A DNA stretch of 64,000 bases from Oopsacas minuta. Its lineage: Eukaryota; Animalia; Porifera. This document shows positions 1 through 64,000 of the stretch, piece by piece. A program made the position numbers and the translations under genes. Location: contig JAKMXF010000324.1 in the NCBI GenBank assembly GCA_024704765.1, positions 186,001 to 250,000 on the forward strand. Reading direction: 5' to 3'. The notes below the pieces were generated by a model that searched no databases, was not told the origin of the DNA, and was given only the letters and a program-made list of their open reading frames with translations. The first letter of the stretch is position 1. Every line of letters starts with the position of its first letter.

Positions 1-86
1 TATGGCCGATGGAATATATATTACTTTGACGGTTTGAGGCCATATTTGTACAATTTAAGACTGCGATGTAACGGAAGTTGACAGTA
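1..86. mobile_element. Partial copy of CAGT-ended MITE family 1 (truncated by window edge)
   Basis: Has the family core TTTGACGGTTTG..CCATATTTGTACAATT and the terminal CGGAAGTTGACAGTA, matching copies at 34626 and 55932. Confidence 0.7.
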
Positions 87-1139
87 ATTCAATTTTCAAT
101 TGTACATTGAACTATAATATTGTACAAATTCCAAATATGCTCTGTGCTAATTAAGTAGATCATTAATCAAAATAACAATTATGTTGTGGCAGTATTCCAG
201 TGGCTATGTAGACATATGCCCAAATGCCTCGTCATTTATGTGAAATATACTTTAGAGGGACCCTAGCGTATGAAATGGTTTCACGCTACAAGGGATACCC
301 AAAGGATTCTATGAATGTTGTTAACCCAAACTGTGAGTAATAATCGCTAGGTAGTTCCATGTAACCATCTCTCCTTTGAACTAGAATTGGCTTCCCTCCT
401 TACTAAAAGCAAGCGTGTTTCTGCTAGACTAAACTTTGGTATAAAGATTCTTATCAAAAGTGGTAGTCTTGCTGTCGTTACCGATATCGCGGATTGTTAT
501 GTATTACCCTTGTTTGAGGTTGAAGTGTTAACTGTTTTACAGTTTCTGATTATATTTGTTTGTGTGTTTTAGAGAGTAATATTCCTTTTAAGTTTGGTTA
601 ATTGAGTTTTAATCAATTAGCTGACGAGATAATTATGCCAGCCAATTTTATAAATATTCAATTGAAACTCTTTGCCGAATAGTATGATTAAAGCCCGCTC
701 AAATAGTTTAAACAAGGGAAATCTGGCGCCCACACGAGGTCATAAATTTCATACTTCCCCGGATTTCTGGATTATCCCGCGATTTTATATGACATCTGGA
801 AAAAATATTAGATATGTCTCGAAAATTTCTGAAAATGAATATTATTTGTATATAAAATTAGAAATCTAGGCAAATTTTGAAAATCTTGCGACTTCGAGAT
901 AATATCCAAGAAATTGTTCTGACTCAAAATTGTGCATGCGGGTGGGAGAATTAATAATGCTGCCATTTGGCCTGTGGTCATGATAAACTGAATGAAACCA
1001 TGATAGGACTATTGTAGAATTTTCGCAAGTGTATAATCTTATTTGTTAATTACACACCAACAGGTGTAATTCATTCGACATTAACTTAGTTCATCAAATG
1101 ATATTTTTGTCTGTACCGCGCCGATTGCAAAGTCTCTAT

Positions 1140-1222
1140 GGCCTGGCCTATATCCTTGTATGGAAACTGTCCAAATTGACCCAATTAACCGGCTGTCCTG
1201 ATTAAGCCGAGTCTAATGTAAG
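1140..1222. mobile_element. Degenerate CAGT-ended MITE, family 2
   Basis: Reverse complement begins TACATTAGACTCGGCTTAATCAGGACAGCCGGTTAATTGGGTC, similar to the 35131-35273 element. Confidence 0.45.
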
Positions 1223-2037
1223 TTAATATATTATACCATTTCTGGTATCAATTATTGTCTCGAGTTGCAAGGTCAATCTCTTCTGTAACCACAATATTTG
1301 AATATTATATAATTAATTCACATGCTTCTGTTAGATTGTTTCAGGCTGGGGACATATGCTAATATTGATAATTACATTAACATGTAGTGATAACATTCCT
1401 CGAGCGATTTTGGGGAGGTTTTGTCCCTCTTTGCCCCATGAGCATGATCATTTTCCAATTTTGACAACTCTTACTTGGATTAATTCTCGGATTCGGAAAG
1501 CTTGTAAATCCAATTTTGGCTGTAAGAATTTTACTAACCGAATCACAAATCCAATATACATTTTCCATGAACTTTTGGATTTCAAATTCTGGAACATTGC
1601 CTTTAACAGTATTCATGTGGTAGAATTACATAATTTCTAATGCTCAACCAGTGTTTAATTACCCACAGATAATGCGTAGATATTGTTTATTCAGTTACAT
1701 TGCATGAAACCGTAAAACTATTTGTGAATTTATATTTTGTAAATATTAATTTAGAATATTGTGTGGTCAAGTAAGCATGTAGTATGTTAATGGTGCAGCT
1801 ATATCATATGTAGGATTTTGCGTTTATTCCTACATGTACATTAATATAAGGGGCTTTAATTCGGTCATAATGGGCAAACATGTGTAGGCCAAACTACAAT
1901 CCGTCCTGTAGCATTTACAGAAAGTAAGGAGAAGATAAATTTGAGGAAAACGGGTGTTTTCCAACTTTTTTTGGGAAACTTCCCATAGTTTCCGTATATT
2001 AAATGCTATGAATCTCAGGTTTTCATTTGGAAACCTG

Positions 2038-2130
2038 ACCAATCAAATTACAGCCTGAACCACTACTTAAGTTGTACATTCAATTTAACCGATAGAATAC
2101 CAGCTGTGTAAACCCTCAAATCTGATAGGT
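2038..2130. repeat. Dispersed CCAATCA...TGATTGG palindromic repeat
   Basis: CCAATCAAAT...TAGAATACCAGC...AACCCTCAAATCTGATAGG, shared with 9165-9268 and 10486-10595. Confidence 0.65.
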
Positions 2131-3476
2131 CGACACATTCCCTATTCGTTTTGATATTTGAAAGAACCCCTCGACTAATCATATTCACATAAAAGGAAAT
2201 CATAATTCTATTGCATTTCTCATCTATACGCTAATAGTGATGATATCTGCTCAGTTTATAAATATTCATAAAAGTACTGTTTCATGTTTACGCTGTCTCT
2301 TCGAATTACATCGGGTTCAGTAACATTCAGGTTTATATTCCGCAGATAATTATATCCTCCCATTTGCAAATTAGTTATCACAGAGGTCACCGAAATTCGA
2401 GCTATGAAAGACATTACTAGCCAAAATTGCGGTCACTACGAATTGATCTTTGTATAATTAATTATATTCCAGATTGGGAGATAACATTTGTAAATTTACC
2501 ACCCAATGAGTTAGGAATAATAATTATATGTAATTAAAATCAAATCTATTTCTGGTTAATTCGGGTAAGAAATTAATTAGCAAGCTCTCCTGTCCATATG
2601 ATACATCTAGCAAAGTATTTGACGGAGAAAATATCGAATTCAATACCTGTACACATGATTACAAGGATAGAGGGTGGATGTTATAACTAAAATCTCATAT
2701 AATTATGACTGTCTTACTTATTAAATGATCATGCAATACCTACAGCATAGTCTAAAAATTACACTCGTGGGGATGAATCATATATCCTATTTGCGGTTTT
2801 CCCCTGGCTCGCTCAGGTTTCTACAAGTTCGGCGCCTACACTCTGTGTACTCCTGGCTTCCCAGAGACTACAATACACATTTTGACACCCTATAGGCCCC
2901 AGCTGGTGTGAGTTATTAGTAAGAAGCGTGGTTAAATAAGAATACAGTATATTCCTTCCAGTACGAATTAACAGCTATAAATATTTGAGTAATCTAATTA
3001 TGTGTTATCCTAAAGAACTGTGAAATGAATCTGGACTGAATTACAATCTGTCATAAACTAATATAAGATTATCAATCCGAGTAGTTAATTCCTATCAGAG
3101 ATTTTTTGGTTTCTCCATATGCACTATACTGCAATCTGGATTACTAATTATAATTTAACTTCCCTTCTAAAAACTAGCTGTCATATCTAGTTCATGTGAA
3201 TTCATTACTTAGAATATCGTAGAAAAATCTGGTGGGTGCGGTCTCGCCCTTCGCTAGGGGTGTAGGAACAAGGAGGCGTGCCCTAGGCGCCAATTTTAAT
3301 GAGGTTGGCGCCTAAATCGTGTATGTATCCCCTATGTGGACCTTACACAGTCTGGAGAAGTCCTCTACTCTTGAAACTTAGGGAAAATGACTCGGTATTT
3401 TGTTTATATGTCAGGGCTATTTCAAGAATTCGATCCGCCAGATAAATTACTGAATTATATCAAATTGGTATTTCTC

Positions 3477-3634
3477 CAGTCAACTCCCGTTATATCAAAC
3501 ACGGATATATCGGAATACCCGCTTATATTGAAGTCTTATATTGTAGAAATATGGTCCCAAACCGTCAAAGTAGCACATATTCCATCGGTTATACCTAAGT
3601 AAGTATCGCTGTCCCTTGAGCTTAGATATAACCG
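3477..3634. mobile_element. MITE family 1 (Tc1/mariner-pogo-like ends)
   Basis: Begins CAGTCAACTCCCGTTATATC, has the core GGTCCCAAACCGTCAAA and ends GTCCCTTGAGCTTAGATATAACC. Confidence 0.8.
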
Positions 3635-4053
3635 TATTTATGGAATAAGGGAATATCTACTCAGTGTTGGATACTAGTCTATCTACCTCACATACGTATC
3701 GAGACAGCCTATCTACACCCTTGGAACGCCTCTATATGGAATATTGATTTCATTAATCTAACCAAGATTGATATAAGTTTTGATTTGATGCTGTATCATA
3801 TATCAAATGGCAATGGGTCACTATTTGGATCGAACTTTGAAACTTTAAACTGGGTGTGTCGCGAAGTTCATCCCTCCTATAATTACTCATGATAAGTTTA
3901 GAATTTGTAATTGAATTATTATGTAATTAAACTGCCTTGAAAACTACGTATTTGGTCATTATGGTTATGGCTCAGGGACTGGATTAATGTAGTAACTTTA
4001 TTGGGATTCTTTTGCTACCTTGCGATTTCATTTTAACAAAGACATGATTAAGC

Positions 4054-4165
4054 CAGCTGTTCCTAACCTGTGGCCATAGGTCCTCCATGGAAGACAGCAG
4101 AGGGTCCACAGAATATGTTAATATTGGTACAGGGGTCCGTTAGTGAAAAATGTTGGGAATTACTG
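4054..4165. mobile_element. hAT-type MITE
   Basis: Ends CAGCTGTTCCTAACC / TGTTGGGAATTACTG; internal GGTCCACAGA shared with 30044 and 62781. Confidence 0.6.
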
Positions 4166-5151
4166 CTTATGAATATTATATACTTGCAACTATCCCGCTT
4201 TTGGAATATTTTATTGCTTGTTTTGTCCGCCAAAAATGTGATCAAAATGTGAAACTACCAAAGGATAAATAAATAATTGCAGATATTTGTAATTCAAAAC
4301 AGATGTTTAACTCATAAATATTTTGTAGAAATTACTTCAAAAATTGAAATTATTTCAGTTTCTGCTATTTACAGTGAGACATAATATTAGCTAGTACTTT
4401 CATAATATTAACTATCTCTTTCAGAAATTCCCTCTTATCTACGAAACTGTCCCGGGTTTTTACGATTCTAAAGTCCCAAAGGGCTGTCAGAATATATTTT
4501 TCCTTAATACAACTATTTGTTTATTATTAAATTATATTATTCACACCTCAAACATGTCAGCATTTTCATGAATTGTTCCCTTCGAGGGAAGTTAATAAGC
4601 AACTCGATATTACAAATTAAAAGTCAATAATTAACTCAGATCTTTTCAGCAAAATTGCTGAATTTTAGAATTTCAATTAACCCAACTTTGAAGTTACAAA
4701 TTAATCAAAGATCAAACAAGTTTGTTAATTCATTCGTGACTAATTTGTTGATGAATATTTTCCGTTTTCTGCTAAATAAACTCTGAATTTCTTGTCAACA
4801 AATTTTTGTGATTCATAGTAATCTCATCATCAAAGAATTAAACCCGAAATCGAATTTCCCATTTTCATCGTTCTAACTATGCATCATAGTAGTGTTATCG
4901 CTACACAAAGTCTCGTAGATATATGGAATCCACCTAGAATTCGGGAAACCTTGTCAATTTTATGGTTTTATAAACCAACTTTAACCTCACACGAACTGGA
5001 CAGATGTTCTGTCAGAGATTAGATTATTAACTACCCCGATTTGTGTGATATTATTCATGCGATTTATAGATATGGTAGATAGAGTAATCACTAAATTCAC
5101 ATATATTATATCAACCGAATTTCCCAAGGTATTTGCATGTATCTACCCGCA

Positions 5152-5217
5152 ACCAATCAATATCACCTCTGGTTAATAGGTATAAGCTCTCGGAAAATGA
5201 CCAAATCTGATTGGGGG
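5152..5217. repeat. Short CCAATCA...TGATTGG repeat copy
   Basis: CCAATCAATATC...AAATCTGATTGGGG inverted ends as in the other copies. Confidence 0.45.
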
Positions 5218-8031
5218 CAGATGGTTTTCATTTTCTTAGAGGTGTAGGCTTTGATACAGAACTATATATTTGAATTATGCATAAAGCCATATAAATCATT
5301 CTGGAAAGCTAACTTAAAATTCCTAATATTTGGCGACTATAAAATCAAAATTATGTAAGCAGGAGAAATTCACTAGAAATATTATACTCACCGAAAATTA
5401 GTTTTTGATTTCCCTTGTCCAGTTCCATATTTCATTAAAGTTGAACTTAACCAAGTAACTTGTACTTTCATAACGAACATGTTAAAAGTACAAAATTATG
5501 AATTTTTTAACATAATATTCGAGACAGTCGTTCTGATTGCAATTTTCGTCTACAGGTTGAATGTTTTCACCGCAAACTTCTAAAATCTCATGTAAGCAAT
5601 ATATGCGCCATTATGATGATCATTTCTTATTTTATCTCAAAATTATCATTAATTAATAATGTAGTCAGTGGTTATGCTAGCAAGGGATAATCATATGTTG
5701 TAGCTCTTATCGACATTTCTTATATGTTAACACATTTTAATAACATAAATATATTTTTTACATGTAAAAAATGTTCTTTCATCACTCCCTTAAAAGTCAT
5801 ATCTAATTACAAAAAAGGTGATTAAATATTATAAAATTCAAACAGTAATACACACAGCTGTCCTAAAAGATAAATCCTTTACCATCAATTAATCTATCAC
5901 ACCCAAATTGTGGTCATCTTTTTATCTGTAATATTGAAAGTGGTGTAAACGTATTACAATTCATTTGATCTTGCTGATGGATTATATTTTTTAGGAAACT
6001 TTGATTTCTGCTCGTTTGTGCAAAGCACAAAAGCTACTCACCATTATTTGGGTTGTAACCAGAATTGTATCTTTGATAATTGGTGTTTTTTGAACTTAAA
6101 ATTTACCGGTGATGAATTTCTGGTTAGTAACCAGGTGTTAAAGGAAAGCGAGAGACATGTAGGTGACATGTTCACTCCGTAGTATACCGCGTCAGTGAGT
6201 AATGGAGAGAATCATGAGCTTGGCGAGCGACGGTTAAAAGGGCATAATTCTTAACCTGAGTGAAGAGAAAACAGCCCTGGAATGTCTTATTTAGCGGGAC
6301 ATCGCGAGACTTAGCATAATTGCAGCAAATTTTGGCGGGGGATATTAACCACATTTTCGCTCAAAACATGTTCCAAATATCTGGACAGCTGGAAATTATG
6401 AAAGGGCTCTAGATGAATTTCACATTTATTCTTTGTAGTAATAATCATTTTCTAATATTTTGATTTGTGTGACGGATAACATTTCGCTAATATTAACTCG
6501 AAATGAAGTAGACAATTGTCTGCCGTATGGACCATTAACTTAATTATCGATTTCAAATCAGATATCTGTGAATTTAGTGATTCACGTTATAGAAAATTTT
6601 CTGTGTTTAGAAAGCATGGAATTAAATGAAGCGTCAATGAATGTGCATTTGTATTACATGGATAATGGATACCTAAACCAAAAGTATTGTCTCAAAATAG
6701 TATATGAGTTATCAAATAATCTACACTCAAGTAAAGTTTAAGCTGTTTGTCTTATTAACTGGAACTATCATTTGCATGGTTCCGTTTTGCTGGATTAATA
6801 GCATTCTTATAAGGATTTTTGAAAAATTCCCTGATTTCTAAGTGTTACTTCCAAAAATAGCAAATCCAGGGTAGTATTTGGGAGAACAGGAATTATACAG
6901 ATTTGCAAAATTCCAATTGTTTCCCGGGATTATTCAGGGGTCCCGGAGAGTTGGTAAGTGTGTAATTGCCCTCCTTACCCTCTATTAAACGGCTACTGAA
7001 TATACAAGCATTTTACCAACACATAACCATGAAAATTGATGAATTCCTACTTTCAAATAATTGAACCTTTCACTACCAGTTTTTTACATAATGTAATTAA
7101 CCATTAATAGACACATAAATTATTTCACAACCTGGTCACGGCTGTACGTAATAGCTATGCAGTTTGGTGGTTAATTCTGGCTTATCAATATTATTCGCGA
7201 CATGTTGTACTATTCATTTGTTAGCAACCACATTGTAATTAGGAATGTCCATGGAGTACGATAATCCGCAGAATTGTGTTCTAGTTAATATGTTAGCAAC
7301 CAGTCTGGTGGTTAGATATTTATTGAAAGCTAAACCGAACAGTTGGAAGCAATTTGGGGATGTGATAATTCTAATAATTCTTTTAATGTTATTTTCACAG
7401 GTTTTGGCCAGTAAGCAAATGAACTAATATTAAAACATTCAATTTATCGAATTCTATAGTTTCAGTTCCAATATTGTATTACTTAAGTTATTAACATTGG
7501 CTCGTAGTCCATGGTTGACTCTATTCCAATTTTTTAGAATATTTTCGTATTCAAACTATAGATATTCAAAACTAATCAATATGGATTAGCATAGCTACAC
7601 GAATGGCCTATTGGAATTACTTATATTCTTAGTGAATATACAGAGTTCCATCGCTATATTTGGGGTCATACCAAGTTGGTCCCGTTGGCTAATACTATTT
7701 CTATTAGCGGCCAAACGGAACGTCTCCTACGTTATATGGATATTTTAGGGGACCTTGCAACTCTAATAAATATAATTTGGGTGGGAGGAGCAAGGAGGGT
7801 GTAAGATCGCGAACACTTGCCCTCCTCACCCTCTAAATGAAGCACTAACTTGAAAAGTCCATGTGGAAGGGCTCACATATATATTTTGTTAGCTCTATGG
7901 GGCGGTAACCAAGCCAAGTGGACTCAGGCCACCTCGGGTTCGAAGCTTATACCCAAAATTATAATTAACACGTCCCCCAAAAGTGGGACGGTAGAGTTCT
8001 AACCACCTGTTATATAATATTTAAGCTTAGA

Positions 8032-10295
8032 ATGGCAGACATAACACCATCCAATAAAGAACTTGAAGTAAAACTACTATGTGACCGTAGCATCGTCCCA
8101 AACTCCCCTAACGATACCGAGATCCATCTCATGTGCCAGATAACTGCCCCCGAGGACGATATGATCCGGGCCCCCGTCTCGATATGCGCCGTTATCGACA
8201 GAAGCAGCAGCATGAAGGACAATATGGAACTAATGCGAATGACACTAAAATTCATGGTAGACCAGTTCAGAGCTGAAGATAGATTGGCTCTGGTCATGTT
8301 TGATCATGATGTCAGTGTTGAGTTTGAGTTGACTGCAATGAACGAAGGGGGAAAGGAGAAAGCAAGGAAGATAATTGAGAGTATTTGTGAGAGAGGGCAT
8401 ACAAACCTGAGCGGGGGGCTGTTAGCAGGCCTGAACGTATTCTATCAGGTATATTTATATGATAAATTATTGACACCTATTTTAGTTATTCTATTAGTAA
8501 ACCATGGATATGAAGGCATTTTCTCTGAGATTTGTCATATTTCTCAACTTGTACCATTTATTATTAGAAATCGTTGTATTAGAGATTAGGTCCCATAACT
8601 AGTCAGGGGAGACGCGTATAATTCGTATTTGTGTCTAGGTTCCCGAAGAACTCGCTACAAAAGTAGAATCAGTCCTTCTATTCACAGATGGGAGAGCTAA
8701 CTATGGAATAACAAACCCCAGAACATTGGAGAAGGCAGCGCGTAATACCGTGATGCAGATTTCTAGAAATACAAATATATTCACGTTTGGATATGGGACA
8801 GAGCATGATGCGAATATCCTACGTACGATAGCCGAGGCAGGAAATGGGCTGTTCTACTTTATTGAGAGCCAAGAGAGTATTCCTGAGTCGTTTTGTGATT
8901 GTCTAGGAGGGCTACTGAGTGTGGCAGCTCAGAACTTAATACTGTCACTCACTGCTGAATGTCAGGTGAGTAATTGTTATGATTAATCTTGAATAATTAT
9001 TGGAAACTTCCTTATATGGTAGTTCAGTTACAATTGGGCCCAATTATTGTCTGTTTGTCTGTCTGTTTGTCTGTTAGTTAGTTAGTTAGTTAGTTTGTTT
9101 GTTTGTTTGTTTGTTTGTATTATAGTTCAGAATTAAATTTCATTTTTGCAAGTCTGTAATTCACCTAAACCAATCAACTTTCTGTCTCAGTTAGGCATTA
9201 ATTTCTATTTATAGCAATAGAATATCAGCCTACGCATACTCGTAAACCCTCACATCTGATTGGGTGTGATATTACCATACCTTTACACTGTATGTAGGTT
9301 GTGTTGCAAAAACCCTCAACGCCATTTCCGGTGACAGTTGTTAAACCTGGAAAAGAGATACAAATAAAAGTGCCAGATATATATTCAGGAGAAGCAAAAT
9401 GTGTTGTAGTTCCTACTCTACTATCTGGAACCAGAAACCCAGTACAAGAAGAGGTGTTGTTAGCTAAATTGAATGTTACAGGTTTCAGTGTTTGTTCAAG
9501 TTCTCATGTCTCACTGGATTCGCAAGTTAGCGTGTTTGTTGATCCAAATTGTAAAATAGCGGTTAATTCTAAAGACCAGGGGGATATATTGGTTAACAGG
9601 ATGAGAATTGCTACTTCTGAGGTAAGTTCTTATAGAAACTGTGTCTTAATGGCATATACGTCATATGACACAGAACTTCATATGCTTTTTAGATATCTAA
9701 CCATGGATGGTAGATTTTGTTTATCTGCTTGGATGTTATCCTGGGTCATTTTGATGCACTCATGGCATAGAAAACTTTTCACCATTTTTGGGTATAATTC
9801 CGACCGATCTTAGAAATTTCGTCTTAACCAACGGATGAAATATGCCCAAGCTACGATTCCTGTTTGTTTGTTATTGTTTACACATATTTCTAGGTGTTAG
9901 AAGAAGGTAAACAACTCTCAGAGAAAGGAGAGATCGCCGAAGCTCGCCAACTAATCACAGATCTAATCCAAACTATATCTCATTCAGAAGTAGGGAAACA
10001 TGAAGTTTGTCTATACTGTATTGAGTCCTTAAACGAAGTTTTAGTTGAGTTAAAGGACAAAATAACCTATAAGGCAAAGGCTAACAAACTTATGAACCAA
10101 TTCGCGCAAGGACACGCTTGGCAACGCGCAAATGTGTCAAAACCGACGATGCTTCAACAACACATTGCAGACAACGTCTGTGCTACTGACAGTAAGGAAG
10201 AGAAACTTAAGCAGGCCGAGGTAACTCCCTTCTTCGCCAATCCTTACCAGAATAAAAAGAAAGGTGCTATGAAGATGGGATATTTTTTGAAATAA
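8032..10295 (+). CDS. VWA-domain protein with C-terminal helical (Vwaint-like) region, 4 exons, ~489 aa
   Basis: Exons 8032-8448, 8639-8965, 9298-9621, 9894-10295, all GT-AG and in frame. MIDAS motif DRSSSM, TNLSGGL and VLLFTDG; C-terminal HAWQR motif. Confidence 0.85.
9052..9118. repeat. (GTYT)n/(GTTA)n/(GTTT)n microsatellite in VWA intron 2
   Basis: Visible tetranucleotide tract. Confidence 0.9.
9165..9268. repeat. Dispersed CCAATCA...TGATTGG palindromic repeat
   Basis: CTAAACCAATCAA...TAGAATATCAGCCTAC...AACCCTCACATCTGATTGGGTG. Confidence 0.7.
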
Positions 10296-10485
10296 AATGT
10301 GGACCATGGATTGTAGATATTTAGATTTTGAGAGATTTGTATGTAAGGTGAATTACCTATTTTAGATAATTCGTAATATCTGATTATTGTCAGATTATTT
10401 ATTTTTGGAAACTTCCCTCATTTGTAATACTGCCCCGTCCCCTCCGTGTTCCATATCTTTTCATTTATCAAGGTGTTTTTCCCCC

Positions 10486-10595
10486 CTAAACCAATCAATT
10501 TACACTCTCAGATGGGTGTGAAGTATTTGCAGAGTTTTTGTATAGAATATCAGCCTACATATATGTGGGGCAACCCTCAAATCTGATTGGGTGAC
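10486..10595. repeat. Dispersed CCAATCA...TGATTGG palindromic repeat
   Basis: CTAAACCAATCAA...TAGAATATCAGCCTAC...AACCCTCAAATCTGATTGGGTG, very similar to 9165-9268. Confidence 0.7.
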
Positions 10596-10750
10596 AAGTA
10601 ATATTTTCGCCCAATCAAACTTCTTACATTTAGATTGTAAAATGTGTTCGCCACATTCCCACAGCAAATATTTATGTTTTTGTTTACCTCTCGACCCCAA
10701 AGTGTCTTGAGCGTTATTTACCAAACTTTACCTATATTTATTCTATAAGC

Positions 10751-12735
10751 ATGACATTCCTTATATTCATCTTGTTGCTATGGTTACCTTTAACAAATTC
10801 GCTATCATTTATCTCAGAACCAGTTGATCGCACTATCTCTATACATTTCCCTGTTGAATTCAATTGCTTTGTATCACACACTGACGCAATCCTACTCATA
10901 TGGTCACTCAACACACAGAGATTTTCATGTAACGGTGATTGTTTTCCAAGTTTACCTGGCTATGTATTTGAAACTCTTAGGTACAATAATGCAACACATT
11001 TTATTATGACAATCGAAGCTGTTAATCTGACTGATAACGGTACAGTGAGTTGTATAGCGACGGAACTAACTAGTACAATGTCAATTACGTCAACGGTTGT
11101 GCTTATTGTGAATGATGTATTGGATTTCTTGAAGACACCAGGGATACCGGATGGGGTAGAAATAATACTAATTGGATATTCGATTCTATTCGTTTGTGAG
11201 GTAAACAAACAAGGAGGGACTTTTGTATGGAAGAGACGAGGGTCTGTTGTCCCTGATAATCCAAGGTGAGAAATTGGAGAGTTTTAGGCTACAGGGACTC
11301 TGCTTAATACATATTATCCTATGTTTGATATTAACTCTTTAGATACACATATTCCACTACACCTAGCAAATCTTCTTTAAACATAACAAGCTTGACCGCG
11401 GTAGATATCGGAGAATTTGTATGTGAGGTTACCCTAGCTAGTGAAGTTATAGCTAGTTCACCTGCTATTATAACTCTAGCAGATTATAATGCTCCCTCTA
11501 TTCAACAGGGATTAGCATATGAAGTAAGTTGTCACCTCCTGTTATCTAGCACGGATATATGGAAATATTAAATGATACAAATATGGCCCCAAACTCGTAA
11601 AACTAACATATAAGTTACACCGAAGTAATTATCGCTGTCCCTTAAACTACAGCCATGTATTACTTTGACGGTTTGGGTCCATATTTGCACAATATAAGAC
11701 TCGATATACGCGGGCAATTCGATATTTCCGTGTTCGTTATACCTGGAGTTGACTGTAATGGATTAATTACAACTTTAGGTGAATGTAATTATCGGACCCC
11801 AAACGGTTACCTGTCCAGTTCTGGGTAACCCTCTCCCCACGGAGATCACATGGTCACAAGACGGGGTAACGCTACCAACAAGCTCAACTTCTGGGCCATA
11901 CTCCAATTCTGGCATCTTACAATTCGACACTTCAAGAGAATTAGATACGGGGAAGTATGACTGTACAGCAAGTAATGGACTCCATACGGTTAATGGTACA
12001 GTGTATGTAGAGGTAACAGGTCTCACAGGTATATTAACCCAATGGTATGTCATAATGGGATTAATCGTAGCCTGTCTGGCAGTTAGCTGTGTAGGTGGGG
12101 CGTTTGTGTTGTCGTTAGTTTGTTGCTATATTGACCAGAGAAGTGAGGATAAACTCACTAAGAAGTACGAAGAAAGGATAAAACAAGTAAAGAGTAGAAG
12201 AGCAGAGCGTGCAAGAGAACATAGAGAAAGGTGATTTGATGTTTAGTTAACAAATAGAGTCAATTCCAGTTATATCGAAGCTGAAGGGACCGCAATAATT
12301 ACTCCGATATGACCGATTAATTATATGGTACTTTGACTGTTAGGTTTTCGTTTCCATAGTAGAGTTCGCCTATTAGCAAATCGTATATTGCACGAATTCC
12401 CTTGGTAAATAGGCGGACACCGCTGTTTGATGTTAAATCAATCTGTATTTAGATTTGAAAGTGCAAAGACAACTCAAGTAAGTACAATAATTAATGACTC
12501 ATCGAGGCCATCTAGTCAGCCAACTGTTTACAAGAACATACATACGGACAAATATCAATATACAGATTTTCTCAAGAACCCAGACGGGTCTGTGACGTAT
12601 TCAGTTAAGCAGGATAGGGTACAGATAGGGGGCAAACTGGGGAAACGTCCGAATACTGTAGCGGAGATAGAGATAGCTCCGATTATGGAAGAAAGGCCAC
12701 CCACTCACTTACGACTGCCAAGACATACAAAGTGA
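10751..12735 (+). CDS. Single-pass membrane receptor with three Ig-like domains, 4 exons, ~476 aa
   Basis: Exons 10751-11265, 11343-11523, 11779-12230, 12453-12735 with consistent phases. Signal peptide; Ig C..W..DxGxxxC patterns (DNGTVSC, DIGEFVC, DTGKYDC); TM segment YVIMGLIVACLAVSCVGGAFVLSLVCCYI; tyrosine-containing tail. Confidence 0.85.
11541..11757. mobile_element. Two partial, oppositely oriented MITE family 1 copies in Ig-gene intron 2
   Basis: CACGGATATAT...ATCGCTGTCCCTT followed by TTTGACGGTTTGGGTCCATATTTG...GGAGTTGACTGTA. Confidence 0.7.
12257..12335. mobile_element. Partial MITE family 1 copy
   Basis: AGTCAATTCCAGTTATATCGAAGCTGAAGGGACCGCAATAATTAC. Confidence 0.65.
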
Positions 12736-12786
12736 AACTTCTTATGCTTTTACTTATTCGATTTTTTACTTTTTATGACTCGAAAT

Positions 12787-12860
12787 TATTTCATATCTCC
12801 ATGGCAACCAAAGAATGCCATTTTATTTCATATCTCCATGGCAACCGAAGAATGTCATTT
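12787..12860. repeat. 37-bp direct tandem duplication, each unit with an RFX X-box-like motif
   Basis: TATTTCATATCTCCATGGCAACC(A/G)AAGAATG(C/T)CATTT twice. Confidence 0.85.
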
Positions 12861-13615
12861 TATATACTTTTACCAAATTCTCCAAATTCGTATATACCAG
12901 AGCCCAAGACTGGTTCCCAACCTCTTTCGCCCAATGGAGTGCCTATTATATGTACAGCACGGGACCTCTGTTCCTTATACAGCGATTCGTATTACCCTTG
13001 CCTTATTAACGGTATTCACTTTATTAGGCAAAAATGAGAGTAGCAAGATATGTTCCTTTTCCGAATAATTCCAACTTGTCTAACCTTCCTTCTGTATACA
13101 TTATCTAAGAGCTATAATGTATGGCTTATAAATTAAAGAAGTCCCAAACACATATTATTGTAAGAAAGTTCTCTTATATGATTGCTTAATTAGCAAGTTC
13201 TTACAAGGAAAGATTGTGTTTATATGTGATAAGCATGCATGCCAATTGTCCAGGTTTATGCCATATGTTAGTGTCATGTCACGATAATAGGTGTTAAAAG
13301 AATTCCCCGCTCGTTTGTAAGCCGGAATAATCATTATTTGTACGTCCCGTTAAGAAACCAATTGACCGAATACATTTAGCATTCCTTCACTCCATTTTCT
13401 TTGGTGAAAATGTGTGACCAACTTTCGCTGGAGTATATTACCCCTTAATACACAAACATTGGCTCTATCGTCTAGACACGGGGCAAGAAATCGGAGCATT
13501 TGTCCTTCAAGTTTTGTCCGTTCTTCACAAAGATGATTTTTTTAATTGAATTGTAATACAATATTTAAATAAGAGACTGATTCAAGTGAGAAATGGGAAA
13601 CCCAAATTGTTTCCT

Positions 13616-14167
13616 TCATGTCCTGTGTTTATTCTGCTTTATCATATCAGAGAATATCTTTATCCCCTTCCAAACACCCTCCTGTGTCTGTGTCGAACAA
13701 TTCTGTACACACCATGGGTTCGTCACGAACTCTTTCAACTCGAAATACTCGATAATTTCATTAATACTCAAAGACCCTTCTATATCAATCTTATTCGTGA
13801 AGATGAGAACAGGGATATTCTCCTTTACATCTGGGTGTTTCAAAACGTGATAAAATTCATCTTTCGATTCTTTTAATCTCTCGCGAGTACTCGCATCTAT
13901 CATATATATTATACCCGAAGTTGTCATGTAAAAATGTGTCCAAAGGTGTCTTACCTTATGATGCCCGCCTACATCCCAAAGGCGGACAGTTAACTTCTTT
14001 GCAATTTGTAGTTCCTCAATGTTGAAGCCGACGGTTGGGAGCGTGGTGATCAATTCCTTGTATTTGAGTAGGTAAGTGAGTGTTGTTTTGCCAGAGCCGT
14101 CTAATCCTAGAATCAATACTCTCTTCGGTTCCTTGTTGAAGCATTCTAATAATCCGAAGCAACTCAT
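13616..14167 (-). CDS. ARF-like small GTPase (ARL), intron-less, 183 aa
   Basis: G1 GLDGSGKTT, PTVGFN, G3 WDVGGH, G4 NKID; complete ORF. Confidence 0.92.
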   Translation of the reverse strand: MSCFGLLECFNKEPKRVLILGLDGSGKTTLTYLLKYKELITTLPTVGFNIEELQIAKKLTVRLWDVGGHHKVRHLWTHFYMTTSGIIYMIDASTRERLKESKDEFYHVLKHPDVKENIPVLIFTNKIDIEGSLSINEIIEYFELKEFVTNPWCVQNCSTQTQEGVWKGIKIFSDMIKQNKHRT

Positions 14168-15113
14168 TTTGCTGAAAGAATAATTTTTATGAGAGTTAAC
14201 CTTTTAGGCGTTTTATATGGAATTTATTTATGCTATAAAGCCATATACAGTCTGCAGATGCTTTCAACCGTGTTAACCATAGACTTTGTCAAGTTTCATT
14301 TATTATATCATTAAAATCGTGAATCGATAAACTATATTTTCCCCATTCACTACAGCTGAATTGATTATACAAATATGAATACTTGTTTTGGAAACGTTTT
14401 GAAATATTTTGAAATTACCCGATACATTGGCGGGTCATAATTCCTGAGAACGTTCGTTGATTTACGGAAAGTATTATAGTTAGAATTAATGATAGCTAGT
14501 GCGATACATGTGTAAGATTACTGATAAAAAGCTCAACTAATTCTCCAACACTTCTTTTGTTTTGTCAACATATTATTTTCTAATAAAGTTAATTATATCT
14601 GACATTACCGCAATATTTATATAATCAAGATTTGACCATTTTCCTTGAGCTTTTCGTTGAATTTCAAAACGCTTTTCAATCGCTTTGCAATTATTGAATT
14701 ATCATACTCTCATTATTTGAAGTTTCTAAGTAAAGATGAACTACGTAGAACCAGACTAGATTGTTTGCAATTAAATAAGAGCGCGCTCCAGTGTGTGCGC
14801 TCTTTCAAAAATGGAGCGCTCTACCTTCCTCTCCTAAATTCTAAATGGAGCGCGCTCCTTTAATGCTCTTGATAGAACATCCCAGGAATAGCTGACATAT
14901 CGCCGTCGTTTTGCTAGCGAGTTTCTCCATGTAGTCATGGAAACTTGCAATTCTCACGAATTTATCGCGTCTCTAAATATATTAAATATTTTAGTTGCTG
15001 TTAACAGCAACTAAAACTCGGTTACGTACGAGTTCTACTGTACAATTTTAATCATCAATTGTTATGCCAAATTTTATTGATCAACAATCTTAACACAATT
15101 TCTAAGCTACAAG
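14168..15113. promoter_or_regulatory. Putative bidirectional promoter between ARL (-) and CHMP1A (+)
   Basis: Head-to-head starts 946 bp apart; GC-rich GAGCGCGCTC palindromes at about 14779 and 14849. Confidence 0.4.
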
Positions 15114-15740
15114 ATGGCTAATTATTTCCGTAAGCCTGATCTTACAGAAACGATGTTTACTTTAAGAATGACTCAAAGACAACTTGAAAAGCAGGCGGCT
15201 AAATCCGAGAAAGATTCATTAGTTCAAAAGGCTAAAATCAAAAAAGCTCTGCAACAAGGTAATGTAGAAGGGGCTAAGATATACAGTGAGAACACAATCC
15301 GTAAGAAAAACGAGGGACTCAATTTTCTGAGAATGGCGGCGCGTGTAGACGCTGTCCATAATAAGGTCCAGACCGCAATGGTTATGAAAGACATTACAAA
15401 ACAAATGGGGAAAGTAACCAAAGGGTTGGATGCAGCCTTGAAGACAATGGACTTAGAGAAGATTACAAAGACTATGGGGGAGTTTGAGAAGGTATTTGAA
15501 GAGTTGGATGTTCATTCACAGGTATTAGAGGGAGCTATGTCCTCCGCAACCACCTTAACGACCCCTCAAGACCAAGTGGATAACCTTATTGTGCAAGTCG
15601 CCGAGGAGAATGGTATGGACGTGTTGTCCCAATTAGCCGAGGCCACGCCAGGAGTAGGGGTCCCGGCAGAGGCTAAACCTGTCGCCAAAGAGGAGGACGA
15701 TCTCTCTAGACGTCTAGCCGAGTTACGGGGTGCTAACTAA
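15114..15740 (+). CDS. CHMP1A: ESCRT-III subunit CHMP1 (CHMP1A-like), intron-less
   Basis: RKKNEGLNFLRMAARVDAV, MSSATTLTTPQDQVDNLI..AEENG, and C-terminal MIM DDLSRRLAELR. Confidence 0.93.
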   Translation: MANYFRKPDLTETMFTLRMTQRQLEKQAAKSEKDSLVQKAKIKKALQQGNVEGAKIYSENTIRKKNEGLNFLRMAARVDAVHNKVQTAMVMKDITKQMGKVTKGLDAALKTMDLEKITKTMGEFEKVFEELDVHSQVLEGAMSSATTLTTPQDQVDNLIVQVAEENGMDVLSQLAEATPGVGVPAEAKPVAKEEDDLSRRLAELRGAN

Positions 15741-16151
15741 GGAATGTGGGAACTATTTGGCATGTTTTTGAGGATTCATATATTTACACTGATTAATGCT
15801 TGTTTGTTTATTTGTTTGTTTGTCTTTTATTTCTACCCTGTGACCTCATGTGTATATTTTGCTACTTCTATAGTACATACGTAAATTCCAAATAAAACTT
15901 CCATAGCAACGAACAGTAATACTTCATACGAATTACTAAATATTAGTTGCATATTTTGTTAAAACTTAGTAATTTTGAAAACGAATATTTGAACTTCCTG
16001 CTTAGCAAAAAGTTACAATTTATATGTGACTAAACATTAGCTAAGATTATCGCTGATAAATAATTATAAGAAATAATATGTCCTCCAAAAATATATATTT
16101 TGTATTGATTTCAATAAACTACGGAGTTTCCAGTTCTAAAATTAGTATCAG

Positions 16152-17710
16152 ATGTTTGCGCCGAGTCTCAAGAATGAATTACAGGAGTACTGCACCAGTA
16201 GGACGTGGCGGTACCCTGTTTATGATCTGTTAGAAGTGGATCCTGAATTTTTAGTTCGTGTGAAAGTTACCCGAGACGATGGAACAGTATTAACCGCAGA
16301 TGGATTTGGTCCTAGGAAGAAATGTGCTGAAAAGGCAGCCGCTGGAAATTTACTTTTAAAGTTACAAGCAGCTAAACTAGAACCCGATGGTGTTAGCTCG
16401 ATACCAGAGGGGACAACTGAAGTCCCCATGGATGAAACTCAAGGGTATGCACCATAATATGATTATAAATATGATAAATATCCAAGTTTGATATTTGGAA
16501 ATGTCAGAATCGAATTGTATGCATACGATTACCCCGGACTACCGTTGAAACGAAACCTCTAGCATTATTTTGAATTATTGACTAAAAGGTGTGAAATATA
16601 ATTAATCATATGTAAATAATAAATATATACATGTCACACGCTTCAACAGCCAATAGGATGTAATAATTTATTAATTTAATTATCATAGAGCTACTCCGCT
16701 ACTCAACCAATCAACTTCTGTCCCTCCTTCATCAGGAAAGAATTACAGAAGTAGTTTATCAGAGTATTGTCAGCACCATGGATGGAAACCTCCTAAATAC
16801 GAGCAGATGGAGTCAACGGATGCTCCACATAGGTATGTACTATTGTGGTAATTTAATTATGATAGTGCTGTGCTGTATGTGCTGCAGGGGATATTTAATC
16901 TGCTGGACACAGTCCAGAGAATTACTGATAATAATTCACACCTTTTTCCCGTGATTATGACGTCATTAGCTATAAGAGCAACTGTTTCCGATTTCACAGT
17001 AGAGACTTTGCTGTTTGAACAATTGTACAGAATAACCTACATTAACGGGGTTCACTCGTATGGGACTTGGAATTTACTCCCAGAAGTTCCCCGTACCCAC
17101 AAGCTCTGTTTGTGGCGGCGGTTTTTAAACATACAATATCTCTGGTAGGTTTTTGATGCAATTAACTGTTGAGGATAAACAAGCTCTAGGAAGAGGAAGT
17201 AACAAGAAGGAAGCGAATGAAGAAGCTGCCAAAAACATGTGGAACTTAATTGAACAAGAAAATTCTATACCACTGAACGGAGCACCTTTAGATCATTACA
17301 AAATTATAAATCCAGATCCAGAAATTGGTGTATTGGAAGCTAACTCGAACCCTCCAATACCTATTGCAGATGGCGACACACTCTCTGTGGGTAAATTCAA
17401 TCCAGTCAGGGATCAAACTTCCACCAAATCAGTTCCAATTGCAACTAATTATGTGGAAGTGTTAGAGAAGATGCTCAAAGATGCGAACTCTGAGATGAAA
17501 ATAAGTTTTGTTCCCATTCCGACAGAAGGATTGACGACAGACGAAATATTTCTATTTATAAATATTGGGAAGCTTGATGCAACCCCTTTTAAAACAGGCC
17601 ACGGGAAGGGGGTAACCGAAGTGGAGGCTAGGAATGCTGCTGCTTATAACGTAATTCAACTGTTGCCAGATGAGTTTAAGCCAAATAAACAGAATAAGCG
17701 TGAAGAATAG
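16152..17710 (+). CDS. Triple-dsRBD protein 1 (TRBP/PACT/Loquacious-like architecture), 3 exons, ~332 aa
   Basis: Exons 16152-16444, 16689-16832, 17149-17710. dsRBD motifs KNELQEYC..YPVY..GPRKKCAEKAAA; YRSSLSEYCQHHGWKPPKY..GSNKKEANEEAA; degenerate third domain GKGVTEVEARNAAA. Confidence 0.85.
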
Positions 17711-18691
17711 AATTTATATGATCTGCTATTCTTAAGATATTCAGACATGCCGACAATTTTTGTATTTCTGGACAATCATGGGTGTATTGGCCCCTTGGAA
17801 CCCCTGGATAAATGAGATTTATAGGTGTCAATAATTGGAACTAATAGTTACGCTTTTATCTATGCACTGCAATTGACTTTCAACAACAAAATTTGTCTCT
17901 TATAAATATCTTAATTATATACACAACAATATTATTCAGTAAACATGTGATAAATATATCTACATCTTATAAGTATATTTCCAACGAACTTTCGGAGTAA
18001 TATCGCGTAACATTTGGCTATTTTCGTAATCTGATAGATCCTTTGATCTTCTATGACAGGTTTTGCTATAAAGCTAACGTTACTGACATTTCCCATTAAT
18101 GTTACTGCAGTTTATGATCTACGAGTTCGATATTTTCATTCTTTACCACACAAGGTAAGCAAATACAGTGAAACCTTCGTAAGTAACACCCTGGGGACAA
18201 GTCAAAATGTTCACATACTAGAGGTGTTATCATGACGTTGTGCGTAGCTTTGGAAAAACATTTGGGACCGAGACAAGGTGTGCACTTTTGGATATTTTAC
18301 TGGAGTTTTCTACGTACATGGCATGGTTTCGCATTTATCGTTAAAATATCTTCATTTATAAGCGCTAGGATAGCTCTACACCTCAAAATATTAATCATAC
18401 TTTTCCTTCCAGACATTTACCTAGATCCATGCTAATTTCCCACTCCAACAACTCGAGTGGTGCCTCAAAATATTTCTCTAACAAAACGTCTTTGAACGAA
18501 CTGTTAGTATCCGCCATAGAATGGATCATTTACAGTATTTCTCTGTCAATTATCTGAATCAGCCAAGAAGAGACTTTCCTTTTTCGGATAATTGAGTGGG
18601 AAATATTGTAGTAGCTCTGTCTCTTCCACTTTCCATTTACAATTTATAACTTATCGGAAACCAAAAATTATGTTAGAATAATTTCATAAGA

Positions 18692-19929
18692 ATGTCTGAC
18701 CATGGAGATTTACAGGGTTTATCTCTTCAAACAGAAGTCTCGACAATACCCACTACTAACCCCTTCTGTGACTCGAATTTGATAGATTTATATCCACAAA
18801 CATGCCCAACTTTATCCCCTACCTCTCCCGAAACACCTCCAAAACAAATTGAACCCTCTCTGTCTCCACCATCGCCCCCACAACAATCTCAATTTTCACC
18901 ACAATCTTCTCCAGTCGACAATCTCAAACAAATAATGATATCTCCAAATATCAAAGGAAGATTAATGGAATTTTGTGGCAAAAATAAATATGAACTTCCC
19001 AACTTCAAGAGAGAAGCGCCAAGGGATGGAGATTACACTACGAATTTAACTTGGTCCGCTCCTAGTGACGGTACCCACGAGCCTATAGTCTTTACAGAAG
19101 AGGCGTCAGCTAAAACTAAAAAGGATGCAGAGTGTAGTGCAGCTTCCAGAATGTTGGATAAAATTAGAGAGTACTCATTAGAACACAAAGTAATGGAACA
19201 AGGGAACTTTAAGGGAGATTTACAGCAATTGATTAGTTTGCACTGCTCCCAGTTTATGATGCCTAACTATACTACTTCACCTCATGGGATAGGCATATAC
19301 ACCTGCAATTTGGTTGTGGGAAATTCTCTTGGTAAGGATTTTGTCACTACAGGGCGAGGTGTCGGAAAGAAGTGAGTTAGATATGTAATATTAATTTTGA
19401 TTACAGTTGGTTTAAGGTACTATTTTATTGTACAATGGAACTTCGTTGATACGAACAAATATTTACACCTAAATCAGGTCTTACAATGGTTATTCAATTG
19501 GTATTACTCCGGATTTGAAGTACAAATTTGACCGTCCGTTTGTGTTCGTATTTAAGAGGTTGAATTGTATTTAGAACTGCAGAGAAAGAAGCCGCTGGGA
19601 AGATGCTAAATATTATTCGAGGAATTCTCCAAACATCCCCGATTCAATCTGATAATTCTAAAGATGATTGTGAAAGACTCGAAGCAAGGAAAAACGGATC
19701 ATTCCCTGACTACAGTATACACTATTTACCAGCTAAGCAAGAAGATCCAGATACTATTTGCCTTCTGAAGTCGTATAGTTTAGTTTTGAAACGAGAAGGC
19801 TTTTCGTCTATAGTTGTAGCCTCTGGTAGCGGTACGACTGATGAAGAGGCAAAGCTAGTTTGCGCGAAGTTGTGCTTACAACAAATAATTAGACTTAAAG
19901 AAATAATGTCGACACAGCAACCAAAATAA
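18692..19929 (+). CDS. Triple-dsRBD protein 2 with P/S/Q-rich N-terminus, 2 exons, ~344 aa
   Basis: Exons 18692-19371, 19575-19929. KGRLMEFC..PNF..AKTKKDAECSAA; KGDLQQL..GVGKK|TAEKEAA; third domain GSGTTDEEAKLVCA. Confidence 0.85.
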
Positions 19930-20107
19930 TCCAATTATCACTCTTTTGAGAATTATTCTCCTCATTCGCATTATTACCAGCTCTAGGCTTGTTTATTTAC
20001 TAATTTCTTATGTTTCGTATTTTGATATTTATGTTGTTGAAGTTTGTAACTTATCGACACTTAGGTTGGCAGATATTAAACCCCGCGTTCTTTGATTTTA
20101 AGCGTGT

Positions 20108-20271
20108 TTAGCTCCTGTTATATCAAACACGGATATATGGAGATCTACGCTTATGTCGAAGTCTGTAATTGTACAAATATGGTCCAAACCGTCAAAGTAA
20201 CTTATATGCCGTCTGTTATATCAAATTTATTATCACGTTCCTTTGAGCTTAGATATAACCGGAGTTTACTG
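20108..20271. mobile_element. MITE family 1 copy between dsRBD genes 2 and 3
   Basis: CTCCTGTTATATCAAACACGG...GGTCCAAACCGTCAAA...GAGCTTAGATATAACCGGAGTTTACTG. Confidence 0.75.
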
Positions 20272-20460
20272 ATTTTACATACTTCTGTTTTTGGCCAAGC
20301 ACCCGATTAATAACCGGTTACCCTATTATGCAGAGTCCACAATACTTTGGACTTTCCGGTTACCTCAGGGCGTGGCCAAAGTGTCCTTTAACAGCTCTAA
20401 TTTTTCGACACATTCTTTACCATACAACTATATGTTGATATAAGATTGGTATTCAGTTTA

Positions 20461-21584
20461 ATGTTAAGCCAGAATAGATACGGGAATTTACAGGGGACCT
20501 CACTCAATAATACTATTGAACCAATGGCAACTTGTTTACCAGAAACTTCGGAAATAATCGAGACGACAGATTCAGTACCTTCAGATTGTAAAAAACACTT
20601 TGTAGAATTCTGTCAGAAAAATAAAATACCAAAGCCGACCTTCAGACAAACGATTGACAGTTTCAGCAAAGATGGGTATGTAACAGAAGCTACATGGCAA
20701 GCTCCGAATGAGCCAGACAGTAAGCCTTTGGTGTTTTCTATAAAGGTACGCGGTAAAACGAAACGTGAAGCTGAAGGGGAAGCTTCAAAGAGGTTATTAA
20801 TAGAGGTAGAATCTTGGTTTGAACAACATAAACCTGAGGAAATTCTTGGAAATGTGAAAGGAGATTTACAGACATTGGTTGGTAAGAGTAATGGCCGTTT
20901 CAAGCAACCAGATTACCATATTGTTACTCAGGGAATGATAGAACTCCCAGTTTTCAATTGTACACTAACTGTTGATGATTCAATAGCTGGTAAACACACT
21001 ACTACAGGCAATGGTGTTGCTAAAAAGTAAGGAAATTCATATTATAGAAATCTTATCTATATACTAATACGCGTATAACGTATAACACCTTCTATGTGAT
21101 CTATTTTAACGTCTTATACGTGTAGGTTAATCTCGAAATATCAGATTTGACATTCTTAGACTTGTATAAGTCACATTATTATCAAGTATTAGAATTTGGT
21201 TAACTAAGCTGAGATTTCTCATTAACAATTCGAGGACTACTGTTTGATACAATATTTTATTGTAGAAATTAACCTAATAGAAGTTACGTCACCAAAAGTA
21301 ATAGATTGAACGTATAATGCGTCTTCATTGAAAAAGACGTGTCAAACAACTTAGCATGTATGTATTCAATAATTTATAACACAGCTGCTTGTGGCTCAAA
21401 CACTACATGACCATATCTCGAATTATTTGCTCAAAATTGCAGATGTGTTAGTCAAAGTGTCATCTTCCCGAAGACTTGTGTCTCGGGACAATTCTGAGAC
21501 AATTCCCTCTAGAATGCTTGTATTAGTATACATATGTGTTTTCGCTCTGCTGTTCCATCTTTAGAGATTAAGACACCAAATTCG

Positions 21585-21626
<42 letters not shown>

Positions 21627-22026
21627 GCAACAGTCTTTAAATCAATGCGTACTAAAAATAGATGAATGTGCTATTTCTAGAATTGCAGAGAAAGAGGCAG
21701 CTAACAAAATGCTTCGAATATTAACAGAAGTTCTTGAGTCAACTCCAACCCCTTTTGATATACCAAATGCCAATATAGAAGACATCCAGTCTGAGATAAG
21801 CAAATCATTCCCTGATTACAGAATAGAATATATAGAAGAGAAACAGGACAAAGAGAGCTGTATTTACCTCTTAACGTCCTGCACTTTAGTTTTGAAGAGG
21901 GACGAGCATCGGTCGATAGTTGTAGCCTCAGGTAGCGCTGCGACTGACGAAGAGGCCAAACTGGTCTGTGCTAGACTCTGTCTACAATATTCCCAACAAA
22001 TACGAGGGCTAATCGATACGAAATGA
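20461..22026 (+). CDS. Triple-dsRBD protein 3, tandem paralog of protein 2, 2 exons, ~303 aa
   Basis: Exons 20461-21026, 21681-22026; same intron position and phase as gene 2 (AA|A in KK); shared SIVVASGS..TDEEAKLVCA.LCLQ. Start may instead be ATG 20524. Confidence 0.85.
21588..21625. repeat. (ATT)n microsatellite in intron
   Basis: Visible trinucleotide run. Confidence 0.9.
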
Positions 22027-22661
22027 GTTAGAATGAATAATATTTTCGCTACCAATCTTAATCAAATTACTTTATACTTTATTACTTTTTCCATTGCAAT
22101 ATTCTCTTAGTATTCGTTCATTAAAGCGTGAAAATCTACTCAAATAATGGAGGGGTTCCCCAGGGGGCTAATGTCCCTACTGCGTCCAATCGGCCATCCC
22201 CTCAAAGTCCAAAGCCACAATACACCACTTTTTATGAAATTCTAACACCTTATATCGGGGATATTCAGCTTGTAATTACTGATATAGTATATGAACTTGT
22301 TGAGGTTGCTTGTTTAAGGGAAATTACAGTGTATTTCTCATTAATATTTTCAATTAAAGATTGAATTACCAATTGCAGCTATTCGGAGCATTACTGATTA
22401 TCAATCATTATAAATACTCTAATCTCCCCAGCGTTTCGCGTCCCTCCTGGAAAGTTGAAGCCCTATCCCCTGATAATAGAGACCCCTATATAGTCCAATA
22501 TTTGCCCCCCCCCCCCGTCAGGTCCCCTGTCCCTGAATTTACTCAATCGTGGTGTGTCGGCATATTCTCAGTTATGTCTGTATAATAATGCTTCAATAAA
22601 TATTGGTTAGAATCATAAGTGTTCATATCAATAAATATATCTAGCGAACAAATATCTTCAA

Positions 22662-23369
22662 ATGGCACAATCTAAGAAACCGAATAAGAAAGAAGAGGTG
22701 AAAGGGAAACTGCCTGATATCTTAGCACACCAGTGCGGGGATTGTACATATTATTGCTGCTTGTTCCCCCCTAAATCACGAGTATCATTCGGGATCTGGG
22801 CTAACATGCAAGCTTTCGTAGCGGCGATTGCCCTGTTCGGATCGGCGATACTCGTTTCGTCTTTCACTCAAACCGATAACACCGGCCTGTACAAGGCAGG
22901 AAGATATCTCAAATACTTAAACATTCCAATCGCCCTTTTCGTACTATTTTGTGAGTACCCGCGGGGTGCTAAGAAGGGAGGAGGTCGAGTAGAAGAGAGG
23001 TTTTTACAGAGTTACATTGCTCCCATTCATTACTTCTTTCGTTTCTTAACCCGCAACTATTTTATACGAAGCATAGTTTATGTGATCTTATCTGCACCTT
23101 CTCAGTTCACGCTACCCACAACTATGGCTGGTTTCATGCTTTTCAGTTCGGGATTGTTCTACTTTATCGCAGCTATTTACGACGAATGTTGGGTGCCGCC
23201 ATCCCTCGCTTGGGGCCGCGATTCTGATAAAAAGAGCAAGGAACCTGAAGGAAGAGCAGTGGACATGATGGAAGCTCCCGAAGAGCCGCCACCACGGTTG
23301 CCGCAAACGTCTCCCCATAGACCTAACCAAGATGTTAAAGGTAGTGAAGTATATATGAACAATCAGTAA
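22662..23369 (+). CDS. CYBA: Cytochrome b-245 light chain (p22phox), intron-less, 235 aa
   Basis: EYPRG..ER, TRNYFIRSIVYVILSAP, hydrophobic helices and C-terminal proline-rich PEEPPPRLP, matching p22phox organisation. Confidence 0.82.
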   Translation: MAQSKKPNKKEEVKGKLPDILAHQCGDCTYYCCLFPPKSRVSFGIWANMQAFVAAIALFGSAILVSSFTQTDNTGLYKAGRYLKYLNIPIALFVLFCEYPRGAKKGGGRVEERFLQSYIAPIHYFFRFLTRNYFIRSIVYVILSAPSQFTLPTTMAGFMLFSSGLFYFIAAIYDECWVPPSLAWGRDSDKKSKEPEGRAVDMMEAPEEPPPRLPQTSPHRPNQDVKGSEVYMNNQ

Positions 23370-23769
23370 CTAATTATGTACATAAACATTATTTTTGAGT
23401 GGAATGTTTGTTTTGTGTGATTGTTTATATCTTGTATATTATTGTGTGTATTTTAAGATGATGAATTACATAACCGGTCTTAAAATTGTATTCACCCGGG
23501 TGTTATGTCCTTTTAAGGCGCCTATTATTTAATAGAATTGCATTTACTTTAGACCTTATTTTCTATCTTAGCAAATTGCCTAAATATTTGTGAAGATAGT
23601 TCCCATTCTTACAGTGGATTATTGTGAGATGTTTGATCTTAGTTCCAGGACGTTCGGAATGTTATTAATGATAGGCTCTACTACTAGGCAGTGACGTTAT
23701 GCACGTAAGTACGGTTATATTTACAAGTACAGTATACTCTGCTTACTATTGTAACTAGTTAATCTAATC

Positions 23770-23863
23770 ACTTGGCTAGGAATAGACCGGTGAATCGAGT
23801 TCCACTTAATCGGGCCAATATGACCTGGTCCCGAAGTGACTATATTCAGCGGAGTCTGCTGTA
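23770..23863. mobile_element. Degenerate MITE family 2 copy
   Basis: TTAATCGGGCCAA..GGTCCCGAAGTG..ATTCAGCGGAGTCTGCTGTA resembles the right end of 35131-35273. Confidence 0.45.
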
Positions 23864-24112
23864 CATATGTAAATATCATTCACGTTAACTACCCCGTGTT
23901 TATTCTATAATAAGATTATTCACTAATTAAGGAAATTATTGTTTGTATATTTTGTTTTGTGTATTTTTATGTGTCTCAATTCAAAGTGGAATAGAGACAC
24001 TATATACAGGGGAGAAATCAGGTTTATTGTAAATTAGATTAGGCGGTTGGTCCCTCAGGGGATGCAGCGATTTCGCTGTGAGTGCACTTGGGACACACTC
24101 CGTACCTTTCCC

Positions 24113-24242
24113 CAACCGCGAGCCTATACGATTGGAGAGTGACAAGGGGAGCATGCATCCCATAATTGGGATGCACCTTCCTAGCTGTTGTACCTATACG
24201 TTGCCCTTGTCACCATTACAGTTACCTAGGCTCTCGCTTCGT
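24113..24242. repeat. Imperfect fold-back (nested inverted repeats)
   Basis: Core TGCATCCCA-TAAT-TGGGATGCA (24154-24175); GTGACAAGGG/CCCTTGTCAC; GAGCCTA/TAGGCTC. Confidence 0.65.
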
Positions 24243-24448
24243 TAATTGTATATACATGGCTTACCCAACAGATCCACCCCCACTTATAAACTGAAAGACC
24301 TATCGAACTTATCCACCTATAACTGAAGGTGTTACTAGTTAGTATCCGCCACCCAAGATCCATAATCCTCAAATAGTTGATCAGGCTAAGAGAGGGTACA
24401 GACCATGGATAATGAATACCAACTAGTGTTACGTGCGTTTCGTTTTAA

Positions 24449-24823
24449 CGTATTCGTATTCGTATTCGTATTCGATTCGTATCCGTATCGATTCGTATCC
24501 GTATCGATTCGTATCCGTATTCGATTCGTATTCGTATTCGTATTCGATTCGTATCCGTATTCGTATCCGTATCGATTCGTATTCGTATCGATTCGTATTC
24601 GTATTCGTATCCGTATTCGTATCCGTATTCGTATTCGTATTCGCATTCGTATCGATTCGTATTTGTTTCGTATTCGATTCGTATTCGTATTCGTATCCGT
24701 ATCCGTATTCGTATCCGTATTCGATTCGTATCCGTATTCGTATCCGTATTCGTATTCGTATTCGTATTCGTATCGATTCGTATTCGTATTCGTATCCGTA
24801 TTCGTATTCGTATTCGATTTCGT
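24449..24823. repeat. (ATTCGT/ATCCGT)n hexanucleotide microsatellite with ATCG interruptions
   Basis: Visible ~375-bp array; explains the repetitive ORFs in several frames. Confidence 0.97.
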
Positions 24824-24826
24824 TTC

Positions 24827-24913
24827 CGCGACACAACTCGACACACCACCGCGACACAACTCGACACAAACACCGCGACACGACTCGACACAAACACCAC
24901 ACAACACAACACG
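24827..24913. repeat. ~23-bp minisatellite (CCGCGACACAACTCGACACAAACA) x3 plus degenerate tail
   Basis: Three visible units directly after the microsatellite. Confidence 0.85.
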
Positions 24914-25360
24914 AATCATCTCCAGGGCATCAAAATTCGCATGCGCTAATGAATGGTTTATTGGCCGTTTCCATTTCAATGTATACCAATGGTATCTCCG
25001 AAGTAGTAGGCTGCTCGTAGGTGAATGACAAAGAAGATACGAAGTACTGCCTAGTTATTTATCTCCTATTTAAAGGAGAAATATTCTAGAAATGTATCTC
25101 TCTATTTGACAAGAAATAAGTAATCATATATGGTGAATGAACCCCATCATTAATTCACACCTTGTAGCCGTTAAGTTGTATTAATTTAAAGTCCACTGAG
25201 TGTCACAAGTGGTTTGTTCACCAAATCATTGCTTATTTGACAAATAAACCGACACATTTCTAAAAAATTTGAACTTCATGTACTATAACATGTGGCTATT
25301 GTGGCTATTATGGCATACATTACACTTATATTATCACGATTGAAAATTGAACATTTCTAA

Positions 25361-25512
25361 TGCTGCGTTACGTTGCTACGTCGTTAGGTTGCCTTACGTT
25401 GCTACGTCGTTACGTTACATTGCAGTGCTACGTCGTTGGGTTGCGTTACGTTGATGCGTAGTGTATCTATGTATGTTTGTTTGTTTGTTTGTTTGTTTGT
25501 ATGTATGTATGA
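25361..25512. repeat. (CGTTR)n pentamer array followed by (GTTT)n/(GTAT)n
   Basis: Visible simple repeats. Confidence 0.85.
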
Positions 25513-26074
25513 AAATATGCATAAGAAATATCAAATTAGTTATATTTAGCTCAGCTATACTTTAGCACAGTTTTTGTGTATTAGCTTTTCTATGTTTGAG
25601 GAAAGGTCAATTTTTGGGATTAATGAAAGTCACATTTGGGAAGGAGTGTATGGGGTTTTGTATTGCAAAAAACTGTAGTATACTATAGCTAAGCTAGATA
25701 TAAGGAATCTCAAAATATATACACCAATACACCTGTGGATGACCTTTGCGCGATGCCCCCATCAATAAGAATACCAAAAGAGTAATATCGTGACTAAGGA
25801 AGAGCAAACATCAATATCAGGACCAACAGAGTAAATAACAAACATCAATATCAGACCAAAGAACACCAAAAAGAGACATACAAACAGATAAACAGTTAAT
25901 ATTATTTAATTATAATAGTAAGTTGACAAATAATACCAATATTAATTTACAAACAATCCATATTGATAAATACCAAATGGATAACAGCGCTATTACACAT
26001 TTGGAATGTATTAATATGAGTATTAGATGGTAAATTAATATTTAGTAAACAATAATGAAGTAAATATTTATGAA

Positions 26075-26220
26075 TAATACCATATGACAAGGTGTTAGAA
26101 TTAATAATATTATTGTAGCGGGACAATAAGTAACACATAACAAGGTGTTACTATTAATAATATATGAACCGGGACAATAAGTAAGATATGGCAAGGTGTT
26201 ACTATTAATAATATTATAAT
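26075..26220. repeat. ~52-bp tandem repeat, about 2.6 copies
   Basis: CAAGGTGTTA recurs at 26088, 26141 and 26192; CGGGACAATAAGTAA occurs twice. Confidence 0.8.
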
Positions 26221-26465
26221 TTGGAGGAAATTCAAAAAGATTGTAATTATTTTAAAATACACTTTACAAGTTACTTAACAAACTGATACTCCTGATGCGT
26301 GTCGCTTGAGGTGTCAGACATCAATAGCAAACAAACAAACAAACACGATCAAACATCAATAAAAGACCTACTCAGTCTTGTTGAAAAGAGAAGCGAGTGT
26401 AGAAGCCATAATACTGGTACCAGATAATTAAAGAAAAATCCGTTCCTATTTATACAAATTTCTCA

Positions 26466-26590
26466 ACACCTGCAATACACATATTGTCACACCTGCAATA
26501 ATTGGCAACACCTGCAGTTAATCTCTATGTAAAACTTAACATTAAAATCCATAAATAACACCTGCAGTGCAGGTTGCAACACCTGCAATA
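26466..26590. repeat. Cluster of five ACACCTGCA motifs upstream of MYG1
   Basis: Copies at about 26466, 26489, 26508, 26558 and 26579. Confidence 0.75.
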
Positions 26591-26805
26591 TTATTATTGT
26601 TACTATTCTATTTCTATGGAATTTGTATTATGAATTGTATTAGATCATTTCTATTGGAAATTTTATGAAAATTATTATTGAATATTTTTGTTTTGATCTA
26701 ACTTTGTTTGTTTGTTTATTTGTTTATTTGTTGTTTGTTTGTTTATATTTACAATATAATTAATCACATTCTACCAGCTTAATAATATAATTAGCCCTCC
26801 AATCT

Positions 26806-27852
26806 ATGCGTAGATTCTTCTACTCAATGGCAGAACTAATAAACATCAAAACTATCGGAACACACAATGGAACATTCCATTGTGACGATGCTCTAGCTTG
26901 CTACATGTTGAAAACACTTCCTGAGTGTAATGAGGCTAAGATAATTCGCTCCAGAGATCTCAAAGTCCTTGATGAGTGTGATATAATCGTGGATGTAGGT
27001 GCAGTTTTTGACCCCTCCAAACATAGATACGACCATCACCAGAGGGAATTCAAAGAGACTATGCATTCACTTAGTTCTGGGAAATATCAATGGTCCACAA
27101 AGCTTAGCAGTGCTGGCCTGGTTTATTTCCATTTCGGACATCGTGTCATCTCCAAAATATCATCATTACCTCTTGAGGATCCAAATTTGGAGATAATTTA
27201 TAGGAAAATGTATGAGCAATTCATGGAAGAAATCGATGCAAATGATAACGGGATTTCACAGTGCGACGGTCAACCGAAATTCAAAATAACCACAACCGTA
27301 TCCGCGCGTGTTTCTTATCTTTTGCCCGCTTGGAACGAAGTAGGTCGGACATTTGATGAAATATTTCCTGAGGCGATGGAGCTTGTTGGCAGTGAGTTCA
27401 CGTCCCGCGTCAAATCCCTTATAAACGCGTGGCTACCTACAAAGTATATTGTAGAACAGGCATTGATGCATTCACTGGAGATCGATCCGAGTGGAGAGAT
27501 TATTTTACTATCACAATATTGTCCTTGGAAGGATCATTTATTCGATATTGAAATAGCGCGTAGACTTATTGGAACTGTTAAATACGTGTTGTATGAAGGT
27601 GAGCAAGGAATGTGGCGTATTCAATGCGTGGCAAAACAATTCCAACATTTCGTGAACCGTAAATCTCTGCCTGAGCCTTGGCGGGGTCTAAGAGACAGCG
27701 AGTTAAGTGAAGTATCTGGGATACACGGATGTACATTTGTACACTCTAGCGGGTTTACTGGGGGTAATGTTAGTAAGGAGGGAGTTATATTGATGGCTAA
27801 GAGAGCCCTGGAGTTTGAGGAAGAACTCTGTGAAGTAAAGAAAATTGAATAA
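26806..27852 (+). CDS. MYG1: MYG1 exonuclease (DHH superfamily), intron-less
   Basis: IGTHNGTFHCDDALAC, VVDVG-type IVDVGAVFDP..RYDHHQ, KLSSAGLVYFHFG, LPEPWRGLRD..LS..SGIHGCTFVHSSGF.GGN. Start may be 26827. Confidence 0.95.
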   Translation: MRRFFYSMAELINIKTIGTHNGTFHCDDALACYMLKTLPECNEAKIIRSRDLKVLDECDIIVDVGAVFDPSKHRYDHHQREFKETMHSLSSGKYQWSTKLSSAGLVYFHFGHRVISKISSLPLEDPNLEIIYRKMYEQFMEEIDANDNGISQCDGQPKFKITTTVSARVSYLLPAWNEVGRTFDEIFPEAMELVGSEFTSRVKSLINAWLPTKYIVEQALMHSLEIDPSGEIILLSQYCPWKDHLFDIEIARRLIGTVKYVLYEGEQGMWRIQCVAKQFQHFVNRKSLPEPWRGLRDSELSEVSGIHGCTFVHSSGFTGGNVSKEGVILMAKRALEFEEELCEVKKIE

Positions 27853-28448
27853 TAGCAATTATTGATTTTGTGAGATTAAGAAACTCTAATTACTGACATT
27901 TTAGTGTTTATTGACAAAGTTGCATCGAAGTTAGTTCCACATATAAAATTTGCAAAAATCAAACTTCTCGATTTCTTGATACCTCACCGAAACCAAATCC
28001 TAGACAGTGGCTCCGAAAGTGTCATAGATTTCTAACGTATCCATAACATAAGTGGATACCCGCATGCATCATACTTCCTTACAATTAGAATCCTTACTGC
28101 AATGGTATATTCATATGCAATATTGCTATTATTTATATTCTAATGTTCTTACAGTTTAACTTGCTATTACTTGTTCTGGCCTTTTTGGGGATACAGTATA
28201 CTCCGATTGATAGGTTCACATCGGTACCAGGCCATTTCGAACCGATTTGTCCTGATCCTACTGATCCGATACCCTTATAGCCCAAAGTCAACTGTCCCAG
28301 CATCTGTTAACTAATTCAACTAAAAGAGTTGAACGATATGTTTTAAAGAAAATGAGGGCAAAATGGTAATATATATTTTCATTCTATTTCATGTGTGTTA
28401 TCATAAACACAAATTCCAATAACCATACCAGTTACCAACCTTTAGCTA

Positions 28449-29852
28449 ATGTCAGAACACCTAACTCACCACAAATCTAAACCTAAGAATGCTCTGTCAT
28501 CTCATTTCATTAGTAAGTCAAAAGCTGACAGACTCCATAACGGGCAGCCTCAAAAACGAACTAGCCAGTCTGGATCTTACATCCGGACGATAACCTCTCC
28601 CCAGAGGGACATGCCAGACCTCCCTCTACTCAAAGATTCGTCTCCTGATCAGAGTGCCGAGCTGCTCAAGAAAAAACTCGCTCTATGCTCGCTTGTTTTC
28701 AATTTTATGGACGCGTCGAGTGATTTACGAGCTAAAGAAGTTAAGCGTGCCTGTCTTAACGAACTTATCGAATACATGAGTTCAAACCGTGGTGTTCTAA
28801 GTGAAGCTGTGTATCAGCCGATTATATCCATGGTTGCTATCAACGTTCTCCGTTCTCTACCACCGAATGAACGTGAGGAATTCGACCCGGACGAAGATGA
28901 ACCAACTCTTGAAGCCTCTTGGTCTCATCTCCAGTTGGTATACGAGTTTTTTGTTAAATTCCTAGAGTACCCAGATTTCAATCCGCAGCTTGCCAAGAAA
29001 TATGTAAACCAGAATTTCGTTGTCCAACTCTTAGATCTATTTGATTCAGAGGATCCTCGTGAGAGAGATTATCTAAAAACTGTCCTACACCGTATCTATG
29101 GGAAATTCCTTGGCCTACGTGCTTTCATACGCAAACAAGTAAATAATATATTTCTACGGTACACTTTTGAGATTGAAAAGTTTTTCGGTATCGCTGAGTT
29201 ATTGGAGATTTTAGGAAGTATCATAAACGGATTTGCTTTGCCGCTACGTTCTGAACACAAAACTTTCCTGCAAAAAGTTCTTGTGCCGCTACATAAACCA
29301 AAATCTTTATATTTATATCACCCCCAATTGACCTACTGTATCATTCAGTTTCTCGAGAAAGATTCGACTTTGACTGAATCTGTTGTTCAGGGAATTTTGA
29401 GACTTTGGCCGAGGACTTGCAGCAGTAAGGAAGTAATGCTTCTGAATGAATTAGAGGAAATTTTGGATGTAATAGACCCATCGCAGTTTGTCAAAATACA
29501 AGCATTGTTGTTCACTAGAATTTCCCAATGTGTGCAGTCCCCACATTTCCAAGTTTCAGAACGTGCCCTTTATTTCTGGAATAATGACTACGTTTTTAAC
29601 TTAATTGAAGAGAACGTCAAACCTATTCTCCCGATAATGTACGGGCCCTTGGTAACAGCACATGGGAAGCAATGGAATGCGAATATAATAGAAATGATAG
29701 CTAATGTACTGAAATCATTTCGGACCATGGATTCTCAACTATACGATAAACTAGAAGGGAGATATCGTGATGACAAACAGACAGCTGAGAAAAAGTTAAA
29801 AGAACGAGCGTTCCTTTGGGAAAAATTAGAAGGAATGGCTCTTAGAAAATGA
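28449..29852 (+). CDS. PPP2R5: PP2A regulatory subunit B56 (B'), alpha/beta/epsilon-like, intron-less
   Basis: [66 protein letters not shown]. Paralog not determinable, so only the family symbol is given. Confidence 0.96.
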
Positions 29853-30043
29853 AATAATTTTCTACCAACTATTTACCTCACTTAATATTTATTGTCTTTA
29901 GAATTTGTTTGTTTGTTTGTTTGTTTGTTGTTTTGTGTTAGCGTCAACGCGTATCACTGATAGTAACTATTAAGTTTTATTCTCATAACTAAAGTATGAA
30001 TATTTTATTTATTTATCATATGAATACTTTTAATCCCATAGAG

Positions 30044-30158
30044 CAGCTGTAAGGTCCACGGACGACAGCAGGGGGCCACAAGTCTACGGGAGGGTGTCAC
30101 AGAGTATATAAAATTGGTATAAGGGTGTCCACGGTTGAAAAAGGATCGAGAATCGCTG
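30044..30158. mobile_element. hAT-type MITE with 8-bp target-site duplication
   Basis: CAGC...GAGAATCGCTG flanked by CCATAGAG / CTATAGAG (7/8 match). Confidence 0.65.
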
Positions 30159-30455
30159 CTATAGAGATAGTACAGAATTATTCGGGAATTCCCCTTGAAT
30201 GGAAAACTAGCTATTCATTCACTGGAATTTCTTTAATACTAACACCAACGGGGACGGCCATTTATCCTAAGTTCCTATTAACCGGAGTAATACAAATTTG
30301 TTGACGATTATAGAGACCTGACTTATGTGTCATAATTCTTCGTTTTATCCGCAAAATCGAATATTAAGTAAAATTTAATTGGTCAGCAGGAAGTGAAAAA
30401 TATAACCAAATATAACATATTTTCTGTAACCATGGTGATCTTATATCTGATTAGT

Positions 30456-31927
30456 ATGCAGGATCCTAACGAGGATACAGAATGGAATGACATCCTTAGA
30501 TCTAGAGGTATTCTACCCCCTAAAAAGGAGCCGGCTATAACAGAGGCTGAGATTACTCAGATGATCGATGCAGCAGCTGAGAAGAAGCAAGCAGAGGAGA
30601 TTAGGGGTACAGCTAAACCTCTAGAGGATATGACTATAGATGAATTAGATGCGATGGAGGATATAGAAGATGAGAGAGCTCTGAATAAATACAGGTTATA
30701 ATAGTGACGTCATAGTACAGCTAACTACTGTTATATCGAACACAGATATATCAAAATACCCGCTTATATCAAATCTGTAATTATACAAATATGGTCCCAA
30801 ACCGTCAAACTAACGTATATTCCATCGGGTATATCTAAGTAATTATCACGGCCCCTTAAGCTTCGATAAAACCGGAGTTGGTAATATATAATAATTGTAC
30901 CTTTTATGATAAATATTTCTATTTATAGAACTCAGAGAATGGCTGAAATAATGTCTGCACAGGCTAAGCCTAGCTTCGGTTCTCTCTTGGAGATAACAGC
31001 TCATGAGTATGTTACCCAGGTCAATAAAGCTGGGAAGATGATATGGGTAGTACTGCATCTCTTCCAACCATAATATCCTCAATATATGACTATAGCATAG
31101 GACAGTCAATTCCCGTTATATCGAAGCTCAAGGGACCACGATTATACGAATTTCTAGATAACGCGAACATATTTTAACCGTCCGTTGCTGTTAGTATTTA
31201 CTAGGTTACACTGTGCATCGATGTAACAGGAGTTGACTGTACTTCAATACTTGTCAAACAAGACTGATTTTCGACTCGGACAAGTTCGAATCATGAACTA
31301 AAATTCACACCTATTACAAAATTATGACGTAATTGCCATATCTTAATTCAAATTACTTTTGAATATTGTTTTCCTTAACATTCCTACTATCCCATTGTGT
31401 AACCTGCTTAACAAACATCTGGGAGAGCTTGCTATCAGATTCCCACATACTAAATTCATTCGTTCTGTCTCAACTGACTGTATCAAGAATTATCCTGATA
31501 AGAATCTTCCAACTCTCTTCGTTTACTTGGAAGGAGAACTCAAATTCCAATTCGTGGGTGCTCATTTATTTGATGGAATGAATCTCAGAGTACAAGGTAA
31601 TTACTGTTATCCGAAATTAGCACTATTGACAGTGATGTATGCACTGTAAGCTATCCGGAAACTAAAATGGACAAAACAGGTCTAACGTATAACGGATCAA
31701 AAACCGATTACGTCCTATGTGTGAATCAGAATTTTTGCTATACCCACTTCTCGGTAAATCTAATTTCTACTATTTCTATTGTAGATCTAGAATGGATGTT
31801 AGCAGAGAGAGGAGCTATAATAACAGAATTAGAATCTGATCCTAGGAAGGATAGAGAAATAAGAGATGCTATGAAAATAGGAATATCTACAGCTAATAGA
31901 GACTCTTCAGATGATGAATATGATTAG
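30456..31927 (+). CDS. PDCL3: Phosducin-like protein 3, 4 exons, 244 aa; intron 2 is U12-type AT-AC
   Basis: Exons 30456-30694, 30929-31072, 31388-31596, 31785-31927. [54 protein letters not shown]...GAI.TELE.DP. Confidence 0.93.
30716..30883. mobile_element. MITE family 1 copy in PDCL3 intron 1
   Basis: TACAGCTAACTACTGTTATATCGAACAC...GGTCCCAAACCGTCAAA...AAGCTTCGATAAAACCGGAGTTG. Confidence 0.75.
31073..31387 (+). other. U12-type (minor spliceosome) AT-AC intron
   Basis: 5' end ATATCCTC; branch site TTCCTTAAC at 31371-31379; terminal AC at 31386-31387. Removal joins TA+T into Tyr and restores the conserved HL...IPLC. Confidence 0.92.
31103..31239. mobile_element. MITE family 1 copy with altered interior, inside the U12 intron
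   Basis: Ends CAGTCAATTCCCGTTATATCGAAGCTCAAGGGACC and CGATGTAACAGGAGTTGACTG(TA). Confidence 0.7.
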
Positions 31928-32213
31928 TATTTGTATTTGTTTGTTGTTTATATGTTTGTATACAGATATATATCATATAGTGTATTATGCCGGTAGTATT
32001 ATTCACTCATATTTGCTATGATTTATTCAATCATTACTTAATATATTTCTTAAAGGAGCTAATATAGTTTTACGTGACGAATTTGGCAATTTTCTTGCTA
32101 TAATATATTTTCTTTAGCACAAACAGTAAAAATGTTTATATACATACTAACATACAATATAAATGGAAATACGAATCATGTCTTTCGGGGGCTAGCTAAC
32201 AACAAACTAACAT

Positions 32214-32837
32214 TTACTGTAAAGACTGATACTCATGCTTGCTGTAACACGGGGATAGGTTCGCCCTCTTTCTCCCAGTCAAACTTTCCTCCTCTTTCCT
32301 TGGTGTACCGAATGTTCTTATAAAACACACGATAATATTATGTAATACAGTAAGGACAATTCCATTTGCCAAAAAAATGAATCCTAATATCAAGCATAGG
32401 AGACTAAACGCATTCGTGTAGAATTGAATTGTTTCTTGGAAGTTTGTATTACACATTATCGCGAATTTTGTGATGATTGTCGAACTTATAGCTGAGCTAA
32501 TCTTGATGGGCCCACTATTGAAATCTACGATAGTACACGGGTTCTCAAAACTCGCGTGACAAGAAAATGGATCGGCGAACATTTCCAGATCCATATTATT
32601 ATCCGTCAGGACAGTCAACTCCAAATAATCGACACAGTTATTGAGGTTGGAGATGGTTATAGTGGTATTGTCCCGCATCTGGTATTTATTAGCGTAATCC
32701 GCGTCATAAGACCCCGACAGGGAGATCATTACGCCCATGGGCCAATAAATCAGATACATGAAAACAGTGGTGTAATAATACCATCTTGGGAGTACGTTGA
32801 AAAGGGAATATTTAGGATTCATTTTGATGTAGTACAT
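32214..32837 (-). CDS. Hypothetical membrane protein (two hydrophobic segments flanking a Cys-containing loop); 5' end uncertain
   Basis: 207-aa ORF with hydrophobic stretches near residues 19-40 and 143-172 and four Cys plus NxT/S sites between them; no recognised family. Confidence 0.55.
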   Translation of the reverse strand: MYYIKMNPKYSLFNVLPRWYYYTTVFMYLIYWPMGVMISLSGSYDADYANKYQMRDNTTITISNLNNCVDYLELTVLTDNNMDLEMFADPFSCHASFENPCTIVDFNSGPIKISSAISSTIITKFAIMCNTNFQETIQFYTNAFSLLCLILGFIFLANGIVLTVLHNIIVCFIRTFGTPRKEEESLTGRKRANLSPCYSKHEYQSLQ

Positions 32838-33447
32838 AAATTGGGTATTCTATCCTATATAATGGTGGTGGAAGTTGTAAGGACAACTCGTGCTATCTCC
32901 CTATCTCCCTATACACATATCGTATTGCATATTAAAGCTACACTCCACCATCTGTGTTAGATCACAAGTAATATTATGTAATGTTAATATAATTATTTGA
33001 GGAACTAATGATTGAATTAGGGAGGGAAGATGTGTTATATAATATTTGAGGGAAGAGTTATTATGTTAAGGAATGGGGTATAATCGTTGCGACAGAATTA
33101 TCAATATTTTAACATCTCTTCCAGAGTTTTTTCCTTCTTTATCTTTGCGTAAAATAATGTAACCTAATTTTGTACAGTGGTGTGTGCTATTATCAAATCC
33201 GCTAACTAGCAACTTATTCATGGACATAGAGCATAGGTACCGATCCCGGGGGGACTGAGAGGTTAGAGGCTTCCCTCGTTTGGCTACAGCCCCATAGAGC
33301 TAGAGCTAATACAAAATATATGTGAGCAGTCCTGAATCGTTCAAGTTGTTTGCATATAAAACTATGTGAATGTCTTTTTGTATATTAAAAAAACACATAA
33401 AATACAATATTGAAAACCTTTAAATACTAAATACAAATGAGCTAAAA

Positions 33448-36400
33448 TCAATTGATCTTTTCTTCGATATCTTTTTCGCTATCCTCGCTTGATTCATTTG
33501 GTTCATCCAGAGCCCATGACTGCACTTTACCGTCAGCTAACAGTGCGTAGCATATCATACCGAATAGACAGATCTCTGCTGTTACCCAGAATACATTTAT
33601 CCATTCCTTACGGTATATCTCAATATATGCAGGGCTTCTTGCTGGTATAGTTGAAGGAGGCTAGATACAAGACGGAGAAATGAATTCGAACTTTTAAATG
33701 ATATTAACAGAGATTATACATTGTATATCTGTTATAAGAACATCCTTGGGAGTAGCAATACATGTACTTATAACCTACATTTCCTGTATATATGTAAATG
33801 TGCTTAATTCTCCGCTTAAAATCTTAATGTACAGAGAGTGAATGTTTGTTCCTTAGATAGTTCGTACTTTAGCAAGGAAATTTATGAAAAATACGATTTA
33901 CAAATAGGCGAACTCTACTGTAGTTACAGAGTCCTATTCCTGAGGTCGAATGACCCTATTAACCGGTGTCTACTGTAATTAATTTATCTTGAAATTTGGA
34001 AAAAATCAGAGAAAAACTTTTTCGAAAAATTTCAAGGTGTTGATGACGCAACATATGTAAATACATTAGATTTTCGAAATTTTTCACATATTTACAAAAA
34101 CAAAATTTTTGAAAAATCTCAACTTTTCTTGAAAGTTCCCTTCCCCCTATGCAAACTGTTAAATGAATTCTTACCATTTTTGCTACAGCTTTAGCAAGCT
34201 GAGGTCCAAGAAATCCTGGTATAGTACCAAACATATTTGTTATACCCATGATGATACCTGAATATCTTGGGGCAATATCTAAGTTATTAACATTATGTCC
34301 TGCGATGACCATTCCTTGTAGACCTATGCCCAGTGATAGAAATACTATTGAGGTTGTTATAGTTGTACCGAAGTATCCACAGATTATTAGGAAGAATCCT
34401 GAGAAGAAAAGCCCTAGATTGGAAGAGATGGGTGATAGTCGTGGGTTATATGCAATAGACATAGACGCCATATGTAAATTATTAATTTGACTGCAGTGTA
34501 AGGGTTGCCGATATATGATACCAGTTTCCTCTATTCTGTCATATTCCCGTATGTGGAGGTTCATTTTATAGAAATCGGAATTCGCTCTATTTCACTCCGT
34601 TTCCAGAAGTTCCCGAGCTAATGTATAGTCAACTCCAGTATATCTAAGCTCAAGGGACAGCGATAATTACTCAGATATAACCGATGTACTTTGACGGTTT
34701 GTGACCATATTTGTACAACTTCAGACTTCGATATTTGCGGGTATTCCGATATATCCGTGTTTGGTATAACAGGAGTTGACTTTTTGGAAATATCAAACAC
34801 TGACAACTATTCGGTTACCTGCATTAGTGAATATCTTTCTCGTTGTGCCAGTACTTATCCATCTCTTCCTCACAAAATCAGCTATCTCTCCTGACGTCAT
34901 ATTAACTACTAAGAACACTGCATAGGGTATAGCTGATAGAAGTCCATTCTAGATTAATACAGATAAAATATTGAATAAGTTTGCACCTTTTATCTACACA
35001 CAATTCTGTGATATGGTGAGATGAATTGCCTCGAGACGTAATTTTCGGGAAGAGAGCACTCTGACTTACATTTTTGCAATTTTGAGCATATAAATAGAGT
35101 TATAGTTATCGAGATATTTGTCACATAAATACAGTATTCCGCTTACCAAAGCCACTGGTTAATCGGACCACTTTCCAGAAACAGGACCATACGAATAGTG
35201 TTATATTTCTCTGGTTATTCGGGTCAAAATTGTCTGATCCCGAGGTGGCCCTATTACGCTTAGTCTACTGTATTTATGCTTTAAAATTCTTCTTAACAAA
35301 AGCACAAATTTAGAAACCCACGACGATCAATTTTCCAGCTATAACATTCCCTTATTTGCTGTATTGGAATGGACTTGACTGAAGAACAAAGGAAAAAGTA
35401 TGCTTATCTTGATCAAGACCCTCTAGCTAACTTCAGGAAGCAAAGAGAGCTAGATTTCGACAGAGCAGTGGATATTAGAGTATTGAAAATGCTAGATGCT
35501 AAGCTGTATGTATGTAATCTCAGAGAGACTGTAAACTCAGCGAGGAGATGTAGAAAGATAAATACACTGTATTTCTCATTCTACCAAGCTTATAGAAAGA
35601 AGTGGGGGTATATGGATTAATTGTAATTACAAGTGTTTGTTTGTTGTTTGTTGTTACGCATATATAAACACGAATATTTGTACGTAATTATGTATATTGC
35701 CATGAAGTAATGAACAATGGACATTGAGGCCCCCTCCTGTCATCAGTGGACCCTAGGTTGTGAACCTCTGTTATAAATAAACTAGAACTCACCGTCCTTA
35801 TGTCTAGTCCTATAGTCTCCTGTAAGAATGTAGGCATACAGGTTAGCAGTGTATAGAACCCCCAGTTATTGCAGAATGATGCAATACTGATACCCCACAC
35901 GGGGAGAGATGTCCATATACGGAACCAAGGAGTATATCTCTAAAAACACATGATTAGGATAGTTATTGTTAATTACGGGGACAAAATCTCTTTCTAACAT
36001 TTATACAATAATATTCCTCAAATTTCTAAATTAACCATAAACTGTATTTTCTTCTAAACACACCCATTCGTTTTTCCGCCAATTTCTAGCGAGTTTCCAC
36101 AGATGAATTTTGACCTCTCAAAGAAACACCCTAACGGGCTGGGTAATCCATTCCTAAAACGTAGCCTAATGGCCGCAAGTACTGAAGAGCATAGCTGTGA
36201 GTTTGGTTCTTCCAAGTTTTACGCTCTCTGCGGTTTTGGAGGTATTCTAAGCTGCGGACTAACTCATACGGCCGTCGTTCCGCTAGATGTCGTGAAGTGT
36301 AGGATACAAGTAGACCCTATTAAGTACCCAGGTATCATGAAAGGGTTCATGGTTACCACAAGGGAGGGAGGAATTCGTGCTTTGGGGAAAGGTTGGGCAC

Positions 36401-39400
36401 CGACACTCATCGGTTATTCAATGCAGGGACTTTGTAAGTTCGGTTTCTACGAAGTTTTCAAAATTTTCTACTCGGGATTACTTGGAGAGGAAAACACATA
36501 TCTCTGGAGAACTTCTCTCTATTTAGCTGCCAGTGCAAGCGCCGAGTTCTTCGCTGACATAGCTCTCGCCCCCATGGAAGCCGTTAAGGTCCGTATTCAG
36601 ACACAGCCCGGTTGGGCGAACACCTTACGAGAAGGGGTCCCTAAGCTGATGCAGGAGGAAGGAGTCTGGGGGTTATATAAAGGTATTGCGCCTCTTTGGA
36701 TGAGACAGATCCCATACACCATGATGAAATTCGCCGCGTTTGAACGAACAGTTGAGTTCCTTTACCGCTACGTTGTGCCTAAGCCTCGATCAGACTGTAG
36801 CAAGCCAGAGCAACTCGTTGTAACCTTCGCAGCTGGTTACATAGCTGGTGTATTTTGCGCTATAGTCTCTCACCCAGCTGATTCCGTCGTTTCTAAACTC
36901 AATTCTGACAAAGGGTCAACAGCTATGCAAGCTGCTAAGAAGCTTGGAATGCGTGGGCTATGGAAAGGCCTCGGGTTAAGAATCATTATGATAGGTACAC
37001 TGACTGCTCTCCAGTGGTTTATCTATGATTCTGTCAAAGTATATTTCAGATTACCCCGTCCACCTCCACCGACAATGCCAGAAAGTTTGAGACGAAAACT
37101 CGAAGCGAAGAAGGCGAAATAAACTACAGAACGTATACTAGACATAGGAAATAGGTTACACTGACTCTATCAGTCGTGTATGTAGTGTATTTATGAATTA
37201 TATTATCTCACTGTGTGTAGGTATATTGTTGTATTGTGTTAAAATATAGAGTAATACTTCTGGAAACGGAGTGAAAATAAATAGAGCAAATTCCTAGCAG
37301 AGGGACGAGGTATAATGTTTCGGCTTCACAGGCTCCCCGTTTGTGGTGGTAACACTATTATTGTTTGTATTTCTTAGAGAAATTTCCAAACTGAATTTGT
37401 CAGGTTTTATTAGTGAATGAGCTTCTTGATTACACACCGTATTAAGAACATATCTACATTTATATCCAAGATGTTCGGACAGCTTAAACGCGGAGAAGAG
37501 AATCGAAAGAGAACTCTGGAGCTAAAATCTAAAAGTATTTATACATCCACATCTAACACAAACAAACAAACATTCGCAGGTAAATACAAACAATTTGGAG
37601 GTACACAAACAAGTTCAATTGTATTCTCGTTGAAAGATGAAAACCAATTTATTGTTGAGGCCAAATTCAATGAGAATTTAATCGAAACTTTCAAAGTATC
37701 GCCTGTTTGGAGTTACGACCCTCTGACGAAGGCTTGGGTATTCCCTTTAGAATATTACAAACAATTAACCTCACGAATCGAGAAAAACTGTCCCGGTCTA
37801 ACTATAGAACACATTCCTTCTACAATATTCACAATATTAAAAGAGAAATATAATGACAACCTTTCGATAGATTCTACGGATATACCTAATGAGCTTAGGA
37901 CGTCATTGCTCCCATATCAGGTTGAAGGTGTTAAGTTTTGTATAGCTAGAAATGGTAGAGCGATTATAGCCGATGAGATGGGATTAGGGAAAACGATACA
38001 AGCGATCGCTGTCGCTTGTTATTTCCAGTTGAAATGGCCTTTGCTGATTATGTGTCCAAGTTCACTGCGTTTAGGATGGAAGGAACAGCTGATCAAATGG
38101 GTACCGTGGTTGGAAGACGATTCAATACACATTCCATTCTCTACCGCGGAGATTTCTACCAATTTAATGTCACAGCCTGTTACAATCCTTTCGTACGATT
38201 TGGTTGTCAAGTTAACTAATATTAAAATGAAGACTGATATCTGGAAATATTCAATACTAATAGCTGATGAATCACATTTTCTCAAAAATGCGAAAAGTGC
38301 CCGAACGAAAGCAGCCCTCCCCCTCTTAAAACAAGCGGACCATGTCCTCCTACTCACTGGTACCCCTGCCCTAAGTCGCCCCATGGAGCTGTACCCTCAA
38401 ATAACTGCCGTGGATAAGCAATTAAAAATGTCCAACTACCAATTTGCCAAGAGATACTGCGACGCGAAGGAAACCCCGTGGGGTTGGGATTATTCCGGGG
38501 CCAGTCGCCTCGCTGAACTACAAATATATTTAAATAAACGTGTTATGATTCGTAGAAGTAAATGCGAAGTTTTACAAAGTTTGCCATCAAAAACACGCAA
38601 AACAGTCCAACTCAAATTAGAAGAAATCAAGATTAAAGAACTCAAACAAAACGTTAGTGAATTAAGTAATAAGTCAAATGGGGATCGATACGGCTGTATG
38701 CTAGAGTTATTTGCTAAAACAGCACAAGCAAAAGCTCAATCCGTTTGTGAGTATTTAATCAAATTAATTGAAGATAGCGTTGAGTTAGAAAATGAGGAAT
38801 TATCAGATTCAAACGGAGAAGATGAAGAGATTCTTGTCAAACATAAACCGTTGAAAATTATTGTGTTTTTCCATCATAAATGCATGTTAGCGGAATTGGA
38901 GAAAGCTCTTACGTCACATAAGATTGGTTATATGAAGATTGAGGGAGCTACGGCTCCGTTAGCCAGGCAATCCGCTTGTGATCTCTTCCAACACGGTGAG
39001 GCTGCCTCATGTCGCATCGCTCTTCTCTCCCTCAAAGCTGCAGGAACGGGATTGACCCTGACTGCAGCAAAGATTGTATTGTTCGCTGAGTTATTCTGGA
39101 ATCCTGGTGATCTCCGGCAAGCAGAAGACCGTGCTCACCGTCTCGGGCAGGACCAAGATGTTGAAATACAATACTTAGTTGGTAAGGGTACGATTGATGA
39201 TAAAATATGGCCGCTTCTACAAAGGAAACTCGAAGTCCTTAGCCAAGCAGGATTAGCTAATAATACGAAAACAGATTCTTTCGCTACGAGCTCAGTTCTA
39301 AACGAACTTTTTAATTCACAAGAAAATGCTATTACAACTTCTCAAACACAGCAAAGATCGATGACCGATTTTATAGTTTCTTCGCCAAAAAGATTGAAAA

Positions 39401-42400
39401 CTGAAATTGAAGATACGACTTTAGGAGAACTTGAGAATTTAGATACAGAACAAGTTAACGATCTTCTAGACGGAGATTGGAGCGATTAGTTTACCATGGT
39501 CGTTTATTATTATAATTGATTTACAAAGGTGTCTAGCTTGCTTGTTTTTATAGCCCAGCAGACACTATATGCAAAATTATATTTCCCATTCGATTGTTAA
39601 GAAATGTGAATTCCAAACTCAGGCAAAACTTCACATTAATGTATATTACCTTTTTCCGCGTAAGTTCGTTTCTCAGACTATTCTCTATATACAACCTCTC
39701 TTTCTGTGATATCCTAGGATTATTAGAAGGCTTATCAAAAGCATACAGCGTCCAGAATATGAACCAAATCGTCCCTCCAACACCTACAAACATTATATAT
39801 TAATTAAGCACTGTTTAGATAACTACATGCACTTACCAAATGTGTAGAATACCCAAGACCATCCTAGGTATTGACAGATAACACCTGATACTGGAAATGC
39901 TATTATGTTACCGAGTTGAATACCTGCAATAGATATTAATAACAATTCCGATTTTTAGTTAATTCTGCCAACAATTTCCGGTCGTCTGGCATATGAATAT
40001 ACACTCATCTCCTGTCATATCGAAGCTCAAGGGGCCGCGATAATTACTTCGATATATCCGTGTTCGATATAACTGGAGTTGACTGTAGTAAGAATGAATT
40101 AACAAATTGGAAACTAACTCACCCATATATGAGAAAGACAGTAATCTGCTCCTCTCTGCAGGGGGTGCCCAGCTACCCCATACAGCTAGCAGAGAAGGGA
40201 ATGTTACTCCCTACTATAGGAAAACGCAATAGCGAAGAGAATATTAATACAAACAAAATCAATGCCTTATTAATGAAAATCGTACAGATTTCAACAGCCC
40301 CTTCGTGTCTATATGGTATAGGTACAGTTGACTCCATTTATAGGCTCACACGGGACAAGGACATTTTGACCCGATTGTATCGTAATATTTACTAATAAAA
40401 ATGACAAATATTAGCAATTTCTAATGTCAGAAGTAACAGAACAGCAAGAAACAGGCTATATCCATATCCAAGAATTACTAGATCTTGAATTAGTCCCAAA
40501 TACTACTGAGGATGACTATTCAGACGATGATTATCTACAATATATTCTAGACACAGATGGATGTAATACACAATTATGTGATGTGGAACTAACACCTGAA
40601 GGGGAAATTCCTTTAGAATTGTGGAGTGAATGTTTTAAGTGTTTGTTTAGTGGGCAATGGTGGTCAATTATCGTTCTTCTTAAGGTGATGGGAGTACTAA
40701 AACCTAGTGAAAAACTAGCAAAAGATCTCCTGGATGTTATCAAAGCTAAAGTTGAAATGGTATTGAAAGAAAGCAAGGATGATACAGAAAGTGAAAGCGA
40801 AAGTTTTTCAAGCTCGAGTTTAGAAGACAGTGATTCGAGTGATTTTACAGATTAGATAGAAACCGGAGAACCGCCGAATGACAGTTTTACTTTTACAAAA
40901 TATTTTGTTAATCACGATATTTTGAGTTTTAACTTACCATTTTTCACACTTGTTAATATTATCATTTATATTTCTATCTTTTCAGCTCATTGGAAACTTC
41001 CCTTGCAGGGGTTTCTCTCGGTGTTTGGAAGGCACGTCAAGGTGTTAGTTCCGCAGCCATGAACGATACAGAGCCGACCATGAGACTCAAATTAGTACAT
41101 GATCAATATGCTACCGTCCAAATAAGGTGTATACCAGGGTGGCCCCTGCAAGAAAAATTACCGGTTCCCTTGGTGTAGATTATTGTCATACTTCATCAAA
41201 ATATTCACTCATAATTTTAGTAATACTCTAATGTCAGAACAACAAGAAGTGACAACCATCCATGACATACCAGAAACAGATCTTATCGATTTAAATTCTA
41301 CATCCTCTGAAAGCGAATACGAAGATGATGACGTCTCAGATGATCCACAGGTAATTCTCGACAAAGCAGGTTGTACTACACAATTATCGAATCTGCAACT
41401 ATCACCTGAAGGAGATATTCCATTAGAATTGTTAACTGAATGCGTACAATGTTTGTTATATGACAAATACTGGCCTGCATTGATTCTGTGTAAAGCAATG
41501 TCATTGCTAAAACCTGGAAATCAATTGTCAAATCATCTACTGGAAGCTATCACCGCTAAGATTGATATAGACTCAAAACAGTGCGATGATGATTCAGAAA
41601 CCTGTGAAAGTGAAAGCGAAAGCGAAAGCGAAAGTGAAACATCAAACTCGAGTATAGAAGACACCGAATCGAGTGATTCAACAGAAAGCGAAACCGAAAT
41701 GCCGCCGAACGAAAATATCCATTCTTGTCCAGCGTGTACTCACTGAATTAAGTAATTAAATGTTTGTTAATTGCGACACTGAGCCACAAATCTCACACTT
41801 ATTATTCATATAATTAATCTCTCATTCCTTTGACTTGATTTGTTATTTTTTAACAAATATTATTAATATGAATTCGAACCTATTTTATGTACACTAATCA
41901 ATAGTGTGATAATCTGTTTATCGTCTTTATATTCATACAAAATGTGTAAATACAATTCTCATAAGAATATTTGAATTGTTAAGCGTTACCATGAATAGTA
42001 GCCAGGGTGATTATTCATGGGAAACAATCACATACTACACACATCATAAATCATAGCATTCTATACAAAGCGTTTCGATACATCCGCGTTTGACATAACG
42101 GGAGTTCATTGTATGTCAAGTTTGGTTATCATAGTTACCACAAATTGTATAAAGATTGTTCTTACCTCTCCTATTCCCTCCATTACTCTGACAGCTACTA
42201 GACACCACACATTAATCCTGGCTACCAGAGGAGTGATTAGTGTGAGTATAACTGTAACGAATATCCCCAGTCCGAACACCCATTTCCCTCCGAAATATGT
42301 CGATAACCAGCCCCCAGGTATCTGTGTGAGTAAATAGCCGTAGAAGAAGGCAGCTAGTACCCAACCTATATTACCATATATGGAATTAGATAATATGTGG

Positions 42401-45400
42401 ATAGTTTTTTCTTAGTTTCATTCTGGAAATATTCTCCTACCTTGTTCTTCATCACTCCAGTTAAAATCTCCCTAAATACAAGAATAAATATAGAAATACG
42501 AAGTGGATTCCCTCGATAATCTAATATACAAACTCATGGATAATATCTGCTTCTTATGACTTATATTAATTTATTCACACTGTAGCTAGATGTACTCAGA
42601 ACCTAGAGTCTTGAGTAAGGTACCAGAGGCTTCAGGGCTCTCCCCTCTGGACCCCTCACTCCCTAAAATAGACCCACAAGCACTACGAGCTAAGAACTAC
42701 CCTACCCCTGGTATTTACGCTATTGAGCCAGGCTCATATATGGATTTTTCTCCTCTACGTGCTAATACCACAGTAGCTAATGGAGCTATGACGTCACGTA
42801 TACATACAGGGGAACCTATACCAGCTCTCGCCGCATACCAGAAGATGAATAAGAAAGGTAGTCCTGTGTTTACAATCATTCTCTATGTCTTAACTTAAAT
42901 ACATTTCTGCATAGCTAAAATGACCCGCGGTAACTAATGTATAATTCAGTCAACTTCCTAATTGTGAATTTTATCATGTTTTTATTGCAAAACCATAAGA
43001 TAGCAATCTTACATTTATTGAAATCAAAAATTATTTATTTATCAATTATTTTTGTTTATTTAGTTATATCTCAAGAAAGTGTCACTAGTCGTTCCCAAAT
43101 CAAACCTCAGCCAAACAAAGGACAAATCTCTAAACCAAATGTAGTAGCTCCTCTTCCTAAATCTACAAACACCTCAACTCTACCCCAGCTGCCCCCTACT
43201 CTAATTCTTCACCAAAGGAATTTCTCCACTAAAATCCCCTCTCCACCTGTCTCACGGAAACTGCAATCCCAGAACAGGAAGAAAACCGTCAGTCGGGGGA
43301 AGCGACGCGATGAATCGACAATTGACCGTCCAATAGATAACGTCATGGAACAGCTTACCAAGATTGAAGATCCGTTAAAACTTGTTGAACTACTTGTAGG
43401 ACGAGAAGATTTAGGGTTCTTCTACATGGCAACGAGGAATAAGAATAGGAATGTAAACCGTAGCGTAAACCCGTATAACCTAAGGATTGTCTCCTGGGAG
43501 AATGTTGACCATGCGGACTACAGGACTATCAGCTCAAAAGGTGTGACACAATTCCGGGAAGGTGAGGAAATGGATTTCACACCTCTGGCCGACTGGAAGA
43601 GAGAATATTACAACTATCATCATCTCATAAACATCAAAATATTCTCGAAATTCCAACTCTGGAAAGCATTTTCAACTTGGCGTAGAAATGTCCGTCGCGG
43701 CATAATTCACCATCGAAAGAAATCTCTACAAGACAAATTGTTTTTCTTGAATCCTGACTTGTCACCTGCCCTGTTGACAGTATCTAATGAGTGTCATGCC
43801 ATTTGTAAAACACAAAACTTAAGTTGCTGGCAAGAAAATAAAATTTACTCCAAACAAGCTTTCTTGGATGAACAATATCAACAAATGAGTCAGGTTTCAT
43901 TCACACTTGCCAAATTTCGCGAGGCAATCAAATTCTTTGTCATAAAAGCATGTCAACGCGTGCTGCTACGAAACATGTTTATACCAGATGAAGTATTTCG
44001 CGTTACTCCACCAGAGTTAACAGGATTGTCAGAGGAAGTTCTGAATATCTACGAGACAGGACTACAAAAACAGGAGTACTGTGGTCCCCCAGAGGAGCGT
44101 AACGCACCTCTGGACATCCAAGAGAAGAGTTTGTACACTGAGCAAGCAGCTAAACGTGTTCTCTGTCACCGTCTGTCTAGATTTGTCCGTTTGACAGACT
44201 ACATGATTCTTAGTGCGTTACACGGTCTATCATTCAACTCCCTTAATAGTTTACTGTGTATGCTTAATGACTGTGTTTTATTGGCTTTCACACCCAAGGA
44301 TTTGATGGCTGAATTATCCGAGAGATTGAGACAGGAGAGGGAGAGAAGGGAACTGGGGGAGACAGCTGAGGAGGAGGAGGATGTCATTGAGGCTGACACC
44401 TCGGTGAAGCCAGTTTTCAAAACTTCTCTCCGTCTAGAGGGTTCAACTCTCTTCTCTGACCCCCCTGTCGACGAATTCCAACAGCTGATTGAGGAAATAG
44501 GTCAAAGATTTAAAGACAGTGTCCTCGCAATGCCTCGGTTAATAATTGATCGCATATTCGTGTCATACGTGCGACCGATTATTAACAAACGTCGCGAAGA
44601 GGGACCGCCAGATCCTCCTAGCCTCGAAATAATCTTAGAGGATGATCCAAAGATAGAAGAGCTTTTGATTCGTATGCGTGACACGATGGGACAAGCTTTT
44701 GAGAAAGTCCATGAGTACGCCAGGATGTGGGAACCTTTTAGAGTATATTTTGAAGAGAACCAAAAAATGGATTTGAAACAATTGGCGGAAGAGGAACATG
44801 ATGTAGAGTTTTTCGCTACCTCCCTTGAGAAATATGATAGACAGTACTATCTAGCTGAGAAATGCCCTGAGAAAATGACTGTTGGAGCATTTATGGTTGA
44901 TACGAGAGAGCTTAAGAAGCAGCTGAAGCCTTCCACAATGCGTTGTCTGGAGGTTATACACCAAATTCTACCTAAAATGGCTAAAGAGCGATTGGATCAT
45001 CTGATTGAGTTTGCTCAAGATGCAAACGCAAGACTAGTCAATGTACCTTCCACTACGAAAGAGTATGTTGAGAATATATCTTTCATAAACAGTGTACAAC
45101 TTCAAATGACCTCAATTGATGACGATACGCTGGTTGTACGGGAGTTGTATGATTTAATCCAGAGATTCGTAGTACCGTGTGACGCGGAGGATATGGCAAC
45201 TTATATGACACTGGAACCAGGCATGGCCAGTCTCAGGACAACGATTGATAAATCTGTTAGCGAGTTGGAGAAGAAGAAAAATGAGTTTAGAACCTATCTT
45301 GAAAACGATATCACTGAGTTGGGGAAAGAAGTCCGCGAAGTGAAGAGGAAAGCTGACCAACCGATGATTTTGGACCCCAACTCGGAACCGCAAGAGATTA

Positions 45401-48400
45401 CACTTTGTCTATCTAATCTACAACAGAGAATGGACTCCCTCAATGACATGGCCCAGGAGTATAGAAGTTATCAGAAGAAGTTCCAGATGGAACTAACTCG
45501 TTTCGACGAGCTCGAGGAGACCCATGCAGAACTGAAACTGAAACATACTCTATGGAATGTGCAAAGTGAGTTTGATACCGTCAGCGAGGAGTGGGGACAA
45601 ACTAAATTATGTGACATACAACCTGATACTATGTCGTCACAGGTTACCCGGTATGTCAAGACAACGTTCCAATTAGACAAGGGTCTACCTCCGAATCAAA
45701 TCGTCCCTCAGTTGAAAGCGAAAGTCAGTCGGATGAAAGACAAAATGCCAACCATAACCGACTTATGTAATCCTAATTTAAAACAGAGACACTGGGCACA
45801 ACTTTCAGCCCTTGTCAACAAAGAAATGAAACCCGATCTCTTAACAATTCAAGACTTAGATGAGATGGCTATATTCGGTATTGCAGAACAAGTCCAGGAA
45901 ATATCTGGGCAAGCTTCCTCAGAAGCTAATCTATCAAATATGCTACAAATGGTCGAAGATACATGGAAGAAAACCGAATTTTTCGTCTTGAATCATCGTG
46001 ACACAAAAGATGTATTTATACTCGGTGGGACTGAGGATGTACAGATCGCGTTAGATGATAGTTTAGTTCAGATTAGTACGATTCTAGGTTCAAGGCATGT
46101 GGGGCCGATTAAACCAAAGGTTGAGGATATGCACAATCAGCTGATTTTGTTCTCAGAGACTTTGGATGCTTGGTTGGACTGTCAGCATCAATGGCTGTAT
46201 CTGGAGAGTATATTCACTGCCCCTGATATTCAAAGACAGTTGCCGGAAGAAGCGAAAGACTTTGCGACGGTTGACAAATCTTGGAAAGAGATTATGCGAG
46301 ACGTTAAGAAACTTCCTAAAGCACTTCGTGCCTGTACAGCTCCTGGAAGACTCGAGGCATTCCAACAGAACAACCAGTTGCTAGAGAAGATACAAAAATG
46401 TTTGGAGGAATATTTGGAGACGAAAAGACTGTCTTTCCCAAGATTTTACTTCCTTTCAAACGACGAACTACTCGAAATCCTCTCTCAAACAAGAAATCCA
46501 CAAGCAGTCCAACCTCATTTACGCAAATGTTTCGATGCCATTTCGAAGTTAGATTTCGCAAAGACGAAGAACGAAATGGGAGAGGAAGTATTCACAACAG
46601 ATATTCTAGCAATGCTATCCCCTGAGGGAGAGCGTGTCCCCTCACGAAGGGCCTAAAGGCTCGAGGCAATGTGGAGTCCTGGCTAAACCATGTTGAAGAG
46701 AGTATGATGAAATCTCTGTATAGAATTACCAAAGCAGCATTGCAGGATTTTCAACAGAAAGCTCGTCACGATTGGTGCATACTCCATCCGAGTCAAATCG
46801 TACTCACAGTCTCACAGGTAATGTGGGCACAAGACATCACTGAGGCTCTGATGGATAAAGACGATCCAATAAGTAAAGTTAAACAATGCGAAGAACAGTG
46901 CTATGCAAATCTTACCAAACTAGCTACAATGGTTAGAGGCAACCTCTCAAAGCTAAGTCGCAACCTCGTCACTACATTAATCACACTTGACGTACACTCC
47001 CGTGATATCGTATCGGAGATGCGAGTGAATGAGACGAAAGGAGTGACGGACTTCGGTTGGGTTAAGAACCTACGTTACTACTGGGAGGCAGATGAAGATG
47101 ATTGCATTGTCCGCATGTCGAATTCTAACTATCTATACGGGTATGAGTATTTAGGTGCATGTTCTAGGTTAGTTGTCACACCTCTTACTGATAGGTGTTA
47201 TCTCTGTCTTATGGGAGCTCTCCAGTTGGATTTAGGGGGTGCGCCGGCTGGTCCCGCGGGTACAGGGAAAACTGAGACAGTTAAGGATCTCGCCAAAGGC
47301 CTCGCTAAGCAGTGTGTCGTGTTCAACTGTTCGGAAGGTTTGGATTTCAAAATGATGGGTCGCTTTTTCTCTGGACTAGCACAGTCGGGTGCTTGGTGCT
47401 GCTTCGATGAGTTTAATAGGATTGATATAGAAGTGTTGTCTGTAATAGCGCAACAAATACTCACAATTCGTAACGCGAAATCGCATAAATTAGAGAAATT
47501 CTTGTTCGAAGGCCGCGAGATAAAACTCAACAGAACCTGTTCCGTTTTTATCACCATGAATCCCGGTTATGCCGGTCGTACTGAGTTACCGGATAACTTG
47601 AAAGCACTTTTCCGTCCGTTCGCCATGATGGTGCCCGACTATGCCCTGATTGCTGAAGTTATATTATACTCAGAAGGTTTCGAGTCAAGCAAGGGCCTCG
47701 CACAGAAAATGGTACAAATGTACAAGCTATGTTCTGAGCAGTTATCCCAGCAATCACATTATGACTTTGGCATGCGAGCTGTAAAATCTGTTCTTGTAAT
47801 GGCCGGTGCCTTGAAGAGAGAAAATCCCGATAAACACGAAGATGTAGTGTTAATCCGCGCACTGAGAGATTCTAATCTGCCAAAATTCCTTAAACAAGAT
47901 GCTATATTATTCAAAGCTATTCTCCAGGACTTATTCCCAGGGATTGTACTTCCTGAACACGATTATGGTAAGTTCCAAACTGCAATACAGGATTGTCTAA
48001 AGTTGAATGGATTCCAAGTCCAGGCGAATTTGATAAAGAAAATAATACAGTTGCATGAGACTATGATCGTACGTCACGGCGTTATGTTAGTGGGGCCTAC
48101 TGGCGGGGGTAAAACCACATGCTATCGCACCCTCAAGGAGACCCTCGGGAAAATGAAAGAGGTTGAAGTCAGTCCATATTACCAGAAGGTCCGCACAGAT
48201 GTTTTGAACCCAAAAGCTGTGGCCATGGGTGAATTGTACGGTGAAGTTAATAAGTTGACTCTAGAATGGCAGGATGGTTTGATGGCTGTCTGCGTGAGAG
48301 AAGCCGTCAAAGATACGACAGAGGATCAAAAATGGATTGTATGCGATGGCCCTGTTGACGCTTTGTGGATAGAGAACATGAATACTGTATTGGATGATAA

Positions 48401-51400
48401 TAAAATGTTATGTCTAGCAAACTCTGAGCGAATAAAACTTAATCCAACTATTCACATGTTATTTGAGGTCCAGGATTTAGCTGTAGCAAGCCCAGCAACG
48501 GTTAGTAGATGTGGAATGGTGTATATTGACCCTGAAGAGCTGGGGTGGCGTCCATTCGTGAGATCTTGGATCATGGAGAGGTTATCTTCCTCAATGAAAG
48601 ACGCAACTAAAGAATATCTCTTCAATTTATTTGATAATTACATTGATCCCGGTCTAAAGTTCGTTAGGAAAATGTGTCTGCAGGTGATCGACCAAGTTGA
48701 TATGGGGAAGGTGACGGGTCTCTGTGCTCTCCTTGAGGTGTTACTATTAGATACCATCGAAGCGAGACACGAGGCCAGAGATAAAAAGATCCAACCTGGG
48801 GTAGACATGTCAGAGGACCCGGTAAAATTGCATCCACTAATCGCATCACTATTCATATTCTGCTATACCTGGAATATAGCTGGGAACGTCACACAAAAAA
48901 CTATGGAGAATTGGGACGGATTTGTTCGTGAGAATTTCTCTGATCTAACCGAGGCCAGATTACCTCCTTCAGGCGATATGTTTGAATATTACGTAGACAT
49001 GGAATCGAGACGATTTGAAAAATGGGAACATATTCTGCCCGAGTTCAAATACGATCGAGAAGTTCCTTATTTCGATATTTTAGTGCCGACGATTGACACA
49101 GTGCGTTACGGGTTCTTAATGGGGAAATTGTTAGGTCAGAGACGGTCTGTGTTATTCACAGGGGAAACTGGGGTGGGTAAGAGTGTTATAGCTAAGGGAC
49201 AGCTTCTGGAAATGCAGGAGAAAGGGTTCTACCTTCCTGTCACTTTAAACTTCTCAGCTCAAACTTCCTCAAAACGTACACAAGAAATAATTGAAAGCAA
49301 ACTTGAGAAAAAACGCAAAACAATATTAGGTGCGCCAGCTGGAAAACATATTGTCATATTTGTGGATGATATGAATATGCCGAAACTTGACCGTTACGGT
49401 TCTCAGCCGCCAATCGAACTCTTACGGCAGTACATGGACTTCAGTGGATTCTACGATCGAGAAAAGTTGTTTTGGAAGGAAATCCGTGACGTTACGATTT
49501 CAGCAGCATGTGGCCCTCCAAGTGGTGGCCGTAATCCCGTTACCCCGCGGATTATGCGGCATTTCACAATGTTCGCATTGCCGAGTCCGTCTGATATTTC
49601 CCAGAAAGGAATATTTAGTGCTATTGTCACTGGATTCCTGGAAGATTTCACCGCCGAAGTTAAAGAAATGTCCGATTCTATTGTCAATGCTTCTATTGAG
49701 ATATACGCACGTATAAGTACAGATCTACTACCCACGCCAGATAAGAGTCATTACACATTCAATCTAAGAGATTTATCCAAATGCATACAGGGGATACTTC
49801 AAGCCGACCCGAGCATTATTAGAGACAAGAATCAAATGTTTCGTTTGTTCATGCACGAATCTATGCGAGCTTTTCACGATCGGTTGATCAATAAGACTGA
49901 TAAGGGATATTTCTATAATATTCTCTCTGAGATTAGTTTGAAGTATTTCAGTAAAGACGTGGCCCCAGAAAAACTAGAAAACGAACCGATTTTATTTGGA
50001 GATTTTATGAAGATGGGTGCTCCTCCTTCAGATAGAATTTATGAGGATTTGATGGACGTTAGAAAGGTAAGGAATGTTTTAGGCGACTATCTTGACGACT
50101 TTAACATGAACAGCACGAAGGAAATGAATTTAGTTTTCTTTATGGACGCGACTGAACACGTTTCAAGGATCGCTCGTATGGTGCGACAGCCACGAGGTAA
50201 CGCATTGTTAGTAGGGGTAGGAGGCACTGGAAAGCAGAGTCTAACACGACTCGCTGCGCACATGAACGGTTATAAATGCTTCCAAATTGAACTGACTCGT
50301 GGCTACAATTACGAATCATTTCGCGAAGATTTACGGCGATTATACAACATAGCAGGTGTTGAGAACCAAGACACAGTATTCCTGTTTACAGACACTCAAA
50401 TAGTTGTTGAAGAATTCCTTGAGGACATCAATAATATGCTCAATTCTGGAGAAGTACCAAATTTATTCGACGCGGAGGAGTATGAGAAGATAATCAACGC
50501 CACACGGCCTTTTGCGAAAGAAGTAGGCATTCCAGAGGGTGACAGAGATGGAATTTATAACTATTTCATCAGTAGAGTACAGGATAGATTGCATATAGTT
50601 ATTTGTATGAGTCCTGTGGGTGACATGTTCCGCTCAAGGTGTCGAATGTTCCCCTCACTTGTGAATTGCTGTACAATCGATTGGTTCACTGAATGGCCAA
50701 GAGAAGCTCTACTGTCTGTCGCGAAAAATCTTTTCGAAGAGGTTGAGACAATAGAAGAGGCTTTGAAGGTAAAAATTGCTAGAATGTGTGTAGAAATACA
50801 CACGAGCGTTAGTACTATGGCAGAACGTTTCTTCGCAGAGCTCCGTAGACGCTACTACACAACACCTACTTCCTATCTGGAACTGATCACGCTCTATTTA
50901 CAAATGTTAGATGAAAAGAGAAAACAGCTCACTATTTCTAGAGATCGTGTTGCGAATGGCTTGAAGAAACTGGAAGAAACCAATACTGTGGTTGATGATA
51001 TGCAGAAGGAGTTGACTGAGCTAGAGCCACAACTTAAGAAACAATCTGAAGAGACTGCTGCGCTTATGGAGACTCTAGAAGCTGACCAGAAGGAAGCGGA
51101 TAGAGTAAGGAAGATAGTTGTTAAGGACCAGGCTAGCGCTCAGATAAAAACGGAGGAAACTCAGGCAATAGCTGCTGATGCTCAGAAAGATTTAGATATT
51201 GCCCTACCTGCGTTAGAGAACGCCAATAAAGCACTTAATTCTTTAGAGAAAAGCGATATTTCGGAGGTGAGAACTTTCGCAAAACCTCCTCCAATGGTTT
51301 TAACCGTTATGGAGTCTGTGTGCATTCTCTTTGGACAGCGTCCAGACTGGAGTACTGGTAAAACTTTACTGACAGATCCCAATTTTATCAAACGTCTATT

Positions 51401-54400
51401 CGACTATGACAAAGATAATATCCCAGAGAACTTTCTACGTAAACTCAAGAAATATATTGAAAATCCTAGTTTTAACGCTGAAGAAGTTGGTAGGAGTAGT
51501 AGAGCTTGTAAATCAATTGTAATGTGGGTCATTGCTGTTGATATATATGCCAAGGTGTTTAAGGAGGTTGAGCCGAAACGACAGAGACTTGAAGCCGCTC
51601 AAAATGAGCTGGCTATCGTGACAAGTGAGCTCGAGAAGAAAGAGGAAGAACTTAGAATTGTTGAGGATAAAATTGATCAACTAAAGGCAGCCTTCAATGA
51701 CAGTCTCGCTGAGAAAGAAAGGCTTGAGTTTACAATGGCGCAGACTGCTGCCCGGTTAGAGAGAGCTGGTCGCCTCACCTCTGCGCTGGCAGACGAGCAA
51801 ATACGCTGGGACGAGAACGTGACACAGTTTAACGCACAGCTAGGCAATGTAGTTGGTGACGTGTTCATTGCTGCGGCATGTGTCGCATATTTCGGTGCAT
51901 TCACGTCCTCGTATAGGATTGAGCTAGTAGCTTCATGGATTGAGAAATGCAAGGAGTTAGAAATTTCTGTCTCAGATAATTTATCTTTGAATAGAGTACT
52001 TGCTGATCCATATGAAATTCGACAGTGGAATGCCAGTGGTTTGCCTAGAGACGCAGTTTCAACTGAGAATGCGATTCTATGCACACGATCTCGTCGTTGG
52101 CCGTTGATGATTGATCCACAGGACCAGGCGAACCGTTGGGTTAAGACAATGGAAACTAAAAACGGTTTGAAGGTTATCAAATTAACAGACACTAACTATC
52201 TTCGGACATTAGAGAACGCTATCCGTATGGGTACACCTGTGCTCCTTGAGGAAGTGGAAGAGGCACTAGACCCTTCTTTAGAACCAATCCTTCTCAAACA
52301 AACATTCACGAAAGGTGGCCGATTGCTTATTCGTCTAGGGGACACTGATGTAGATTATGATAAGAATTTCAGGTTCTATATGACCTCCAAAATGTCTAAC
52401 CCTCATTATCTGCCAGAAGTATCAATCAAAGTTACAATAATCAATTTCACTGTGACACTATCTGGCCTAGAAGATCAACTACTTAGCGATGTAGTGCGCC
52501 TTGAGAGACCTGAGTTAGAAGAGAAGAGAAATGAATTGGTTGTAGCAATCAATCATGATAAACACCAGTTGAAAGGCATTGAGGACAAAATTTTGAAAAT
52601 GTTGTATCATGCAGAGGGTAATGTGTTAGATAACGAAGCGTTGGTAAGTGCTTTAGGTGCCAGTAAGCACACAGCTGAGGAGATCTCAGAGCGATTGGCT
52701 CAGGCCGAGTTGACTGAGAGAGATATCCTAGCTGCGCGTGAGAAATATCGTACCGTCGCTACTCGTGGGTCTCTCATATACTTTGTGATAGCTACACTAC
52801 CTGACATAGATCCTATGTATCAGTTTTCATTGAAATACTTTCAACAGTTTTTCAATGCCTGTATTGAGTCTAGTGAGAAAAGTTCTGTGTTGGATACTAG
52901 GCTGAATACACTGCTCACTAACACGACTCAGGTTTCCTATACGAACGTAGCACGCGGTCTCTTTGAACAGCATAAACTTGTATTCTCATTCATGCTGTGT
53001 TGTAATATCTTGAGGGAAAGGAAAGATGTTTTTGAGGACGATTGGAATTTCTTCTTGAGGGGTGCCGCCGCGGTTGAGAAGGAGAGAGAAGAGAAACCGA
53101 ATCAACAATGGTTGACAAACGATGTTTGGATACAGTGTTTAGATTTGGAGGAGAATCTCCCCGAATTCAAGGGCCTTTCTAGAGAAATCCTCGCCACACA
53201 TATTACTATATCCTACGGAGATATTGAAATAGCTTTGAATCCGCCAACAGCTGATGAGTATGTCGAGGTAGGAGAATTGCCCGATAACCTGGAAGAATTT
53301 CGTAGTAACAACCCAGATACGATAATAGGCCATTGGAATGAGAGACTGACTGACTTTCAGAAAATTATCTTAATAAAATCATTCAGTGAGGAGAATATTA
53401 TCCAAGCAGCTTCTCTGTTCGTAACACGGAATCTTGGGCAAATATTCATAGAAAGTCCTTCCATAGAGTTAAGCTTGTTATACCAAGATATAACCAAAAC
53501 AACACCCCTAATATTCATATTGTCAACAGGTTCCGATCCTATGTCCTCCTTCCTACGTTTTGCAGAGGATATGAACTACAACGAGCGTTTCAATACTATT
53601 TCTCTTGGACAGGGTCAAGGGCCTGTAGCTATGAATATGATATCTAAAGCCAAGGTTTCCGGCGATTGGGTGTTCTTGCAAAATTGTCATCTGGCTGCTT
53701 CGTGGATGCCGGAGCTTGAAATTATAGTGAAAGGATTTCAAATCCAAAACTCTGAGATGAATGAGAATTTCCGCCTGTATTTGAGTTCTCTGCCCACAGC
53801 TTCATTCCCTGTCTCTGTTCTCCAAGATTCAGTAAAGGTCACAAATGAACCGCCAAAGGGCCTACGAGCTAATCTCAAACGCTCATTTGCAGAGATGAAA
53901 CCCTCCTTCTTTGAAGACCACTACTTAGATTTAACTTGGAGGAAAATGGTTTTCGGAATCTGTCTATTTCATGCGGTGATTTTAGAGAGGAAAAAGTTTG
54001 GCCCGCTCGGCTGGAATATTCGCTACGAGTTCACTGACAAAGACAGAGAGACCGCTCTCCTGAACCTTAAAATGTTCCTGACGGGTGACGACATCCCGTG
54101 GGACGCCCTGATTTTTATTTCCGGAGAGATTACATATGGGGGGAGAGTCACTGATGATTGGGATCAGCGTTGTCTAAGAACGATCCTAACTCGGTTCTTC
54201 GCTCCAATAACTCTTGAACCTGGCTATATGTTCTCTGAATCTGGTTTCTACTATGCACCAGAAGCTCCTTACATAACTGATTATCGTGAGTATATTGATG
54301 GCTTCCCGATGTCGGACGATCCTGAGATTTTTGGTATGCACGATAATGCGAATATCACATACCAAATGCAAGAAGGTCAGGCTCTAATAAAAACTGTATT

Positions 54401-55893
54401 ATCTGTACAGCCACGTACTTCATCGATTGGAGGTGGTAAGACTAGTGATGATATAGTGTTTGAGCTAGCTGAAAGCGTGCTAAGCAAATTCCCGGAATTC
54501 CTAGATCTTGATAATGCTATGCCTGAGCTCTTTGAGCAAAATGAAGAAGGTCAGATCAAATCTCTTTCTACAGTATTATCCCAGGAGATAGACAGATATA
54601 ACGCACTATTGAAAGTTGTTAAGAATAGCATGCGAACAATACAAAAAGCTATCAAAGGATTCGTTGTCATGTCAGAGCAATTGGAGAAAGTTTACAGTAG
54701 CTTCATTAATAACCAAGTTCCAGGAATTTGGGAGCGTGCCGCCTATCCATCAATGAAGCCCCTCGGCTCATGGATTCAAGATCTAGTGTATCGTATACAC
54801 TTTATTTCCACATGGATGGTGTATGGCAACCCTTGTTCCTACTGGATTTCGGGTTTCTTCTTCCCGCAAGGCTTTCTAACCGGTACTTTACAAGACCATG
54901 CAAGGAAGTATCATGAACCAATTGATGAACTATCATTCTATTACCAGGTTAAGCCGAACTGCAGGCATCAAAAGGATGTTTACGAGCAAGCAATGGCGAC
55001 TGCCCCTGGTGAGAAACTTAAGATGGACAGTGAAGTTGTTGTTCCTAGAGATGGGGTAATAGTGCATGGTCTGTTCCTCGACGCATGTCGATGGGATGTA
55101 AACACTATGTTACTGTCCAACCAGAAATTCCGTGAAATGAATCCTCCCTTACCTGTAATGCATATGGAACCTCGTAGGAACTTCGTTAGAGACCCGAGTT
55201 ATTATTCTGCCCCTCTTTATAAGACGGCCGCGCGTGCTGGAGTGCTTTCTACGACAGGACATTCTACGAACTTTGTGGTAGCAGTTGACCTCCCAGCGGA
55301 TAGAGACAGTGGTTTCTGGATCTCCCGCGGAGCTGCTCTACTCACTCAACTCAGTGATTAACTGTTATTCATTTATTTACCCCAACTAATTCAAGTATTT
55401 ATTGTTTTTGTTGATATTATTATTTACTCACTTTGTTGGTATTATGATCTATCGAATTAATTTGTGTGTGTTGACAAAACCATTGTAATCTTGCGAAAAT
55501 TGTAAATGAACCTTGTTAATGCTTGCTACACGACGTTACCATTTCATCCCTATTTTCTACAATTTCCTCACTACATATTTGACTCAATAAACAAAATTAA
55601 CTCACTTGATATTTGACAGTTGCGTTAGAACCAGTTCCTACTATCACCGTATGATTCACCATTTGTACCAGAGCGATACTGAGATTTACTCTCAAAGCAT
55701 ATACCACACATAATCCGGTACCTAGGAGGATTCCTAGGATATATCTCTCTGGAATGCAGGGTAATAGCTTCGGGAATATTTTGTAGAAACAATCTGGGTT
55801 GTATTTCTGTTCCTCCTCCTCATTTATTTTATACTCTTTATTTTCGTCTTTTATCAGCCATTCTTCTTCTGGGCTTTTAATTGTGTCAGCCAT
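33448..55893 (-). CDS. SLC17A: SLC17 family (sialin/VGLUT-like) MFS anion transporter, 10 exons, ~518 aa; host gene for six nested genes
   Basis: Exons in transcription order: 55606-55893, 42441-42471, 42166-42365, 40123-40210, 39837-39923, 39650-39783, 35793-35939, 34819-34948, 34175-34413, 33448-33660; all GT-AG with matching phases (1557 nt). Motifs YALRVNLSIALV.M, FNW, FFYGYLLTQIPGG, GVTFP....W..WAPPAERSRL, NNLDIAPRYSGIIMGITN. Confidence 0.93.
34626..34782. mobile_element. MITE family 1 copy in SLC17 intron 8
   Basis: AGTCAACTCCAGTATATC..GCTCAAGGGAC...TTTGACGGTTTG...CAGGAGTTGACT. Confidence 0.8.
35131..35273. mobile_element. MITE family 2 copy (CAGTA...TACTG ends, TA flanks)
   Basis: TACAGTATTCCGCTTA ... 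TACGCTTAGTCTACTGTA with internal GGTTAATCGG / GGTTATTCGGG. Confidence 0.6.
35369..35620 (+). CDS. NDUFB10: NADH dehydrogenase subunit NDUFB10 (PDSW)-like, short form, nested in SLC17 intron 7
   Basis: DFDRAVDIRVLKMLDAKLYVCNLRETVNSARRCRK..YQAYRKKWG aligns by eye to the NDUFB10 C-terminal block (R.VD..I...L..C..RE..N....C.K....AY) with CX11C spacing. Not confirmed by a search. Confidence 0.65.
   Translation: MDLTEEQRKKYAYLDQDPLANFRKQRELDFDRAVDIRVLKMLDAKLYVCNLRETVNSARRCRKINTLYFSFYQAYRKKWGYMD
36103..37122 (+). CDS. SLC25A3: Mitochondrial phosphate carrier, intron-less, nested in SLC17 intron 6
   Basis: [79 protein letters not shown]. Confidence 0.97.
   Translation: [339 protein letters not shown]
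37417..39489 (+). CDS. SMARCAL1: SMARCAL1 annealing helicase (single HARP plus SNF2 ATPase), intron-less, nested in SLC17 intron 6
   Basis: N-terminal EENRKR RPA-binding-like motif, HARP (SYDPLTKAWVFPLEYY), IADEMGLGKT, DESH, LTGTPALSRP.EL, ELFWNPGDLRQAEDRAHRLGQ. Start may be ATG 37471. Confidence 0.92.
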   Translation: MSFLITHRIKNISTFISKMFGQLKRGEENRKRTLELKSKSIYTSTSNTNKQTFAGKYKQFGGTQTSSIVFSLKDENQFIVEAKFNENLIETFKVSPVWSYDPLTKAWVFPLEYYKQLTSRIEKNCPGLTIEHIPSTIFTILKEKYNDNLSIDSTDIPNELRTSLLPYQVEGVKFCIARNGRAIIADEMGLGKTIQAIAVACYFQLKWPLLIMCPSSLRLGWKEQLIKWVPWLEDDSIHIPFSTAEISTNLMSQPVTILSYDLVVKLTNIKMKTDIWKYSILIADESHFLKNAKSARTKAALPLLKQADHVLLLTGTPALSRPMELYPQITAVDKQLKMSNYQFAKRYCDAKETPWGWDYSGASRLAELQIYLNKRVMIRRSKCEVLQSLPSKTRKTVQLKLEEIKIKELKQNVSELSNKSNGDRYGCMLELFAKTAQAKAQSVCEYLIKLIEDSVELENEELSDSNGEDEEILVKHKPLKIIVFFHHKCMLAELEKALTSHKIGYMKIEGATAPLARQSACDLFQHGEAASCRIALLSLKAAGTGLTLTAAKIVLFAELFWNPGDLRQAEDRAHRLGQDQDVEIQYLVGKGTIDDKIWPLLQRKLEVLSQAGLANNTKTDSFATSSVLNELFNSQENAITTSQTQQRSMTDFIVSSPKRLKTEIEDTTLGELENLDTEQVNDLLDGDWSD
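40002..40085. mobile_element. Internally deleted MITE family 1 copy, TA-flanked
   Basis: CTCCTGTCATATCGAAGCTCAAGGGG...GATATAACTGGAGTTGACTG. Confidence 0.75.
40424..40855 (+). CDS. ERICH2: ERICH2-like acidic protein, paralog A, nested in SLC17 intron 3
   Basis: Acidic flanks around IPLELWSECFKC...LLKVM..LKPSEKLAK; clear paralog of 41231-41746. Similarity to the ERICH2 core (PLELMAEF...A..LC.....EP.N) is judged from memory. Confidence 0.55.
   Translation: MSEVTEQQETGYIHIQELLDLELVPNTTEDDYSDDDYLQYILDTDGCNTQLCDVELTPEGEIPLELWSECFKCLFSGQWWSIIVLLKVMGVLKPSEKLAKDLLDVIKAKVEMVLKESKDDTESESESFSSSSLEDSDSSDFTD
41231..41746 (+). CDS. ERICH2: ERICH2-like acidic protein, paralog B, nested in SLC17 intron 3
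   Basis: IPLELLTECVQCLLYDKYWPALILCKAMSLLKPGN matches the ERICH2 core pattern PLEL..E......Y..A..LC......P.N; D/E/S-rich flanks; ATG at 41231. Confidence 0.62.
   Translation: MSEQQEVTTIHDIPETDLIDLNSTSSESEYEDDDVSDDPQVILDKAGCTTQLSNLQLSPEGDIPLELLTECVQCLLYDKYWPALILCKAMSLLKPGNQLSNHLLEAITAKIDIDSKQCDDDSETCESESESESESETSNSSIEDTESSDSTESETEMPPNENIHSCPACTH
42590..55361 (+). CDS. DNAH6: Axonemal inner-arm dynein heavy chain DNAH6, 2 exons, ~4188 aa, one 1-nt frameshift near 46638-46641; nested in SLC17 intron 1
   Basis: Exons 42590-42857 and 43064-55361 (phase 1, GT-AG). AAA P-loops GPAGTGKT, GPTGGGKT, GETGVGKS, GVGGTGKQ; CYLCLMGALQLDLGG and KGLKARGNVE are typical of DNAH6. Confidence 0.92.
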
Positions 55894-55931
55894 TCAATAT
55901 CTCCTGGAATAGCTAGTTATAAATTGTAGTA

Positions 55932-56074
55932 CAGTCAACTCCCGTAATACAGAACACGGATCTATCAAAATGCCCCCTTATGTACAAAGATAGTCCCAAA
56001 CTGTCAAAGTTAGATATATTTCATAGAAGTAATTTTCGTGGTCCCTTGAGCTTCGATATTACGGGAGTTTACTG
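55932..56074. mobile_element. Best-preserved MITE family 1 copy
   Basis: TIRs CAGTCAACTCCCGTAATA / TATTACGGGAGTTTACTG (17/18) flanked by TA on both sides. Confidence 0.88.
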
Positions 56075-56748
56075 TATCTATCTATTAACCTGTGTAGATT
56101 CTAGAAATTTTGTAAATAGGGGCAAAAAGTGGGATGTTGCTGGCTTGAGGGCGATTTCTTTGTAATTCACCCCAGTTTTCTAATACTATTGATATCGTTC
56201 CAACCATTTCCTATATAAGTATACTGTATTAAATGTATTAATTTGGATTGCCTACTAATCAGCAATCATGTCAGCAACTCAAGTTACAAAACTCTCTTCG
56301 GAGAATATCTTTTGTTTGTAATTATGTTTCATTGAGCCTTTTTTGCGAGTTCGCATCGGACGCCTCAGTTACAAGTTGTAATTATCACAATTTAGTATAC
56401 AAAACTATTAACCAAATACTACGAGAAGATAACCACGAATTAGTATGTATAGTATGCGTATATTGTCTGTGTTTATATGTCTTCAATATTTGTACACGGA
56501 TAGGTATAAGCCAGGGATAGTGGGTGAGATGGTCCTACTTTTTGAGGTCTTCCGACGGGCAACGGATACCCGATAGCTCTTACAAGGCACCAAAGTACCC
56601 AAAACTCTGAAATTCCAATCTGTGCAGACAGCTTAGTAAAGTTAAAAACACTAAAAAATCCTTTCGGCACAGATTTTAATTTAGAATTTTTGTTTTTCAA
56701 CCAAAGTTTGTAATTTATCAGTGAGTTTATGGATAAAAATAGCATAGA

Positions 56749-59700
56749 ATGTCTGAGAGATTTATAGTATCAGAAGATAAGTCAGATTCTTCTGATACAG
56801 AAGACACTCCTGCACTCTCAGGTTTACAGCACTCCAATGTAGAATCTCCAAACATTCCAATGGAAAGATTGCATCACTATGATACTGATGGTGTTAACTT
56901 AGAAGTTGGAGAGAATTGTAAAGCGAGTTACAAACGTAAAATGGAAACTACAAAGATGAATAATTTGTCTTTGTTTGAAGAAGATATACGGATGAGACCT
57001 AAAGTACGTTTATGCCTTAATTACGATGGATCTCGAATTCTATGAGTCTGTCTTATATGCTCAAAATTGTAAAAATATAGGTCAGAGTGCCTTCTTCCTG
57101 AAAAATTGTGTCTCCGGACAATTCGTCCCACCTAACTACACTATTTGGGGGGTCATAACAAGAATCATATTCGTGTATATTATTTTAGATCTCAGCATTC
57201 CTGAAGAGACGTAAGAACAGTAAATCTGATCCAAATGCGGACACTTCAGCTCTCTATCCAGAGGGTGGACAAAAGGGAACATTTTATCGTGTTAAGAAGA
57301 GACTTAAAGCTAGATCTAAGATGGGTACTATTATAGGTGTATATCTGCCCTGCCTACAGAACATTCTGGGAGTTATCCTATTCCTTAGGTTAACCTGGAT
57401 AGTTGGATCTGCTGGAATTATTCAGGTACACTCAAACTTGTCTATAACGGACACTGAAGGGATTAATCAAAAGTAGCAGTTATAAGGGGACCGTTATACA
57501 CTAGTGTGGTAGTGACTTAGCTGCTATAGAGAGGTCGTTATAATGGGAAATCGGAGGGGACTGTTTGTAGGTGTCCGCTAAGCAGGTTTGACTTGTAATT
57601 TGATTTATCAAATGTTCCCAAATTATAAACCCCTAAGCCAATCAAATTCCAGTCTCAGATCGGCATTATTACAATCACTACGTGCTAACTTGTACGACAA
57701 TTTGTTACCTATCTCAGAAAGTTTCAAGTTTGTATCTCCGACCAGTTCCGCAATCATGTCCTCAGCAATTCCACCCTAAACGCAATATAGCGCAATTTTC
57801 GAATCATGCCCAGAGTTAAATTCTTATTATATTTCGGTATTTAATAGTTTCTAACTCTTATCAATTCCTCAATGATATACATCCTGTATTCCTCTAGGCA
57901 CTCCTGATAGTGCTAATATCATGTACTTGTACATTACTCACCACAATCAGTATGAGTGCTATAGCTACTAACGGAGTAGTCCCTGCTGGTGGGAGCTACT
58001 ATATGATCAGCAGAGCACTAGGACCTGAGTTCGGAGGTGCTGTGGGTGTACTGTTCTATCTAGGAACTACATTTGCTGCTTCTATGTATATCATAGGAGC
58101 TATAGAGATACTATTGACTTATATTGTACCTGAAGCTTCTCTGTTTGGAGAGATTTTAGGCAATCCTAATGTAAGTTAATTTGACTCATGGGTATAGGAT
58201 CTAGGCATTAATAGTTCGCGTTAGATTTATACTTCTAAGTTGGACTGTTTGTCGATGGAAAGATGATCGCCAGGAAATTCGTCAAACAGATCGTAGTTGT
58301 CTCAGATTGGCAAATTTCTCCGCGATCAACTTTCCAACATACATCTATACATTACCTACAATACTTGCTTTATTTCTTAAGGTACTATTCAACAACATGA
58401 GAGTTTACGGTACTATTCTACTACTACTGCTATCTGTATTGGTATTCATAGGAGTTAGAGTTGTTAACTATTTTGCTTTATTCTGTCTGGCATGTGTACT
58501 GGTATCTATGGTGTCTATATATCTGGGGATTATTGTGCATTCCTTTCTACCGGTTCTGTCGGTATGCACAATTGATGGTGTTGCTCTCGAAGGTAAAATT
58601 TAATAATTCTATATCCACTAGTTAGTGAAACGAAATGTTCTTATACGTACGTATTTTGTTATTCATTGAAAGAACAGAATTGATAAATTGTACAGATCAT
58701 ATATAGTTTGTATTAAATACGAATTATCCACTCAATACAAATTGCAATAATTCCTTATATGGAGTTACCAGCTATTCTCTACTAGGAAGCTATCTATGTC
58801 CACATAACGCCAGTTCATCTTATCATCTACCATTAAACACCAGCACGTACTGCAGTGCAAATGACCCTACACTAATATCACTATTCAATGGTACACGCTA
58901 CCTCACATCTTCACTTGTCTCCTGGAGTACAGAGCCCGTATGTAGAGTTGGTATACCCGGGATAGGGTCTGGAGTTATTTTTAGGAATTTATTGGATTCA
59001 TACCGATCAGCTGGTGAAGGGAGACCAGGAGAGGTAGCTGTAGGCACACAGGTACCTTCTGATATAGCTACTTCATTCACGGTGTTGTTAGCTATATTCT
59101 TTCCGTCTGTTACTGGGATTATGGCCGGATCTAACAGGTAGGTCTTTGTTTTTACATTGTACAAATATGATCCCAAAAGTATCATAAATTTCATCGATTG
59201 TATCGAAGTAATTATCGCGGTCCCTTGAGCTCCGATATAACTAGTATTTATACTCCCATAAGATCTGGAGATCTGAAGGACCCTCAGAAATCAATTCCTC
59301 TCGGCACAATATCAGCTATCCTAACTACAACCTGCATATACGTCAGCTGTGTAATCGGCTTTGGAGCTGCAGTAGAGGGATTTCTCCTGAGAGATAAATT
59401 CGGAGATAGCATAGGGGGAAGACTGGTTGTAGCTGAGCTATCATGGCCTACCGCTTGGCTTATTCTTATCGGAGCGATGCTGTCTACTGTAGGAGCTGGA
59501 TTACAGAGTTTGACTGGTGAGTATTGGTGGTAAGTTATTATGAACTAAATTTATTAAAATTCATTGCAAAAATTCCTTAAATATTGACCTGATAGACTTG
59601 TAGTATAGTGCCGGCCCTGCGAGGCTATAATATGTGTGAAAATATGAATAAATATATGATAAATATCCATGTTTGATATTAACGATAATCGAATCCTACA

Positions 59701-62609
59701 CACATGATTACACGGTGCATATCTACACCCCTAAATGTCCTCAAAATCTTCCTATCTTATGAGTTAGCCCTCTAATCTTATTATCAATTGGTTCCAACTG
59801 TTATATCTTCTTTAGGAGCTCCTCGTCTCCTCCAAGCAATCGCTAAAGATGACCTCCTTCCATTTGTTGGTTTCTTCAAATCAACAATTGGCGGTGAACC
59901 AACACGTGCTCTAATCCTTACAGCAATAATAGCAGAGATAGGAATACTAATAGCTAGTCTCGATTACGTGGCTCCTATTATAACACTATTCTTCCTGATG
60001 TGTTATATGTTCGTGAATATAGCTTGTAGCTTGCAGTCTCTTTTGAAAGCTCCTAACTGGAGACCTAGGTTTAAATACTATCACTGGACCCTGTCTACTA
60101 TTGGAGCAGTACTATGTCTGGTGCTTATGTTCATATCTGCATGGTATTATGCTATCGTAAGTTTAAATGTACAGCAGATGTCGGTTTTAGGAGCAAATCG
60201 ATTATGAGAACTTGTGTTCTACTCCCAAGCGTATTCTATACCGGCATTCACTTAATTTCATGACTAGATCAGATCCTGCCGTTACCAGGCTGGAGCTGCA
60301 TAGTCCTACATCTACACTCCCATCTCCCCTTTAGATAACCATGATATTAGCCCTGGGTATCTACAAGTATATAGAGTTTCGTGGTGCTGAGAAGGAATGG
60401 GGAGACGGTATGAGGAGTCTGTCTAGAGAAGCTGCCAGACTATCCTTACTGAAACTAGAACAAGGACAACCTCACAGTAGGAACTGGAGACCCCAGATAC
60501 TAGTGCTAATCAGTCCTGATGAGGATTATATGCCTAAAGAGAGAAATCTGTTAGCATTCACTAGTCAGTTGAAAGCTGGGAAAGGTATGTGCTGTTACAA
60601 TTATAATCATGAATTAATACAGTAAACTCTCGTTATGCCGAAGTGGTCTGGACCCGTGATTCATTTCTTTATAAGCGGAATTCGGTTTTGGGTAAAGAAT
60701 AACTTCGTAATAAATATCAGTGCTAATTAAGCCTATGACCTTATGAATGCTGAAACATCGGTTCCCAACCTGGAATTTATCACATTTCGCCTGTACAACT
60801 GGGATTTTGGTTGTACCCCCGTCAGATGTGATGCCCCCGGAAATGGAAGCACTGGTCAGTCCCCGGGTGAAAATGGTTGGGAACCGCTAGTATAACCGTA
60901 ATCTATGTTACATAGAGCATTTCTAATAGGCTTGATAATGGTATCCAGCGTAATCCTTGGAGAATACAAAGATCATGTAGCAGAAGTACTTGCTTCTACA
61001 CAAACTATAAGACGCTTAATGTCTGAGAATAGAATACAGGGATTCAGCCAGGTCATAGCCTCACGGGAAATCGATGAAGGAGTGTCTTATCTGCTACAGG
61101 CTAGCGGTCTAGGAGGACTCAAACATAATACTATACTCCTAGCATGGCCGGAGTCATGGAAGAATAAGGAGACTTATAAGCAGTTTATTAATACGTTAAG
61201 AATGGCTTCTGTATCAAGAATTGCATTAATGGTTACGAAGGGTATCAGGTATTCAGTATTTAATCATTAGTCCACTGTTAATGACAAACTTGTTTCAGCT
61301 CTACATGATGTCCGTCTAAGCATGCGGACGGGTGGTGTTTCATATCTCATTATTGTATGATAATTCATTAAATATTTTTCCTTTTTCTAAATATGTTAAT
61401 TAAGCGTGTTAGAGGCGGTCTGTTACTTCTATTCATCCGTTAGTTAGTAAATATATTGTGTAGTTGAATTTCACTAATCAAATGATGAAATAATGACAAT
61501 ATTCATGAGGCAGGTAAACTTGATGCGGGCGGCGGAGCTGAACAAGTTTCTAACTAACAGTGGCCTTAGCTATTTGGTATTACAATAGTCTACCAGTTCC
61601 CAACCTGTTTTACCCCTCCGTAGACTATAATAGGAAGTTTAAGATCCTATGGAACCCTTCAGTCATCCGTCCCAGTTTGGGAACCGCTGCAATATTGGAA
61701 CCTTTGTATCGCTGTTAATCAAATCCCGAATATTTATTCCCCGATAACTTATCCTATAGACAATTTCCAGACAATGAATCCAAAGTAAAAGGCAACATAG
61801 ACATATGGTGGATAGTACATGACGGAGGACTCCTCATGCTAATCCCATTCCTACTCAAAAAGAATAAAGTATGGAAACAGTGTAATCTGCGTATATTCAC
61901 TGTAGCACAGGAAGAAGATAACAGTATACAAATGAAGAAAGATCTCACACAGTTCTTATATCAAGTACGTATATCAGCTGAGGTATTTATAATTGAATTA
62001 CCTGATTGTGATATATCCGCTTATACATATGATCGTACTATATTAATGGAAGAGAGACAGAATATGTTGGAAGATTTGAAGTTAACAAGGAAAGAGAGAA
62101 GAGCGAATGTTCAGGATGTTGTTGATTCATCTCATCGAAGGGGCGCGACGCATTCACCACCTAACCGTGATGCGGTTGCGTATCGTCCCTCTTGGTCTAG
62201 TGTCTTGTCAACGCTCGATCCTCCTGAAGCATTACAAAAGCCCCAATCGGTTGCTAAGACAAACCAGAGGTTTGAGGTCCAAGCAGCTGATGAGGGTAAC
62301 CCAACTTCCCTACCGATTTCACCCCCTGTTGATTCAGAAGTACATGTCTCATTCCATTCGTCAGACCCGGTTGCTATGCCAGAACCTACGCCATACAATC
62401 TCCGACACATGAACACATCCGTACGACTAAACGAGCTCATCATTGAGAGATCGCACGACGCGAAACTCGTTGTTATTAACCTTCCTTCCCCGCCTGATAG
62501 CCATAGCGACGAAACTAGCTACATGGCATTCTTAGAGGTGTTAACTGAGGGACTAGACAGGGTGCTTATGATCAGAGGAGGCGGTAGAGAGGTTGTTTCA
62601 ATTTTCTAA
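56749..62609 (+). CDS. SLC12A: K-Cl cotransporter (KCC, SLC12A4-7 family), 10 exons, ~1113 aa
   Basis: Exons 56749-57003, 57189-57425, 57898-58170, 58382-58592, 58786-59137, 59263-59516, 59816-60156, 60335-60584, 60930-61248, 61760-62609. [84 protein letters not shown]. Confidence 0.95.
59150..59242. mobile_element. Partial MITE family 1 copy in KCC intron 5
   Basis: TTGTACAAATATGATCCC...AAGTAATTATCGCGGTCCCTTGAGCTCCGATATAAC. Confidence 0.65.
60756..60889. mobile_element. hAT-type MITE in KCC intron 8
   Basis: TIR CGGTTCCCAACC / GGTTGGGAACCG. Confidence 0.7.
61591..61689. mobile_element. hAT-type MITE in KCC intron 9
   Basis: CAGTTCCCAACC ... TTTGGGAACCGCTG, flanked by CAATAGTC / CAATATTG. 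Confidence 0.6.
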
Positions 62610-62780
62610 TTTATATTTGTAATATAATTGTATAATTCGTCGTTTTCGATCATTTATATGGAATTATTAGACTTTTCAGTGTATTTATGTTCAATCAAAT
62701 TCCACTTATTTTAACGTATTTATCAGAGTGATTTTCTGTATATTTATTTCGTATTCTGAGTGGTTTATTTTATTCTATTG

Positions 62781-62891
62781 GGTCTGTCTACCACCTAGGA
62801 CCCCTTATACCCATTTCAACACATTCTGTGGACCCCTGCTCTCCTCCAGAGACCACTAAGGGCTCCATGAGCCACAGATTGGGATCCGCTA
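62781..62891. mobile_element. hAT-type MITE, reverse orientation
   Basis: TCTGTGGACCCCTGCT...CCACAGATTGGGATCCGCTA is the reverse complement of motifs in 4054-4165. Confidence 0.55.
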
Positions 62892-63088
62892 CTCTAGCAA
62901 GCATTGTAAAAGTAATAATATTACCAGAAATTACATGTAGTGGGTGTCGCCTATATTAACCATCTCCTGGAAAACGGTACTCATATACTTTTGTATAATT
63001 CTATCGGTTATAAGAACATATTTTATTACCCCAAGGGTGTTCTTATTCGCGATAAACACCGTAATATGTTTTTAATAATAGCTTATAA

Positions 63089-63911
63089 ATGGAATGGGAT
63101 GAGCTCAGACAACTAGAACCTGCCCTGACTCACTGGCTAGAGAAATACAGTAGTATAACTCTAGTCAGCGATAGCAAGAGAATGGTGGAGGAAGTTAAAG
63201 AAATATTCAAAGATAAAAACTTAAACACGAGTGCTCTAGTATTAAAGTATCATAGAATAGAAGAGCTAGTAATGAGATGTATACATCATCTCACGAGGGA
63301 AGGTAGACTGGATCAGTTAGATGATTCATTAACCCAGTTACCAGATCAGGTGATTGGAATTCAGTAGTCATTTTTAGTAAATTTTATTATAGGAAATAAA
63401 TGTGTAGTGAGTTAAGTCAAATTTGCAGTTTTGAAAGTAATTTATATAAAACTTGAAAATACATAAAATTTTGAATTTTCTGAATTTATTTGTACTAGGA
63501 TAATTTTCAATTTGACACAAAAGGTGTGAAAATATGATTAATCACCAAAGGGAATCTCGAAATGGACTTATTGCCTCCACAAGCAGGGCATGTGGAAACG
63601 GGTAACTTCTGGAAAAGTAGTGAAAAATTATAGAACGATTCCTAGAGTTTTTCTCCACCCTTGACGCTCCATCTATGGAGATTACACTGTGTTCTAATGT
63701 GATTATAATCCTGTAGGTATTCGCTTCATGTATTCCCAACCTTTCCTACGTGGAGCTGACCTACCATTTCCCTCAGACATTATCCTTATGTGCTCGTCTA
63801 ATCCACAGATTCTATAGAATTAAACAGAGAAGGAAGTTACCTATTCCTGTAATAGACACTCTGTTATACCAGTTATGCTTGTGGTTATTCAAATCTACTC
63901 TTCAGGAGCAA
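63089..63911 (+). CDS. Uncharacterised protein, first two coding exons; probably continues beyond the window
   Basis: Exons 63089-63349 (CAG|GTGATT) and 63717-63911 (TGTAG| ... CAA|GTAAGT), both phase 0, giving 152 stop-free codons. Confidence 0.6.
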
Positions 63912-64000
63912 GTAAGTGAACTTCAGGCTAGTGTTAGTTGGTAACTTGTTCAGCTCCAACGCCCGCATCAAGTTTACCTGCCTCATGAATATTGTCATTA

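Follow-up and report, generated by a model that had tools for sequence, protein, structure and literature searches.

Evidence for a Functional U12-type AT-AC Intron in a PDCL3-like Gene of the Glass Sponge Oopsacas minuta

Introduction

The window analyzed in this study is a stretch of 64,000 nucleotides of the Oopsacas minuta genome (contig JAKMXF010000324.1), and it contains a gene encoding a protein similar to PDCL3 (phosducin-like protein 3, of the CCT/TRiC co-chaperone family) whose second exon appears to end in a stop codon. The frame of this exon finishes ...CAA CCA TA|A, and the question is whether the TAA at 31071–31073 terminates the protein or overlaps a splice donor. The original prediction was that the stop is only apparent and hides a donor of the minor spliceosome, and indeed the last A of the triplet is the first base of ATATCCTCA, which begins at 31073. 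U12-type AT-AC introns were first defined in P120/NOP2 and CMP. Minor introns are now catalogued in U12DB, MIDB, and intronIC surveys (PMC10639083, PMC11347168). The analysis below indicates that 31073–31387 is very probably a functional U12-type AT-AC intron, in phase 2, of the single PDCL3-like gene of this glass sponge.

Structure of the PDCL3-like Gene

The exons and introns were assigned from open reading frames and their translation and from splice joints in one of four sequencing runs, X4; the run data are assembled contigs, not reads, and the contig depths given here and below are unusable as quantities. The features are as follows.

30456..31927, plus strand: PDCL3-like gene with four exons (open reading frames, translation, and X4 joints)
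30456..30694, plus strand: exon 1, with the ATG at 30456, ending ...TAC AG in phase 2 (translation)
30695..30928, plus strand: intron 1, U2-type GT..AG, 234 nt (X4 joint 30694^30929, contig depth 3304; listed as 30692>30927, cut moved by +2)
30929..31072, plus strand: exon 2, matching PDCL3 residues 77–121
31073..31387, plus strand: intron 2, assigned as U12-type AT-AC, 315 nt, phase 2 (motifs and X4 joint)
31073..31081, plus strand: minor 5' splice site ATATCCTCA, with C at +8 and A at +9
31102..31240, no strand assigned: MITE of 139 bp with terminal inverted repeats ACAGTCAATTCC... and ...GGAGTTGACTGT
31371..31379, plus strand: branch-point box TTCCTTAAC, predicted to pair with the GUAAGGAA segment of the U12 snRNA of this genome
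31388..31596, plus strand: exon 3, matching PDCL3 residues 124–189, thioredoxin-like fold
31597..31784, plus strand: intron 3, U2-type GTAATT..AG, 188 nt (sequence and X4 loose ends)
31785..31927, plus strand: exon 4, with the stop TAG at 31925–31927 (X4 depth)

The exons were searched separately, one by one, against proteins and profiles. Exon 3 matched residues 124–189 of human phosducin-like protein 3 (PDB 7nvm chain P, 7nvm_P) with an E value of 2.3e-25, and exon 2 matched residues 77–121 of the same chain with an E value of 3.8e-8. The Pfam Phosducin profile (PF02114) gave an E value of 6e-4 on exon 3 alone, with a score of 19.3 bits that lies below the cut-off of 23. In these separate searches the similarity, at about 60% identity between the sponge and human proteins, spans the thioredoxin-like domain and the helical region before it, as in members of subgroup II, to which PDCL3 belongs. 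Residues 122–123, between the two alignments, correspond to the Pro codon that ends exon 2 and to a Tyr codon, TA|T, that is split by the intron and formed by joining 31072 to 31388; the junction therefore adds no insertion or deletion relative to PDCL3. The spliced reading, ...LHLFQP-Y-IPLCNLL, has the same length as human LHLYKQ-G-IPLCALI, and the conserved phosducin-like sequence is restored by splicing as predicted.

The runs differ from the assembly at a few positions. All four have C in place of T at 31852 in exon 4, a synonymous change (GAT>GAC), and two lack 19 nt at 31720, within intron 3, and have A>G at 30314. These differences are either alleles or small assembly differences. An Rfam scan of the window returned no RNA family.

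Signals of Intron 2

The donor ATATCCTCA lies at the exon boundary and departs from RTATCCT(T) only at +8, where C replaces T. The branch-point box of minor introns has the form TCCTTRAY, lies roughly 10–20 nt from the 3' splice site, and needs no polypyrimidine tract; TTCCTTAAC is a perfect example, as had been claimed. It is followed directly by ATTCCTAC, and the intron terminates in the AC at 31386–31387, such that 8 nt separate the end of the box from the end of the intron and 6 nt separate it from the AC. Within 260 kb of the contig, searched on both strands, this is the sole strict pair of donor and branch box (<=1.5 kb) that has real coding flanks. The remaining pairs have non-coding-looking flanks or lie within a long open reading frame on the opposite strand. 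The candidate at 51105–53572 (minus strand), for example, was rejected as a chance occurrence because it is inside the 2896-codon dynein heavy-chain frame on the plus strand.

A conventional intron does not account for the same exons. The stretch from 31284 to 31423 lacks an AG, a TAA shortly before 31347 closes the frame of exon 3, and the only GT dinucleotides before the stop, at 31047 and 31050, would each remove the conserved VVLHLFQP if used as donors. These three features together exclude a GT-AG intron, and no nearby GT-AG pair exists that could be used instead of the AT-AC pair.

Intron 2 resembles known U12-type AT-AC introns in its RTATCCT donor, in having a TCCTTAAC box near the 3' end, in its AC terminus, and in the lack of a polypyrimidine tract. 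Its phase is non-zero, and it is the single intron of this class among the U2-type introns of its gene, features that are also shared with known examples. It differs from them in having C rather than the usual T at +8 and in carrying a transposon.

Splicing of Intron 2

Four runs, from one sample and one study, contain the locus and were compared over 30200–32200 (2001 letters). Runs X1–X3 have a flat contig depth of about 90–245 over exons and unique intron sequence alike and are DNA-like, whereas the depth in X4 ranges from thousands to tens of thousands in the four exons and falls to 0 within intron 3. The X4 contigs carry Illumina adapter ends, and both GT-AG joints of the gene are present in X4 and absent from X1–X3. 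The published account of the O. minuta genome reports that both RNA-seq and DNA-seq Illumina libraries were made (PMC10280926). From the depth profile, the adapter ends, the spliced joints, and this mention of RNA-seq, we infer that X4 is RNA.

The joint 31072>31388 (AT..AC, skipping 315 nt) was found in X4 only, with a contig depth of 3976 and with zero letters shared across the joint. It is borne by one contig, whose shorter side is 20 letters, and by a matching 10-letter loose end; the loose end TCCAACCATA ahead of 31388 is the end of exon 2. A variant, 31071>31388 with a T between (depth 10), differs from this joint by a single base. Exon 3 is linked to exon 4 by loose ends at 31596 and 31783, which bear the sequence of the neighboring exon. 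The junction that had been put forward as the check on this intron is thus present in the RNA-like contigs, and because none of the three DNA-like runs has the spliced form, it does not come from a retrocopy. An X4 contig at 31111–31414 (depth 293) represents unspliced intron 2 together with the first 27 nt of exon 3. Minor introns are removed more slowly than the usual kind, and the occurrence of this contig alongside an empty intron 3 fits such a difference.

Minor Spliceosomal RNAs

The original prediction held that the intron implies a working minor spliceosome. Animals normally have a minor spliceosome, and the PDCL3 intron is in that sense an ordinary example. Published surveys of minor introns cover Porifera (PMC11347168). 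Covariance-model searches of the genome to which the window belongs (61,460,524 bases in 365 contigs) identified one locus for each minor snRNA. U11 scored 103.1 bits against an Rfam cut-off of 39, U12 scored 68.4 bits against 53, and U6atac (L004:1501–1600) scored 66.2 bits against 33. U4atac (L003:1501–1617) scored 52.9 bits, 0.1 bit below its cut-off of 53, and the Rfam gathering threshold alone would report the genome as lacking this RNA. U12 retains AGUAAGGAAAA, the partner of the branch box, and its GUAAGGAA and Sm site are intact; U11 retains AAAAGGGCUU, and its AAAAGGGC and Sm site are likewise intact. With three of the four RNAs above their cut-offs and the fourth a tenth of a bit under, the prediction of a working minor spliceosome is supported.

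Searches for the accompanying proteins cannot show absence. They recovered no protein specific to the minor spliceosome. The CHHC-finger matches were to a TRMT13-like open reading frame or to tandem GTSF1-like fingers, and none was SNRNP48. The former (L020:502–1791, minus strand) encodes a TRMT13-like methyltransferase of 429 residues with a single CHHC finger. Profile searches for PDCD7 (59K) and for the ubiquitin-like domain of SNRNP25 (PF16021, PF18036) gave no match, a blank that does not show absence.

In the mechanism suggested by the motifs, the RNA-like junction, the snRNA genes, and the end signals conserved in a related sponge (described below), the acting spliceosome and the base-pairing registers are taken from established knowledge of U12-type splicing. 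U11 and later U6atac would pair with the donor ATATCCTCA, and U12 would pair with TTCCTTAAC, bulging the branch adenosine about 9–10 nt from the 3' end. Excision would then join TA|T as a Tyr codon and restore ...LHLFQPYIPLCNLL... in the product. A Stowaway-like MITE would have entered the interior of the intron later, leaving splicing unharmed.

The Intron Site in Other Organisms

A word search with exon 3 yielded one protein, P0001, with 85% identity, encoded on a 614-kb ENA contig of a related sponge. The gene order on this contig matches that of the window: B56, PDCL3, and, on the opposite strand, a gene of 207 residues. The related gene has an AT-AC intron of 436 nt at the same site (L053:2525–2960). 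The first 11 nt (ATATCCTCAAT) and the last 17 nt (TTCCTTAACATTCCTAC) of the two introns are identical, and their interiors cannot be aligned; the related intron has no MITE. As judged from this comparison of sequences, identical ends around an unalignable interior are what selection confined to the minor splice signals leaves behind. Where the window has the MITE, the related intron has about four tandem copies of a unit of about 27 nt (GTAGCAGGAGGTATACAGGTGTATTCT) at L053:2690–2810.

In metagenome contigs, 80 PDCL3-like loci were detected, many of them intronless and cDNA-like. Of the distinct genomic loci, about 35 carry an intron at the exact site, in phase 2 and in the codon before IPxC; the position of the intron, which was to be compared among PDCL3 orthologs, is therefore common to the PDCL3 genes of other organisms. 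Nearly all of these introns (about 33) are U2-type, with GTAAGT or GTGAGT, a pyrimidine tract, and AG. There are two others. (i) The intron at L059:1277–1501 (VSKX01071345.1) is U12-type of the GT-AG subtype, reading GG|GTATCCTTGC ... ATCTTTAAC with 13 nt to the AG and a length of 225 nt. (ii) The intron at L063, about 490–511 (MKWU01072982.1), has TTCCTTAAC with 10 nt to the AG, and its donor lies off the contig.

The site is probably old, with a U2-type intron in most of the lineages sampled and a U12-type intron in a few. U12-to-U2 conversion is far commoner than the reverse, and in the simplest reading the intron is now, or once was, U12-type in some lineages and has turned U2-type in most. 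A single position thus appears in three states: it is U2-type in most lineages, U12-type GT-AG in one, and U12-type AT-AC in glass sponges, as would be expected if introns switch subtype and convert from U12 to U2. A search of the literature for PDCL3 together with "minor intron" found no paper. In the searched portions of the tables of Olthof et al. 2019, which include PEX16 and RNF175, PDCL3 is absent from the human and mouse minor introns, and in this the gene is unlike hosts of known U12-type AT-AC introns. The PDCL3 intron is very probably a real, conserved minor intron, previously unlisted and otherwise ordinary.

Alternative Explanations

A rival view holds that the TAA truncates a pseudogene and that the junction is an artefact of template switching, mis-assembly, or a processed copy; it draws on the fact that just one assembled contig bears the joint and that the shorter side of this contig is 20 letters. 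Template switching by reverse transcriptase is opposed by the lack of shared letters at the joint, and a retrocopy is opposed by the lack of the joined form in the DNA-like runs. The neighboring GT-AG joints occur in the same run at similar depth (again a contig value that does not measure quantity), the joint restores a conserved protein with no insertion or deletion, and another species has kept the same signals. Taken with this evidence, an artefact is extremely improbable. Removal of the intron by the major spliceosome has to be considered in its own right because the terminal dinucleotides alone do not define the class, and rare U2-type AT-AC introns exist. Such introns have ATAAGT-like donors and a polypyrimidine tract and lack a TCCTTAAC box; the donor here is ATATCCT, and a perfect TTCCTTAAC lies 8 nt from the end. 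Donor and box are conserved in the related sponge and the interior is not, and the genome has genes for the four minor snRNAs (that for U4atac at 52.9 bits against its cut-off of 53). Removal by the U2-type machinery is accordingly very improbable.

The age of the intron is a separate matter from its class. A recent gain of a U12-type intron in the hexactinellid lineage, in place of an old intron, would agree with the predominance of U2-type introns at this site and with the lack of PDCL3 in the searched part of the mammalian tables (Olthof et al. 2019). Against it are the roughly 35 metagenomic loci, perhaps not all independent, that share the exact site and phase, together with the U12-type intron of L059 and the branch box 10 nt from the AG in L063. 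We consider a recent gain somewhat unlikely.

Donor Position +8 and U6atac

The single departure of the donor from the usual sequence has a counterpart in the snRNA. The U6atac of this genome reads GUGUUGUAUG-UG-AGGAGAGA, in contrast to the well-conserved Rfam consensus, ...AUG-AA-AGGAGAGA. In classical suppressor experiments C5 and C6 of the 5' splice site reportedly pair with G15 and G14 of U6atac, a register that would place U6atac positions 12 and 11 opposite +8 and +9. Positions +4 to +9 of the 5' splice site are known to pair with U11 and U6atac (PMC11347168). The C8 and A9 of the PDCL3 donor are complementary to the G at 12 and the U at 11. The 5' end of U11 keeps the ancestral sequence, and the C at +8 costs U11 one pair.

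Further U12-type introns of the genome were gathered without conditioning on +8. With that of PDCL3 they make a set of five, whose donors are at 31073 of the window, L017:2594, L045:1711 (minus strand), L051:1718 (minus strand), and L011:1859. Those outside the window are as follows.

L017:2594–3087 (G000:C310): PEX16, U12-type GT-AG intron of 494 nt, cacact|GTATCCTCTT ... TTCCTTAAC with 8 nt to the AG
Tyr-kinase-like gene: U12-type intron with donor ATATCCTCTC, its flanks abutting at Pfam profile positions 132|133
RING-protein gene: U12-type intron with donor GTATCCTCCT
NHL-protein gene: probable U12-type intron with donor ATATCCTCTC

All five have C at +8 (four firm, namely PDCL3, PEX16, the kinase, and the RING protein, and one probable, that of the NHL protein), and at +9 there is no preference. 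In six non-validated hits of the same pattern search, the base at +8 is T, A, T, A, T, and G. From base composition alone (C about 0.19), C at +8 in five of five has a probability of about 2.5e-4, in what is a small sample. The U12-type donor of L059, GTATCCTTG, has T at +8.

The sponge PEX16 intron has a context, cacact|GTATCC, that resembles ACT|GTATCC of the human and mouse minor intron, and from this likeness it is probably the orthologous, ancient minor intron; if so, the minor spliceosome of the sponge serves old, conserved introns as well. The PEX16 intron differs from that of PDCL3 in gene and in subtype (GT-AG). At +8 the base is C in the sponge copy and T in the human and mouse donor, which reads ACT|GTATCCTTA in the part of the Olthof et al. 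2019 supplement consulted.

Two pattern searches in which +8 and +9 were left free gave 8 hits against 25, and 14 against 16, in the reversed control, i.e. no enrichment; the first of them alone gave loci, of which two are real introns. Motif rules applied to TFIIS loci gave no clear U12-type intron. The literature search found nothing on hexactinellid minor introns or on co-variation of U6atac and the 5' splice site, which is not proof of absence. The match between C at +8 and G at position 12 of U6atac may reflect co-evolution of snRNA and splice site, and it is the only part of this analysis that might be new. We give even odds to the broader proposal that the minor introns of this glass sponge, and probably those of its relatives, have as a whole shifted from RTATCCTT to RTATCCTC with a compensating A12-to-G change in U6atac. 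If C at +8 holds throughout the genome, it would constitute a natural compensatory experiment on the helix between U6atac and the 5' splice site.

The MITE and Its Genomic Setting

As published (PMC10280926), the O. minuta assembly amounts to about 61 Mb in 365 scaffolds, with a G+C content of 36% and with 1.59 introns per gene. The loss of introns that the original prediction assumed for this genome is borne out locally. The neighbor of PDCL3, PP2A-B56 (28449–29852, plus strand), is a single open reading frame of 467 codons, and the dynein heavy chain (46671–55361, plus strand) has 2896 uninterrupted codons and extends past the start given in the list of open reading frames. These unbroken frames are local evidence of strong intron depletion around the retained minor intron. 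Gene finders that accept only GT-AG and GC-AG introns would plausibly truncate or split PDCL3 at the apparent TAA, and other minor-intron genes of this compact genome would be affected likewise, with the possible result that too many conserved genes are listed as "missing" from glass sponges. The value of the PDCL3 intron is practical, for annotation, and also illustrative, as one site in three states.

The insertion in intron 2 has the properties of a MITE that were expected of it: it is short (139 bp) and non-coding, it has terminal inverted repeats, and it matches the genome at no fewer than 45 places, in both orientations and for the most part over its terminal 44 nt; a target-site duplication is suggested by the flanks. 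Members of the family are 86–235 bp long with terminal inverted repeats of about 30–44 nt, and nine full copies of 86–204 bp occur in 260 kb (G000:C324:1–260000). In the 13 copies whose flanks were compared, T usually stands to the left of the element and A to its right, consistent with a TA target duplication of the Stowaway type. The likeness to Stowaway-like (Tc1/mariner-derived) MITEs thus extends to size (139–235 bp), lack of coding sequence, long terminal inverted repeats, copy number, and TA-type flanks; the copy in intron 2 is imperfect in this last respect, its left flank being GA, not TA. The repeat is also evident in the DNA-like runs, where the contigs break at its edges (31102 and 31241) and where the depth is about 5,800–13,400 in the bin with the left terminal repeat, as compared with about 100–200 over unique exon, again as contig values and not as quantities. 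Intron 1 contains a diverged copy of the same family at about 30717–30885, recognized by shared D1/I1 repeats and coinciding with a peak of DNA depth at 30736–30869. Two introns of this small gene each bear one copy of the MITE.

Follow-up and report, generated by a model that had tools for sequence, protein, structure and literature searches.

Six opposite-strand genes interleaved with the exons of a predicted sialin-like transporter gene in the glass sponge Oopsacas minuta

Introduction

The closest described counterparts of the locus presented here are the nested genes of another glass sponge, Aphrocallistes vastus, whose genome harbors 2432 of them (12.4% of genes) along with 12,409 single-exon transcripts; microsynteny among glass sponges is extensive and many of the nests are conserved (Francis et al. 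2023, PMC10282587). Nesting has also been surveyed in Drosophila melanogaster, where ~10% of genes are nested and 71% of the nested genes are found on the opposite strand, an excess explained by selection against mis-splicing, and where the including genes are conserved (Lee and Chang 2013, PMC3814207). The Oopsacas minuta genome paper makes no mention of nested genes (PMC10280926), and no description of the present locus was found in the glass-sponge nested-gene and genome literature examined.

The window considered here is a stretch of 64,000 nucleotides of O. minuta DNA (assembly GCA_024704765.1, contig JAKMXF010000324.1, positions 186,001 to 250,000 of the forward strand), and all positions given below are counted within it. 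An initial annotation of the window had proposed that an SLC17 coding sequence of ~1.5 kb, spread over 22 kb, hosts six antisense genes in four of its introns. All of the coordinates of that proposal hold in the analysis reported below, in which the SLC17 gene is called the host and the genes inside its introns are called guests.

Materials and Methods

Host exons were searched by translating the minus strand of positions 33000-56200, which returned short open transporter-like stretches that were then joined at GT..AG boundaries. A MAFFT alignment of the exon pieces to full-length sialin misplaced most of the pieces and was not used as a profile. Loci of related sponges were retrieved via exon 1 open reading frames (ORFs) and SMARCAL1 orthologues, and the host protein was mapped on them; SLC25A3 proved too conserved as a bait to single out the sponge orthologues, a purpose for which SMARCAL1 worked.

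Four sequencing runs of one sample (X1 to X4) were considered, and their contigs were compared with the window over 6 kb (34300-40299). X4 was called RNA from its depth profile and its joints, and is referred to as RNA-like throughout; X1-X3 are DNA-like, with flat depth and long collinear contigs. X4 contigs carry no strand and the strand of the host was inferred from the CT..AC ends of the joints.

Results

The host gene occupies ~22 kb of the minus strand (33448-55893) and is composed of ten exons (Table 1). Exon joining and translation returned a coding sequence of 1557 nt that encodes 518 aa with no internal stop. All nine introns are bounded by GT..AG, and their lengths are, from intron 1 to intron 9, 13134, 75, 1955, 199, 53, 3710, 844, 405 and 514 nt. 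Exon 1 ends in phase 0 at the donor GTGAGT. Comparing the window species with its relatives, host dN/dS is 0.05-0.08 and synonymous sites are saturated (pS 0.72). The host gene is intact and under strong purifying selection, in agreement with the initial annotation, which had described every junction as GT-AG and in phase and the host as intact. The four junctions that it had named (55606^42471, 42166^40210, 39650^35939 and 35793^34948) are reproduced exactly in the exon model.

Table 1. Host exons and guest genes of the locus, with positions in the window. X4, RNA-like run; TM, transmembrane segment; L003, L004 and L005 belong to related sponges.
Feature	Position	Strand	Remarks
Host exon 1	55893-55606	minus	ATG at 55893; 96 codons; N-terminus and TM1 with RVNLS motif
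Host exon 2	42471-42441	minus	31-nt microexon, GDFNWSDEEQ
Host exon 3	42365-42166	minus	TM2-TM4; R/E/E of LRxxEGxGE motif; MFS_1 E=2.4e-10
Host exon 4	40210-40123	minus	Frame and GT-AG; X4 joint
Host exon 5	39923-39837	minus	Frame and GT-AG; X4 loose ends
Host exon 6	39783-39650	minus	Frame and GT-AG; X4 joint
Host exon 7	35939-35793	minus	Frame and GT-AG; X4 joints on either side
Host exon 8	34948-34819	minus	Frame and GT-AG; X4 joints on either side
Host exon 9	34413-34175	minus	TM10-TM11; sialin match; X4 joint
Host exon 10	33660-33448	minus	Stop TGA at 33450-33448; conserved in L003, L004, L005
Guest 1, DNAH6	42590-55361	plus	Host intron 1; axonemal inner-arm dynein heavy chain
DNAH6 exon 1	42590-42857	plus	
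DNAH6 probable intron	42858-43063	plus	
DNAH6 exon 2	43064-55361	plus	
Guest 2, ERICH2-like acidic protein	41183-41746	plus	Host intron 3; probable ATG 41231
Guest 3, shorter ERICH2-like paralogue	40424-40855	plus	Host intron 3; without C-terminal CPxCT motif
Guest 4, SMARCAL1-like annealing helicase	37417-39489	plus	Host intron 6; single exon, 690 aa
Guest 5, SLC25A3 mitochondrial phosphate carrier	36103-37122	plus	Host intron 6; single exon, 339 aa
Guest 6, NDUFB10-like complex I subunit	35369-35620	plus	Host intron 7; 83 aa

The spliced host protein aligns in a single piece both with a 495-aa SLC17 homologue (host residues 21-512, 40% identity) and with Ixodes sialin (host residues 28-498, 34% identity). 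Alignment with the 495-aa homologue in one piece places the exon model well outside what chance would produce. Since the host aligns end to end, with no missing or extra segment, every exon junction is supported, including those between exons 1, 2 and 3. Searched against all PDB chains, exon 3 matched sialin at residues 110-175 (E=7.6e-17) and exon 9 matched it at residues 376-447 (E=3.4e-15); only sialin and VGLUT2/3 were found among the PDB matches of these two exons, sialin being the best. The MFS_1 profile (PF07690) is matched in profile order by exons 3, 4, 7 and 9, at profile positions 36-99, 100-127, 194-235 and 281-347, respectively, and exon 3 is the only single exon whose match exceeds the gathering score. 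The charged residues that we take to be conserved in SLC17 are the TM1 Arg (RVNLS) and, in TM4, R168, E171 and E175 of sialin. The TM1 Arg motif is present in host exon 1 (ALRVNLSIA), and host VRVMEGIGE aligns with sialin LRALEGLGE at 167-175, such that the TM4 Arg and both Glu are kept. Judging from these matches, the host is predicted to be a sialin-like SLC17 (MFS) anion transporter, transport activity included in the prediction.

Guest coding sequences are all located inside host introns 1, 3, 6 and 7, and spacers of ~118-420 nt separate the guest frames from the host exons. The DNAH6 coding span (12.8 kb) takes up 97% of host intron 1 (13,134 nt), matching the earlier description of this intron as almost filled by DNAH6, and host intron 6 is filled 83% by its guests. 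Besides protein-coding guests, non-coding ones were looked for with Rfam and a tRNA scan, which returned no tRNA or Rfam family in 33000-56500.

DNAH6 presents the full dynein motor domain set, from AAA_6 through Dynein_C (Pfam), and its tail/linker matches three DNAH6 chains at 1e-283 in PDB, versus 1e-75 for the remaining human inner-arm chains (DNAH2/3/7/12/1). In this assembly a 1-nt frameshift, situated in a four-C run (46638-46641) through which the relatives read, interrupts the coding frame, and the gene probably has a small intron of its own (Table 1). Between its start codon and host exon 2 there are 118 nt (in relatives, 63-260 nt); host exons may overlap with the promoter or the 5′ UTR of DNAH6, so that this guest may not be strictly intronic.

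The SLC25A3 guest contains three Mito_carr domains (Pfam) and is 74-84% identical to named SLC25A3 among the matches listed. In the SMARCAL1-like guest, HARP is followed by SNF2-rel_dom and Helicase_C (Pfam), and identity to named SMARCAL1 homologues is ~40-43% (E ~1e-130). The NDUFB10-like guest matches PF10249 with 28.9 bits (cut-off 22.2) over profile positions 37-104 of 126; phmmer returned no PDB match for it, and 4 species conserve it over its full length, Met to stop. The labels DNAH6, SLC25A3, SMARCAL1 and NDUFB10, all of them assigned in the initial annotation, passed the family tests applied here (Pfam, PDB and named homologues).

The two guests of host intron 3 are 41% identical to each other, with a conserved core common to both and the CPxCT motif in the longer copy. 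Neither matched a Pfam family, and the one support for the earlier name 'ERICH2-like' comes from a language model, which pairs them with clusters called 'glutamate-rich protein 2' (feature score of 0.94, 213-216 shared features); we keep it as a reasonable but unproven label.

Joints between host exons are directly visible in X4. Contigs of this run skip 199 nt at 39921/40121 (cut +2), which corresponds to host intron 4; 3710 nt between 35939 and 39650, corresponding to host intron 6 with SLC25A3 and SMARCAL1 inside (depth 998); 844 nt between 34948 and 35793, i.e., host intron 7 with the NDUFB10-like gene; and 405 nt between 34412 and 34818, i.e., host intron 8. All of these joints have CT..AC ends (GT..AG on the minus strand) and a depth of ~660-1000, and all are at the exact predicted sites. 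Loose ends of X4 contigs at 39784 and 39835 fit the removal of the 53-nt host intron 5. Another loose end, of 100 nt at 40212, runs into the final part of exon 3 in reverse complement and, given this continuation, host intron 3 is removed along with both ERICH2-like genes. None of these joints was seen in the DNA-like runs X1-X3 over 34300-40299. In RNA, host exons 3 through 9 follow one another as the model predicts, spanning the introns of five of the six guests, and three of the junctions for which the initial annotation had suggested an RNA check (42166^40210, 39650^35939 and 35793^34948) are seen in X4 contigs, the first of them through a loose end.

Of the words that make up the 6-kb stretch, intronic ones among them, 78% are present in X4. 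Depth in this run is ~70 in introns, 600-1000 in SMARCAL1, ~29,800 in the NDUFB10-like gene and 68,000-90,000 in SLC25A3. The host and the three assayed guests (NDUFB10-like, SLC25A3 and SMARCAL1) are expressed together in one RNA-like sample.

The same interleaved order as in the window is found in related sponges: in ERZ20067936 (L003 and L002, one contig, exons 10 to 1 within ~27 kb), in ERZ25069837 (L005 and L007, one contig, 25.3 kb) and in ERZ25071281 (L004 and L001, two haplotigs 98% identical). The common order is exon 10, 9, 8, NDUFB10-like, 7, SLC25A3, SMARCAL1, 6, 5, 4, ERICH2-like, 3, 2, DNAH6, 1. ERZ25072730, ERZ25072740 and the scaffolds of the BUSC20-1 metagenome present exon 1 and then an opposite-strand dynein of ~3976-4105 aa, and exon 1 adjoins an opposite-strand dynein in six assemblies in all. 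The number of ERICH2-like genes is 1, 1, 2 and 4 in four species, always within host intron 3. In one related species a DDE transposase ORF is inserted in the same region. The low dN/dS of the host, combined with the saturation of its synonymous sites, indicates that the nest is old.

Discussion

For an assembly chimera, a reservation that the initial annotation itself had voiced, or for a dead transporter gene left in scattered pieces, the only arguments are that the layout is unusual and that the DNAH6 guest carries one frameshift. Against them, over 34300-40299 the DNA-like contigs run collinear with the window, interrupted nowhere but at a repeat, and the host frame is intact, spliced in RNA and constrained (dN/dS 0.05-0.08). 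The same order of exons and guests is moreover present in independent assemblies of other species, and because it recurs there the arrangement is not a chimera; the chimera or dead-gene reading can be practically discarded. A different question is raised by the largest intron. Host exon 1 is, with high probability, joined to exon 2 across DNAH6 (55606^42471), as homology and conserved splice sites argue: eight orthologous exon 1 ORFs in relatives lose conservation exactly at the TY[QK]/GT donor, and L003, L004 and L005 conserve microexon 2 (G[DE]FNW...), its AG and GT placed identically in all three. If exon 1 were instead outside the transporter transcript, the start would be near exon 2, DNAH6 would be a neighbor and the guests would be five only. 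In favor of this, 55606^42471 has no read support, reads having been compared over 34300-40299, and the protein collections searched contain no protein of transcript origin in which exons 1 and 2 are joined; searching exon 1 against the representative library and against the 90% clusters gave nothing but genomic ORFs continuing past the donor, and no spliced fragments. However, the only TM1 with the SLC17 motif is encoded by exon 1 and aligns with the N-termini of homologues within the same single alignment, and folding of an MFS transporter would fail if TM1 were missing. Exon 1 opens with an ATG, its end is in phase 0 and its donor is conserved among eight relatives, and exon 2 has a conserved AG, in phase 0, and lacks a start codon of its own. 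Exon 2 is also so close to the DNAH6 start codon (118 nt) that an alternative first exon would not fit in between. We hold the five-guest model to be very unlikely.

What maintains such a layout can be discussed in terms of genome compaction or of regulation. Our reading, which we consider very likely, is that we are dealing with real, old nesting of genes in a compact, intron-poor glass-sponge genome, and with a neutral by-product of compaction rather than a regulatory device. The plus strand carries a row of genes, with B56 and others upstream, then the NDUFB10-like gene, SLC25A3, SMARCAL1, ERICH2-like, DNAH6 and SLC12, and the host is one minus-strand gene whose short exons sit in the narrow spacers of this row. 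From exon 3 to exon 9 at least, the host is transcribed and its introns, with the guests inside, are removed by ordinary GT-AG splicing. The guests are nearly intron-free, and those assayed are transcribed independently; from the other strand, guests can offer the host no competing splice sites. Nothing would then select against the arrangement, which would persist; as separating the interleaved genes would break the host, the layout would be frozen. Alternatively, the nest could be a regulatory unit in which host transcription tunes or excludes the guests, via transcriptional interference or antisense RNA, and could be conserved for that reason. The host pre-mRNA is necessarily antisense to all guests, the layout survived saturating synonymous divergence in every related assembly examined, and the control regions of the guests are confined to ~120-420 nt and therefore abut host exons, all of which would suit such a unit. 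Yet host (~1000) and guests (600 to 90,000) are present together in the bulk RNA-like run, and glass sponges generally show both microsynteny and conserved nests (PMC10282587), so that no special function has to be invoked for the conservation; we regard the regulatory unit as improbable. That host antisense transcription gates the guests by cell type, e.g., with DNAH6 off where the transporter is on, appears no more probable; if true, it would mean conserved multi-gene regulation by transcriptional interference in an early-branching animal. No result presented here requires a regulatory role for the nesting.

The locus shows, in an RNA-supported and evolutionarily stable case, the reach of gene interleaving in a compact animal genome, with a 1.5-kb coding sequence drawn out over 22 kb by six guests, mostly essential genes, and a host that still splices correctly. 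It makes a useful test case for gene-prediction pipelines, some of which would miss or split the host, and it offers a natural experiment on the effect, if any, of antisense read-through upon housekeeping genes with high expression.

Concerning the protein itself, the host matches sialin (SLC17A5) and the vesicular glutamate transporters (SLC17A6-8) along its whole length and keeps the TM1 Arg and the TM4 R/E/E, with an identity of only 27-40% to the SLC17 homologues compared at full length. Guests in Drosophila tend to be young, fast-evolving, testis-biased duplicates in long introns (PMC3814207), whereas five of the six guests described here are ancient single-copy housekeeping or ciliary genes, mostly essential, that fill the introns. 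The nests of A. vastus are closer: they likewise consist of intron-free or nearly intron-free genes inside introns of a compact genome, many are shared between glass sponges, and the glassin gene of that species is nested and single-exon (PMC10282587). The statement of the initial annotation that nested genes are common in glass sponges is borne out by the 12.4% of A. vastus genes, and with ~12% of genes nested in that species (PMC10282587) its qualification of six guests as extreme finds no support. Compared with the A. vastus nests, what the present locus has is a single 1.5-kb coding sequence with six guests spread over four of its introns, one of these guests spanning 12.8 kb; it is a well-supported case of a known phenomenon and not a new kind of system.

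Reading frame and intron of DNAH6

At a run of four C (window 46638-46641) the reading frame of DNAH6, the guest gene of host intron 1, is shifted by one base, while in orthologues from the other assemblies GERVPLTKGLKARG is uninterrupted at the shift site and one ORF of about 3976-4105 aa spans the gene. Since the sequence flanking the shift is 83-97% identical at the protein level, a homopolymer error in the assembly, or else an allele of very recent origin, seems the likely cause, rather than an old pseudogene. DNAH6 probably has a single intron, at window 42858-43063 (206 nt, GT-AG, phase 1). The first exon comprises 89 codons and is kept in four species as far as QKMNKK, and the 12.3 kb of coding sequence after it form one exon.

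Variation within the sample

At host intron 8, the RNA-like run X4 presents a minor joint (a place where the run contig skips window sequence) at 34412/34819, with 406 nt skipped versus 405 in the main joint, at depths of 10 versus 987. This minor joint, which would put the host out of frame, probably reflects noise in splicing. The runs, all from one sample, differ by single bases at 38571, 39494, 39541 and 39967, and there is a 28-nt insertion immediately 3′ of the SMARCAL1 stop codon (window 39489) in the contig of the DNA-like run X1 only; all of these are probably heterozygosity.

Repeats, tandem copies and the neighbouring gene

Host introns 8, 4 and 3, as well as the spacer between SLC25A3 and SMARCAL1, contain pieces of a short interspersed, MITE-like repeat. 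Coverage by the DNA-like runs is 15-60 times higher on these pieces than on the sequence beside them, and contigs are interrupted or cross-joined there. One related species carries two host-strand ORFs inside host introns 3 and 4 (L005:12731-16555), a DDE_3/HTH transposase of 332 aa and a second of 771 aa without any Pfam family; a transposon seems to have inserted into the nest.

ERICH2-like acidic genes lie in host intron 3 in every species compared, in one to four tandem copies depending on the species; of the two window copies, the shorter has no CPxCT motif at its C-terminus.

Coordinates of repeats and genes (L003, L004 and L005, loci of related sponges)
Feature	Location	Strand
MITE-like repeat piece	window 34640-34781	
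MITE-like repeat piece	window about 37256-37297	
MITE-like repeat piece	window 40017-40084	
MITE-like repeat piece	window 42071-42110	
ERICH2-like region	window 40424-41746	
ERICH2-like region	L003:16167-16727	
ERICH2-like region	L004:13551-17226	
ERICH2-like region	L005:16837-17436	
SLC12 cation-chloride cotransporter gene, multi-exon	window about 56250-63400	+

Host exon 1 and the SLC12 gene are head to head. Since SLC12 adjoins host exon 1 in the related assemblies too, a bidirectional promoter region, a few hundred bases long, may serve both genes.
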